A stretch of 24,000 nt of DNA from assembly GCA_019243445.1 (NCBI GenBank), contig JAFAUH010000302.1, positions 1-24,000 of the forward strand, read 5' to 3'. Below, in pieces: positions 1 through 24,000 of the stretch. Under the pieces are notes generated by a model, which saw nothing but the letters and a program-made list of their open reading frames with translations, was not told the origin of the DNA and searched no databases. Made by a program: the position numbers and the translations under genes. The stretch comes from Streptomycetaceae bacterium. GTDB taxonomy: Bacteria > Actinomycetota > Actinomycetes > Streptomycetales > Streptomycetaceae. How positions within the stretch are numbered: the first letter of the stretch is position 1; each line of letters begins with the position of its first letter.

Positions 1-168
1 GCGCCCACCGCCGGCCGGCTGCGGGGTCGGCTCGATACCGCACTCGTAGGCGTCCAACTTGGCCCGGTTGTACCGCTTCGGACCAGTGAGCGAAGCCATG
101 ACCACGGAGAAGACCGCGAACCCCGCGGCAAGGCCTCCGAGCACGAGGATGGGCGCGTAAGCGTTCAC
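1..168 (-). CDS. nuoA: NADH-quinone oxidoreductase subunit A, N-terminal part (gene continues past the left edge)
   Basis: Hand translation of the reverse strand from GTG at 168-166 gives MNAYAPILVLGGLAAGFAVFSVVMASLTGPKRYNRAKLDAYECGIEPTPQPAGGGR. This has the TM helix plus YECG motif typical of NuoA. GGAGG lies a few nt upstream (revcomp of 171-180). Not in the supplied ORF track because it is truncated. Confidence 0.8.
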   Translation of the reverse strand, partial: MNAYAPILVLGGLAAGFAVFSVVMASLTGPKRYNRAKLDAYECGIEPTPQPAGGGR

Positions 169-419
169 CGTCCTCCGCTCCTTCCAGTCGGCGTTGACTG
201 ACATGACGGACCGAGCACGGACCCATGCCCCTGCCCACAGCACGAAGTTCACCAAATGCGCAAAGCGGACCAAGCGCACCGATGATCGCGCTCATGTGAG
301 GCAGTTCACAAGCCCGAACCGCCTGCATCCTATGCCTCCACCCATGTGATCTGCGACACGGGATACAGCAACAACTCTGTGATCTCCACCACCTGATGAA
401 TGATCATGAAGTCAGACGA

Positions 420-650
420 GGCCAATCATCTCACATAGCGCCCCCAAACGATCACCTACGGTCACTTTTTGTCCAACTTCCACCGGTTGGGAGGACTGGC
501 TCTCTATCAAGTCGGGGGCAGACTTACAAAATTGGCCATGGACAGCGATCACATGGTAGAGGCTCGGCCATCCATCCGAGTGAATCGCAACTCGCCGGAC
601 TGACCCGCGTGAACGCGCGCACAAGGGGACGGAACAGCCGCCCTCGCTAG
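420..650 (+). promoter_or_regulatory. Candidate ydaO/c-di-AMP-type riboswitch leader upstream of the NlpC/P60 gene
   Basis: Long untranslated leader. Four elements resembling ydaO-class conserved blocks occur in the expected order: GCCAAUCAUC (about 421), UGGGAGGACUGG (about 488), CCGAGUGAAUCGC (about 577) and GCCGGACUGACCCGCGUGAACGCG (about 593-616). Local hairpins are CCATG...CATGG (536-556) and CGCG-UGAA-CGCG. Actinobacterial ydaO elements are known to precede cell-wall hydrolase genes. The match is by eye only. Confidence 0.35.
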
Positions 651-809
651 CCTGTTCATCGTTTCACCACAAGATCAAGCTTGGACATTCCGCCCAGGTC
701 CATGGCAACTGTGGTGAAGGTTACGTTTTTTGTAAGCACCTACGATTTACTGATAGCCATATTTGCCATGTCCCTCACGGAGAACCAGATCGCAACGCTC
801 GAACCCCGC

Positions 810-1628
810 ATGCGCAGCCGTCGGCACGCCCGACATACGCGCTCAAAATGGGCAAAGGGTACCGGAGTTGTCGGCGGAGTCCTCTCCATCGCCGCGCTGA
901 CCGCGGCAGCCTCCCCCGCCTCAACGGAGAGCACAGACCGGCAGCCCACCAACAACGAAGTCACCCAGACGCTCGACCTGTCCAAGCTGCGGGCCGCCAA
1001 CGCGACCGCCCAAGCGGCCGTCAACTATGAGCTGCTGGCTGACCAACACCAGGCTTTCACCGAGGCCATCAAGGCCGCGCAGCTGCAGAAAGCCGCCGAC
1101 GAGGCGCACGAGGCAGCTGAGAAGGCCGCGAGAGAGCGCGCAGCCGCCACAGAGACCACCGCGGAGAGCACCGCGGAGACCACCGTCAAGCAGACACCCC
1201 AACAGACCTATTCGAGCGCGTCTTCGACTTCCTCCGCCGCCTCGAGTTTTGTGCCGTCGGCGTCCTCGGAGAGCGGTTCTCTCTCGAAGGTCATCAGCTT
1301 CCTCGAGGCCCAGATCGGCAAGGCGTACGTCTTCGGCGCGACCGGTGACAACGCGTACGACTGCTCCGGCCTGACGCGAGCCGCGTTCAAGACGATCGGC
1401 GTCGACCTGCCGCGCACCTCAGAACAGCAGTCCGAAGTCGGCACCGCCGTCTCACTCAGCAACCTCAAGATCGGCGACCTGCTCTTCTGGGGCGGCAAGG
1501 GCAGCGCTTACCACGTGGCCGTCTACGTCGGCAACGACGAGTTCATCGGCGCACAGAACCCGACTACAGGCATCGTCCGCAAGCCGCTGAGCTACTCCGA
1601 ACCGGACTTCGCCGTCCGCGTCGTCTGA
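810..1628 (+). CDS. Secreted NlpC/P60-family peptidoglycan endopeptidase
   Basis: C-terminal domain GKAYVFGATGDNAYDCSGLTRAAF...GDLLFWGGKGSAYHVAVYVG carries the NlpC/P60 catalytic Cys and His context. The N-terminus MRSRRHARHTRSKWAKGTGVVGGVLSIAALTAAASPA looks like a signal or anchor. An Ala/Glu-rich coiled linker follows. The ORF is open from 681. ATG at 810 (or 768) is preferred because it places the signal-like segment at the N-terminus. Confidence 0.85.
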   Translation: MRSRRHARHTRSKWAKGTGVVGGVLSIAALTAAASPASTESTDRQPTNNEVTQTLDLSKLRAANATAQAAVNYELLADQHQAFTEAIKAAQLQKAADEAHEAAEKAARERAAATETTAESTAETTVKQTPQQTYSSASSTSSAASSFVPSASSESGSLSKVISFLEAQIGKAYVFGATGDNAYDCSGLTRAAFKTIGVDLPRTSEQQSEVGTAVSLSNLKIGDLLFWGGKGSAYHVAVYVGNDEFIGAQNPTTGIVRKPLSYSEPDFAVRVV

Positions 1629-1670
1629 TCACCGACTCGGGACACTCTTCGCAATTCCGTCAAATGCGGT

Positions 1671-1707
1671 GAAGGGCTGTCAGCCCTGCCCGGGTTGACA
1701 GCCCTTC
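1671..1707. terminator. Bidirectional hairpin terminator between convergent genes
   Basis: Perfect 12-bp inverted repeat gaagggctgtca (1671-1682) / tgacagcccttc (1696-1707) with a 13-nt loop. It lies between the stop at 1628 (+) and the stop at 1748 (-). Confidence 0.7.
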
Positions 1708-1747
1708 GCTTCTTCGTTTCTTCACCTCTTCGTTCCTTCGCCGCTTT

Positions 1748-2437
1748 TCAGCCCTTCTGCACCGGGCCGATGGCCAGCGGGTGGATACTCAGACCTGCGC
1801 AGTGCTGGGTCTTCCAGGGCAGGAACAGCGCCGTCTTCTGGTTCGGCGGGTAGATGCGCAGCCCCTGGGCCGGCGAGAGATCGCACTGCTGCGGCGAATA
1901 GCCCGAAATGCCGTTGCTGTCATGGAGCGTGGCGCTCGCCGTGCCGCCCGGATGGAGGGTGACGGTAGTGACGCTGCCGTCGGTCCGCACCGCCGCATTC
2001 CCCGACTGCACGCCACCGGTGCCGACGTACGAGACACCCGGATACCCGGTGAGCGTGCATGTCGCCCCCGAGACATTGGTGAAGACCAGCGTGGAGTAGT
2101 ACTGCCCCGCGCCCACACTCGGGTTCTCCTGGGCCACCTTCAGCTGGCTCGATGCGCACGCTGCGATACCCGGCCCGGAGTGCCCCCGGTCGGCCGTCGT
2201 GCCAGAGCTGACAGCGCCCGAAGCCCCCGAGGATGTCGTGGAGGTGGTGGTGGCGCTCGACATCCCCGCGCCGTCTACACCTGACGACGAGGACGCCCCA
2301 CTGGATGAACCAGATGAACCAGATGAACCAGATGAACCTGACGACGAACAAGCCGCCAGCGCAAGCATCACCGCGGCGAGCACGGTGACGTGAGGCGCTG
2401 CGGAGCGCAGCCTCCGATTGCTGGTCATGGAGCGCAT
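1748..2437 (-). CDS. Lipoprotein with Ser/Gly/Thr-rich linker and DUF4232-like C-terminal domain
   Basis: Signal peptide with lipobox (VMLALAAC). Low-complexity SSGSSGSSG.../TTTSTTSS linker. The C-terminal domain has paired cysteines (CASSQL...CTLTGYPGVSYV...QQCDL...HCAG), typical of actinobacterial DUF4232 proteins as I recall them. Confidence 0.75.
   Translation of the reverse strand: MRSMTSNRRLRSAAPHVTVLAAVMLALAACSSSGSSGSSGSSGSSSGASSSSGVDGAGMSSATTTSTTSSGASGAVSSGTTADRGHSGPGIAACASSQLKVAQENPSVGAGQYYSTLVFTNVSGATCTLTGYPGVSYVGTGGVQSGNAAVRTDGSVTTVTLHPGGTASATLHDSNGISGYSPQQCDLSPAQGLRIYPPNQKTALFLPWKTQHCAGLSIHPLAIGPVQKG
2304..2339. repeat. 9-bp tandem repeat x4 (gatgaacca) inside the lipoprotein linker
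   Basis: Units at 2304-2312, 2313-2321, 2322-2330 and 2331-2339 (the last has one mismatch). It encodes the (SSG)n tract on the minus strand. Confidence 0.9.
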
Positions 2438-2607
2438 CAGTCATTCCCCTCTGAAACGGTCTAGCCCCCTCTAAAACGGGCTGGTCCCCTTTTACCACCA
2501 TGCCCGGACAGACGTGCGATGGCTACTCCAGTACCACCCCAGTTACCTGGTTGCAGCAAAATCCGACCGACATCGGAATACTCGCTCCCCAAGTCCCAAG
2601 CCTCAGT

Positions 2608-2663
2608 TCCCAGGTCACAGCTCCCAGGTCACAGCTCCCAGGTCACAGGTCACAGCTCCCAGA
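2608..2663. repeat. Intergenic 14-bp tandem repeat (tcccaggtcacagc), about 3.5 units
   Basis: Perfect units at 2608-2621 and 2622-2635. Truncated or variant units at 2636-2648, 2649-2656 and 2657-2663. It lies 3' of the reductase stop (2706) and 170-225 bp upstream of the lipoprotein start (2437). Confidence 0.9.
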
Positions 2664-2705
2664 TCGTTAACGCGCAGGCGGTCGCTCGGGCGCTTGCCCT
2701 CACGC

Positions 2706-3998
2706 TCAGGACTTCGGTGCGACCTTGGTGAGCACGTTGATGATGCGGTCCATGGCGTCACCGTCCGTCGGATCCGTCAGATTCGCCAGCAGCTTCAGCG
2801 CGAATTTCGTCAGCCCTGGGTGCGTCAGACCGCGCTGTGCAGCTATCTTCATGATCGTCGGATTGCTGATCACCTTCACAAAGGCACGCCCGAGCGTGTA
2901 ATAGCCGCCGTAGGTCTCCTTGAGGATGCGCGGGTACGAGCGCAGGACGAGCTCCCGCTGAGCGGTCGTAGCCCGGGCGTGCGCCTGCACGATGACCTCG
3001 GCGGCGATCCGACCCGACTCCATCGCGTACGCGATGCCCTCCCCATTGAACGGGTTGACGAGCCCGCCCGCGTCACCGACCAGCAACAGACCGCGCGTGT
3101 AGTGCGGCTGACGGTTGAAGGCCATCGGCAGCGCCGCGCCACGGATCGGCCCGGTCATGTTCTCCGGGGTGTAGCCCCAATCCTCCGGCATCGAGGCGCA
3201 CCACGCCTTGAGGATCTCGCGCCAGTCGAGGTCCTTGAAGGCAGGAGAGGTGTTGAGGACGCCGAGCCCGACGTTGGACGTGCCATCGCCCATACCGAAG
3301 ATCCAGCCGTAGCCTGGCAGCATGCGGTCTTGGTCGCCGCGTCGGTCCCACAGCTCCAGCCACGACTCCAGGTAGTCGTCGTCGTGGCGCGGCGAGGTGA
3401 AGTACGTGCGGACGGCGACACCCATCGGCCGGTCCTCGCGACGGTGCAACCCCATGGCAAGCGACAGGCGCGTGGAATTGCCGTCGGCGGCCACGACGAG
3501 CGGGGCGTGAAAGGTGGCCGGGCTCTTCTCCTCGCCCAGCTTCGCCTCGACGCCGGTGATCCGACCGGTACGCGGGTCAGTGAGGGGGGCGGAGACATTG
3601 CACCTCTCATACAGCCGCGCGCCGGCCTTCTCGGCGTTGCGGGCGAGCTGCTGGTCAAAGTCGTCGCGCTTGCGCACCAGTCCGTAATCCGGGTAAGAGG
3701 CGAGATCCGGCCAGTCGAGCTGGAGCCGGACGCCGCCGCCGATGAGGCGCAGCCCCTTGTTGCGCAGCCAACCGGCCTCTTCCGAGATGTCGATGCCCAT
3801 GCCGACGAGTTCCTTGACGGCTCTCGGCGTCAGGCCGTCGCCGCACACCTTCTCGCGCGGGAAAGCCGTCTTCTCCAGAAGCAGGACGTCGAGCCCGGAC
3901 TTGGCAAGGTAGTACGCAGTGGCCGAGCCGGCGGGACCGGCCCCGACCACGATCACATCGGCGCTGTGCTCGGAGCAGGTTGCGGCGGTGTCGGTCAC
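2706..3998 (-). CDS. FAD-dependent geranylgeranyl reductase family protein (MenJ-like menaquinone side-chain reductase candidate)
   Basis: N-terminal Rossmann motif DVIVVGAGPAGSATAYYLAKSGLDVLLLEK and the CGDGLTPRA motif of the geranylgeranyl reductase family. GTG start has AAGGAGG 5 nt upstream (revcomp of 3999-4010). It sits next to menG/ubiE, as menJ does in mycobacteria. Confidence 0.85.
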   Translation of the reverse strand: MTDTAATCSEHSADVIVVGAGPAGSATAYYLAKSGLDVLLLEKTAFPREKVCGDGLTPRAVKELVGMGIDISEEAGWLRNKGLRLIGGGVRLQLDWPDLASYPDYGLVRKRDDFDQQLARNAEKAGARLYERCNVSAPLTDPRTGRITGVEAKLGEEKSPATFHAPLVVAADGNSTRLSLAMGLHRREDRPMGVAVRTYFTSPRHDDDYLESWLELWDRRGDQDRMLPGYGWIFGMGDGTSNVGLGVLNTSPAFKDLDWREILKAWCASMPEDWGYTPENMTGPIRGAALPMAFNRQPHYTRGLLLVGDAGGLVNPFNGEGIAYAMESGRIAAEVIVQAHARATTAQRELVLRSYPRILKETYGGYYTLGRAFVKVISNPTIMKIAAQRGLTHPGLTKFALKLLANLTDPTDGDAMDRIINVLTKVAPKS

Positions 3999-4139
3999 GG
4001 TGCCTCCTTGTTCGCCTCCGCCCGCGGTGGGCTCTCTCGGGGCGTCAGGCGGGATGCTGGCGAGGGCAGATGCTGTTCTTCTGCTGATGTCTTCTGCTGA
4101 TGCTGAGTACGGTCGAGTCTATGGGCAAGGCCCGCTCGT

Positions 4140-4841
4140 TCAGCGGTGGATGCCCCGATGAAGTGCGACGACGCCGCCGGTCAGGTTGCGCCAAGCGACA
4201 CTCGACCAGCCCGCCTGCTGCATACGGGTGGCGAGGCCGGGCTGATCGGGCCAGGCACGAATGGACTCTGCGAGGTAGACATACGCATCGGGGTTGCTGC
4301 TCACGGCTGTGGCCACCGGCGGCAGCGCACGCATCAGGTATTCGGTGTAGAGGGTGCGGAACAGCTGCCACGTCGGGTGGCTGAATTCGCAGATCACGAT
4401 CCGGCCACCGAGCCGCGTCACCCGCAGCATCTCGGCGAGCGCGGCGCCGGTGTCGCGGACATTGCGCAGACCGAAGGAGATGGTGACGGCGTCAAAGGCG
4501 CCATCCGTGAACGGCAGCTTCATCGCATCGCCCGCGGTCAGCGACAGCCCCGGGTGCCGCTTCTTGCCCTCGCGCAGCATGCCGAGCGAGAAGTCACACG
4601 GCACGACGTGGGCGCCCGCTGCCGCGAAGGGGAGGGAAGATGTGCCCGTACCGGCAGCAAGATCGAGCACCCGCTCGCCGGGGCGTGCGCCGACGGCGGC
4701 GGCGACCGCCTTGCGCCACAGCCGCGCCTGGCCCAGTGACAACACGTCATTGGTCAGGTCGTAGCGGGCCGCGACGCCATCGAACATCGCGGCGACTTCA
4801 GACGGCTGCTTCTCCATGGAGGCTCGGGTCACGGTTCTCAT
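4140..4841 (-). CDS. menG: Demethylmenaquinone methyltransferase (UbiE/MenG family)
   Basis: [25 protein letters not shown] followed by the SAM motif [12 protein letters not shown] and ISFGLRNV, classic UbiE/MenG signatures. The start could instead be GTG at 4832 (VTRAS...). Confidence 0.9.
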
Positions 4842-4926
4842 TCTTCACATCCGCGGCGCGCGGCCACGCGCAGGGGGCCACGCGCAGGAGGTCATGCGCA
4901 GGAGGTCATACAGCTTGCGGGGTGGC

Positions 4927-6126
4927 TCACTCCGCATCGATGAGCTTGAGCTCGGGGTGGGCGGTTCCGCCCTCAATCGCGGTCGAGGACAGGTGCGACA
5001 CGACGTGCTTGTCGACCGGGTCGTTGGCGGGGTCGTCGTGCACGACCAAATGTTCGTAGGTGGTCGTGCGCTGCGCCGGCACTCGCTCCGCCGTACGGAT
5101 CAAATGGATCAGCTCCATCAGGTTGGAGCGGTGCTTGGCGCCGGCCGAGGAGACCACGTTCTCCTCCAGCATCACCGACCCGAGGTCATCGGCCCCGTAG
5201 TGCAGCGACAGCTGTCCGGCCTCTTTGCCGACGGTGAGCCAGGAGCCTTGGATATGCGCCACGTTGTCGAGGAAGATCCGAGCAATCGCGATCATTCGCA
5301 AGTATTCGAAGATCGTCGCTTGCGTTTGGCCGCGCAGATGATTGTTTTCCGGCTGATAGGTGTACGGGATGAACGCACGAAAGCCGCCTGTGCGGTCCTG
5401 CACATCTCGGATCATCCGAAGATGTTCGATTCTCTCGGCATTGGTCTCACCCGTGCCCATCAGCATCGTCGACGTCGATTCCACCCCGAGCCGGTGCGCC
5501 ATCTCCATGATCTCCAGCCATCGCTCGCCGGACTCCTTCAGCGGCGCGATCGCCTTGCGCGGCCGCTCCGGCAGCAGCTCGGCGCCCGCGCCTGCGAACG
5601 AGTCGAGACCTGCGGCATGAATGCGCCGGATCGCCTCCTCGACGCTCACTCCCGAAACCTTCGCCATGTGCTCTACCTCGGACGCCCCGAGCGAGTGGAT
5701 CACCAGCTGCGGGAATTGCTTCTTGATCGCAGCGAAATGCTTCTCGTAGTACTCGACCCCGAAGTCCGGGTGGTGACCGCCCTGGAACATGATCTGCGTA
5801 CCGCCGAGCTGTACCGTCTCGGCGCAACGGCGCAGGATGTCGTCGAGATCGCGGGTCCAGCCCTTGTCGCTTTTCGGCGGTGCGTAGAAGGCACAGAACT
5901 TACACGCCGTCACGCACACATTGGTGTAGTTGATGTTGCGCTCAATGATGTACGTGGCGATGTGCTCGATGCCCGCGTAACGGCGGCGGCGGATCGCATC
6001 GGCCGCCTGTCCGAGCGCGTGCAGCGGCGCGTTCCGGTACAGCTCGAGCGCTTCCTCCGGCGTGACCCGCTCCCCTGCAACGGCATGGTCGAGTACGGAC
6101 TGCAGGCCGACTTTGGCGGGCACCAC
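4927..6126 (-). CDS. mqnC: Cyclic dehypoxanthinyl futalosine synthase (radical SAM, futalosine pathway)
   Basis: Radical-SAM cluster motif NYTNVCVTACKFCAFY, plus GGTQIMFQGGHHPD and TMLMGTGET blocks typical of MqnC. The ORF is open to 6318. GTG at 6126 (or 6123) is preceded by AAGGA and gives 399 aa. The upstream extension is Arg-rich and lacks any recognisable domain signature, so it is not called. Confidence 0.85.
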   Translation of the reverse strand: MVPAKVGLQSVLDHAVAGERVTPEEALELYRNAPLHALGQAADAIRRRRYAGIEHIATYIIERNINYTNVCVTACKFCAFYAPPKSDKGWTRDLDDILRRCAETVQLGGTQIMFQGGHHPDFGVEYYEKHFAAIKKQFPQLVIHSLGASEVEHMAKVSGVSVEEAIRRIHAAGLDSFAGAGAELLPERPRKAIAPLKESGERWLEIMEMAHRLGVESTSTMLMGTGETNAERIEHLRMIRDVQDRTGGFRAFIPYTYQPENNHLRGQTQATIFEYLRMIAIARIFLDNVAHIQGSWLTVGKEAGQLSLHYGADDLGSVMLEENVVSSAGAKHRSNLMELIHLIRTAERVPAQRTTTYEHLVVHDDPANDPVDKHVVSHLSSTAIEGGTAHPELKLIDAE

Positions 6127-6295
6127 GGCGTCCTTTCGGGAGGGGCAGGCGGCGGACGTGCCCAGACTACGCCAGGCAATTCGTGAGCGACGCATGCGAG
6201 CAAGCGGAGTGGCCGGCCGCAGCGCCGCCGTTCGAGGTGCGCGCCTCCGGCACGACAGGCCGTCCGCAAAGCGCGAGAGCAGACGGAGAAGCGAA

Positions 6296-6340
6296 CAAAA
6301 AACCCACGAGCGACGCACGTCGGACGCTGTCGCTTCGTGG
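6296..6340 (-). terminator. Intrinsic terminator of the toxin/immunity/NTPase operon
   Basis: On the minus strand, immediately after the TGA at 6343-6341: CCACGAAGCGAC...GUCGCUCGUGG stem (one bulged A) followed by GUUUUUUG. Confidence 0.8.
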
Positions 6341-8581
6341 TCACCGCAGGATGCGCTGATCGTACTGCCAGCCGGTGATGCCCTCGTTCCCCGCGGCGAT
6401 CAGCATCCCGTCCCGGGTGAGGGCCAGCGCTGAGACGTCGTGGTGGGGATAGATGGTGATGCGATTGCCCAACCCCGGCCGCAGCAGATGGACGACGCGA
6501 TCGGCCCATGCCACAGCCATCACGGGGCCCGTAGCCGTCTCGGTGAGGGCCAGTGCCTTGGGCACCGACTCGCGGCGCGTCAGCGGCCTCGGCAACGGGG
6601 CACGGTCGCAATCCCACAACCGAATGGTTCCGTCGGTGGCTGCGGCGACGACCATCGTCACGCCGTTCCCGACACGCAGACAGCACACACCGGTGAGCGG
6701 CGCATCCGCAAGCCGCTCGACCCTGCTGAACGGGGCCTGGCCGAGAGCAGATCGGTCGAGAGCAGACTGGCTGAAAGCAAACAGGTGGGCGTTGCCCGTC
6801 ATATCCCCCACCACCAGGAGTCCGGCCTGCGGATCGCTGCCCACGCAGGTGGCGTTCACCCGGTCCGCCGGATCGACCGCATTGAACGGCGCCAGGATGT
6901 CCGCAGTCTGCGGCTGCTCTGCGCCACCGACCAGGTGGAGTACGCCGTCGTCACCGAGTACGACAATTCCGCCGTCCGCGAGTGGGGAAATGCCAGTGGC
7001 ACCGTTGGCCGGGGTGTTCACAGCTCGTCCGGAGATGGTCCCGTCGGCAGCGTTGATGATGTGGAGCTGACCTATCGGATCAGCTGCGATTACCTGAGTG
7101 GGGTGTGGTGTTGACGACGTCCCCGGGCTCAATGCGCCGATCGCACCCGGCCAATGCGCATCCGTCCCGCCGTTGTTCGGTATGAGTGAGGTGTGACGTA
7201 GGAAGGACCAGCGTGCGACAGCTGAGGCCTTCTCTGCCATAGGTGCGAGGAGTTCAGCCAGTCGCGGTGCGCTGGACAATGCGACCGCATGCAGCACGGA
7301 GGCACGTTTCTCCGCGTCGGGCAGTCCGCGATCGAGGATGGGCGCGGCCGGGTACCAGGTTGACCGCAGCGTCGGCGGAGTCTTCACCTTCGGATCGTCG
7401 AGGGCTTGGGTGATGGCAGCGGGGGATCCGTGGATGAGAAAGCCCGGATCGCTCATCAGGTGACTCAGGGAACGAGCATCCGGTGCGTGTCCGATGATGT
7501 GATCCAGTACATAGCGTGGGGCGTGCTCCCAGTCGAGCTGGCCTCTCGTGCTTTTGGGCACCAGGTCGAGAAGTGATGCGAAGAGCACCTGTGGAGTCGA
7601 GTGTTCATCAATCGCCTCGCTCTCCCGCCGTGCAATTTGGATCAGCTGAGGGAGCGGCAGCTTGAATTCCTGTACCTGTGGGGCAAGTTGCGCAGCGGCG
7701 GCGTCCACGGCGGCCCTGGCCGCGGCCTCGGAATCGGACGGGTGCAGTCCAGCGTGCAGCAGCCGCCATGTGGCGATGCCCATCTCCCCACGTGCCCATG
7801 CCAATGTCCGCAACGCGCTTCGCGCAGCTGGTTCCAGGCGACTCCACCACGCCGCGCAGATACTTGTGCGCGTATCTGGGCGCGTATCTGGGCGCGCGAT
7901 GCCTTGATCACTGGTGAGCCCTGCTGCGAGCCGCCCCAGAACGGGATGCGGGAAGACCTCTGCCGCGGGGACGGTGGGGCTGCCTCCCGTCAAGCGCGTA
8001 TACCAGGCGGCGTACTCCTCCTCGTCGGTCATCGCTGGATCGTCGAGGTCGATCGTCCGTACGGGGAAGTCGAAGCCGCTGCTGGTGAGGTCGCGTACCT
8101 CCGCAATCACGCGGACCCACGGCAGCGCCAGAAGTGGTTCCAGCACTTCGGTCACCAACAGGGAGCCAGGCCATCGGCCTCGAGTGCTCACCTGGTGCAG
8201 ATCTGGTATCGCGATCAGCAACGGGCGTTTGTCAGCCGTGACATGGATGATCAGATCGGACACTGATGCTGGGCCGTAGCCCAGTTGAAATGACAGCTCC
8301 CATACCAGCGGCGCCAGCGAAGCACCGGCCGCAGGAACCAGTGCGTTGACCTGGTCCGCCGCGTGTCCGGTCGCATGTCCGGAGGTGTGTCCGGCCGCGT
8401 GTCCGGTCGCGCCGCATGCGAACCAGGCGATGAGATGGCTCTTCCCCATCCCTGCCGAACCACCGACCAGGCATACCCGTTCCGCATCGGTGTCCGCTGC
8501 CCACTCAAGCAGCGCCCAGCCCGCCGGGGCACGGCCTGCCTCCAGCGGTGGCCGGTCGTCGGCGGGCAACGCGTTGTTCAC
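6341..8581 (-). CDS. STAND-type P-loop NTPase with C-terminal WD40-like beta-propeller
   Basis: Walker A is VCLVGGSAGMGKSHL and a Walker-B-like strand is RPLLIAIPDLH. A long helical middle region follows. The C-terminal third has repeated strand blades (QLHIINAADGTISG, GIVVLGDDGVLHLVG, LLVVGDMTGNAHLF, MVVAAATDGTIRLWD, VMAVAWADRVVHLL, MLIAAGNEGITGWQY). GTG start with GGAGGAG upstream. Confidence 0.75.
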   Translation of the reverse strand: MNNALPADDRPPLEAGRAPAGWALLEWAADTDAERVCLVGGSAGMGKSHLIAWFACGATGHAAGHTSGHATGHAADQVNALVPAAGASLAPLVWELSFQLGYGPASVSDLIIHVTADKRPLLIAIPDLHQVSTRGRWPGSLLVTEVLEPLLALPWVRVIAEVRDLTSSGFDFPVRTIDLDDPAMTDEEEYAAWYTRLTGGSPTVPAAEVFPHPVLGRLAAGLTSDQGIARPDTRPDTRTSICAAWWSRLEPAARSALRTLAWARGEMGIATWRLLHAGLHPSDSEAAARAAVDAAAAQLAPQVQEFKLPLPQLIQIARRESEAIDEHSTPQVLFASLLDLVPKSTRGQLDWEHAPRYVLDHIIGHAPDARSLSHLMSDPGFLIHGSPAAITQALDDPKVKTPPTLRSTWYPAAPILDRGLPDAEKRASVLHAVALSSAPRLAELLAPMAEKASAVARWSFLRHTSLIPNNGGTDAHWPGAIGALSPGTSSTPHPTQVIAADPIGQLHIINAADGTISGRAVNTPANGATGISPLADGGIVVLGDDGVLHLVGGAEQPQTADILAPFNAVDPADRVNATCVGSDPQAGLLVVGDMTGNAHLFAFSQSALDRSALGQAPFSRVERLADAPLTGVCCLRVGNGVTMVVAAATDGTIRLWDCDRAPLPRPLTRRESVPKALALTETATGPVMAVAWADRVVHLLRPGLGNRITIYPHHDVSALALTRDGMLIAAGNEGITGWQYDQRILR

Positions 8582-8623
8582 GTCTTCTCCTCCGCGGTAG
8601 GGCGTGACGTCAGTAGCCGGACG

Positions 8624-9184
8624 TCAGTAGCCGTACAGAATGCGTTCCACAATCTGGTACCAGTAGGACTCGGGGTCGGCGAAGGCAGTCGAATCCGCAG
8701 CACGGAGTTCGACCACGAGGTTGTCCGTCGCCTTCTTACGGGTCTCCAGATTCTTCGCCTCGATATATTCTCGATCACGGAAGAACGCGGTAATGAACAG
8801 AGTGAACAGATCGACGCTGCTGTTGAGGAAACCTGGCGCTTCCTCTCCGTCAACCATCACCCTGACCTCACCGGTGCTACCGTCCAGGATCACGGCGTCG
8901 TCGCCGTAACAAAATCCCATGGCGACCCAACTGTCCGCGGTCCGAGGCAGATCATCGATCTCGTAGATATCAGGACGCTCCGAGCGAAGATCCGGTAGTC
9001 CGGAGGCCACCGTGTCCACGGTCTGATAGATGAAGTCGGATACATCCGGAACCCCGACTTCGGCAAGAAAGCGGGCTGTGGCCGTGTGAGTGACGGCGGG
9101 ATTCAGCAGTTCCGCAGGAACGGTGGCGACATGGGCAGGGCCGAATGCCGCTTCCAGCTCACTGCGCGAGATCGCGAAGCTCAT
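8624..9184 (-). CDS. SUKH-4-like immunity protein (stand-alone)
   Basis: 186 aa. It is clearly paralogous to the N-terminal roughly 180 aa of the next gene. Compare FLAEVGVPDV / LLVECGIPRQV, SWVAMGFCYGDDAVILDGSTGEVR / SWLCLGRDQGAQLCLDPSGKVR, NSSVDLFTLFITAF / NGSLDAFLESLIAL and PESYWYQIVERI / PDSWWSRVVEDI. Size, pattern and adjacency to toxin deaminases fit the SUKH-4 immunity family as I recall it. GAGGAG RBS 5 nt upstream of the ATG. Confidence 0.6.
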   Translation of the reverse strand: MSFAISRSELEAAFGPAHVATVPAELLNPAVTHTATARFLAEVGVPDVSDFIYQTVDTVASGLPDLRSERPDIYEIDDLPRTADSWVAMGFCYGDDAVILDGSTGEVRVMVDGEEAPGFLNSSVDLFTLFITAFFRDREYIEAKNLETRKKATDNLVVELRAADSTAFADPESYWYQIVERILYGY

Positions 9185-9256
9185 CGGACTCCTCGGTGGT
9201 GCGGTGCGCGGGGCTGTCGTGTGCGATCCTGTGCGGTCGTTGCGAGGGTGACGGGT

Positions 9257-10105
9257 TCATTTCACCGCGGCCTGCCGCAGGAGGGCGAGGAAGCTCGCTT
9301 CTCGGGACTGTGCAGTCTGCCCGTAACCAAAGGAATGGGTGAATTCTGCATGCGGGAATTCTCTTGCCATCCATACAGTGCAGTAGTGTCCGGGCATGAA
9401 ACAAGGTTCCAGCTCGGTGTGCACCTTCTTCACCTGAGCGGGAGTGACGCCGGCTTCCCGTAGACCGTTCCAGATCCGCTCTTCCGGATGCAGGCACATG
9501 CCGCCCGGTTCGCTCACGATCTGCTTCTTCCCTTCAGCGTCGGTGAACTCGAAGGCGGCAAAGGAGGCATGCGAGCTGGTGTGCCGGATGTCCTCGACCA
9601 CTCGCGACCACCAGGAGTCGGGCGACTGCACCGCCCCTTGTTCGATGACCGCGAGCCGCCGCAGCAGGGTACGGATGTGCGTTGCTCTTTCCGGTACGTT
9701 CCGGGTAGCACCGATCAGGGCGAGCGCTTCGTCCAACGCGATGAGCGATTCAAGGAAGGCGTCCAGGCTCCCGTTGACGAGCGCCCCGGGATCACCGGAC
9801 GCATCGAATTCGGCTCGCACCTTCCCTGACGGGTCCAGGCACAGTTGCGCTCCCTGGTCCCTCCCGAGGCAGAGCCAAGATGCCTTTCCGCCGGTGTCAT
9901 CCGTGTCCGCCGTCCCGTGATAGGCACCCAACCGGAGGGAGTCGCTCTCCGACGACAGAAAATAAGGACCGACCTGCCGAGGTATTCCACATTCGACAAG
10001 AAGAGGAATTCGTCCGGCATCCGGACCGATATTTCCCACCATGAATCGCCGAATACCGGACGAACCGAAGCGCGCCACGATTCTTGCTCGAAGGTCGTCA
10101 GACAT
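9257..10105 (-). CDS. SUKH-4-like domain fused to a C-terminal toxin-type (CDA-fold) deaminase domain
   Basis: The N-terminal 180 aa are homologous to the 8624-9184 product. The C-terminal roughly 90 aa carry zinc-deaminase motifs HPE (CLHPEERIW) and PCx6C (ELEPCFMPGHYCTVWM). Its tail REFPHAEFTHSFGYG parallels the upstream deaminase tail KYFPGTDVSHSFIYG. Confidence 0.65.
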   Translation of the reverse strand: MSDDLRARIVARFGSSGIRRFMVGNIGPDAGRIPLLVECGIPRQVGPYFLSSESDSLRLGAYHGTADTDDTGGKASWLCLGRDQGAQLCLDPSGKVRAEFDASGDPGALVNGSLDAFLESLIALDEALALIGATRNVPERATHIRTLLRRLAVIEQGAVQSPDSWWSRVVEDIRHTSSHASFAAFEFTDAEGKKQIVSEPGGMCLHPEERIWNGLREAGVTPAQVKKVHTELEPCFMPGHYCTVWMAREFPHAEFTHSFGYGQTAQSREASFLALLRQAAVK

Positions 10106-10143
10106 GCTTCATATCCTACATCCTCGCGGCACACCTATGGAGA

Positions 10144-10920
10144 TCACTTGAACAGGTCTTTCAGGTAGCTTGCATGAGCCTCGTTCCCCACCGTCTCATC
10201 CTCCTTCTCCGGGCCGTAGATGAAGGAGTGAGAAACATCTGTCCCCGGGAAATACTTCGCGAGCCACGCGGCACACTTCGGACTGCGCCGCTGACACGGG
10301 GCTCTTTCACTGTAGGCCGCAACGACATCACCGGTCAGATTGCCATTCTCCTTATTGGCCAGGAATGGCACTCCGGCGTACTGCTCGGAGTGCGAACCGT
10401 ACGACTTGCTCCGGCCTACCAGAATAAATTCGCCGTCTTTTCCTTTGTAGTGGAACGCGGCGTAATTATTCGCGCCTTCATCCCCCATGGCGCCCCGGGC
10501 CTGCTGGGTGGCCCTCGACAGCTCCGTCGTCCCTGGAGCAACTTCCTCGGAGTTCACCATCGGCCATTCCTTGCCGGGGGATTTGGGACCGAGGAGATAC
10601 TCTCCGGGTTTCTTTCCGAGGGTTTTGTTCTCGTCATCCAGGATATTACGGATCCCGGACGTGTCATGGAGTGCGACTTCGGTCAGTTCGTTTTCCCCGA
10701 CCTTCATGACCTTGCCCTCGTGGTCGACCATGTACACGGGGACTCTGTCCGCTATGTCTTCCTCGACCTTTTCGAAATGAGTGGCGGCATCGCGGGCCAT
10801 GGTGCCGATGCGGTCGTGGGCGGCGGCAAGCGCCCGGGGTATCTTCTCGCTGATGTGCCCGAGGATTTCGACGGTGGGTTTGACTATTTTCTCAACTATC
10901 TCCGCCATACCGTCTTTCAA
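10144..10920 (-). CDS. Toxin-type nucleic acid/nucleotide deaminase (CDA fold; SCP1.201-like or YwqJ-like clade unresolved), possibly the C-terminal half of a split polymorphic toxin
   Basis: HSE (GSHSEQYAG) and PCx6C (SERAPCQRRSPKCAAWL) are spaced 32 residues apart. The preceding strands AAFHYKGKDGEFILVGRS fit a deaminase core. The only start candidates are TTG at 10920, which overlaps the upstream stop by 4 nt, or ATG at 10908. The N-terminal 140 aa look like a linker rather than a domain. Confidence 0.65.
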   Translation of the reverse strand: MKDGMAEIVEKIVKPTVEILGHISEKIPRALAAAHDRIGTMARDAATHFEKVEEDIADRVPVYMVDHEGKVMKVGENELTEVALHDTSGIRNILDDENKTLGKKPGEYLLGPKSPGKEWPMVNSEEVAPGTTELSRATQQARGAMGDEGANNYAAFHYKGKDGEFILVGRSKSYGSHSEQYAGVPFLANKENGNLTGDVVAAYSERAPCQRRSPKCAAWLAKYFPGTDVSHSFIYGPEKEDETVGNEAHASYLKDLFK

Positions 10921-11642
10921 CCCCCCGTGGTGAAGGTCAGCGCTCCGACTTTATTGCTGAAATCTCGGCCCCCGTTGATGTTGGCATCGGCTTCACGCTT
11001 GATCATTTCTCCGTGGGTACGTATGGCCGCGGTATCGAGCTTGAGAGCGGGTACCTGACCTCCGATGCTCAGATGGGCGACCTCGGCGAAGAGCAGCCTC
11101 TGCACTGACTGGTCTATCCGCTCCATGATCGGTCCGATGGTGGAGTTCACCAGGGCGCCGACCACCTCGGATTCGAAGCGCTGCAGGATGGCGTTGATGA
11201 TACGATTCTGCGCCTCGATGAAAATGGGTTCCGCGGCCTCCGCCAGGCCCGCAGTGGCCACCGCGGCCACCTGATCGGCAGCGAACTCCGCTGCCGCTAT
11301 GCCGAGTTGGACGATAACCTCGCCCTTCATCCCCTCTACCCCGATGGCCGCCACATCAAGACCGTCAGCCAGCAGCCGGCACACCTCGATCAGATCTTTC
11401 ATATGTCCGGAAGACTGATCGGCCCACACCTGAGCCAGCGCGGTGTACGACTGTGCCGTGTAGGCCCGTTGCAACTCTCCGTTGACGATGCCGTGGGTGC
11501 GTCCGTGCGACTGCTCGCACTCTTCGGCATAGGAACGCAGGTGCTTGGCTGCCTCGCGAAGCTGGTCCTCGTCGATCTCTGGCCAGTTGAAGCCCAGTAT
11601 CCCCATGATCTCAACAAGCCAGTGCGGCAAGTTGATAGCCAC
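10917..11642 (-). CDS. WXG100/LXG-like helical N-terminal trafficking module of a T7SS-type polymorphic toxin (no toxin domain in this ORF)
   Basis: The N-terminus MAINLPHWLVEIMGILGFNWPEIDEDQLREAAKHLRSYAEE...ALAQVWADQSSG resembles the WP-x-x-DED-x-L helical hairpin found at the N-termini of actinobacterial secreted toxins (from memory). The remainder is Ala-rich helical. GTG start with GGGGGAGG 6 nt upstream. It ends ...FTTGG-stop on a G6 run. Confidence 0.55.
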   Translation of the reverse strand: MAINLPHWLVEIMGILGFNWPEIDEDQLREAAKHLRSYAEECEQSHGRTHGIVNGELQRAYTAQSYTALAQVWADQSSGHMKDLIEVCRLLADGLDVAAIGVEGMKGEVIVQLGIAAAEFAADQVAAVATAGLAEAAEPIFIEAQNRIINAILQRFESEVVGALVNSTIGPIMERIDQSVQRLLFAEVAHLSIGGQVPALKLDTAAIRTHGEMIKREADANINGGRDFSNKVGALTFTTGG

Positions 11643-12108
11643 GGCCGCCTCCCCCGGTTCAATGAACGCTCTACCCCATCACCACACATCCTATGATCTG
11701 CCCGTCAATCCTGCTGTCAACACGGTGAATTGATGACACGTGATGACGTGCTCGTGACGCCAACGTGATCCGTGCGTTCGCAGCATCGGGAAACCGCAGC
11801 AGAGACCAGCCACTGATCCGTCAGGCGATCACCTGCCCGACGTGGCAGGAGGGGCGGCCGCCGGTTCGGGTGTCAGATGCTGGTATGACCGAGGTGTTCA
11901 ACATGAGCGTGATGTCCCTGGGAAGACTCCCCGCGCGCGAGGCCGATCTGTGACGACACCACCATCCGCCGTTGATTCCGATCGTGTACCGAACAAGCCC
12001 AAGGCGCCCTGAAGTGACCAGGTCGCACGCCGTGCACGGTACGTTGGGCGCACGGCTGGGCATACGGGGGTCGTTGAGCATCGAAGTACGTAGGTAACGG
12101 GAGGGTCA

Positions 12109-13722
12109 GTGGACCAGACGCCGGAATGGGGCCGGAGTGATAGAGGTGGCGCCTGGAATCCGGGTGGGGACAGAAGCTTCGGCGCAGGCGCCGGGGTAGG
12201 TGGTCCTGGCAGGACCGGTGGTGATGCATGGGCCGGACAGGCCGACTACGGCGCGGGGTCGTCGGGTGGCGGCAGTTACGCCGGGCTCGCTGCTGAGGCG
12301 GACGCGCTCTCCGGCCGTCTGCCCGAGGGCTTTCAACTGCTGCGACGGGCCGGAAGGGGCCGGCACAGCAGCGTGCTGCTGTGCCGCGAGGACGCGACCG
12401 GGCAAGAGGTCGCGCTGAAAATACTCAACTTGACGGTGGAGGACGAGGGCCTGCGGCTGGCCACTCACTCCGAGCTGCTCTCCGCGGGGGCCGCGGCGAA
12501 ACACCCGTGCTCGGTGCTGGTCGAGGACGCCGGCTTTACGCCCGACAATCGACCATATCTCGTCGAGCAGTTCTGCCAAGGCGGAAATGCTCAGTCAAAG
12601 CTGAATAATTCGGGCACCTTCTCGGTGGACGAGGTCATCATCATCGGGATACGGCTGGCGCTGTCGCTGAGTTCGGCGCACCGCCGCGGCGTCCTGCACT
12701 TGGACGTACGACCCGCGAACGTGCTCTTCGACGGGGCCGGGGACGCACTGCTCGCCGATCACGGCATCGCCCGTATCATCCAGCGGTCCGCACCGCAGCT
12801 CGGGGCCGTTTTCGACCCGATGTACTCCGCGCGCGAGATGTTCGGCTGGGAGAAGCCGGGGCCGTCCGCCGATATCTACGGCCTCGGGGCGACGCTCTAT
12901 GCGCTGCTCAACGGCCTTCCCGCGTATGCCGAGGCGGGCAGCACCAGTTGGTCGGCACTCTACAACGAGGTGCTGCGTGGCGAATTCCCACCGCCGAACC
13001 GGCACGATGTGCCACCGCAGCTGTTCGACCTCATCAGCCGCATGATGTCGGTGAACCCGGAGGGCCGCCCTCCGCTCACCGAAGTGCACCGGGTGCTGCG
13101 GATGATGATGCCTGCCGGGTATGGCGTCCGGGTACCGGCGCTCGACCCGGAGCCGGAGCCCGAGCCGATGCTGCCAGGCTGGGATCCGGCCGAAGACATC
13201 ACGCCGGAGGAGCAGGCGGAAGCCGAACGGATAGGCGCTGAGGCCGAGGCGGAGGCGCAGCGGCGTCGCCGCATGTGGATCGCTTCGGGCGCGGTCCTGG
13301 TCCTTTTCGTTGCGGGGGCCACGGCGATCACCGTGTACCACGAGAAGAACAAGGCGAAGGAGAAGGCGTCCGCCAGCCCCGCGCTGCCCAAGGGGCCGGT
13401 GCCCGCGAGCGAACAGGCTGAGTTCATGCCGCAGGACGTGATGGTGACAAAAGTCAACGGGACCGTGCAAGTGGCGTGGAAGGCCCCGAAGAACATGAAA
13501 TCGGTGGTTTCCTACGCAGTGCAGGTGGCTCTCCCTGCCGCCAATGGTCAAAAGAGGGGCGGTCAGTTGCAGACGACGACACTGGCCAATCCCGAGGTGA
13601 TCTTCAGCGCGCCCGAGGACGTACAGTCCGACGACTGCTACGTCGCCGCGTCGGTGGTGAAGGCTGCCAATGGCGAGCTGCAGTATGCGGCTGCGCGACC
13701 TGTGTGCAATACGGCGGGATGA
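12109..13722 (+). CDS. Membrane-anchored Ser/Thr protein kinase-like protein (Hanks fold, single TM, extracytoplasmic beta-rich domain)
   Basis: Gly-rich disordered N-terminus. Kinase core has EVALKIL (Lys), HRRGVLHLDVRPANVLF (catalytic loop, HLD instead of HRD), LLADHGIA (DHG instead of DFG) and SAREMF...SADIYGLGATLYALLNG. TM segment MWIASGAVLVLFVAGATAITVY. C-terminal roughly 130 aa with FN3-like strand pattern (VTKVNGTVQVAWKAP...SYAVQV). GTG start after GGGAGGG. Confidence 0.8.
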   Translation: MDQTPEWGRSDRGGAWNPGGDRSFGAGAGVGGPGRTGGDAWAGQADYGAGSSGGGSYAGLAAEADALSGRLPEGFQLLRRAGRGRHSSVLLCREDATGQEVALKILNLTVEDEGLRLATHSELLSAGAAAKHPCSVLVEDAGFTPDNRPYLVEQFCQGGNAQSKLNNSGTFSVDEVIIIGIRLALSLSSAHRRGVLHLDVRPANVLFDGAGDALLADHGIARIIQRSAPQLGAVFDPMYSAREMFGWEKPGPSADIYGLGATLYALLNGLPAYAEAGSTSWSALYNEVLRGEFPPPNRHDVPPQLFDLISRMMSVNPEGRPPLTEVHRVLRMMMPAGYGVRVPALDPEPEPEPMLPGWDPAEDITPEEQAEAERIGAEAEAEAQRRRRMWIASGAVLVLFVAGATAITVYHEKNKAKEKASASPALPKGPVPASEQAEFMPQDVMVTKVNGTVQVAWKAPKNMKSVVSYAVQVALPAANGQKRGGQLQTTTLANPEVIFSAPEDVQSDDCYVAASVVKAANGELQYAAARPVCNTAG

Positions 13723-13740
13723 CCCCGTAAACGGCACGAC

Positions 13741-13775
13741 GGTGCGCCGCCGAGAGTGATACCTCGGGGCGCACC
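13741..13775. terminator. Hairpin between convergent kinase and WXG100 genes
   Basis: ggtgcgccgccgag / ctcggggcgcacc inverted repeat (one bulge) with an 8-nt loop, between the stops at 13722 (+) and 13799 (-). Confidence 0.55.
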
Positions 13776-13798
13776 GCTACGCAATGCTGAACTGCTGC

Positions 13799-14095
13799 TC
13801 AGTGGCCAATGCCGTGCGCCAGGCTCTCGTCCGCCTGACGGAAGGCGTCGGCGGCCTGGTGCAGGAACTTCGCCATGCCGGTGAGGCCGTCGATGGTCTG
13901 CGTCGCGCCCTTGTTGAACTCGGTGTACGACTGCTCGAACGCCTTCGAGGAGCGGTCGGTCACGTAACCGTCGTTCACCAACTGGTTGACGAAGCTCTGG
14001 AGCTGGTGCAGCTTGTCGGTGATCTCCTGCTGCCCGCTGGTCAGCTTGTTCGCCGCGTCCTGCATCTGGTCATAAGTGACGTTTACGTTGGCCAT
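13799..14095 (-). CDS. WXG100-family (EsxA-like) small helical secretion substrate, Trp-less variant
   Basis: 98 aa with a predicted helix-turn-helix layout. Start MANVNVTYDQMQDAANKLTSGQQEI and mid-turn ...NDGYVTDRSSKAFEQSYTEF align by eye to EsxA ...ANWEGQAFSRFEEQF. It is divergently adjacent to an EssC/EccC-like ATPase. Confidence 0.7.
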   Translation of the reverse strand: MANVNVTYDQMQDAANKLTSGQQEITDKLHQLQSFVNQLVNDGYVTDRSSKAFEQSYTEFNKGATQTIDGLTGMAKFLHQAADAFRQADESLAHGIGH

Positions 14096-14160
14096 ATCGG
14101 CAACCCCTCATTTCACGCCTCAGGGCCTGTCCCCCGTGGCTCCTGGCTACTTCGTTTCTA

Positions 14161-14181
14161 GCAGGTTGCATGACAACCTGC
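14161..14181. promoter_or_regulatory. Perfect 8-5-8 inverted repeat in the divergent WXG100/essC-like promoter region (candidate operator)
   Basis: gcaggttg-catga-caacctgc, located 66 bp from the WXG100 start and 291 bp upstream of the ATPase start. Confidence 0.25.
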
Positions 14182-14471
14182 CCGGCTTTGCCAGTTGTTC
14201 AGCTTACGGGCAGGGACGCGGGAGTGCACCCCCCGGTTCCCGGCAGACGTCCGCGAACCAACTACCGCCCCCACCATACAGTCAGCACATATTCACGTTT
14301 TCTGCACGTTCCCCCATATCTCCCCCCACCTTCGCCTGGGCGGCTGTCGTACCCGTCAGGCATCATGGTTCCCATCACAAGCCGAGCGGCTTCGCGCAGA
14401 GAACAGGAACATGCGCAGGCGCCGTGCAGGCACCGCGCATTGCACCGACAACATCGCCCAGGGGGACGGCC

Positions 14472-17400
14472 GTGGAACTGCAGCTCAGCGTCATTGACCC
14501 AGTCCGTGCGGACCGTTCGGACATGCTGGTCGACGCCGATCCCGCAGCACCGGTCGGCGCGCTCGCTGTCGAGATCGCCCGGCAGCTCGGGATGCCCGAC
14601 GACGGGCAGGGCCCGCCCAGGCTGCATATCAACGGCTTCATAGTCGACCCCGAGGTCAGCCTCGACGCCTCGCCCGTGCGTGACGGCGCGCTGGTCTCGA
14701 TAGCCGCGCCCGCCCCGCTTCAGGCACCCGACGCGCAAGGCACCGTCGAGGTACGGGTCGTGGGCGGTCCGGATGCCGGCGGTGTGTACCGGCTGGGGCC
14801 CGGCATGGCCGTCGTCGGCAGCGGGACGGAGGCGTGGATCCGGCTCGCCGACGCGCAGTTGCCGCAGTCCGCGGTCGAGGTGGACGTCGCGATTGACGGC
14901 AATGTGACCGTGCGCCCTTCGGCAGGCGCCTCCGTCACCCTCGACGGCGAGCCGCTCACCTCCGCCAAGCCGTGGCGGCGGCGTAGCGTCATCAGCGTCG
15001 GCCAGTCGCTGATCGAGCTGCAGCATCCATCCTTCCCCGACGCCGCGTTGAAGCCTTCCGAAGACGGCACAGGGCTGGATTACAACCGGCCGCCGCGTAT
15101 CACCCCGCCGCCGCGACCGACGAAGTTCAACCTGCCGGCGAAACCCAAGCAGGGCGAGGCACGTCCGCTGCCCTGGCTCATGGCGGCGCTGCCGCTGGTC
15201 GGCTCCCTCGTGATGTTCATGGCGATGCGGCCGCATAATCCGATGTATCTGTCCATGGCGCTGCTCAGTCCCCTCACCATGGTGGGCAACTACCTCAACG
15301 ACCGTAAGCGCGGCAAGAAGTCGTTCCGCCACACCCTCGCCGACTACGAGAAGCAAAAGGACTCCATTGATCGGCAGGCGCGCAAGGCGGTCGCCGCCGA
15401 GACGGGCGCGGCGCGCGAGCTGTGCCCCGACCCGGCGCAGGTACTGATCACCGCGACCGGCCCTGGTATGCGACTGTGGGAGCGTCGGCGCGCCGACGCC
15501 GACTACGGGCTGCTGCGGGTCGGCACGGGCACCCTGCCGTCGGAGGTCGAAGTCTCCGACCCCGCACAGGAGGAGCACCGGCGTATCTCGCACCGCAAAC
15601 TGCTGGACGCGCCGGTGACAGTGCCGATGACCGTCCACAGCGTGCTGGGCATTGCGGGACGCGGTGAGGTGCCGCGCATGATCGGCCGCTGGCTGATAGC
15701 CCAGGCCGCCGTGTTGCACTCTCCGGCGGATTTGTCCGTCTGCGTGCTCACCGACCCGAGCGGACGGCACAGTTGGGAATGGGTGCGCTGGCTGCCGCAT
15801 GCCCGGGCCCGGGAGGGCCAGTCGGCCTTGGCTTTGATCGGTACGGACGCCGACAGTGTGGCGCGTCGCATCAGTGAGCTGCTCGCCCAGTTGACTGCCC
15901 GTCAGGATGCGGCGCGTGAGGCGGGTATGCAGGCCAACCAGGTCTGGAGCGGCCCCACTACTCTCGTTGTCCTCGACGGATCGCGACGGCTGCGCGCGCT
16001 GCCGGGCCTGACGCAGATCCTGCGCGACGGCCCGAAGGTCGGCATCCACCTGATCTGCCTCGACGCCGACCGCCGGCTGCTGCCTGAGGAGTGCAAGGGG
16101 GTGGTCGAGGAGGATTACTACGGGCTGCTGTCGGTCTCGATCGCCGGTCAGGAGCCGGTGACCCAGGTGCGCCCCGACTGTGTCTCGCCCGAGTGGTGTG
16201 AGCAGGTCGCCCGCTCTATCGCGCCGATACGTGACATCAGTGGTGACGACGGCGCGGCGCTGCCCGACGCCTGCCGTCTGCTGGACGTCATCGATCTGGA
16301 GCCGCCGACGACAGCCGGGATCACGGCACGCTGGTCGCTGAGCGGGCGCAGCACAAGCGCCGTGGTCGGTGCCTCCTTCGACGGGCCGTTCGCCATCGAC
16401 TTGGTGCGGGACGGGCCGCACGGCCTGGTCGCCGGCACCACTGGTTCCGGTAAGTCGGAGCTGCTGCAGACCATTGTCGCCTCGCTCGCCGTAGCCAACC
16501 GGCCGGACGCGATGACATTCGTCCTTGTCGACTACAAGGGCGGTTCGGCGTTCAAGGACTGTGTGAAACTGCCGCACACCGTCGGCATGGTCACCGACCT
16601 CGACACCCACTTGGTGGAGCGAGCGCTGGAGTCGCTCGGCGCCGAACTGCGCCGCCGTGAGCACATCCTCGCCGCGGCCGGTACGAAGGACCTCGAGGAT
16701 TACATCATTGCGATGCGCACCAACTCGTCGCTCGCACCGATGCCGCGCTTGCTCATCGTGATCGACGAGTTCGCGTCCATGGCGCGGGAACTGCCGGACT
16801 TCGTCACAGGTCTGGTCAATATCGCGCAGCGAGGCCGTTCGCTGGGCATTCATCTGATCCTGGCCACGCAGCGGCCCTCCGGTGTCGTCTCGCCCGAGAT
16901 CCGCGCCAACACCAATCTGCGGATCGCATTGCGCGTGACGGACGCCGCCGAGTCGTCCGACGTCATCGACGCGCCCGACGCCGGGCACATCGCCAAGTCC
17001 ACGCCGGGGCGGGCGTATGTGCGCCTTGGCGCCTCCTCGCTCCTGCCGTTCCAGTCCGGCCGGGTCGGCGGGCGGCGGCCGGGCCAGGTCGCGTCGAAGG
17101 CTCCTGCGCCGTTCACGGTCCCGGTCGGGTGGGAGGCACTGGGCAAGCCGGCGCCCGAGCGCCCGCAGGGGCCGAAGTCCAACGACGACGATCTGCTCAC
17201 CGACCTCGCGGTCCTGGTCGATGCGATCATCGGTGCCAATGAGCAGTTGGGGCTACCGCCGCAGCACAGCCCGTGGCTGCCCGCGCTCCCGGACTCCACC
17301 ACGCTGGACGATCTGGAGCCGCCGCGCTATCTGTCGCGGGACGGTTTGCTGCCGGCCCCGTTCGCCGTCGAGGACCTGCCATCGCAGCAGGCGCGCCGCA

Positions 17401-18875
17401 CCACCTCGATCGAGCTGCCGACCTTCGGTCACCTGATCATCGCGGGTTCGCCGCGTACCGGCCGCTCACAGGCGCTGCGTACGATCGCGGGTTCACTCGC
17501 CCGCGCCAACTCCCCTGCGGATCTGCATCTTTACGGTCTCGACTGCGGCAATGGCGCGCTGCTGGCCCTTACCCAGTTGCCGCACTGCGGGGCCGTGGTC
17601 CGCGCCAATGAGCCGGATCGCGCCGAGCGGCTCATCAACAACCTGTCGGCCGAGGTACAGCGGCGCATGGCGCGGCTCGGCGAGCGCGGCTTCACCGACA
17701 TCAACGAGCAGCGTCTCGGAGTTCCGGAAGGCGAGCGGCTGCCGCACATCATGCTGCTGCTCGACCGCTGGGAGGGCTTCCTGCCCTCGCTCGGCGAGAT
17801 GAACTCCGGCGCGCTCACCGATGCCGTCTTCCAGCTGATGCGTGAGGGTGCCTCGGTCGGCATCCACGTGATCGTCGCCGGTGACCGCACGGTGCTCGTC
17901 GGCCGGATCTCAACGCTGACCGAGAACAAGCTGGCATTCCAACTGAGCGACTCATCCGACTTCAGCGTGATCGGTCTCAACCCGCGCAAGGTACCGGAGA
18001 AGATGGCGCCCGGCCGTGCCTTCCGCCAGGGCGCCGTCGAGACACAGGTCGCACTGCTCACCGAGGATCCCAGCGGCCAGGCACAGTCGGCGGCGATCGG
18101 CACGATCGCCCAGTGGGCAAAGGGCCGCTGGGACAACGTGCCGCGTTCACGTCTTCCGTTCCGAGTGGACGTGCTGCCGGGCCGGATCAGCTTCGAGGAG
18201 GCGTGGGAGCTGCGCGACGTCAGCGACCAGGCGGTCAACAGCCCCCTGTGGGCGCTGACCGCGGTCGGCGGCGACCAGCTCACCGCCATCGGCCCGGATC
18301 TGCGTCAGGGCAGTCCGGCATTTGTCATCGCGGGTCCGCCGCGCTCCGGGCGCTCCACCGCGCTGCTGACGATGACGCGCTCGCTGATGTCGGCCGGCAC
18401 CCAGGTGATCCTGGCTGCGCCACGCCGCCAATCGCCGCTGCGCCGCCTTAAGCACGCGCCGGGCGTGATCGGATACTTCACGGAGGAGGAGATCTCCGGG
18501 GCCGAGATGGAGGAGGCGCTGAACCGGGTGCAGGGATCGGCAGCGATCATCGTCGACGACGCGGAGCTGCTGCGCCAGTGCGATGCGAGCGAGCTGCTGA
18601 CCCAGGTGGTGCGCCGCTCGACGGGTAAGGACATCGCCTTGGTGATCGCTGGCGACGCGGACGGCGTGTGCGGCGGTTTCTCCGGCTGGCAGGTGGAGAT
18701 GAAGAAGGCCCGGCGCGGTCTGCTGCTCTCGCCGCAGAATCTGTCGGATGCCGATCTGATCGGTGTGCGGCTGCAGCGTAGTGCGATCGGCCAGGCGATT
18801 CAGCCCGGCCGCGGGCTGCTGCACCTTGGCGACGGCGAGGCTCGTACCGTCCAGGTGCCACTCACAGCGCTGTAG
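14472..18875 (+). CDS. EssC/EccC-like type VII secretion ATPase: ubiquitin-like (YukD-like) domain, FHA, 2 TM, three FtsK/SpoIIIE P-loop domains
   Basis: N-terminal roughly 85 aa are VELQLSVIDPVR...ALAVEIARQLGM...INGFIVDPEVSLDASPVRDGALVSI (beta-grasp pattern). FHA-like segment is VEVRVVGGPDAGGVYRLGPGMAVVGSGTEAWIRLAD...VTLDGEPL...ISVGQSLIEL. Two TM segments are PLPWLMAALPLVGSLVMFMAM and MYLSMALLSPLTMVGNYL. Walker A motifs are GTTGSGKSELL, GSPRTGRSQAL and GPPRSGRSTAL, with Walker B motifs LLIVIDEFA, IMLLLDRWE and AIIVDDAE. The ORF is open from 14076, but that part overlaps the WXG100 gene. GTG at 14472 follows GGGGGA. An alternative GTG lies 16 codons upstream. Confidence 0.85.
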   Translation: MELQLSVIDPVRADRSDMLVDADPAAPVGALAVEIARQLGMPDDGQGPPRLHINGFIVDPEVSLDASPVRDGALVSIAAPAPLQAPDAQGTVEVRVVGGPDAGGVYRLGPGMAVVGSGTEAWIRLADAQLPQSAVEVDVAIDGNVTVRPSAGASVTLDGEPLTSAKPWRRRSVISVGQSLIELQHPSFPDAALKPSEDGTGLDYNRPPRITPPPRPTKFNLPAKPKQGEARPLPWLMAALPLVGSLVMFMAMRPHNPMYLSMALLSPLTMVGNYLNDRKRGKKSFRHTLADYEKQKDSIDRQARKAVAAETGAARELCPDPAQVLITATGPGMRLWERRRADADYGLLRVGTGTLPSEVEVSDPAQEEHRRISHRKLLDAPVTVPMTVHSVLGIAGRGEVPRMIGRWLIAQAAVLHSPADLSVCVLTDPSGRHSWEWVRWLPHARAREGQSALALIGTDADSVARRISELLAQLTARQDAAREAGMQANQVWSGPTTLVVLDGSRRLRALPGLTQILRDGPKVGIHLICLDADRRLLPEECKGVVEEDYYGLLSVSIAGQEPVTQVRPDCVSPEWCEQVARSIAPIRDISGDDGAALPDACRLLDVIDLEPPTTAGITARWSLSGRSTSAVVGASFDGPFAIDLVRDGPHGLVAGTTGSGKSELLQTIVASLAVANRPDAMTFVLVDYKGGSAFKDCVKLPHTVGMVTDLDTHLVERALESLGAELRRREHILAAAGTKDLEDYIIAMRTNSSLAPMPRLLIVIDEFASMARELPDFVTGLVNIAQRGRSLGIHLILATQRPSGVVSPEIRANTNLRIALRVTDAAESSDVIDAPDAGHIAKSTPGRAYVRLGASSLLPFQSGRVGGRRPGQVASKAPAPFTVPVGWEALGKPAPERPQGPKSNDDDLLTDLAVLVDAIIGANEQLGLPPQHSPWLPALPDSTTLDDLEPPRYLSRDGLLPAPFAVEDLPSQQARRTTSIELPTFGHLIIAGSPRTGRSQALRTIAGSLARANSPADLHLYGLDCGNGALLALTQLPHCGAVVRANEPDRAERLINNLSAEVQRRMARLGERGFTDINEQRLGVPEGERLPHIMLLLDRWEGFLPSLGEMNSGALTDAVFQLMREGASVGIHVIVAGDRTVLVGRISTLTENKLAFQLSDSSDFSVIGLNPRKVPEKMAPGRAFRQGAVETQVALLTEDPSGQAQSAAIGTIAQWAKGRWDNVPRSRLPFRVDVLPGRISFEEAWELRDVSDQAVNSPLWALTAVGGDQLTAIGPDLRQGSPAFVIAGPPRSGRSTALLTMTRSLMSAGTQVILAAPRRQSPLRRLKHAPGVIGYFTEEEISGAEMEEALNRVQGSAAIIVDDAELLRQCDASELLTQVVRRSTGKDIALVIAGDADGVCGGFSGWQVEMKKARRGLLLSPQNLSDADLIGVRLQRSAIGQAIQPGRGLLHLGDGEARTVQVPLTAL

Positions 18876-18961
18876 ACGCTGCTGCAGCACCTGGAACATA
18901 GGTCGGATGGCCCGCGCTACGGCGTCAAGATCGGCGTAAAGATTCGGTGTGAAGGCCGGCC

Positions 18962-19858
<897 letters not shown>

Positions 19859-20143
19859 CTAGACCCAGCACTTCTGGATCTCGTGCCGCCCCCGGACGGT
19901 GCCGACCGCGTCGTGCGTCGCGGGACGACGGTGACACCGACGGCGTCGAGACGACACGAGAGCACGGGAGGATCTTTGAACCCTTCCACACCGAGATCCC
20001 CCGTGCTACGCTCGTTCGCAAGTTGCAGTTTGGTTTCCCTTGCAGTACAAAGCCTGCGGAGCATGTGACGCCGCAGGCTTTTGTTTTTCAGACTTCATCG
20101 CAGGTTCTGGAGCTAGGGCAACCCTTGGCCCAAGGAGGGCTTT

Positions 20144-20347
20144 ATGGCTACCGGAACCGTTAAGTGGTTCAACGCTGAAAAGGGCTTCGGCTTCATCGCC
20201 CAGGACGGCGGCGGACCCGACGTCTTCGTTCACTACTCCGCGATCAACGCCTCTGGCTTCCGCTCCCTCGAGGAGAACCAGTCCGTGACCTTCGACGTCA
20301 CCCAGGGCCCGAAGGGTCCGCAGGCGGAGAACGTCAGCCCGGCGTAA
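20144..20347 (+). CDS. Cold-shock protein (CspA family)
   Basis: [34 protein letters not shown] contains the RNP1 (KGFGFI) and RNP2 (VFVHY) motifs. AAGGAGG RBS. Confidence 0.95.
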
Positions 20348-20385
20348 TTGCGTCATCAATAAAAGTACCCAAGAGAAGTATCCAA

Positions 20386-20421
20386 GGAGCCCCGCGCATG
20401 CGCGGGGCTCCTGCCTTTTTT
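20386..20421 (+). terminator. Intrinsic terminator of the cold-shock gene
   Basis: ggagccccgcgc/gcgcggggctcc palindrome (20386-20411) followed by tgcctttttt (T-run 20416-20421). Confidence 0.85.
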
Positions 20422-20636
20422 GGGCGCCAGACCCAGTCCGGGCGGGCGCCCGACCCAAGCCACGATGACCGACTTTCCGACCAATTCCGATCAACTCCTC
20501 CAAGAGCATGAACAGCTGCACCTGTCCGAGCGATTGAACGTGTCCCACGGCCCGGCTGAGGGCATTCCATGACGTTGCCCGGGCATGCTGGGCAAACCCC
20601 TTCGACACAGGCTTCAATCCAGGAACTGAGGTAACC

Positions 20637-21227
20637 ATGCGCCGCCTAGCCGCAGCAGCGTCCGCAGTCGCCGCGCTTTTCTGCGTCTCCGCCATCCCCG
20701 CCCAGGCCGCACAGGCCGAGCACGTCCCACCGTTCGGCCTCGGCAAGGTCCTCGCCCGCCACGGGGGCATGATCAGATCAGGGCCGGGTGTGAACTACGC
20801 AGTCACCGGACGTCTGCGTAACGGCCAGGTCGTTCCGCTGCTCTGCAGGGCCACCGGGTCGACCTTGCGCGACCACCGTCTGTGGTACAAGCTGAACGAC
20901 CGTCCCGAGATGTGGGCCAACTCCGTCCTCATCGGCCGTATCGGCAAATCTCCGGTCTGGTGCGCGCGCCCCGGAGTCTCGGTCCAGCCGGGTCATCACC
21001 ACAAGAAGCACCACGGCATGAAGCAGCAGGCCCAGCACCTGCTCGCACCGCAGGCCCCGCAGACCTCGCAAATGCCGCAGACCACTGTGAAGTCACAGAA
21101 CACTGAGAACCTGCGGACCAACCAGCGGGAGCTTCAGAAACTGCAGCAGGAACTGATCAACGAGCAAATCCAGCAGCGCCCGATGAGCGCGCCCGGCATG
21201 CACCTCCAAAGCGGCGGCAAGCACTGA
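20637..21227 (+). CDS. Secreted protein with SH3b-like domain and His/Gln-rich tail
   Basis: Signal peptide MRRLAAAASAVAALFCVSAIPAQAAQA. GGMIRSGPGVNYAVTGRLRNGQVVPLLC...LWYKL resembles bacterial SH3 domains. The C-terminus is low complexity (HHHKKHH, Q-rich). Confidence 0.65.
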   Translation: MRRLAAAASAVAALFCVSAIPAQAAQAEHVPPFGLGKVLARHGGMIRSGPGVNYAVTGRLRNGQVVPLLCRATGSTLRDHRLWYKLNDRPEMWANSVLIGRIGKSPVWCARPGVSVQPGHHHKKHHGMKQQAQHLLAPQAPQTSQMPQTTVKSQNTENLRTNQRELQKLQQELINEQIQQRPMSAPGMHLQSGGKH

Positions 21228-21243
21228 CTTCGCGTCACCTTCC

Positions 21244-21283
21244 GTTGAAGGGGCGCCCGGCATCGGCCGGGCGCCCCTTCAAC
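21244..21283. terminator. Bidirectional hairpin terminator
   Basis: Perfect 18-bp inverted repeat gttgaaggggcgcccggc / gccgggcgccccttcaac with a 4-nt loop, between the convergent stops at 21227 (+) and 21344 (-). Confidence 0.8.
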
Positions 21284-21343
21284 GCAATGATGCGTTTCGA
21301 CACAATGATGCGATGCCGCATCACGGCTGATTCCTCCAGCGAA

Positions 21344-21658
21344 TCAGCCGTGTGCGCCACGGGCGGCGTCGTCCGCCTCGTCCTCGACACTCGCCTGATT
21401 GACGAAGGCCTGCCGGGTGCGCTCAACGCGCTGTGAGACCTGCACGGACGCCTCGTCACGGGCGCCACGCAGCAGGACATAGCTGAGCGGAGCGGAGAGG
21501 ACGAGTGCGAGCAACATCACCCACAGGAGATTGGACTTGCCGAGTCCGGCGGGGAGGACCCGCAGGTAGACGAGGCCCCAGATGGCGAGGAAGCACGCGG
21601 CGAAAAGTCCCGCGCGCATCGCGGTGTATCGGAGCATGGGGCTCGGCTTCCAGCTCAC
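21344..21658 (-). CDS. Small two-TM membrane protein (DUF4229-like)
   Basis: MLRYTAMRAGLFAACFLAIWGLVYL and LLWVMLLALVLSAPLSYVLL helices, then an acidic tail. Its position next to mqnE matches Streptomyces synteny as I recall it. Confidence 0.65.
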   Translation of the reverse strand: MSWKPSPMLRYTAMRAGLFAACFLAIWGLVYLRVLPAGLGKSNLLWVMLLALVLSAPLSYVLLRGARDEASVQVSQRVERTRQAFVNQASVEDEADDAARGAHG

Positions 21659-21834
21659 GGCAGTTCCACTCTTTCGTTCCGGTTCGATATCCGCAGGTCA
21701 GGTATACAGGTATACCTCTCCAGTGAAGCATGGAAAGCCAAGGGACGGCCCGCAGGGTCTCCGACAGGGGCGGGGTCCCCCAGGCAGTTCGTATGCCAGA
21801 CGTATGTGCCAGACCTATGTATCAGACACATGCG

Positions 21835-22998
21835 TCACATGCGCATCAGCTGCGGCAACTCCCGGCGCTCCGGGTCCGAGCCCGGGTACTCGCGGATGAT
21901 CTCGTAGCGCGTGTTGCGTTCGGCCGGGCGGAAGCCGGCGTCCCGGATCAGCTCGAGGATGTCCTCACGCGTGAGCTTGTTCGGCGTACCGAAGTCGTCC
22001 GCGTCATGCGTGATCTTGTACTCGACGACCGAGCCATCCATGTCATCCGCACCATAGTTGAGCGCGAGCTGCGCCGTGGTAAGGCCGTGCATGACCCAGA
22101 AGACCTTCACATGCGGCACATTGTCGAAGAGCAGCCGCGAGACCGCGAAGGTCTTCAGCGCCTCGGCGCCCGAGGCCATCGTCGTCCGCGCCTGCAGTCG
22201 GTTGCGGATCTTGCCGTCCTTCATGTCGACGAAGTCGTGCTGATAGCGCAGCGGAATGAAAACCTGGAAGCCACCTGTCTCATCCTGCAGTTCACGCAGC
22301 CGCAGCACATGGTCGACGCGATGGCGTGGCTCCTCAATGTGCCCGTAAAGCATCGTCGAGGGGGTCTTGAGGCCCTTGGCATGCGCCAGCCGGTGGATAC
22401 GCGACCAGTCCTCCCAGTGGGTGGCGTGGTCAACGATGTGCTGCCGCACATCCCAGTCGAAGATCTCCGCGCCGCCGCCAGTGAGCGACTCGAGGCCGGC
22501 GTCGATGAGTTCGTCGAGGATGTCGGAGGCCGACAGGCCGGAGATGGTCTCGAAGTGGTGGATCTCGGTGGCGGTGAATGCCTTCAGCGAGACGTTCGGC
22601 AGCGCCTCCTTCAGCGCCTTGAGCGAGCGCGGGTAATAGCGCCATGGCAACGTCGGATGAAGGCCGTTGACGATGTGCAGCTCAGTGAGGTGCTCGCCCT
22701 CCATCGCCTTGGCGAGGCGAACGGCCTCCTCGATGCGCATTGTGTACGCGTCCTTCTCGCCGGGCTTGCGCTGAAACGAGCAGTACGCACAGGAAGCGGT
22801 GCACACATTCGTCATGTTCAGGTGGCGGTTGACGTTGAAGTGGACGACGTCGCCGTTCTTCTGAGTACGCACGTGATGGGCGAGGCCGCCCAGCCAGGCG
22901 AGATCGTCGGACTCGTAGAGGGCCATCCCGTCCTCACGGGAGAGCCGCTCGCCTGCGTAGAGCTTCTCCTCCAGCTCCCGCTTGAGCCCAGCGTCCAT
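21835..22998 (-). CDS. mqnE: Aminodeoxyfutalosine synthase (radical SAM, futalosine pathway)
   Basis: NMTNVCTASCAYCSFQRKPGEKDAYT radical-SAM motif, HIVNGLHP, and TMLYGHIE blocks. ATG at 22998 is preceded by GGAGG-CGGC and gives 387 aa. The ORF is open to 23025. Confidence 0.85.
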   Translation of the reverse strand: MDAGLKRELEEKLYAGERLSREDGMALYESDDLAWLGGLAHHVRTQKNGDVVHFNVNRHLNMTNVCTASCAYCSFQRKPGEKDAYTMRIEEAVRLAKAMEGEHLTELHIVNGLHPTLPWRYYPRSLKALKEALPNVSLKAFTATEIHHFETISGLSASDILDELIDAGLESLTGGGAEIFDWDVRQHIVDHATHWEDWSRIHRLAHAKGLKTPSTMLYGHIEEPRHRVDHVLRLRELQDETGGFQVFIPLRYQHDFVDMKDGKIRNRLQARTTMASGAEALKTFAVSRLLFDNVPHVKVFWVMHGLTTAQLALNYGADDMDGSVVEYKITHDADDFGTPNKLTREDILELIRDAGFRPAERNTRYEIIREYPGSDPERRELPQLMRM

Positions 22999-23071
22999 GC
23001 CGCCTCCTTCGTTCGCACTGCCCAACCGAGGTTACGCCCCGACTCTGACACTCTGCCGGTCAGCCCGTCGG

Positions 23072-23527
23072 TCACTCCTGCTCGGGCAGCTCGCCGACCC
23101 GGTTCTCCCACTTCGTCGACAACACAACGGTGGTACGGGTACGGGCGACGCCCTTGATGCCGGAGAGCCGTCGGATGGTGTGTTCCAGCCCGTCGACGTC
23201 CGGGACGCGGACCTTGAGCATGAACGAATCGTCACCCGCGATGAACCAGCAGTCCTCGATCTCCTCAAGATCGTTCATCCGCTGGGCCACGTCCTCGTGG
23301 TCGGCGGCATCGCTCAACTGGATGCCGACGAGCGCAGTGGCGCCGAGGCCGAGCGCCGCCGGGTTGACGGTGGCCCGGTAGCCGGTGATAACCCCGGCTT
23401 GCTCCAGCCGGTTGATGCGATCGGTGACGCTGGGGCCGGAAAGTCCGACGAGCCGTCCGAGCTCCGCGTAGGAGGCCCTGCCGTTCTCCCGGAGAGCCTG
23501 GATGAGCTGCTTGTCCACCGCGTCCAT
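23072..23527 (-). CDS. Lrp/AsnC-family transcriptional regulator
   Basis: N-terminal HTH DKQLIQALRENGRASYAELGRLVGLSGPSVTDRINRLEQAGVI plus a C-terminal RAM/AsnC_trans_reg-type domain. Confidence 0.9.
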   Translation of the reverse strand: MDAVDKQLIQALRENGRASYAELGRLVGLSGPSVTDRINRLEQAGVITGYRATVNPAALGLGATALVGIQLSDAADHEDVAQRMNDLEEIEDCWFIAGDDSFMLKVRVPDVDGLEHTIRRLSGIKGVARTRTTVVLSTKWENRVGELPEQE

Positions 23528-23613
23528 GTATCTGGAGCCTTCCCCTCACGTTGCAGGTCCAGCATTTGAAGAAAGAATCTCAGGCGCCAGAAACGAATCT
23601 AAGGCACGCCGGG

Positions 23614-24000
23614 TCAGCTACCCGCATCGTAACGGCTCACTTCATGACGGCCCGCATCGTAACGGCCCGCTTCATGACGACCTGTCCCATGACGGCCCGT
23701 CCCATGACAGCTCACCTCACGGTGGTTCGGCTGCGATCCGCGACCGCCGCCGAGTTCACCGTCCCAGCGGCGGTACAGCTTGTGCTGCACGCCGACCACA
23801 TCCAGCGCCCGGCCCGCCACGAAGTCCACCAGATCCTGAGCAGTGACGGCACCCGCATAGAATGCGGGAGAGGCGGGCAGCACCACAGCGCCCGCCTCGT
23901 CGAGCGCGACCAAGTGCCCCAGCGTCTGCCCGGCCAACGGAGTCTCACGGACGGCAACCACAAGCGGGCGGCGTTCCTTGAGCGTCACCGCGGCGGCGCG
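23614..24000 (-). CDS. ubiX: UbiX-type flavin prenyltransferase, C-terminal part (runs off the right edge), with a repeat-encoded tail
   Basis: LKERRPLVVAVRETPLAGQTLGHLVALDEAGAVVLPASPAFYAG...DLVDFVAGRALDVVGV matches the UbiX/Pad1 C-terminal half. The frame continues upstream of the Met at 23988. The last roughly 35 aa are pentapeptide repeats. Confidence 0.8.
   Translation of the reverse strand, partial: RAAAVTLKERRPLVVAVRETPLAGQTLGHLVALDEAGAVVLPASPAFYAGAVTAQDLVDFVAGRALDVVGVQHKLYRRWDGELGGGRGSQPNHREVSCHGTGRHGTGRHEAGRYDAGRHEVSRYDAGS
23621..23710. repeat. Degenerate 15-bp tandem repeat x6 (also readable as 30-bp x2 plus 15-bp x2)
   Basis: The six units are cccgcatcgtaacgg, ctcacttcatgacgg, cccgcatcgtaacgg, cccgcttcatgacga, cctgtcccatgacgg and cccgtcccatgacag. 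On the minus strand it encodes HGTGR-HGTGR-HEAGR-YDAGR-HEVSR-YDAGS. Confidence 0.9.

Follow-up and report, generated by a model that had tools for sequence, protein, structure and literature searches.

A conserved actinomycete gene module joins a predicted T7SS-type deaminase toxin/immunity pair to a SUKH-4::deaminase fusion and an Apaf-1-like NTPase

Organization of the five-gene cassette

The analysed window, a 24,000-nucleotide stretch of a Streptomycetaceae contig, carries a five-gene cassette on the minus strand at positions 6341–11642 (Table 1). The ORFs g1–g5 are all present where the first-pass annotation placed them, and its operon layout of packed genes was reproduced in the coordinates and in the spacings of 38, 72, and 42 nt that separate g2 from g3, g3 from g4, and g4 from g5. 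The products are, in order, a WXG100-like protein, an XOO_2897 deaminase, a SUKH-4::XOO_2897 deaminase fusion, a SUKH-4 protein, and a protein composed of P-loop, helical, and WD40 parts. The domain calls are supported by Pfam for WXG100_2, XOO_2897-deam, and SUKH-4, and by an Apaf-1-like structure model for g5. Each of the five starts has a purine-rich Shine-Dalgarno-like motif upstream, as had been claimed for every gene. The previously proposed 4-nt overlap of g1 and g2 requires a TTG start of g2. The ATG at position 10908, which has an AAGGA motif and a spacing to g1 of 8 nt, as in the homologous locus L001, is more likely to be the true start.

Table 1 Features of the cassette and T7SS-related genes of the window
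Feature	Position	Strand	Description	Evidence
g1 (W)	10917..11642	-	WXG100-like helical protein, 241 aa; predicted N-terminal trafficking half of toxin	Pfam WXG100_2 5.6e-12
g2 (D)	10144..10920	-	Pre-toxin region and C-terminal XOO_2897-clade deaminase	Pfam XOO_2897-deam 3.1e-11, residues 150-241
g3 (SD)	9257..10105	-	SUKH-4 immunity-type domain and second XOO_2897 deaminase	Pfam SUKH-4 6.2e-13, XOO_2897-deam 5.1e-22
g4 (S)	8624..9184	-	Free SUKH-4 immunity protein	Pfam SUKH-4 3.6e-29
g5 (N)	6341..8581	-	Apaf-1-like STAND-type NTPase, 746 aa	Sub-threshold Pfam AAA_16/NACHT/WD40; structure model
Promoter candidate	11693..11720	-	Sigma-70-like, TTGACA-16-GATCAT, ~50 nt upstream of g1	Consensus match only
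Terminator-like hairpin and U-run	6296..6340	-	Directly 3' of g5 stop codon	
WXG100 (Esx-like) gene	13802..14107	-	Canonical; context only, 2.1 kb from cassette	Pfam WXG100 5.3e-18
EssC/EccC-like T7SS ATPase	14076..18875	+	Context only	FHA-like N-terminus and FtsK/SpoIIIE domains

The promoter candidate agrees with the consensus at 10 of 12 positions, and its region contains three sites, compared to 1.1 expected from shuffles. Behind g5, the stem CCACGA(A)GCGAC / GUCGCUCGUGG is followed by GUUUUUUG, with a folding energy of -23.1 kcal/mol. The stem and U-run of the terminator, which had been described as canonical, are real by eye, but the z-score is only -1.85 and a pattern scanner made no call, presumably because of the long loop.

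The composition shift of the cassette is modest overall. Its GC content is 0.626, compared to 0.659 in the remaining window, and GC3 drops by about 0.1, from 0.80–0.84 in flanking genes to 0.69–0.75. GC values counted by hand in the first pass were reproduced exactly: 0.483 at 8761–8820, 0.55 at 10381–10440, 0.633 at 16441–16500, and 0.683 at 3061–3120.

The toxin and its probable immunity protein

Apart from WXG100_2, g1 matches the Pfam family WXG100 at 0.003 and TIGR03930 at 2e-4, the latter below the cut-off. Homologues of g1 and g2 form a single ORF in 51 of the 83 loci examined, and therefore the toxin in the window is a split form. The deaminase motif of g2, HSE...PCx6C, has intact catalytic residues, and the motif is intact in 20/22 split and 50/51 fused homologues. 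The SCP1.201 and YwqJ clades were ruled out for the deaminases of g2 and g3, as the Pfam clade is XOO_2897. Single-stranded DNA cytidine deaminase activity of this clade was detected in a base-editor screen (bioRxiv 10.1101/2023.05.21.541555), and Table 1 of PMC3239186 lists, for XOO_2897, SUKH4 as the immunity and T7SS as the delivery route. The free SUKH-4 protein g4 is the probable immunity protein against the g2 deaminase; other gene orders place its homologue directly 3' of the fused toxin.

The SUKH-4::deaminase fusion

The deaminase of g3 carries the motif HPE...PCFMPGHYC and is more conserved than that of the toxin. Its catalytic residues are unchanged in all 24 aligned sequences, and the HxE...C...C motif is kept in 84/84 fusion ORFs. 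The AlphaFold model of g3 (pLDDT 89.8, pTM 0.89) indicates a compact two-domain fold with a fixed contact between the domains, in which the deaminase is closest to APOBEC3H/3B/AID. The fusion occurs on its own in five of the 83 loci, and must therefore be tolerable by itself. A Pfam search of g3 found no recognisable secretion domain.

The fusion deaminase has a mean pairwise identity of 0.61, the toxin deaminase of 0.42, and the free SUKH-4 protein of 0.31; these rates fit a constant effector set next to a pair engaged in an arms race. The toxin domain in all sampled loci is the same deaminase, not an exchanged set of toxin domains.

The Apaf-1-like NTPase and its relatives

In g5, a Walker A motif (GSAGMGKS) is followed by helical domains and then by a WD40-type propeller at the C-terminus. 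The N-terminus of the protein lacks an effector or adaptor domain, and thus any effector would have to be supplied in trans. None of its Pfam matches, including those to NACHT and AAA_16, reach the threshold. A Foldseek comparison of the AlphaFold model of g5 (pLDDT 82.7, pTM 0.76) with the PDB returned full-length Apaf-1 structures as top matches (3shf, 3sfz, 3j2t, and 5juy; best E 1.6e-16). Of 78 homologues, 71 keep the Walker A pattern GxxxxGK[ST]; some homologues have a K-to-R change or lack the lysine. The mean pairwise identity is 0.46 for the propeller and 0.56 for the NTPase domain, so the propeller appears only mildly more variable, and not hypervariable as is typical of pathogen sensors.

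The NTPase family is specific and small: a search of 1.84 billion representative proteins yielded 198 relatives. In the relatives P0082 and P0093 the propeller is replaced by a SUKH-4 domain (Pfam 1e-19 and 6e-26), which is 32% identical to g4 (E 3e-17). Both stand alone, and no toxin gene lies near them. The N-terminus of P0093 shares a motif with the start of the W domain (hhalign probability 81%, E 1e-5, 39 columns). Another relative, P0097, lies directly after a different, T7SS_signal toxin with EspC-like and SseB-like helper genes; it bears an N-terminal extension, a homologue of which is a separate gene at the immunity position in locus L092. This NTPase family is recurrently coupled to immunity-type domains, either fused or adjacent, in other architectures. 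More remote relatives are proteins that combine caspase, NACHT/nSTAND1, and WD40 domains.

Conservation and mobility of the module

The SUKH-4::deaminase fusion was found in 254 species-representative genomes of Streptomyces, Kitasatospora, and Actinomadura. In 76 of the 83 loci, the fusion has a g5 homologue no more than 10 kb away, usually directly 3' of it. The distance from the stop of the fusion to the start of the NTPase is -4 to +105 nt in 51/66 loci, with a 4-nt overlap in 18. Gene orders vary by clade (W-D-SD-S-N, SD-N-WD-S, WD-S-SD-N, and others), but two pairs persist despite the permutation: the toxin with the free SUKH-4 protein (WD-S) and the fusion with the NTPase (SD-N). The neighbourhood comparison revealed no further genes conserved alongside the module. 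The strongest distance correlation, 0.74, is between the SUKH-4 domain of the fusion and the NTPase; since all the correlations are positive because of co-inheritance, this value is weak evidence.

The first-pass annotation counted the NTPase and the cis-fused SUKH-4::deaminase as members of the unit. This view holds, and the alternative, that such NTPases never lie beside these cassettes elsewhere, is decisively contradicted by the 76 loci. One of its two readings takes g3 for an orphan cassette and g5 for an accessory NTPase, which does not agree with the two being a conserved and often translationally coupled pair. The same findings bear on the explanation that this is an ordinary polymorphic-toxin locus, where an orphan toxin/immunity cassette was fused by chance and an unrelated STAND gene adjoins it. 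Strings of alternating toxin and immunity genes and orphan cassettes are common in such loci (PMC3113570, PMC3482391), and the order in the window can be read as g3 being imm1::tox2, followed by imm2. Nevertheless, the intact fusion and the NTPase are kept together at 40–60% identity, in several gene orders, and also on plasmids, which makes this explanation very improbable.

A foreign origin, hinted at earlier from composition, gains support from the occurrence of the same cassette in unrelated genomic contexts and from a type II copy that is plasmid-borne between a resolvase and an integrase. The cassette in the window is one copy of a conserved and horizontally mobile module with four functions, which belongs to Streptomycetaceae and to actinomycetes of the Actinomadura type.

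Comparison with known systems

The module shares WXG100-like trafficking (g1), the C-terminal XOO_2897 deaminase (g2), and the adjoining SUKH-4 protein (g4) with described polymorphic toxins (Iyer et al. 2011, PMC3239186; Zhang et al. 2011/2012, PMC3113570, PMC3482391). In contrast to those, its toxin/immunity pair is almost always tied to the SUKH-4::deaminase fusion and the STAND-like NTPase, of which we found no mention in these three papers. The closest precedent for g3 is the OTT_1508 clade (PMC3239186 Table 1, 'Immunity: SUFU (fused)'), in which an immunity-type domain and a deaminase also form one polypeptide; however, the immunity domain is SUFU, the deaminase belongs to another clade, and no associated NTPase is reported. 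The P-loop NTPase, helical, and WD40 order of g5 resembles that of Apaf-1 and bacterial NLR-like STAND systems (Avs, bNACHT; NTP-dependent conflict systems of multicellular bacteria, PMC7159879), and the lineages that host the module are multicellular actinomycetes. Unlike them, g5 lacks an N-terminal effector or adaptor and its family is coupled to immunity domains of secreted-toxin loci; neither SUKH nor WXG is mentioned in PMC7159879 or PMC8195603.

Firmicute LXG/WXG100 loci (EsaD-EsaG-EsaE; Tel/LXG with Lap) similarly contain a helical targeting module of the WXG100 superfamily, a toxin, and an immunity gene, and the targeting module may be a separate small protein, as is g1. We know of no P-loop/WD40 protein or immunity::toxin fusion in these loci, and the papers searched contain none. 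The WXG100_2 domain of the module falls in a separate Pfam family. PMC12691689 describes an LXG effector from actinobacteria that is accompanied by a targeting factor and an immunity gene.

The five proteins match no PADLOC model beyond trivial P-loop similarity, and we could not find a description of the five-gene combination in the literature or defence-system models searched, in line with the earlier claim that it belongs to no described T7SS toxin locus or named defence system. The toxin/immunity half is of a known kind; it is its joining with the fusion and the Apaf-1-like ATPase for which no description was found.

Pairs of an ATPase and a deaminase do occur in defence, as in RADAR, where the large ATPase RdrA is paired with the deaminase effector RdrB, although this is a general resemblance and RdrB is of the adenosine-deaminase type, not of the CDA/APOBEC fold. 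The module could by analogy mediate anti-phage abortive infection: the g5 propeller would sense a phage protein and unleash one deaminase, or both, against the DNA of the phage or the host, with the WXG100-like domain serving as an adaptor instead of a secretion signal. The Apaf-1-like fold, the distant caspase-NACHT-WD40 relatives, and the mobile-island appearance given by the GC3 drop and the recombinase-flanked plasmid copy are consistent with such a role. It is nonetheless unlikely, considering the lack of a PADLOC match, the affiliation of the W domain to the WXG100 superfamily, and the classical toxin-immunity layout. The fast-evolving toxin and immunity pair suits interbacterial conflict better, and known defence genes were not seen to recur in the neighbourhood. 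The fusion matches none of 50,697 phage records, and there is therefore no phage-linked signal in either direction.

Proposed function

We tentatively favour an interpretation in which an NLR-like switch, built on an immunity-derived SUKH-4 domain and a conserved deaminase kept latent, is linked to a T7SS-type deaminase toxin/immunity pair. It builds on the observed domain identities, conservation of the module and its pairs, intact motifs, Apaf-1-like fold, and coupling of the NTPase to immunity domains. Products of g1 and g2 would form a polymorphic toxin, whose WXG100-like N-terminal domain carries the C-terminal cytidine deaminase and which may be secreted through the T7SS, and g4 would neutralise the deaminase inside the producer. 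The g3 and g5 proteins would constitute the intracellular switch, to which g3 contributes a toxin-binding SUKH-4 domain derived from immunity and a catalytically intact deaminase, presumably silenced in cis. Upon a trigger, g5 may oligomerise or switch its nucleotide state and act on g3, so that the deaminase is freed or deployed. The trigger would most plausibly be the engagement of the SUKH-4 domain by a deaminase toxin, with a propeller ligand possibly also involved. However, a cell would gain no obvious benefit from killing itself in response to a toxin that does not replicate, and the sub-threshold Pfam matches of g5, the Walker A lysine changes in some homologues, and the mild variability of the propeller count against the switch.

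The near-obligate linkage of the SD-N pair to a secretion-type toxin, and that of a related NTPase to a T7SS_signal toxin, would be explained equally well by a role in export, so that the job of the module may be toxin sensing or toxin export. As accessories of export or assembly, g3 and g5 would assist in moving the toxin out of the producer. Until secretion, the toxin deaminase would be held by the SUKH-4 domain of g3, and g5 would act as an NTPase for substrate-specific targeting or for release of the immunity protein. The deaminase of g3 may also leave with the toxin, as a second warhead that rides on it. T7SSs export folded complexes and use dedicated chaperones; in S. aureus, EsaE plays this part for EsaD-EsaG. 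A WXG100-type toxin is nearly always part of the module, the P0093 motif recalls the W domain, and WXG100 and EssC-like genes lie 2 kb away in the window. We consider this account, the main rival, somewhat less likely, since all characterised STAND NTPases are, to our knowledge, switches, not unfoldases or targeting factors. Furthermore, no toxin lies near P0082 and P0093, a secretion domain is not recognisable in g3, and T7SS core genes are near the module in only 3/83 loci. The far slower evolution of the fusion deaminase is unexpected for a delivered warhead that faces the immunity of its targets.

T7SS genes near the cassette

The two T7SS-related genes about 2 kb from the cassette were absent from the first-pass annotation, and their adjacency to the module is not conserved elsewhere. 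For the WXG100 gene, no homologue was found in the other module loci, and an EccC-like gene occurs within 10 kb of the module in 2 of the 82 other loci. The ATPase could possibly be the exporter of the module toxin. It matches the NCBIfam models EssC (3.3e-173), EccCa (1.3e-124), and EccCb (7.4e-94), all under the curated cut-offs, as well as Pfam FtsK_SpoIIIE (3e-57) and the FHA-like Yop-YscD_cpl (2.5e-6).

Organization of the operon and its surroundings

The operon at positions 6296-11642 comprises five minus-strand genes, g1 to g5 (see table), which were confirmed at the positions proposed in the first-pass annotation together with the gaps of 38, 72 and 42 nt downstream of g2. Purine-rich, Shine-Dalgarno-like motifs are present at all five starts, as had been claimed. 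The proposed 4-nt overlap of g1 and g2 holds only if translation of g2 starts at a TTG codon. An alternative ATG start is positioned 12 bases inward, is preceded by AAGGA, and agrees with the start of the homologues; it results in an 8-nt gap, the same as in the related locus L001. A promoter-like sequence, TTGACA-16-GATCAT, is located about 50 nt upstream of g1. The structure previously called a canonical terminator is a hairpin with six U residues directly after the g5 stop codon. Its folding energy is -23.1 kcal/mol; however, the z-score is only -1.85, and no terminator was called there by the pattern scanner.

Positions and assignments of the features discussed. Positions refer to the window unless another locus is named. 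Pfam scores are E-values and bits versus the family cut-off.
Feature	Position	Strand	Assignment	Pfam score
g1 (W)	10917-11642	minus	WXG100_2	5.6e-12, 46.3 vs 27
g2 (D)	10144-10920	minus	C-terminal XOO_2897-deam; HSE...PCx6C intact	3.1e-11, 43.7 vs 27
g3 (SD), N-terminal domain	9257-10105 (whole gene)	minus	SUKH-4	6.2e-13, 49.7 vs 25.5
g3 (SD), deaminase	9257-10105 (whole gene)	minus	XOO_2897-deam	5.1e-22, 78.3 vs 27
g4 (S)	8624-9184	minus	SUKH-4	3.6e-29, 102.6 vs 25.5
g5 (N)	6341-8581	minus	AAA_16, NACHT, WD40, sub-threshold only	AAA_16 17.9 vs 32.6; NACHT 12.9 vs 26.7
17-nt repeat	8358-8410		within g5, residues about 58-75
14-nt tandem duplication	8606-8633		g4 stop and g4-g5 spacer
GGR-like gene	2709-4118	minus	FAD oxidoreductase
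T7SS-like cluster	12109-18875		compact, amid menaquinone (futalosine) genes
Kinase gene	12109-13722		Ser/Thr kinase
WXG100 gene	13802-14107	minus	canonical WXG100
ATPase gene	14076-18875		EssC/EccC-like, 1599 aa, FHA-like N-terminus
MqnE-like gene	21838-23031	minus	radical SAM
P0093 gene	L088, 10001-12277		NTPase with C-terminal SUKH-4
Variant module	L089, 1810-7340		SseB-like, EspC-like, T7SS_signal toxin, g5-type NTPase-WD40
Variant module	L092, 4516-10241		SseB-like, EspC-like, T7SS_signal toxin, g5-type NTPase-WD40
Plasmid module	L098, plasmid NZ_CP054921.1, 94097-106927		SD-N-WD-S

The four hand-counted GC values of the first-pass annotation were reproduced exactly on recount. The compositional shift that it described exists, but is modest: GC3 ranges over 0.69-0.75 across the five cassette genes, compared with 0.80-0.84 for the genes on either side. 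No convincing insertion scars were found when flanking direct and inverted repeats were sought around the cassette. A 14-nt sequence (GACGTCAGTAGCCG x2) is perfectly duplicated in tandem across the stop codon of g4 and the spacer before g5, and looks like the result of recent slippage; the g4 protein is unaffected, because the first copy contains the stop codon.

The cassette is surrounded by genes of menaquinone (futalosine) synthesis, encoding a GGR-like oxidoreductase, UbiE, MqnC, MqnA, and an MqnE-like protein. Two long plus-strand open reading frames (2514-4100 and 21730-23157) were rejected as antisense shadows of the GGR-like and MqnE-like genes (GC3 about 0.65, GC1 about 0.82). The WXG100 and EssC-like ATPase genes are 2 kb from the cassette. 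The curated EssC/EccC models detect the ATPase as a strong relative, at scores below their cut-offs. Among 82 other loci an EccC-like gene is close to the module in only two, both from Actinomadura. Linkage to T7SS core genes, seen in 3 of 83 loci, was rejected as a conserved property. Therefore, the adjacency is suggestive for the genome of the window, but not conserved.

The toxin and immunity genes belong to a described kind

The g1 protein carries a WXG100/LXG-type N-terminal trafficking domain, and g2 has the C-terminal enzymatic domain of a T7SS-type polymorphic toxin. Homologues of g1 and g2 form a single protein of about 580 residues (WD) in 51 of the 83 loci compared, and are split as in the window in 18. 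The split is not a product of pseudogenization, since at least 18 loci keep it, with the frames intact and the two genes close together. In other gene orders a SUKH-4 gene directly follows the WD gene, and g4 is the putative immunity partner of the toxin deaminase. The search of the five proteins against NCBIfam added nothing above threshold.

Both g2 and g3 match the XOO_2897-deam family model and contain its zinc-binding and catalytic motifs unaltered. The HxE and PC...C motifs are kept in all 84 fusions of the g3 type, in 50 of 51 fused toxins, and in 20 of 22 split toxins. The predicted structure of g3 is confident and compact (pLDDT 89.8, pTM 0.89), which argues for a fixed contact between its SUKH-4 and deaminase domains. 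The modelled deaminase domain is most similar to APOBEC3H, APOBEC3B, and AID, consistent with a published survey that puts the XOO_2897 clade close to AID/APOBEC (PMC3239186). Members of the clade deaminated cytidine in single-stranded DNA in a base-editor screen (bioRxiv 10.1101/2023.05.21.541555). No solved structures were found among the sequence relatives of g1 and g3.

All W-bearing toxins identified have an XOO_2897 deaminase, in a sample that is biased with respect to toxin-domain swapping because the loci were chosen through the deaminase fusion. The combination of XOO_2897 deaminase, SUKH-4 immunity, and T7SS-type trafficking is listed in Table 1 of PMC3239186, and the toxin and immunity half of the locus is an ordinary member of this kind. 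It is the g3-g5 half that makes the locus unusual.

The deaminase fusion and the NTPase are parts of a conserved module

A Streptomycetaceae metagenome-assembled genome encodes a protein identical to g5. Close homologues of g5 are rare: among 5.8 billion database sequences, only a dozen proteins share 42-50% identity with it. Five of their loci contain all or most of the cassette genes in the same order, with entirely different flanks each time; in a sixth, a truncated g3, g4, and g5 are all that is left, next to a fragment of an integrase. The fusion of SUKH-4 and deaminase is more widespread. Its family consists of 48 protein clusters, all with both Pfam domains, and tblastn confirmed it at 254 loci among species-representative genomes, in Streptomyces, Kitasatospora, Actinacidiphila, Actinomadura, and Spirillospora. 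Cultured strains with the module include Streptomyces humicola RB6PN25, S. avicenniae, and S. scopuliridis.

Six-frame open reading frames of 83 non-redundant loci were searched with the five window proteins. The first-pass annotation had proposed the recurrence of the STAND gene beside SUKH-4/deaminase genes in other genomes as a test, and a g5 homologue lies within 10 kb of the fusion in 76 of the 83 loci. A free SUKH-4 gene was detected in 69 loci, and further loci have one too divergent for the search. The gene order varies by clade: W-D-SD-S-N as in the window, SD-N-WD-S as the commonest, and WD-S(-S)-SD-N, in addition to divergent gene arrangements in Kitasatospora and Actinomadura. Two pairs survive the reordering, the toxin with the free SUKH-4 gene and the fusion with the NTPase. 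The NTPase starts -4 to +105 nt from the stop codon of the fusion in 51 of 66 loci, 18 of which have a 4-nt overlap. The frequent co-occurrence, the persistence of the SD-N pair, and its tight spacing rule out chance adjacency of g5, and an assemblage of orphan cassettes brought together by chance is effectively excluded.

All-against-all clustering of the neighbouring open reading frames of the 83 loci detected no additional conserved genes beyond local synteny, the largest cluster being present in 15 loci. Recurrent HTH+DUF5753 and C39-ABC transporter genes were rejected as module members, as they belong to common Streptomyces paralogue families.

The g5 NTPase resembles Apaf-1

None of the curated STAND models (NACHT, NB-ARC, AAA_16, nSTAND) matches g5 above threshold. 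Relatives that pass the NACHT or nSTAND1 threshold exist, such as P0122 and P0145. The Walker A and B motifs of g5 are GSAGMGKS and LLIAIPDLH. The predicted structure (pLDDT 82.7, pTM 0.76) contains a small P-loop domain, helical domains, and a WD40-type propeller. The top five Foldseek matches in the PDB are full-length Apaf-1 or apoptosome chains (E-values between 1.6e-16 and 1.8e-13, with about 890 columns aligned), and plain WD40 propellers rank below them. The TM scores to Apaf-1 are low because the orientation of the domains differs. The model thus has the overall STAND-like layout, in which helical domains and then a C-terminal repeat sensor come after the nucleotide-binding domain. An N-terminal effector domain is absent from g5. 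Strong variability of the propeller, considered as a sign of sensor diversification, was not observed; the propeller is only mildly more variable than the NTPase domain.

Of 78 g5 homologues, 71 have the motif GxxxxGK[ST] and five have GxxxxGR[ST]. Arginine replaces the Walker A lysine (GSxGSGRT) in one NTPase clade, comprising L020, L030, L035, and L053 from Kitasatospora and P0095-P0105, and in the NTPase of L045 the lysine is lost altogether. NTP hydrolysis may therefore not be common to the whole family. The g5 gene contains a 17-nt perfect repeat with 36-nt spacing, which encodes a low-complexity insert rich in His, Gly, Ala, and Thr (GHAAGHTSGHATGH) just past the Walker A helix. The insert is missing from all aligned homologues and has a pLDDT below 50.

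NTPase relatives are linked to immunity-type domains

Profile searches of a large protein database were dominated by WD40 proteins, and the N-terminal 460 residues of g5 were used as the query. An exhaustive search of 1.84 billion representative proteins identified only 198 relatives. Two of them, P0082 and P0093, have a C-terminal SUKH-4 domain where the propeller would be (Pfam 1e-19 and 6e-26; 32% identical to g4). Each is encoded by a solitary gene, that of P0082 on a JGI contig, with no toxin or deaminase gene nearby; in both proteins a helical N-terminal domain precedes the g5-like NTPase, and SUKH-4 comes last. The N-terminus of P0093 was suspected by eye to be a W domain; BLAST gave no support, and hhalign aligned only an opening motif of 39 columns, common to P0082 and P0093, with 81% probability.

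Another relative, P0097, is encoded after a different toxin. This toxin combines a T7SS_signal domain (7e-73) with an unrelated C-terminal domain, and SseB-like and EspC-like genes lie ahead of its gene. P0097 has an N-terminal extension of 215 residues. In the metagenomic locus L092, a homologue of a part of this extension forms a separate gene directly after the toxin gene, in the position of an immunity gene; in L089 the extension is on the NTPase itself. More distant g5 relatives are caspase proteins with NACHT/nSTAND1 and WD40 domains. The common thread of the NTPase family, as judged from domain content and gene neighbourhood, is fusion or adjacency to predicted immunity-type, toxin-binding domains of T7SS-type toxin loci.

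The main alternative to a role of g3 and g5 in sensing is that they serve the export or assembly of T7SS toxins. The toxin is near-obligate beside g3-g5, and the relative of g5 next to a different T7SS_signal toxin points in the same direction. We consider this explanation somewhat less likely than the switch described below. If it is true, g5 would be the missing substrate-specific NTPase of actinobacterial T7SS toxins, with bearing on how tight toxin-immunity complexes come apart before secretion.

Evolution and possible function of the g3-g5 pair

Mean pairwise identities were compared across 59 complete loci. The deaminase of the fusion is a comparatively constant component, with an identity of 0.61, followed by the SUKH-4 domain of the fusion (0.47), the W domain (0.46), and the NTPase (0.42). 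The identities of the toxin deaminase (0.42) and the free SUKH-4 protein (0.31) indicate that the toxin and immunity genes evolve fast, as expected from an arms race. The correlation of pairwise distances is highest between the SUKH-4 domain of the fusion and the NTPase (0.74), which is weak evidence because all parts of the module are inherited together.

The favoured explanation, though tentative, is that g3 and g5 form an NLR-like switch. In this arrangement, g5 would do the switching, in dependence on nucleotide; the SUKH-4 domain of g3, derived from an immunity protein, would both bind toxin and serve as a latch; and the conserved g3 deaminase would be a latent output. Four observations fit such a switch: the g5 model is folded like Apaf-1, SUKH-4 takes the sensor position in NTPase relatives, both the fusion and NTPase-SUKH-4 genes can occur on their own, and the g3 deaminase evolves slowly.

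It is unlikely, yet worth stating, that the switch provides bacterial effector-triggered immunity against interbacterial toxins, not phages. The integrated SUKH-4 domain would bait incoming deaminase toxins, and the NTPase would respond by releasing the latent deaminase. The intoxicated hyphal compartment would be killed or hypermutated, and a sub-lethally mutagenised genome would be kept from spores. The wider NTPase family, in which SUKH-4 or another immunity domain is fused to one end or the other, would in that case represent a general class of actinomycete toxin-sensing receptors. If so, the STAND/SUKH-4 proteins would be bacterial receptors for interbacterial effectors made from an immunity protein, in parallel to the integrated-decoy receptors of plants. 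Whether the pair acts in sensing or in export, the module would offer two small APOBEC-like cytidine deaminases, each putatively under natural control and paired with a protein inhibitor, which are of practical interest for base editing.

Anti-phage abortive infection by the module is improbable. It has no specific support: the defence models of PADLOC-DB 2.0 do not match g1-g4 and match g5 only at the level of the P-loop (DndF 0.006, Avs2 0.035), and no fusion was found in phage records.

Relation to known systems and distribution of the module

Toxin-immunity loci and NLR-like STAND systems have hitherto been handled as separate branches of bacterial conflict biology. The module joins them genetically in hundreds of actinomycete species. 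Its parts are known families; what appears to be novel is that they are conserved together and that an Apaf-1-like NTPase is coupled to immunity domains. No description of the four-part module or the NTPase family was found in surveys of polymorphic toxins and deaminases, full-text literature searches, surveys of NTP-dependent conflict systems of multicellular bacteria, a 2026 STAND survey, or PADLOC. A precedent for a fused immunity-deaminase protein is the OTT_1508 clade (PMC3239186); however, the immunity domain fused there is SUFU, and that of g3 is SUKH-4.

The fusion is carried by four Streptomyces plasmids. In the plasmid locus inspected, L098, the module has a gene for a resolvase on one side and one for a tyrosine recombinase on the other, and PGAP gave the module genes only generic names. 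Two copies of the module, L009 and L010, are present in the metagenome-assembled genome ES1.bin.47, and a single Kitasatospora locus, L018, contains two fusions and several SUKH-4 genes, which suggests that the module has been duplicated and diversified within genomes.

Follow-up and report, generated by a model that had tools for sequence, protein, structure and literature searches.

A conserved SUKH-4::XOO_2897-deaminase fusion protein encoded beside an Apaf-1-like ATPase and a secreted toxin/antidote pair

We confirmed that a single gene (gene C, 9257..10105, minus strand) of the window, that is, the whole 24,000-nucleotide stretch of Streptomycetaceae DNA analysed here, encodes a SUKH-4 immunity domain fused to an XOO_2897-type deaminase. 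This uncharacterised fusion is conserved alongside a secreted toxin with its antidote and an Apaf-1-like ATPase, and it is part of a mobile four-gene module composed of a WXG100-deaminase toxin, a free SUKH-4 protein, the fusion itself and a P-loop ATPase with a WD40 propeller. Tentatively, at a little short of an even chance, we read C as a non-secreted deaminase that would be neutralised in cis and would work with the STAND ATPase encoded by gene E.

According to the open reading frame list and Pfam, C starts with ATG and encodes a two-domain protein of 282 aa; the start at position 10105 is supported by the conservation of the N-terminal motif MSxxDLxxRLxxRFGxxGLRR in alignment A1. The N-terminal SUKH-4 domain (residues 1-178, 9572..10105, minus strand), recognised by Pfam and by BLASTP against the free SUKH-4 protein D, matches PF14435 over residues 35-172 (9590-10003, minus strand; 49.7 bits against a gathering cut-off of 25.5, E 6e-13), and its homologues carry PF14435 in precomputed annotation as well. 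The C-terminal XOO_2897/APOBEC-like deaminase domain (residues 181-272, 9290..9565, minus strand) matches PF14440, XOO_2897-deam, with 78.3 bits against a gathering cut-off of 27 (E 5e-22).

The preliminary description, made by eye, had regarded the two halves as paralogues of neighbouring genes and the deaminase site as intact, and Pfam and BLASTP proved its domain assignments, both paralogies and the HxE/PCx6C site correct. BLASTP aligned C with the free SUKH-4 gene at 8624-9184 (31% identity over 102 aa, E 3e-8) and with the upstream deaminase protein (28% over 87 aa, E 1e-8), whose matching part, residues 152-236, is the stretch 10144-10473 singled out in that description. All the motifs quoted there were found in C and its paralogues. 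The SUKH-4 comparison includes the pair SWLCLG...LDPSGKVR versus SWVAMG...LDGSTGEVR and a C-terminal P[ED]S[WY]W..[IV]VE motif common to the SUKH-4 domain of C and to D, and the deaminase comparison includes HPE versus HSE; the other pairs quoted for C are PDSWWSRVVEDI versus PESYWYQIVERI, PCFMPGHYCTVW versus PCQRRSPKCAAW and FPHAEFTHSFGYG versus FPGTDVSHSFIYG.

The putative catalytic residues of the fused deaminase, all on the minus strand, comprise HPE at residues 206-208 (9482-9490), C235 (9401-9403) and C242 (9380-9382). Across 30 sequences H206, P207, E208, C235 and C242 are invariant, and H.E together with C-x(4-8)-C is present in 81/81 locus copies of C. In the SUKH-4 domain the alignment shows P42, P47, Y48, D83, V96, L124, D125, W165, W166 and R174 to be invariant. 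Pfam gives SUKH-4 and deaminase matches only, with no export or trafficking domain in C (WXG100/LXG, signal peptide, RHS, PAAR and the like), and a Kyte-Doolittle scan with a 19-residue window detected no hydrophobic segment (maximum 1.44); neither a helical targeting region nor a toxin N-terminal stub usable for recombination is found in the protein. As a SUKH-4 domain and a deaminase without a secretion domain, C should therefore not be filed as a polymorphic toxin. The names currently in use, "SUKH-4 family immunity protein" and "deaminase domain-containing protein", each cover half of the fusion.

A profile of the fusion family gave zero matches to the PDB by sequence. The AlphaFold2 model of C has a pLDDT of 90.2 and a pTM of 0.89 for the whole protein. 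In the model, the SUKH-4 part has a four-stranded sheet (residues 78-111) and long helices (114-178), and a junction of about three residues leads from its last helix (165-178) into the first deaminase strand (182-188). The modelled deaminase elements follow in the order b182-188, b194-200, H207-217, b225-232, H242-249, b254-259 and H265-281, with nothing after them, which corresponds to a strand-strand-helix(HPE)-strand-helix(C242)-strand-helix core. The best solved-structure matches of the C-terminal part in Foldseek are APOBEC3H, APOBEC3B and AID (probability ~1.0); the CapRel structures 7ztb and 9erv appear among the matches at chance level only. In the model, the C-terminal part of C has the fold of helix-4 division deaminases and stops after helix 4, as listed for this family by Iyer 2011 (PMC3239186, Table 1). 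A lack of significant alignment between the paired regions or a different C-terminal fold, either of which had been named as speaking against the preliminary description, was not what we found, since both pairwise matches are significant and the C-terminal model is a deaminase core. The short junction and the pTM of 0.89 argue for C as one folded unit.

The same two-domain architecture at similar length occurs in 48 protein clusters, and relatives of C were found in 254 species genomes and on four Streptomyces plasmids; the fusion-family set contains ~100 non-redundant sequences. Isolates as well as complete chromosomes and plasmids, from Streptomyces, Kitasatospora, Actinomadura and other genera, contain a continuous two-domain reading frame of 250-300 aa, and 50,697 phage records yielded 0 homologues. 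Both fused domains are more conserved than their free counterparts: mean pairwise identity is 0.61 for the fused deaminase versus 0.43 for the toxin deaminase, and 0.48 for the fused SUKH-4 versus 0.31 for the free one. By this identity comparison, C evolves more slowly than the toxin/immunity pair. One intact solo copy (L027) lies between argS and a chaplin-like gene, with no SUKH-4 gene nearby; the same genome also carries a full module (L037), so protection of this solo C in trans is possible.

In the window, C is the third of five minus-strand genes, A-B-C-D-E, separated by gaps of 8, 38, 72 and 42 nt. Gene A (10917..11642) encodes a 241 aa WXG100_2-domain protein (PF25547, E 6e-12), the type VII secretion targeting part. 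Gene B (10144..10908) encodes the 254 aa toxin, whose N-terminal part is helical and whose C-terminal domain is an XOO_2897 deaminase (PF14440, E 3e-11); its start is the ATG at 10908 and not the TTG at 10920, and the NCBI protein P0061 (254 aa) is 100% identical to it. A and B are separate in the window's clade and fused in most other clades, and other loci carry single-ORF toxins of 505-523 aa. In 6/6 type-1 loci A ends ...TFTTGG* and B has its own conserved start after the stop of A, with differing frame relations. A frameshift splitting one toxin at the G6 run of the A/B junction (ACGGGGGGTTGA) was ruled out by these six loci and the NCBI call. Gene D (8624..9184) encodes the free SUKH-4 protein of 186 aa (PF14435, E 4e-29). 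Gene order and sequence make it the probable immunity protein cognate to the secreted toxin B: a free SUKH-4 gene directly follows the toxin in most related loci, and the commonest module has a single one, located there. A consensus scan detected a promoter-like site, TTGACA-16-GATCAT (11693..11720, minus strand), upstream of gene A, which is likely the start of an A-B-C-D-E operon; no minus-strand terminator-like site was found within the operon by sequence scan.

The pairing of D with the toxin also has support from pairwise-identity matrices: those of toxin deaminase and D correlate at 0.91, those of toxin deaminase and the SUKH-4 domain of C at 0.83, and those of the deaminase of C and D at 0.67, all values being inflated by shared phylogeny; the two domains of C are trivially linked in such a comparison, being one chain.

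The gene order of the module varies. With T for the toxin and S for the free SUKH-4 gene, 29 loci, and further variants of them, have the order C-E-T-S and at least 12 have T-S-C-E, and the toxin-C-D order of the window recurs in 5-7 related loci and is a minority. None of the window's other genes recurs next to the module across 80 loci, and clustering of all locus ORFs detected no further universally conserved partner. An upstream argS is common to 15 type-3 loci, and T7SS-type ATPase genes lie near the module in the window (14076-18875) and in L089. Neither PADLOC (no meaningful match) nor NCBIfam (no match) recognised any of the five proteins A-E, and word-indexed homologue searches with E and B retrieved close relatives only (12 and 10 proteins, respectively).

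A conserved companion of C is gene E (6341..8581, minus strand), identified by its Walker A motif, its AlphaFold2 model and PDB matches as an Apaf-1-like STAND P-loop ATPase with a WD40 propeller. In 55/80 loci E is the next gene downstream of C, and 73/80 have an E homologue within 6 kb of C; in RefSeq plasmid annotation and in L087 the reading frame of E begins either 3 nt beyond the end of C or in a 4 nt overlap with it. This coupling, absent from the preliminary description, is the most informative feature of the locus. The AlphaFold2 model of E (pLDDT 82.7, pTM 0.76) comprises an NTPase at about residues 18-200, helical domains at about 200-450 and a WD40 beta-propeller at 454-745, and its best PDB matches are the full-length Apaf-1 entries 3shf and 3sfz (E 1.6e-16). 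The Walker A motif GxAGxGKS is invariant (G41/G44/G46/K47/S48). Curated profiles stayed below threshold (AAA_16, 17.9 bits with a cut-off of 32.6; NACHT, 12.9 with a cut-off of 26.7), and neither Pfam nor the model revealed an N-terminal effector or output domain. E is a divergent lineage, STAND-like in its working and outside the curated families.

The two domains of C are also found joined in reverse order and, as Rosetta-stone fusions, with the ATPase itself. About 25 representative proteins have a deaminase::SUKH-4 arrangement, which arose independently of C; 10/10 of those checked with Pfam and looked up come from Streptomyces, where they too adjoin ATPases of the E type. The reverse fusion of S. 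rimosus shares a 4 nt overlap with an E-like ATPase (hhalign probability 98.2%), P0120 combines SUKH-4 and a deaminase-like domain with an E-like ATPase in one chain (probability 98.8%), and in L091 an E-like ATPase carries SUKH-4 where the WD40 domain would be. A UDG gene lies two genes away from the reverse fusion in L091, a single case. The deaminase motifs of the S. rimosus and P0120 variants are degenerate (PPAEY, GGYT); the unit of these relatives cannot act as an enzyme, and at least there a role as sensor or bait is favoured.

The preliminary description had offered two readings of the fusion, a cis-autoinhibited intracellular deaminase and a combination of the immunity of the neighbouring toxin with an orphan toxin tip. 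The first is better supported because C has neither an export domain nor a hydrophobic segment and its two domains meet in a three-residue junction within a confidently modelled single body (whole-protein pTM 0.89), and because the locus usually contains one free SUKH-4 gene, placed after the toxin, because C also occurs solo (L027) and because reverse-order fusions arose independently. C would thus be a cytoplasmic, self-contained toxin-plus-antidote protein. Its enzyme, a member of the XOO_2897 family, would be an APOBEC-like zinc cytosine deaminase, the substrate probably being single-stranded nucleic acid; in a reporter assay, XOO_2897 members deaminated cytidine in ssDNA (bioRxiv 10.1101/2023.05.21.541555). 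We infer that the SUKH-4 domain of C packs on its deaminase and, in cis, either keeps the enzyme inactive or tethers it. Not C but the WXG100-targeted toxin A+B would be the weapon that the locus secretes, with the free SUKH-4 protein D as its antidote. C would be paired with the neighbouring E, which may serve as a nucleotide-driven switch with a C-terminal sensor domain and may either read the state of the SUKH-4/deaminase unit or license its release upon a cue. The C-E pair is constantly accompanied by a secreted toxin/immunity pair, for which this cis-deaminase/ATPase reading gives no reason.

STAND ATPases carry their sensor at the C-terminus. This position is held by SUKH-4 in L091 and by a catalytically degenerate deaminase plus SUKH-4 in P0120, and the partner protein in S. 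rimosus also has dead motifs. Together with the constant presence of a toxin of the same deaminase family beside the module, these variants favour an explanation that we nevertheless consider unlikely, namely that the SUKH-4/deaminase unit is mainly a sensor. The cis deaminase would occupy the SUKH-4 domain, for which an incoming XOO_2897-type toxin or other foreign protein would compete, and E would detect this and trigger a response, the deaminase activity of C being secondary or itself the output. However, the catalytic residues kept in 81/81 copies of C would be unneeded by a pure bait, E has no identifiable output domain, the binding of foreign toxins by the SUKH-4 domain is purely hypothetical, and sensing is of doubtful benefit against a toxin that does not replicate. 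In a more elaborate version, which we regard as distinctly unlikely, C and E would form an NLR/Apaf-1-like surveillance system for interbacterial toxins with the deaminase-loaded SUKH-4 as bait or integrated decoy: an XOO_2897-type toxin or other invader protein would disturb the SUKH-4/deaminase pair, and the STAND ATPase would register the change. The outcome might then be an APOBEC-like deaminase unleashed in the cell or a licensed counter-attack with the linked secreted toxin, and the relatives with a dead deaminase plus SUKH-4, or SUKH-4 alone, at the sensor position of the ATPase would be its fully integrated form.

The second reading of the preliminary description, in which the SUKH-4 domain of C would be the immunity for toxin B and its deaminase an orphan toxin tip with D as its immunity, appears improbable. 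The toxin-C-D order of the window and its few relatives does set each SUKH-4 directly behind a deaminase, each half of C is paralogous to a neighbour, and the identity matrices retain a correlation between the SUKH-4 domain of C and the toxin deaminase (r 0.83). Yet this reading fits the small clade of the window only, where alone the arrangement expected of an orphan toxin tip and its immunity cassette is seen. In the dominant orders, C-E-T-S and T-S-C-E, C stands neither after a toxin nor before a SUKH-4 gene. Moreover, C lacks a trafficking domain or a toxin N-terminal stub for recombination, is conserved and slower to evolve where toxin tips diversify, and exists as a solo copy, and its predicted rigid junction and pTM point to one folded unit.

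The constant linkage of C to a WXG100-type toxin and the nearby T7SS-type ATPase genes could also suit an accessory toxin whose SUKH-4 domain grips the A+B deaminase and which leaves the cell through the type VII system. We think this very improbable: C has no WXG100/LXG or helical targeting region and is tightly coupled to a cytoplasmic-type STAND ATPase rather than to the toxin, and the solo copies and the reverse-order and ATPase-fused variants are ill-suited to a cargo role. It is about as improbable that C is a domesticated, regulated AID-like cytosine deaminase that edits the cell's own DNA or RNA, for example by diversifying the adjacent fast-evolving toxin/immunity genes or by acting under stress, with SUKH-4 as a regulatory or adaptor domain. 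The predicted APOBEC/AID-like fold, the slow evolution and intact active site of C, its position beside rapidly diverging toxin/immunity genes and the UDG gene of L091 agree with such a role, and deaminase-triggered recombination in such loci was raised by Zhang 2011 (PMC3113570); however, fast divergence of toxin/immunity genes is general and requires no local mutator, and the UDG adjacency is one case. Finally, an artefactual origin of C, through frameshifting, loss of a stop codon or misassembly of two genes into one, is a suspicion invited by the metagenome-assembled Streptomycetaceae source genome, but it is practically excluded by the 48 clusters and 254 species genomes with relatives and by the same two-domain reading frame in isolates, complete chromosomes and plasmids of several genera.

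CapRelSJ46 and EzeT are fused toxin-antitoxin proteins with cis autoinhibition, in which the antidote holds the enzyme off until a trigger. By analogy with them, the proposed cis-neutralised deaminase would also have poison and antidote in one chain, the cis hold being what we suggest for C. The folds are unrelated (deaminase and SUKH-4 in C, as opposed to RelA-SpoT-like or zeta kinase), and, unlike those proteins, C draws its domains from an interbacterial toxin system and has an obligate-looking ATPase partner. The families of C are the same as those of the classical XOO_2897 toxin/SUKH-4 immunity pair (Iyer et al. 2011, PMC3239186; Zhang et al. 2011, PMC3113570), and the same locus contains such a canonical pair, with A+B as the WXG100-targeted deaminase and D as the free SUKH-4 protein. 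In contrast to it, C is one polypeptide with the immunity domain first and no trafficking domain, is conserved rather than polymorphic and has a STAND ATPase as its partner.

E has the NTPase-helical-WD40 layout of the Apaf-1/STAND conflict systems of multicellular bacteria (Kaur et al. 2020, PMC7159879) and of Avs-type sensors, and, as in the Apaf-1/STAND systems, the gene for its effector or sensor partner is either adjacent or fused to it. It differs from them by the lack of an N-terminal effector or adaptor domain, by sub-threshold Pfam NACHT/AAA_16 matches and by the absence of a PADLOC model; SUKH or XOO_2897 partners go unmentioned in STAND conflict-system surveys (Kaur et al. 2020, PMC7159879). 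AID/APOBEC cytosine deaminases, the best structural matches of the modelled C-terminal domain, were placed with XOO_2897 in the helix-4 division by Iyer 2011 (PMC3239186); compared with them, the domain of C is truncated after helix 4 (no strand 5), ~100 aa long, bacterial and only 15-20% identical.

Immunity and toxin domains in one protein have been noted before, without experimental follow-up, for the OTT_1508 deaminase with a fused SUFU domain (Iyer 2011, PMC3239186, Table 1) and for SUKH fused to Tox-GHH (Zhang 2012, PMC3482391). The families of C differ from these, and their descriptions include neither a STAND partner nor a conserved four-gene module. The remark in the preliminary description that surveys mention SUKH-deaminase fusions in actinobacteria was only weakly borne out: Iyer 2011 (PMC3239186) lists SUKH4 as XOO_2897 immunity and labels SUKH4 in an architecture figure, but the fusion is absent from its text. 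Our literature search found no experimental work on a SUKH-4::XOO_2897-deaminase fusion, and literature searches on SUKH with STAND/WD40 and on Streptomyces T7SS deaminase toxins yielded no account of the module.

If the reading of C as a cis-neutralised enzyme is true, a toxin/immunity pair of interbacterial warfare would have been domesticated into an intracellular, self-neutralised enzyme under an Apaf-1-like switch, connecting polymorphic toxins with NLR-like bacterial immunity and cell-death systems, fields usually kept apart, and providing a bacterial parallel to regulated AID/APOBEC deaminases. It would offer a testable four-gene system in culturable Streptomyces and on plasmids, whose natural variants (active or dead deaminase, split or fused ATPase) would allow the study of immunity domains repurposed as sensors. 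A compact ~100 aa deaminase with a built-in protein off-switch may also be of interest for base editing. Should the reading fail, the corrected annotation of the fusion proteins remains as a result. A WHH::SUKH-1 fusion detected in L090 shows that the toxin-plus-immunity fusion design recurs.

Gene C (9257–10105, minus strand) has an ATG start codon, and its 282-aa product belongs to two Pfam families: a SUKH-4 domain (PF14435, residues 35–172; 49.7 bits against a curated cut-off of 25.5) is followed by an XOO_2897-like deaminase domain (PF14440, residues 181–272; 78.3 bits against a cut-off of 27). The preliminary description had read the two halves as paralogs of the neighboring proteins, and BLASTP agreed: the N-terminal half aligned with the free SUKH-4 protein encoded downstream by gene D (8624–9184, minus strand; 31% identity over 102 residues, E = 3e-8), and the C-terminal half matched the C-terminal deaminase portion of the protein encoded upstream by gene B (10144–10908, minus strand; 28% over 87 residues, E = 1e-8). 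All of the motifs it quoted were readable in the translated ORFs of the window. In an AlphaFold2 model built with 30 homologs as input (pLDDT 90.2, pTM 0.89), the deaminase part has the predicted order strand, strand, helix from HPE, strand, helix from C242, strand, helix, which matches the core truncated after helix 4 reported for the XOO_2897 clade (Iyer et al. 2011, PMC3239186); its best solved-structure matches were APOBEC3H, APOBEC3B and AID. With both paired alignments significant and a deaminase fold in the model, the proposed paralogy and CDA-like fold stand. Only ~3 residues separate the last SUKH-4 helix from the first deaminase strand, and the model forms one body.

A protein search recovered 48 clusters related to C, down to 38% identity, from Streptomyces, Kitasatospora and Actinomadura. 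Most measure 250–300 aa, and all carry both Pfam domains except P0017, a 182-aa protein with the deaminase domain alone. Scanning a single genome for each species revealed relatives in 254 genomes. Four Streptomyces plasmids also carry the fusion, and these are exactly the plasmid records with full-length toxin homologs; a search of phage records found none. A 30-member alignment showed no variation at H206, P207, E208, C235 and C242, nor at W165, W166, R174 and other positions in SUKH-4, and the H.E and C-x(4-8)-C motifs were kept in all copies extracted from loci (81/81). C is a conserved gene, neither a local fusion nor an artifact.

In the window, C belongs to a group of five genes on the same strand, spaced by 8 to 72 nt and preceded by a promoter-like site: A (10917–11642, minus strand; WXG100_2 domain protein), B (helical region and XOO_2897 deaminase), C, D, and E (6341–8581, minus strand; P-loop ATPase with a WD40 propeller). 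In the window's clade, the type VII toxin is encoded by two genes (window 10906–10940; loci L001, L003, L004, L005 and L007): the WXG100_2 protein always ends in ...TFTTGG* after a G-run, and translation of the deaminase protein starts separately, at a codon 5–13 nt further on, so we place the start of B at ATG 10908 rather than at the mechanically listed TTG 10920. In most other clades, A and B form one ORF of about 505–523 aa.

Six-frame ORFs of 80 related loci were searched with profiles of each module part. The toxin, free SUKH-4, C and E recurred in several orders: C-E-toxin-SUKH4 (29 loci, plus variants), toxin-SUKH4(-SUKH4)-C-E (12 or more), toxin-C-SUKH4-E as in the window (about 7), and a Kitasatospora form with E divergent (several). 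No further conserved neighbors were found around the module in these loci, and a resolvase and an integrase border one of the plasmid copies. The toxin/immunity genes of the window (8600–11700) have a GC content of 0.58–0.61 and a GC3 of 0.69–0.75, against a GC3 of 0.83 in the flanking menaquinone genes. Given the lack of conserved flanks, the bordering resolvase and integrase and the lower GC3, the module behaves as a mobile cassette, and its composition would fit an acquired island inserted among genes of the futalosine pathway: radical SAM MqnC/E-like (4927–6318, minus strand), UbiE (4140–4841) and MqnA-like (18962–19849). The first ~70 residues of the radical SAM ORF are low-complexity, Arg-rich and apparently non-coding, and translation probably begins further downstream. 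Close to the upstream end of the toxin operon, the opposite strand carries a Ser/Thr protein kinase gene (12109–13722, plus strand) and a gene (14076–18875, plus strand) for a 1599-aa EssC/EccC-like type VII secretion motor with FHA-like and FtsK/SpoIIIE ATPase domains; this neighborhood is absent from most related loci and was seen only at L012. Streptomyces avicenniae (L085, L006) has a split module: one contig carries WXG100 gene-C-E, and a B-type deaminase gene and its SUKH-4 stand alone on a second.

One reading in the preliminary description made the SUKH-4 domain of C the immunity to B, its deaminase an orphan tip, and D the immunity to that tip. Only the gene order of the window, a minority one, suits this relay; the commonest orders place a single free SUKH-4 after the secreted toxin, as borne out by RefSeq and gene-call tables. 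Across 58 loci, mean pairwise identity was 0.61 for the fused deaminases against 0.43 for those of the toxin, and 0.48 for the fused SUKH-4 domains against 0.31 for the free ones. Identity matrices correlated best within the proposed pairs, at 0.91 for toxin deaminase and free SUKH-4 (cross pairs 0.83 and 0.67); shared phylogeny inflates all these values, so they count as supporting evidence only. A solo copy of C with an intact active site (L027:5974–6849) lies between argS and a chaplin-like secreted-protein gene, with no ATPase, toxin or free SUKH-4 found within 6 kb; the same genome holds a second copy, L037, with the full module. The gene orders, conservation, matrices, solo copy and short junction in a one-body model speak for D neutralizing toxin B and for the SUKH-4 domain of C restraining the deaminase fused to it, and they count against the relay.

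The Walker A motif of E is invariant, and its model (pLDDT 82.7) runs from a P-loop domain through helical domains to a C-terminal beta-propeller, with full-length Apaf-1 as the best solved match (E = 1.6e-16, about 890 columns). Curated NACHT and AAA_16 profiles scored E below threshold and PADLOC gave no match; E is a divergent STAND-like lineage. Of the 80 loci, 73 have an E homolog no more than 6 kb from C, and in 55 it follows C immediately downstream; in annotations, 3 nt separate the stop codon of C from the start codon of E, or the two genes overlap by 4 nt. An exhaustive profile search also yielded ~25 representative reverse fusions, in which the deaminase precedes SUKH-4 (10/10 checked were from Streptomyces). 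In S. rimosus, a reverse fusion shares a 4-nt overlap with a 730-aa homolog of the ATPase and helical part of E (hhalign probability 98.2%), while P0120 is a 923-aa chain uniting an E-like ATPase with a deaminase-like domain and SUKH-4 (probability 98.8%). At L091 (4205–6937), an E-like P-loop ATPase of 910 aa has a C-terminal SUKH-4 where E has WD40, and lies between a reverse fusion and a polytoxin of at least 1396 aa that includes a glutamine deamidase and ends in an XOO_2897 deaminase. From these Rosetta-stone cases, a functional link between the ATPase lineage of E and the SUKH-4/deaminase unit is hard to doubt. Two genes beyond the deaminase::SUKH-4 protein of L091 lies a uracil-DNA glycosylase gene. 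A further hint of a tie to NACHT-type ATPases comes from P0098 (L092:2942–5392, 816 aa), which combines Mrr_cat/'NACHT-associated inactive restriction endonuclease 1' with deaminase and SUKH-4.

A reporter assay showed cytidine deamination on ssDNA by XOO_2897 members (bioRxiv 10.1101/2023.05.21.541555), which makes nucleic-acid cytosine the likely substrate of C. We tentatively infer, at a little under an even chance, that C is a cytoplasmic cytosine deaminase restrained by its own SUKH-4 and operating with E. The SUKH-4 domain would hold the deaminase off in the cytoplasm, and E would sense a cue and then license its release; alternatively, E may monitor the state of the SUKH-4/deaminase pair. 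The main rival casts this unit as a bait or guard. In relatives, the unit, or SUKH-4 alone, sits at the sensor end of the ATPase, and the deaminase-like domain of P0120 and S. rimosus P0234 (L089:7001–8329) has degenerate motifs (PPAEY for HPE, GGYT at the second Cys), yet is still joined to SUKH-4 and an E-like ATPase and looks like a non-catalytic bait or sensor. The active site of C itself, however, is intact in every copy, so C may be sensor and effector at once, as fused toxin-antitoxins such as CapRel are. The C-E pair is always accompanied by a secreted toxin of C's deaminase family, and neither a secretion or targeting domain (Pfam) nor a hydrophobic segment was found in C. Co-export with the toxin is less likely, a domesticated mutator role less likely again, the relay lower still, and an artifact least probable.

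The SUKH-4 and XOO_2897 families and their association were defined by Zhang et al. 2011 (PMC3113570) and Iyer et al. 2011 (PMC3239186), the two-domain architecture is already in databases, and toxin-immunity fusions appear now and then in survey tables (Iyer et al. 2011, PMC3239186; Zhang 2012, PMC3482391). A literature search turned up neither a description of C, of how it is conserved or of the ATPase partnered with it, nor any experiment, and the module goes unmentioned in surveys of STAND conflict systems (e.g., Kaur et al. 2020, PMC7159879). C resembles fused toxin-antitoxins, with putative cis inhibition, and lacks the defining features of a secreted polymorphic toxin and of an orphan cassette. 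Combining a toxin with SUKH immunity in one polypeptide appears to recur as a design in Streptomyces. At L090, a 331-aa WHH nuclease::SUKH-1 fusion (6003–6998) is encoded directly upstream of a 938-aa collagen-repeat-deaminase-SUKH-4 protein (7001–9817), with a YwqJ-deaminase/SUKH-3 pair nearby.

Follow-up and report, generated by a model that had tools for sequence, protein, structure and literature searches.

A PknB-like membrane protein encoded with a minimal type VII secretion locus of Streptomycetaceae: a possible EssB-like adaptor with a decaying active site

The DNA analysed, a stretch of 24,000 nucleotides from a Streptomycetaceae bacterium (referred to as the window), carries a gene for a membrane protein with a PknB-like kinase fold upstream of an EssC-type ATPase of type VII secretion (T7SS). 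The domain architecture of this protein, its strict synteny with EssC, the loss of the phosphothreonine (pThr) pocket from the FHA domain of the ATPase and the repeated loss of catalytic residues in the kinase family were observed. In our assessment, the chances are about even that the protein is mostly non-catalytic and serves as an EssB-like docking or adaptor subunit of the T7SS. In this case the gene product would be an accessory subunit, located in the membrane, of a minimal Streptomycetaceae T7SS. That system comprises a WXG100 protein and an EssC with one FHA domain and a fused YukD-like ubiquitin-like domain (Ubl), and genes for WXG-type deaminase toxins lie nearby. This subunit would combine a PknB-derived kinase fold, a one-helix membrane anchor and a fn3-like ectodomain. 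Its conserved job would be to couple to the Ubl-FHA part at the N-terminus of EssC by protein-protein contact and independently of phosphorylation. The model for this is T7SSb, where the EssB/YukC pseudokinase binds EssC/YukB at FHA domains that are blind to pThr. Phosphotransfer would be unneeded for such coupling, and the ectodomain may relay information from the cell envelope. The copy in the window, with its full catalytic set, may keep nucleotide binding or residual activity. A physical contact between kinase and EssC, and with it the adaptor or transducer function, is what we infer from the data described below.

Gene and immediate surroundings

The open reading frame of the kinase-fold protein was judged to be real. 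A Shine-Dalgarno-like run (GGGAGGG) is located 5 nt upstream of its start, the N-terminus (MDxTPxWG) is conserved in the alignment of orthologues, and a database protein with 100% identity originates from a Streptomycetaceae MAG. Whether the FHA domain might recognise the Thr of this N-terminal motif as a phosphosite was also weighed; the idea was rejected, since several orthologues have N, K, S or V instead and the FHA domain lacks the pocket. All features are summarized in Table 1.

Table 1. Coordinates of the features found in the window.
Feature	Position	Strand	Description and evidence
Three-gene toxin/immunity cassette	8624..10920	-	Pfam PF14440, PF14435
WXG100_2-domain protein	10917..11642	-	241 aa; PF25547, E 5.6e-12
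Kinase-fold membrane protein gene	12109..13722	+	537 aa; GTG start; GC3 0.80
Hanks-type kinase domain, residues 76-326	12334..13086	+	Pfam PF00069, E 5e-32
Single TM helix W390-Y410, RRRR just before	13276..13338	+	sequence; part of a long helix (366-411) in the AF2 model
Extracytoplasmic fn3-like beta-sandwich, residues 441-537	13429..13719	+	AF2: 7 strands, pLDDT mostly 75-97
Hairpin between the convergent kinase and esxA-like genes	13740..13776		RNA fold -35.2 kcal/mol, z -3.44
WXG100 (EsxA-like) gene	13799..14095	-	98 aa; Pfam WXG100, E 4.7e-18
EssC/EccC-type T7SS ATPase	14472..18875	+	1467 aa; TIGR03928 EssC, 578 bits
Ubiquitin-like (YukD/EsaB-like) domain, EssC residues 1-80	14472..14711	+	AF2: beta-beta-alpha-beta-beta-beta
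Single FHA-fold domain, EssC residues 90-186	14739..15029	+	Foldseek: OdhI, FhaA, GarA
Two EssC TM helices	15156..15287	+	sequence; AF2 helices 234-251 and 257-279

The protein had been described in a first-pass annotation as lying beside an FHA-bearing ATPase. An EssC with an FHA fold is indeed encoded downstream; the two genes do not directly abut, since the WXG100 gene intervenes on the opposite strand. Orthologues of this WXG100 gene occupy the same place at the loci L001, L003, L004, L010 and L083. The hairpin in front of it is likely a bidirectional transcript end without T-tract, and the scan for consensus terminators did not pick it up because the T-tract is missing. For EssC the GTG at 14472 was taken as the start, backed by the N-termini of the orthologues, and the mechanically called start of the reading frame at 14076 was not used. 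On the other side of the kinase gene, the WXG100_2-domain protein heads the toxin cassette and is likely either a substrate of the T7SS or a targeting partner. The cassette encodes a XOO_2897-type deaminase toxin (258 aa), a SUKH-4 and deaminase fusion (282 aa) and a SUKH-4 immunity protein (186 aa), which are likely T7SS cargo and immunity. It is missing at the corresponding position in L003 and L004.

Kinase fold and catalytic decay

Kinase homology was evident at the level of sequence and of structure. The Pfam Pkinase model (PF00069) matched with 111.8 bits at a cutoff of 31.7, and in a phmmer search against the PDB the protein matched PknB at E 1e-22. The AF2 model (pLDDT 82 overall, above 90 across most of residues 75-333) showed a bilobal kinase fold, for which Foldseek returned PknB (6i2p) as top match with a TMt of 0.79-0.84 and E 5e-18; Nek2 and Aurora were among the other matches (TMt 0.8). 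The topology given in the first-pass annotation, i.e., a cytoplasmic Hanks-type domain, one transmembrane helix and an extracytoplasmic beta-rich domain, agreed with Pfam, sequence and AF2 model. Assignment of the ectodomain as fn3-like is backed by a Pfam fn3 (PF00041) match on one orthologue, P0028, and its cysteine pair C510/C533 is near-invariant among the orthologues. No match of the window protein to the YukC family (PF10140) was obtained in Pfam at E <= 0.01. The structure comparison proposed earlier, with EssB/YukC and with PknB, had PknB as its best match, while EssB/YukC did not appear among the top 50 Foldseek matches.

The catalytic Lys, Asp, Asn and Asp that had been listed as retained were found (K104 in VALK, D199 and N204 in HLDVRPAN, D217 in DHG), together with E122 in HSELL, and the changes from HRD to HLD (H197-L-D199) and from DFG to DHG (D217-H-G) were equally seen. 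Further deviations are an Arg in place of the catalytic-loop Lys (R201 in HLDVR), which is invariant in the family, ARE (A241-R-E243) instead of APE, and a P+1 loop without GT. The Gly-loop had been called degenerate, which does not hold: G82-R-G84-R-H-S87-S-V89 fits GxGxxSxV and aligns position for position with GFGGMSEV of PknB. The window protein shares this loop and the kinase-TM-ectodomain layout with PknB, which is also its best match in sequence and structure. They differ in the motifs HLD, HLDVR, DHG and ARE, which read HRD, HRDVK, DFG and SPE in PknB of Mycobacterium tuberculosis, in the missing activation-loop Thr and in the ectodomain, which is fn3-like in the window protein and consists of PASTA domains in PknB. 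Moreover, unlike in PknB, the catalytic residues are not conserved among the orthologues.

About 65 orthologues were found, all of Streptomycetaceae type, and the family is restricted to Streptomycetaceae. Among the 39 orthologues used for counting catalytic residues, the Lys was kept in 32, the Asp of HxD in 34, the Asn in 35 and the Asp of DxG in 29, and 14 of the 39 were degraded at catalytic residues. A neighbour-joining tree placed these losses (16 substitutions) on at least 6 independent transitions from intact to degraded. In the S. albus clade, with the Lys changed to R/T and DxG to GHG, the kinase is fully degraded and is still encoded beside EssC. The window copy and 24 other orthologues keep the K/E/D/N/D set and the PknB-like Gly-loop. 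Invariant catalytic residues, as expected among orthologues of an active kinase, were not observed, and 35 other alignment columns show no variation, among them those of the alphaC Glu, the HxD His, the APE Glu and the alphaF Asp. In the region-wise comparison the catalytic loop was the best-conserved segment of the family (mean 0.92), and the alphaC helix (0.79) did not stand out as an unusually conserved interface.

EssC, synteny and competing explanations

Besides the EssC model, the ATPase matched EccCa (417 bits), EccCb (315 bits) and FtsK_SpoIIIE (3e-57). For its Ubl the sole Pfam match was YukD (PF08817) at E 0.019, which is below the cutoff, along with a weak ubiquitin match in the PDB. 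The FHA domain has a good FHA fold, with a TMt of 0.84-0.90 and an rmsd of 1.4-1.7 A to OdhI, FhaA and GarA. All positions for pThr recognition are replaced, namely GR by G116-S117, SxxH by P131-x-x-A134 and NG by S150-A-G-A153. Aligned with FhaA and with three canonical relatives (P0141-P0143), the window EssC and all 10 Streptomycetaceae orthologues carried GS, PxxA and AGA, and the three distant relatives keep GR/SRRH/STNG. The query with the EssC N-terminus yielded mostly truncated or frameshifted gene calls, which were used for alignment and for context look-ups. Judged from these residues, the FHA domain of the window EssC appears unable to bind phosphothreonine. The earlier idea that this domain reads the phosphothreonine product of an active kinase was not borne out, as GR/SxxH/NG are replaced throughout and at least 6 losses of catalytic residues occurred in orthologues still encoded beside EssC, which makes a pThr-FHA switch unlikely.

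An EssC orthologue was encoded downstream of the kinase gene, on the same strand and 0.75-7 kb away, at all 11 informative loci, i.e., those with enough downstream sequence present (window, L001, L003, L004, L006, L007/L081, L008, L009, L010, L011 and L083). The same search gave none for 69 control loci with generic kinases, and the kinase was never found without EssC (11/11). Across 45 pairs, the identities between kinases correlate with those between the EssC proteins (r 0.88). Both adjacency and correlation could reflect shared descent only, as all orthologues come from one bacterial family. The co-occurrence proposed as a check held in one direction only: no member of the kinase family was present within the available flanks of L084-L089, six loci that encode this EssC type, and L088 and Wenjunlia carry a different, canonical kinase. 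Consequently, the kinase is accessory rather than core, and the kinase-less loci argue against its being essential.

Three other explanations were weighed against the adaptor. The one with the best prospects, possible although on the unlikely side, is an active Ser/Thr kinase of the TsdD/EsrE type which controls the neighbouring T7SS by phosphorylation. It would perceive an envelope cue via its ectodomain, and its target would be the kinase itself, the EssC linker, the WXG100 protein or another reader and not a canonical FHA pocket. The window copy has the five catalytic residues and GxGxxSxV, and so do the other members of its 12-sequence subclade apart from P0018. No segment of the family is better conserved than the catalytic loop, the nearest structures are active kinases, and precedents exist in Actinomycetota with T7SSd and the Esr pathway, for the latter of which phosphorylation was shown experimentally. 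The HLD motif also speaks for this explanation, as non-RD kinases do not need phosphorylation of the activation loop. With the catalytic set kept in 25 orthologues and a structure like that of active kinases, the window copy may thus still work as a kinase. Against this stand the sole FHA domain of the locus, whose pThr site is without its Arg, Ser, His and Asn in every orthologue, the catalytic losses with retained synteny, and the non-canonical HLD, DHG, ARE and catalytic-loop Arg. Furthermore, no PP2C-type phosphatase partner was found by Pfam scan in the window, L081 or L083.

It is improbable that the kinase instead belongs to the fn3-bpMoxR-DUF58-TgpA (transglutaminase) operon found upstream in relatives, as part of an Esr-like sensing or envelope-maintenance module, in which case it would lie close to the T7SS only because this gene order near the menaquinone (mqn) genes was inherited. 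In L001, L005-L008, L011, L081 and L083 tgpA is immediately followed by the kinase gene, and both genes overlap by 4 bp in S. albus. The order of sensor, MoxR, vWA-like protein, transglutaminase and kinase mirrors the Esr pathway, and T7SS of the same type exist without the kinase. However, this operon is common in Streptomyces, Embleya and other actinomycetes without a downstream kinase or T7SS (L090, L091), the window, L003, L004, L009 and L010 have no such operon upstream and yet keep the kinase beside esxA/essC, and EssC accompanies the kinase at every informative locus. The only tgpA-like match of L009 lies downstream of essC on the opposite strand. As the operon occurs without the kinase in S. 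lincolnensis and Embleya, a role as its last gene was dropped as main explanation. Still less probable is an unrelated membrane kinase with a housekeeping or phage-defence role (e.g., PD-T4-6-like) that is located nearby by chance. Although the PADLOC kinase models for PD-T4-6 and MADS6 matched at E 1e-41 to 1e-36 and many kinase families were matched in NCBIfam, these matches span the generic kinase domain only and lie far under the curated cutoffs (MAD6 84 bits versus 460), and the narrow distribution and strict synteny with EssC do not fit a chance neighbour. The strong PADLOC matches to PD-T4-6, MADS6 and PglW, being generic kinase-domain matches, were not counted as evidence for a defence role.

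Relation to known systems and significance

The adaptor function favoured here is modelled on EssB/YukC of T7SSb. A structural EssB analogue, as suggested in the first-pass annotation, is supported with respect to topology, genomic context and the mode of action we infer, and not with respect to homology or family membership. Like EssB/YukC the window protein is bitopic, with a cytoplasmic kinase fold, one TM helix and an ectodomain, the neighbouring EssC carries FHA without a phosphothreonine site, the system uses a YukD-type ubiquitin fold, and catalysis is dispensable at the level of the family. In the cryo-EM structure of the T7SSb core unit the N-lobes (alphaC) of the YukC pseudokinase bind FHA2 of YukB, and the Ubl YukD clamps the FHA domain (PMC12637312). 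By analogy, phospho-independent docking on the FHA/Ubl region, as for EssB/YukC (PMC9600267, PMC12637312), is likely for the window protein. Clear differences became visible as well. YukC has degraded motifs and a degraded Gly-loop and cannot bind ATP (PMC9600267), whereas the window protein retains kinase motifs and Gly-loop. Its ectodomain is a fn3-like sandwich, in contrast to the helical and beta-swap domain of EssB/YukC. The window EssC has one FHA domain and a Ubl fused in cis, while EssC of T7SSb has two FHA domains and the Ubl is a free YukD. Finally, unlike EssB, the window kinase is not universally present with its EssC type.

The arrangement had been thought to be undescribed for actinobacterial T7SS, which is incorrect in view of T7SSd (PMC11217815) and Esr (PMC13622651). 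A membrane kinase with an FHA-ATPase T7SS is already known in Actinomycetota, and the window locus is a variant of published arrangements. T7SSd of Actinomycetota (Olsenella, Bifidobacterium), with the PknB-like membrane kinase TsdD and the FHA-bearing ATPase TsdC, comes from the work of Garrett, Higginson & Palmer (2024; PMC11217815), who suggested that TsdD could link phosphorylation to interactions of the TsdC FHA domain. They also pointed out that the T7SSc kinase TscD has an EssB-like topology and discussed, citing the Agrobacterium T6SS, the parallel of kinase-bearing T7SS subtypes to T6SS control by threonine phosphorylation (PMC11217815). This paper and its accessible supplements do not mention Streptomyces. 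Shared with T7SSd are the WXG100 protein, the FtsK-type FHA-ATPase with two TM helices and the PknB-like membrane kinase with one, all at a single actinobacterial locus. The window locus is set apart from T7SSd by FHA motifs, gene content and Ubl. GR/SxxH/NG are retained in 100/98/90% of TsdC and in 0/0/21% of T7SSb EssC sequences (PMC11217815), and by the criterion in Table S1 of Garrett et al. the FHA domain of the window EssC resembles that of T7SSb EssC ('NO') and not that of TsdC ('YES'). The ectodomain of TsdD is helical and its active site conserved, whereas the window kinase has a fn3-like ectodomain and catalytic loss within its family. T7SSd includes TsdH and the Ig-repeat protein TsdI of 1654 aa and has no ubiquitin-like protein, while in the window the Ubl is fused to the ATPase. 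Neither TsdH (small, one TM) nor TsdI (about 1650 aa, signal peptide) was found among the window reading frames scanned with Pfam, which comprised the GC3-supported genes and a few others of at least 100 aa; a small TsdH-like frame may be present.

The Esr kinase/FHA pathway, reported in a preprint by Wang et al. (2026; PMC13622651), is linked to Esx and includes FHA-EccC fusions. It consists of the sensor EsrA, MoxR, vWA, the transglutaminase EsrD, the kinase EsrE, the phosphatase EsrF and the FHA protein EsrG, and its presence in Streptomycetales is patchy (PMC13622651). By gene order, with fn3 protein, bpMoxR, DUF58, transglutaminase and kinase next to esx genes, L001, L081 and L083 are like Esr, and the fusion of FHA to the Esx ATPase in the window EssC is also seen for many EsrG proteins (PMC13622651). 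In the window itself an EsrA-type sensor, MoxR, a vWA-like protein and a transglutaminase were absent from the Pfam scan. In contrast to the EsrE/EsrF kinase-phosphatase pair, no PP2C-type phosphatase accompanies the kinase in the window, L081 and L083, and the output FHA of Esr acts via threonine phosphorylation, while the window FHA has no pThr-binding residues. The parallel to the PpkA-Fha1 switch of T6SS extends to a membrane kinase encoded with an FHA-containing secretion system; that switch depends on a pThr-binding FHA, whereas here those residues are missing and many kinase orthologues are dead.

For the way in which the channel ATPase of T7SS is assembled and switched on, two models have been published, phospho-independent scaffolding by EssB in T7SSb and kinase/FHA signalling, which was proposed for T7SSd and shown for Esr. 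The window locus lies between both, with a PknB-like kinase fold, intact or dead depending on the species, and with an actinobacterial-type FHA lacking the phosphothreonine pocket paired with a YukD-like domain in cis. The kinase family thereby represents a natural mutant series for catalysis versus contact in the kinase-fold partners of EssC. In addition, the locus hints at a very small T7SS in Streptomycetaceae, with kinase-fold protein, WXG100 and EssC, that is tied to deaminase toxins. We tentatively suggest, as a possibility short of probable, that the family is a living intermediate on the way from a signalling pair, made of a receptor kinase and a pThr-reading FHA, to a structural pair. 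The conversion would end with a pseudokinase docking onto an FHA that is blind to pThr, as in EssB-EssC of Bacillota. The FHA would already be blind, the kinase would be decaying lineage by lineage, and the window copy would be a still competent kinase already serving as scaffold. If true, this would show how the EssB-type pseudokinases of T7SS arose and would define a minimal T7SS of three genes.

The kinase-fold protein and its locus

On this GC-rich actinobacterial contig, the codon-position GC pattern of the kinase ORF was that of a real gene (GC3 0.80 versus 0.69 for the overlapping antisense ORF). A purine-rich ribosome-binding run was found just 5' of the GTG, orthologues shared the N-terminus, and homology search identified a 100% identical protein in a Streptomycetaceae MAG. 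A protein kinase domain was found at residues 76-326 (Pfam, E 5e-32), and the solved structures closest by sequence were Nek1 and M. tuberculosis PknB (1e-22). In the AlphaFold2 model, calculated from 39 orthologues (mean pLDDT 82), the N-terminus is rich in Gly/Ser and disordered. It leads into a kinase domain predicted with confidence, followed by a conserved linker rich in Pro, a long helix in which the hydrophobic segment W390-Y410 lies, and a seven-strand beta-sandwich. We call the latter fn3-like, based on an fn3 Pfam match of one orthologue and two near-invariant cysteines compatible with an extracytoplasmic location. Two family-specific linear motifs, both located outside the kinase domain (M-D/N-x-T-P-x-W-G at the N-terminus, P-G-W-D-P-A-D-D between kinase domain and TM helix), were kept even in the degraded clade.

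The first-pass annotation had described the kinase as standing beside an FHA-bearing ATPase. Both were found in the same locus, but not directly adjacent, as a minus-strand WXG100 (EsxA-like) gene intervenes. Its product shows an apparent N41-D42-G43 at the expected W-x-G turn and an F-x-x-x-D-like motif at the end; orthologues were 52-67% identical. The hairpin between the two convergent genes lacks a T-tract and probably represents a bidirectional transcript end. The ATPase is of the EssC/EccC type (578 bits versus TIGR03928 EssC, 417 versus EccCa, 315 versus EccCb) and starts at a GTG that coincides with the start of all orthologues, downstream of the listed ORF start (14076). It consists of a beta-grasp (Ubl) domain at residues 1-80 of the AlphaFold2 model (sole Pfam match YukD, below threshold, E 0.019), a single FHA fold at residues 90-186 (closest structures OdhI, FhaA and GarA, TMt 0.84-0.90), two TM helices and three FtsK-type ATPase domains. 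No EssA, EsaA, EssB/YukC, EccB/D/E, MycP or PP2C phosphatase was found within the window. The cargo-like cassette 5' of the kinase, polymorphic-toxin in style, looks inserted, as the mqnC-like gene bounding it abuts the kinase in two relatives' loci (L003, L004).

Features of the T7SS island and of related loci
Feature	Coordinates	Strand	Remarks
Futalosine-pathway menaquinone flanks	681-6318, 18962-23988		mqnC-like, UbiE-type methyltransferase, geranylgeranyl-reductase-like FAD protein, mqnA-like, MqnE, flavoprotein fragment; other flank genes: NlpC/P60 protein, DUF4232 protein, Lrp/AsnC regulator
mqnC-like gene	4927-6318		bounds the cassette
Cargo-like cassette (Pfam)	6341-11642	-	WXG100_2 protein (241 aa); XOO_2897-type deaminase (258 aa); unusual SUKH-4 immunity-deaminase (XOO_2897-type) fusion (282 aa); SUKH-4 protein (186 aa); STAND-like AAA_16/WD40 protein (746 aa)
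Kinase ORF	12109-13722	+	
Linear motif, residues 1-8	12109-12132		
Linear motif, residues about 354-361	13168-13191		
Hairpin between kinase stop codon and esxA-like gene	13740-13776		14-bp stem; -35.2 kcal/mol, z -3.44
WXG100 (EsxA-like) gene	13799-14095	-	98 aa; Pfam E 4.7e-18
Extra codons of listed ATPase ORF	14076-14471		132 non-conserved codons overlapping esxA gene and divergent promoter region
ATPase start (GTG)	14472		
Canonical second kinase, L083	11666-13330	-	
Canonical second kinase, L088	about 14100-15900	-	
672-aa and 86-aa proteins, L081	11692-14006		
Accessory set, L083	13368-16485		445-aa, 208-aa and 94-aa proteins

Phospho-signalling residues of kinase and FHA domain

The catalytic motifs previously listed (VALK, HLDVRPAN, DHG) and the alphaC Glu were confirmed by sequence and PknB alignment. 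The Gly-loop, formerly considered degenerate, is not: in the alignment with PknB, each residue of GRGRHSSV has its counterpart in GFGGMSEV (GxGxxSxV). Additional deviations were Arg for the catalytic-loop Lys (HLDVR), ARE for APE, and a P+1 loop without GT. Among the 39 orthologues, the beta3 Lys was kept in 32 (replaced by R, T), the HxD Asp in 34 (G, A, N, E), the catalytic-loop Asn in 35 (S, T, R) and the DxG Asp in 29 (G, E, N), while the alphaC Glu was present in every sequence. At least one of the four variable residues was missing in 14 orthologues, and kinases of the S. albus clade were without up to all four. On a neighbour-joining tree, at least 6 intact-to-degraded transitions and 16 substitutions were required. 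The family alignment contained 35 invariant columns, structural kinase residues among them. Since degraded genes were otherwise well conserved and still adjoined EssC, catalysis is not what holds the family in place.

The FHA domain had to be reinterpreted as well. In distant relatives of the EssC N-terminus (P0141-P0143), the residues that canonically bind phosphothreonine are retained as GR, SRRH and S(T/S)NG. The same columns were of the GS, PxxA, AGA type in the window, in all ten Streptomycetaceae orthologues, and also in Pseudonocardiaceae and Catenulispora relatives. A published three-motif criterion gave 0/0/21% ("NO") for T7SSb EssC and 100/98/90% ("YES") for actinobacterial TsdC (Garrett et al., 2024, PMC11217815); by it, the window FHA domain resembles T7SSb EssC and not TsdC. 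Apart from Gly-loop, adjacency and the nature of the FHA domain, the first-pass observation was largely right.

Linkage of the kinase to EssC

Homology search yielded about 65 close kinase relatives (E < 1e-70), those named all from Streptomyces, Streptantibioticus, Wenjunlia and similar genera, followed by a sharp drop to generic kinases. When one genome of each species was scanned, 11 loci held true orthologues and 69 held generic kinases, the latter serving as control. An EssC orthologue (54-83% identity) was found downstream on the same strand in all 11 kinase loci with enough sequence, window and Wenjunlia included, versus 0 of the 69 control loci. The distance was 0.75-7 kb, with differing intervening genes. 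Kinase and EssC pairwise identities correlated (r 0.88), which is compatible with co-inheritance but no proof of functional coupling. Conversely, six loci carried the same Ubl-FHA EssC type with no window-type kinase within the available flanks, two of them at the same chromosomal position adjoining mqnA. Thus, the co-occurrence held from the kinase side only, and the kinase is accessory to the T7SS, not an indispensable core part.

An operon of fn3-protein, bpMoxR, DUF58 and TgpA-transglutaminase genes was located directly 5' of the kinase in L001, L005-L008, L011, L081 and L083, overlapping it by 4 bp in S. albus. In the window, L003, L004, L009 and L010 it was not upstream of the kinase, which nevertheless adjoins esxA and essC. 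The operon is also found widely among actinomycetes, Streptomyces and Embleya included, without kinase or T7SS after it (for instance in L090 and L091). Therefore, the kinase travels with the T7SS and not with the MoxR operon, whose genes are ordered like the first four of the published Esr pathway.

Other accessory genes were observed at related loci. Beside the same T7SS type, Wenjunlia (L083) and a genome without window-type kinase (L088) encode another membrane Ser/Thr kinase, this one fully canonical (GxGxxG, VAVK, HRDVKPSN, DFG, SPE). In the S. albus clade with its fully degraded kinases (L081, L007, L008, L011), 672-aa and 86-aa proteins, both without Pfam match, are encoded between kinase and EssC. 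Kinase-less EssC relatives (L084, L087, L088, L089) and also L083 share a 445-aa protein with a PF21725 T7SS_signal domain, a 208-aa protein and a WXG-like 94-aa protein, none of which was found in the window.

Mode of action and relation to known systems

Two alternatives had been proposed, an EssB structural analogue and an active kinase whose product is read by the FHA domain of the ATPase. The phospho-switch is disfavoured by two independent lines, the lost phosphothreonine motifs of the FHA domain and the non-invariant catalytic residues of the kinase family. The EssB-like alternative stands as functional analogy, but not as family membership, given the missing PF10140 match, the retained motifs and a different ectodomain. 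In T7SSb, the alphaC helices of the YukC/EssB pseudokinase dimer bind the YukB FHA2 tip, and the FHA domains are clamped by ubiquitin-like YukD (PMC12637312; PMC9600267). Taken from this arrangement, the best-supported reading is that of a kinase-fold membrane adaptor, whose cytoplasmic fold would contact the Ubl-FHA N-terminus of EssC independently of phosphorylation, while a coupling of EssC to the cell envelope may run through the fn3-like ectodomain. Kinase activity, whether residual or as a separate function, would need a target other than the canonical FHA pocket; it appears rather unlikely but has arguments on its side. The window copy and its subclade (P0018 excepted) keep all five catalytic residues and the PknB-like Gly-loop, no segment of the family is better conserved than the catalytic loop, and the predicted model is closest to active kinases, all of which count against a pure pseudokinase. 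For the adaptor, by contrast, speaks the persistence of degraded kinases beside EssC.

The arrangement had been regarded as not described for actinobacterial T7SS, which is wrong. An EssB-like topology was noted for TscD, a related T7SSc kinase, and a T6SS-like phosphorylation switch was already discussed for such systems (Garrett, Higginson & Palmer, 2024, PMC11217815). Moreover, control of Esx by an actinobacterial sensor-MoxR-vWA-transglutaminase-kinase-phosphatase-FHA (Esr) pathway was shown experimentally in a 2026 preprint, which also reported fusions of FHA to EccC and, within Streptomycetales, a patchy occurrence (PMC13622651). Gene order in the window's relatives is similar to the Esr pathway; the upstream genes have, however, been lost from the window, a phosphatase is absent, and the upstream operon commonly occurs by itself. 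T7SSd of Actinomycetota resembles the locus in its WXG100 protein TsdA, FHA-ATPase TsdC and PknB-like one-TM kinase TsdD, but the window differs by the lost FHA phosphothreonine motifs, the lack of TsdH and TsdI among the window ORFs scanned against Pfam, the Ubl domain, and a beta-sandwich instead of a helical kinase ectodomain. In T7SSb, YukD is a separate protein, whereas in the window the Ubl domain is fused to EssC. What is new is a Streptomycetaceae variant in which, judged by sequence, both kinase and FHA partner are losing their phospho-signalling residues, in the setting of a minimal T7SS of three genes that includes a Ubl-FHA-EssC fusion.

Follow-up and report, generated by a model that had tools for sequence, protein, structure and literature searches.

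The window analyzed here is a 24,000-nucleotide stretch from a member of the Streptomycetaceae. At its center, a gene for a large membrane ATPase lies beside a WXG100 gene, a gene for a kinase-like membrane protein, and the gene for MqnA:

12109..13722, forward strand: kinase-like membrane protein, Hanks-type, 537 aa (Pkinase, 111.8 bits)
13799..14095, reverse strand: single WXG100 gene, 98 aa, divergent from the ATPase gene (Pfam WXG100, E = 4.7e-18)
14472..18875, forward strand: ATPase gene, 1467 aa, EssC/EccC-type T7SS motor with a predicted Ubl-FHA-2TM-ATPase layout
14472..14711, forward strand: predicted Ubl domain (β-grasp, YukD/EsaB-like), residues 1-80 (AF2, Foldseek, weak Pfam YukD)
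14742..15029, forward strand: predicted FHA-fold domain, single, residues 91-186 (AF2, Foldseek, motif states)
15165..15299, forward strand: predicted TM hairpin, residues about 232-276 (hydropathy; alignment to the EccC3 and YukB TM regions)
16434..16775, forward strand: ATPase D1 core, Walker A (GTTGSGKS) and Walker B (VIDEFA) both intact (Pfam FtsK_SpoIIIE, residues 636-803)
17445..17468, forward strand: D2 P-loop GSPRTGRS, Lys replaced by Arg, as in the family consensus
18333..18356, forward strand: D3 P-loop GPPRSGRS, Lys replaced by Arg, as in the family consensus
18962..19849, reverse strand: MqnA, syntenic neighbor (Pfam VitK2_biosynth, E = 2.4e-76)

Architecture of the ATPase and its neighbors

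The ATPase gene starts at GTG 14472, inside a longer ORF (14076-18875). This start is backed by the N-termini of homologues, which follow the pattern M/V-E/R-L-x-L-[ST]-V, and an independent gene call on an ENA contig also gives 1467 aa. An earlier note on this DNA had proposed that the protein begins with a β-grasp segment and an FHA-like domain. Structure prediction and profile searches bore this out, the FHA and FtsK_SpoIIIE parts through profile matches and the YukD-like part through its predicted ubiquitin-like fold. Residues 1-92 were modeled by AF2 at a pLDDT of 90.2, and their top PDB matches in Foldseek were all ubiquitin, SUMO, or NEDD8, with the ubiquitin-like domain of EccD5 at ranks 18 and 27. 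The Pfam YukD profile (PF08817) gave 13.9 bits for the window protein (E = 0.095, below the 27-bit threshold) and matched, likewise below threshold, in 5 of 21 family N-termini, with a best E of 0.005 among relatives. We rejected a degenerate FHA1 at residues 1-90, where the predicted fold is ubiquitin-like.

Residues 88-200 were modeled as an FHA fold at a pLDDT of 91.0. Foldseek returned TM-scores of up to 0.80 against CT664, OdhI/GarA, and YscD, and Pfam Yop-YscD_cpl matched residues 95-186 (E = 1.4e-5). The GR/SxxH/NG motifs for phosphothreonine binding are gone: GS replaces GR, the loop has no histidine, and there is no NG. They are also absent from 85 of 86 related loci, and a canonical FHA that retains them occurs in some distant family members. 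On hydropathy, TM1 (residues 233-253) is clear and TM2 (about 258-276) is weaker, at a position homologous to the EssC/EccC TM. The remainder of the protein (Pfam FtsK_SpoIIIE, E = 1.8e-57) comprises D0 and three tandem ATPase domains, as in EssC/EccC. We conclude that the predicted structure confirms a layout of Ubl domain, single FHA, TM hairpin, and EssC/EccC-type multidomain ATPase.

The 98-aa neighbor exceeds the cut-off of the WXG100 model TIGR03930 (52.8 bits against 44.85). Direct reading of its sequence shows that the tryptophan of the WxG turn is replaced, so that the turn reads NDG. The kinase-like protein has a cytoplasmic kinase domain, one TM segment (residues 389-409), and a β-rich extracytoplasmic tail, and its best PDB matches are NEK1 and PknB. 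Judged by its sequence, it is a Hanks-type Ser/Thr kinase, with a Pkinase domain and the catalytic Lys, HxD-Asp, Asn, and DFG-Asp. All five catalytic residues are kept, with K, D, N, and D in HLD/DHG variant contexts, so phosphorylation-based control may apply in the window. S. albus-clade orthologues remain full length and conserve the αC segment, but their VAIK Lys is changed to Arg and their DFG Asp to Gly, and in some the HxD Asp is also changed, to Gly or Glu. These substitutions mark the S. albus proteins as predicted pseudokinases. The ATPase locus is embedded in a futalosine menaquinone cluster, and MqnA is genomic context and no component of the system.

Pfam and curated models identified no EccB, EccD, EccE, or mycosin in the whole 24 kb, as the earlier note had said of the surroundings of the ATPase. 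The EssA, EssB/YukC-family, and EsaA Pfam families had no match in the window or in seven related neighborhoods, and there was no conserved nearby candidate for an equivalent of EssA, EsaA, EccB, EccD, or TsdI.

Placement of the ATPase among type VII motors

In the broad sense the locus belongs to type VII secretion: it encodes a membrane ATPase of the FtsK/SpoIIIE type, with NTPase domains in tandem, and, next to it, a WXG100 protein. The ATPase scored far higher with the curated T7SS motor models than with those of DNA translocases, but below the cut-off of each: EssC (TIGR03928; 578.7 bits against 778.4), EccCa (TIGR03924; 417.9 against 509.15), and EccCb (TIGR03925; 315.6 against 346.55). 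As a positive control, an EccC fragment from S. cyaneogriseus reached 575.9 against the EccC cut-off of 346.55. The best PDB matches were T. curvata EccC (299.9 bits, 31.7% identity) and B. subtilis YukB (242.3 bits, beginning at query residue 140, within the FHA), and identity to each T7SS reference ATPase was 25-32%.

We weighed a role as a DNA translocase of the FtsK, SpoIIIE, or TraB kind, acting in chromosome segregation, sporulation, or conjugation. Public records label the family proteins “cell division protein FtsK,” and the Pfam domain is FtsK_SpoIIIE. However, the FtsK model (NF007615), with a cut-off of 1566 bits, gave 63.6, and the TraB model (NF041214), with one of 800, gave 38.2. 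The FtsK alignment was confined to profile positions 999-1221 of 1355 and left the DNA-binding part unmatched. The three tandem ATPase domains with D0 are EssC/EccC-like, and a WXG100 gene and effector cassettes lie adjacent. We therefore reject this identity as scarcely credible, in agreement with the earlier note, which had favored a T7SS-type motor.

Phylogeny separated the family from the known motors. In a neighbor-joining tree with bootstrap splits, for which the reference sequences came by OCR from a supplementary figure and end after D2, the family formed its own clade with 100% support. EssC and TscC-TsjC, including the actinobacterial T7SSd, formed another clade (100%) that excludes the family, and the split of the family from EccC was also supported at 100%. 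None of 300 bootstraps joined the family to EssC, and none of 300 joined it to TsdC. The family is thus phylogenetically separate from the published T7SS subtypes and matches none of the ten. Because its branch lies between EccC and all EssC-like ATPases in this tree, it could retain a state intermediate between those of the actinobacterial and firmicute systems. The phylogenetic placement relative to EccC and EssC that the earlier note had called for came out separate from both in this tree. Its description of the protein as a “Firmicute-style” EssC stands as an architectural resemblance but not as ancestry.

The locus resembles the T7SSb core of B. subtilis and S. aureus (EssC/YukB, EsaB/YukD, EssB/YukC, and EsxA) in several features. 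Both have an FHA without phosphothreonine motifs, two TM segments, D0-D1-D2-D3, a ubiquitin-like module, a single WXG100 gene, and a membrane protein that has one TM segment and a cytoplasmic (pseudo)kinase domain. In both, polymorphic toxins occur whose N-terminal targeting domains are helical and which come with small helper proteins. The EssC plan with a fused Ubl domain, as the earlier note put it, holds for the Ubl and FHA modules; however, EssC has two tandem FHA domains, whereas here there is one, with the Ubl domain in the place of FHA1. Additionally, the membrane partner is a Hanks-type kinase rather than an EssB/YukC family member, with catalytic residues kept in the window clade, and the ATPase is 25% identical to EssC. 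With its score under the EssC cut-off, its single FHA, no bootstrap joining it to EssC, and no EssA, EssB/YukC, or EsaA in the locus, we rejected membership in T7SSb.

The ESX systems (T7SSa) share the phylum, supply in T. curvata EccC the highest pairwise identity, and also bring a ubiquitin-like domain, carried on EccD, into contact with the ATPase. In contrast to the window protein, EccC has neither FHA nor Ubl domain, and ESX loci contain a pair of WXG100 genes together with EccB, EccD, EccE, and MycP. Since the ATPase is under both EccC cut-offs and these partners are not in the window, we rejected T7SSa membership as well.

A closer parallel in gene content is T7SSd of Olsenella and Bifidobacterium, which consists of TsdA, TsdC, TsdD, and TsdH, along with TsdI (Garrett, Higginson & Palmer 2024, PMC11217815). 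The earlier note had treated an FHA as an oddity for an actinomycete, and this did not hold up: FHA-bearing T7SS ATPases with kinase partners were already published in the Actinomycetota as T7SSd (PMC11217815), so the FHA in itself is no surprise. Were the window system a T7SSd member, the ATPase would be a TsdC orthologue whose FHA binds phosphothreonine in dependence on a TsdD-like kinase. Both systems have few components, from the same phylum, with the same trio of FHA-bearing ATPase, membrane Ser/Thr kinase, and single WXG100 protein (PMC11217815), and the distant family members that keep GR/SxxH/NG also fit. However, the match to TsdC (238 bits, 25.8% identity) is the lowest of all non-EccC references, and its BLASTP score is second-lowest among the ten subtype references, with only EccC5 lower. 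The TsdC FHA motifs are 100/98/90% conserved but lost here, T7SSd has no ubiquitin-like component whereas one is fused here, and the two ATPases did not group in any bootstrap. Neither the window nor most related loci showed a large signal-peptide Ig-like gene of the TsdI type; no TsdH was seen either, although TsdH is small and featureless and hard to detect. We rejected T7SSd membership as very improbable, on the lost FHA motifs, the fused Ubl domain, and the bootstraps.

Conservation of the locus and its candidate effectors

The Ubl-FHA module matched 750 cluster representatives at E <= 1e-3, always at the N-terminus and in proteins of 1390-1650 aa. A genome scan based on an alignment of 5 sequences found relatives in 490 species genomes, S. 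coelicolor/lividans included. Among 86 related loci, the ATPase gene was adjacent to a WXG100 gene in 66 and to the MqnA gene in 50, and a kinase gene was present in 61; the kinase is absent from the Pseudonocardiaceae and other loci. The S. coelicolor arrangement described in the earlier note proved correct, with WXG100, ATPase, kinase, and MqnA in that order in the S. coelicolor/lividans locus (L002). The neighboring kinase of this type is a different one, fully canonical, about 30% identical, downstream, and on the opposite strand. For SCO4507-4513, the open literature held one unrelated mention, and its papers on T7SSd, PF21725, and Streptomyces T7SS toxins said nothing of this locus.

Candidate effector cassettes adjoin the ATPase in S. 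coelicolor/lividans, Sporichthya, the Pseudonocardiaceae, and a MAG. Every one contains one WXG100/EspC-like protein of about 100 aa, together with either a protein of 400-490 aa that bears a T7SS_signal or WXG100_2 domain or, in the Pseudonocardiaceae, alternatively an RHS protein of 1426 aa that bears a T7SS_signal domain. In the window, a toxin module lies on the other side of the kinase gene:

6178..11972, no strand: window-specific 5.8-kb island with the toxin module, low GC (blastn against S. humicola L008)
6341-8581: NTPase/WD40 protein, part of the island
8624-9184: SUKH-4 immunity protein, part of the island
9257-10105: SUKH-4+deaminase fusion, part of the island
10144..11642, reverse strand: WXG100_2-linker-XOO_2897 deaminase toxin gene, in two ORFs (10917-11642 and 10144-10920)

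The earlier note had suggested that the ATPase exports this deaminase toxin. We consider the link between the two weak, because the module sits on an island specific to the window, the toxin gene breaks into two ORFs at a G6 run (10921-10926), through a frameshift that may be genuine, phase-variable, or an assembly error, and the same kind of module occurs within a canonical ESX locus elsewhere. By blastn, the island is missing from the closest genome (S. humicola L008), and it is missing from 86 of 86 related loci; the same four-gene module is present in L089 and L091. Toxin homologues are single polypeptides of 566-586 aa. The NTPase/WD40 protein had no meaningful match in PADLOC. A small WXG-like helper gene upstream of the toxin was considered and rejected, as 11643-12108 contains no credible ORF.

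Streptomyces species have a canonical ESX locus, and in S. cyaneogriseus a homologous toxin module lies inside it, beside EccC and mycosin, which suggests that the two systems may share effector types. This arrangement would also suit a motor, accessory or alternative, that joins the canonical ESX membrane complex encoded elsewhere in the genome and alters its substrate choice or regulation rather than forming an independent system, as would the lack of further conserved membrane components beside the ATPase. We regard such a role as rather unlikely: canonical ESX already has its own EccC, the EccD-to-EccC ubiquitin-like contact of T7SSa is already built into this ATPase, and the WXG100 gene in 66 of the 86 loci is a dedicated one.

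The locus might instead encode a signaling or developmental device and not a toxin exporter, with (pseudo)kinase, FHA, and Ubl as a membrane signaling hub and with WXG100 export that affects development. Kinase, FHA, and Ubl are all signaling-type modules, the position beside housekeeping menaquinone genes is deeply conserved, and WXG100 export by a Streptomyces ESX system reportedly has an effect on development. Additionally, a study of the promoters of constant-expression genes cloned eight upstream regions, that of sco4508 among them (PMC4625935). We find this reading improbable, given that in many genomes the ATPase is flanked by cassettes that resemble polymorphic toxins and contain immunity-like membrane proteins, and that the ATPase body is that of a full translocase.

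A proposed compact secretion system modeled on YukB-YukD-YukC

The explanation that we favor, and think probable, is a distinct, compact T7SS variant with a core built like YukB-YukD-YukC of B. subtilis, but with its YukD-like domain joined to the ATPase in cis. We propose that its conserved core is the ATPase and one WXG100 protein, and that the single-pass kinase-like membrane protein is an addition present in most Streptomycetaceae. In T7SSb, YukD binds the FHA and DUF domains of YukB and enables the YukC pseudokinase to bind FHA2 through its αC helix (PMC12637312). By analogy, the Ubl domain of the compact variant would pack on the FHA and on DUF/D0 and so immobilize the FHA. That FHA domain has lost its phosphothreonine pocket and would dock on the N-lobe/αC surface of the membrane (pseudo)kinase, independently of phosphorylation. 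D1 would drive export, as no other ATPase domain of the protein has a canonical P-loop, and D2 and D3, with their GRS P-loops, would bind substrate or regulate. Substrates would be the WXG100 protein and larger effectors with N-terminal WXG100_2 or T7SS_signal domains.

A more far-reaching form of this explanation, which we hold tentatively and find somewhat doubtful, is that the family makes up an eleventh T7SS subtype, self-sufficient and separate from T7SSa-j. It would be ancient and vertically inherited in the Streptomycetaceae and other Actinomycetota, including S. coelicolor, with a core unit of just two polypeptides, the Ubl-FHA-ATPase, as a natural YukD-YukB fusion, and the (pseudo)kinase. 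We know of no T7SS made up of only two or three proteins; if self-sufficient, this one would be the smallest.

Only in 2024 did a survey map the diversity of T7SS other than ESX and Ess; it found one extra actinobacterial type, the sole type without a ubiquitin-like part (Garrett et al., PMC11217815). The family described here has such a part fused to the motor and is present in hundreds of Streptomyces-type genomes, where it is still annotated as FtsK. A natural Ubl-FHA fusion would be an independent argument that YukD helps to assemble the T7SSb core, as was recently proposed. The kinase orthologues, some predicted to be active and others predicted pseudokinases, offer a natural experiment on the need for catalysis, and an orthologue exists in the genetically tractable S. 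coelicolor. If our explanation is true, antibiotic-producing soil bacteria would be likely to export their polymorphic toxins through this system.

Gene order and the ATPase

The genes annotated in the window are listed below.

681-1628, +, NlpC/P60
1748-2437, -, DUF4232
4140-4841, -, UbiE-type methyltransferase
4927-6318, -, MqnC/E-type radical SAM enzyme
6341-8581, -, NTPase/WD40
8624-9184, -, SUKH-4
9257-10105, -, SUKH-4 + deaminase fusion
10144-10920, -, deaminase ORF
10917-11642, -, WXG100_2 ORF
12109-13722, +, kinase
13799-14095, -, WXG100
14472-18875, +, ATPase
18962-19849, -, MqnA
beyond 19849, cold-shock protein, SH3, DUF4229, second radical SAM enzyme, AsnC, flavoprotein

The T7-like trio (kinase, WXG100 and ATPase) interrupts a futalosine menaquinone cluster, whose parts lie at 4140-6318 and 18962-23025 and comprise a UbiE-type methyltransferase, two MqnC/E-type radical SAM enzymes, MqnA and a UbiX-type flavoprotein. 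This placement of T7-like genes within the cluster is syntenic across Streptomycetaceae. We found no gene for EccB, EccD, EccE or mycosin within the 24-kb window, in agreement with the earlier note, and none for EssA, EssB or EsaA. An ORF at 2514-4100 (+, 528 aa) has no Pfam or PADLOC match, and its DNA is 87% identical in Streptomyces humicola.

The ATPase gene starts at GTG 14472, inside a longer ORF (14076-18875). In homologues from numerous genera the N-terminus falls at the equivalent residue (M/V-x-L-x-L-[ST]-V), and an independent gene call on a public ENA contig yields an identical protein of 1467 aa. Pfam identifies FtsK_SpoIIIE (E = 1.8e-57). Among NCBIfam models, the protein scored 578.7 bits for EssC (cut-off 778.4), 417.9 for EccCa (cut-off 509.15) and 315.6 for EccCb (cut-off 346.55); a genuine Streptomyces EccC fragment, used as a positive control, reached 575.9 with the EccCb model. 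The possibility of a DNA translocase was rejected on scores of 63.6 bits for FtsK (cut-off 1566) and 38.2 for TraB (cut-off 800). As the earlier note had proposed, these model scores mark a T7SS-type ATPase rather than a DNA translocase. The protein is an equivalog of neither EssC nor EccC.

Hydropathy places a clear TM1 at residues 233-253 and a weaker TM2 at about 258-276, at the site homologous to EssC/EccC. The first ATPase domain, D1, has intact Walker A and Walker B motifs. In the D2 (17445-17468) and D3 (18333-18356) P-loops, GRS replaces GK[ST], with Arg for the Walker A Lys, both in the window protein and in the family consensus. Judged by these motifs, D1 alone looks catalytic among the three domains, family-wide.

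An actinobacterial Ubl-FHA family

Full-length homologues with 54-95% identity, all publicly annotated as FtsK/SpoIIIE, occur in Streptomyces (including S. coelicolor and S. lividans), Streptantibioticus, Wenjunlia, Yinghuangia, Embleya, Actinacidiphila, Sporichthya and Pseudonocardiales. Searched by itself, the N-terminal module of 235 residues hits 750 representatives of clusters built at 50% identity, 226 of them at E <= 1e-10 and one from a Bifidobacteriaceae MAG. In every match the module is N-terminal, and complete proteins span 1390-1650 aa. Scanning a single genome for each species turned up relatives in 490 genomes, the best in S. humicola (89% across the first 300 residues).

Residues 1-90 have no Pfam match, and residues 95-186 give a sub-threshold match to Yop-YscD_cpl, of the FHA clan. 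We predicted the structures of residues 1-92 and 88-200 separately, each from a 52-sequence alignment. The first segment (pLDDT 90.2) has the order strand-strand-helix-strand, and its leading Foldseek PDB matches are all ubiquitin, SUMO, NEDD8 or bacterial Ubls; the EccD5 ubiquitin-like domain ranks 18th and 27th. Weak matches to the YukD Pfam model recur in 5 of 21 family members, with E = 0.005 at best and E = 0.095 for the window protein. The second segment (pLDDT 91.0) matches the FHA domains of CT664, OdhI/GarA, FhaA and YscD with TM-scores of 0.7-0.8, and the alignment to YukB begins inside it, at query residue 140. The description of the N-terminus as beta-grasp plus FHA is therefore correct except in the number of FHA domains: EssC has two, whereas the window protein has one, with the Ubl sitting where FHA1 would be.

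This FHA reads VGSG...LPQSAVEV...RPSAGASVTLDG. It is missing the Arg after Gly, the His in the loop and the NG, a state found in 85 of the 86 related loci. Remoter members of the same layout retain GR...SRxH...STNG, which makes the absence of the motifs a secondary loss in this family; one distant canonical-motif member, P0264, has a Pfam FHA match.

Subtypes T7SSc-j were defined by Garrett, Higginson and Palmer in 2024 (PMC11217815). The actinobacterial T7SSd has the FHA-ATPase TsdC and the membrane kinase TsdD, along with one WXG100, TsdH and a large TsdI, and it alone among the subtypes lacks a ubiquitin-like component (PMC11217815). In Table S1 of that work, the kinase component goes with conserved phosphothreonine motifs: GR, SxxH and NG are conserved at 100%, 98% and 90% in TsdC, and at 0, 0 and 21% in EssC (PMC11217815).

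Ten representative ATPase references were rebuilt, N-terminus to D2, from the OCR text of the supplementary alignment (PMC11217815), and T. curvata EccC from a PDB alignment. The window protein scored 363 to 238 bits against TsjC, TscC, TsgC, EssC, TsfC, TshC, TsiC, TseC and TsdC, with TsdC lowest of these nine non-EccC references. Over 947 aligned columns, its identity is 25-29% with the nine and 31.7% with T. curvata EccC. In a neighbour-joining tree (300 bootstraps), a distance method applied to noisy, truncated references with an arbitrary root, the family is monophyletic (100%), lies outside the clade of EssC and TscC-TsjC (100%) and, together with that clade, is split from both EccCs (100%). 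It joined TsdC, EssC, TscC, TsjC or T. curvata EccC in 0 of 300 replicates. Placement relative to EccC and EssC, a check put forward with the earlier note, thus assigns the protein to neither, and the "firmicute-style" label gives way to an actinobacterial lineage of its own. A literature search, with subscription journals outside its coverage, found no papers on this system.

The deaminase toxin module

The ORFs at 10917-11642 and 10144-10920 occupy different frames, and the point where they join is a G6 run (10921-10926, minus strand); one added G there yields a single 499-aa toxin. In homologues of 566-586 aa, WXG100_2 and the XOO_2897 deaminase domain share one chain. The split in the window may reflect misassembly, a true frameshift or slippage. 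The combination of an XOO_2897 deaminase with SUKH-4 immunity and T7SS export is an established type of polymorphic toxin (PMC3239186). The second deaminase domain, fused to SUKH-4, is intact (HxE...PC..C) and has no export domain.

Together, the genes for the toxin, the SUKH-4 immunity protein, the SUKH-4 + deaminase fusion and the NTPase/WD40 protein form a conserved, mobile module, found elsewhere at 10001-15040 of locus L089 and 10001-15111 of locus L091. In Kitasatospora it is away from any T7SS gene. In S. cyaneogriseus (CP010849.1; L089 1-21640) it lies within a canonical ESX locus. That locus has EccC and three genes of subtilisin type (the one checked exceeded the mycosin cut-off), besides several WXG100, T7SS_signal, EspC-like and DUF6317 genes. 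The toxin is a plausible substrate of some T7SS. The earlier note had suggested that the neighbouring ATPase may export it. That link is weak: the module sits on a 5.8-kb segment (6178-11972), the lowest in GC of the window, that is missing from S. humicola and from 86 of 86 related loci. Its position in the window is no evidence for a conserved partnership with the ATPase.

Conserved neighbours and a putative core unit

By tblastn, the 86 related loci contain WXG100 in 66, a kinase in 61 and MqnA in 50, with the WXG100 gene mostly divergent and ~300 bp upstream. The order WXG100, ATPase, kinase, MqnA is found in S. lividans/coelicolor, which confirms the trio next to mqnA that the earlier note gave for S. 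coelicolor. One MAG chromosome (contig_1540, 5.4 Mb; loci L003 and L088) carries two paralogues of the ATPase. The first adjoins mqnA and is accompanied by a kinase; the second, at a separate site, has a WXG100 gene but no kinase, and Tad/T2SS-type genes are close by. Beside T7-like genes in L006 (974-6889) and L003 (1935-6486) are bpMoxR/DUF58/transglutaminase genes or large fn3-repeat proteins, which resemble MoxR-vWA-kinase-FHA sensing modules tied to Esx (2026 preprint, PMC13622651).

The kinase neighbours are of two kinds. The S. coelicolor kind (29 loci), downstream of the ATPase on the opposite strand, is fully canonical (GxGxxG, VAVK, HRDVKPSN, DFG), whereas the window kind, seen in about 33 loci, is encoded upstream of the ATPase and on its strand, and has HLDVRPAN and DHG. 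The window clade keeps all five catalytic residues. Full-length orthologues in the S. albus clade (L024-L038) have VAVR for VAVK and GHA/GHG for DFG, some with HLG or HLE, and are predicted pseudokinases. An alphaC segment, RLAxHSELLxAGAAAxHPC, is nearly invariant across the window kind, pseudokinases included.

In the B. subtilis cryo-EM structure, YukD contacts the FHA and DUF domains and a D1 hairpin of YukB, which locks the FHA domains in place and lets a YukC pseudokinase dimer dock on the FHA2 tip via its alphaC helix (PMC12637312). The window locus has the same three modules on two polypeptides, with the Ubl and the motif-less FHA on one and the single-pass membrane (pseudo)kinase on the other. 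We therefore propose that the core unit may be a cis-fused equivalent of YukB-YukD-YukC, in which D1 would drive export. In other genomes the ATPase is flanked by candidate substrates, encoded in repeated cassettes: a ~100-aa WXG100/EspC-like protein comes first, then one of 400-490 aa with an N-terminal T7SS_signal or WXG100_2. Among the larger proteins, some contain two TM helices and have small membrane proteins after them. In Pseudonocardiaceae, an RHS toxin with T7SS_signal flanks the ATPase. The observation in the earlier note is confirmed. Its proposal of an alternative T7SS-like system is right in substance but misplaced in emphasis: the system forms a separate actinobacterial lineage, neither firmicute-like nor tied to the toxin.
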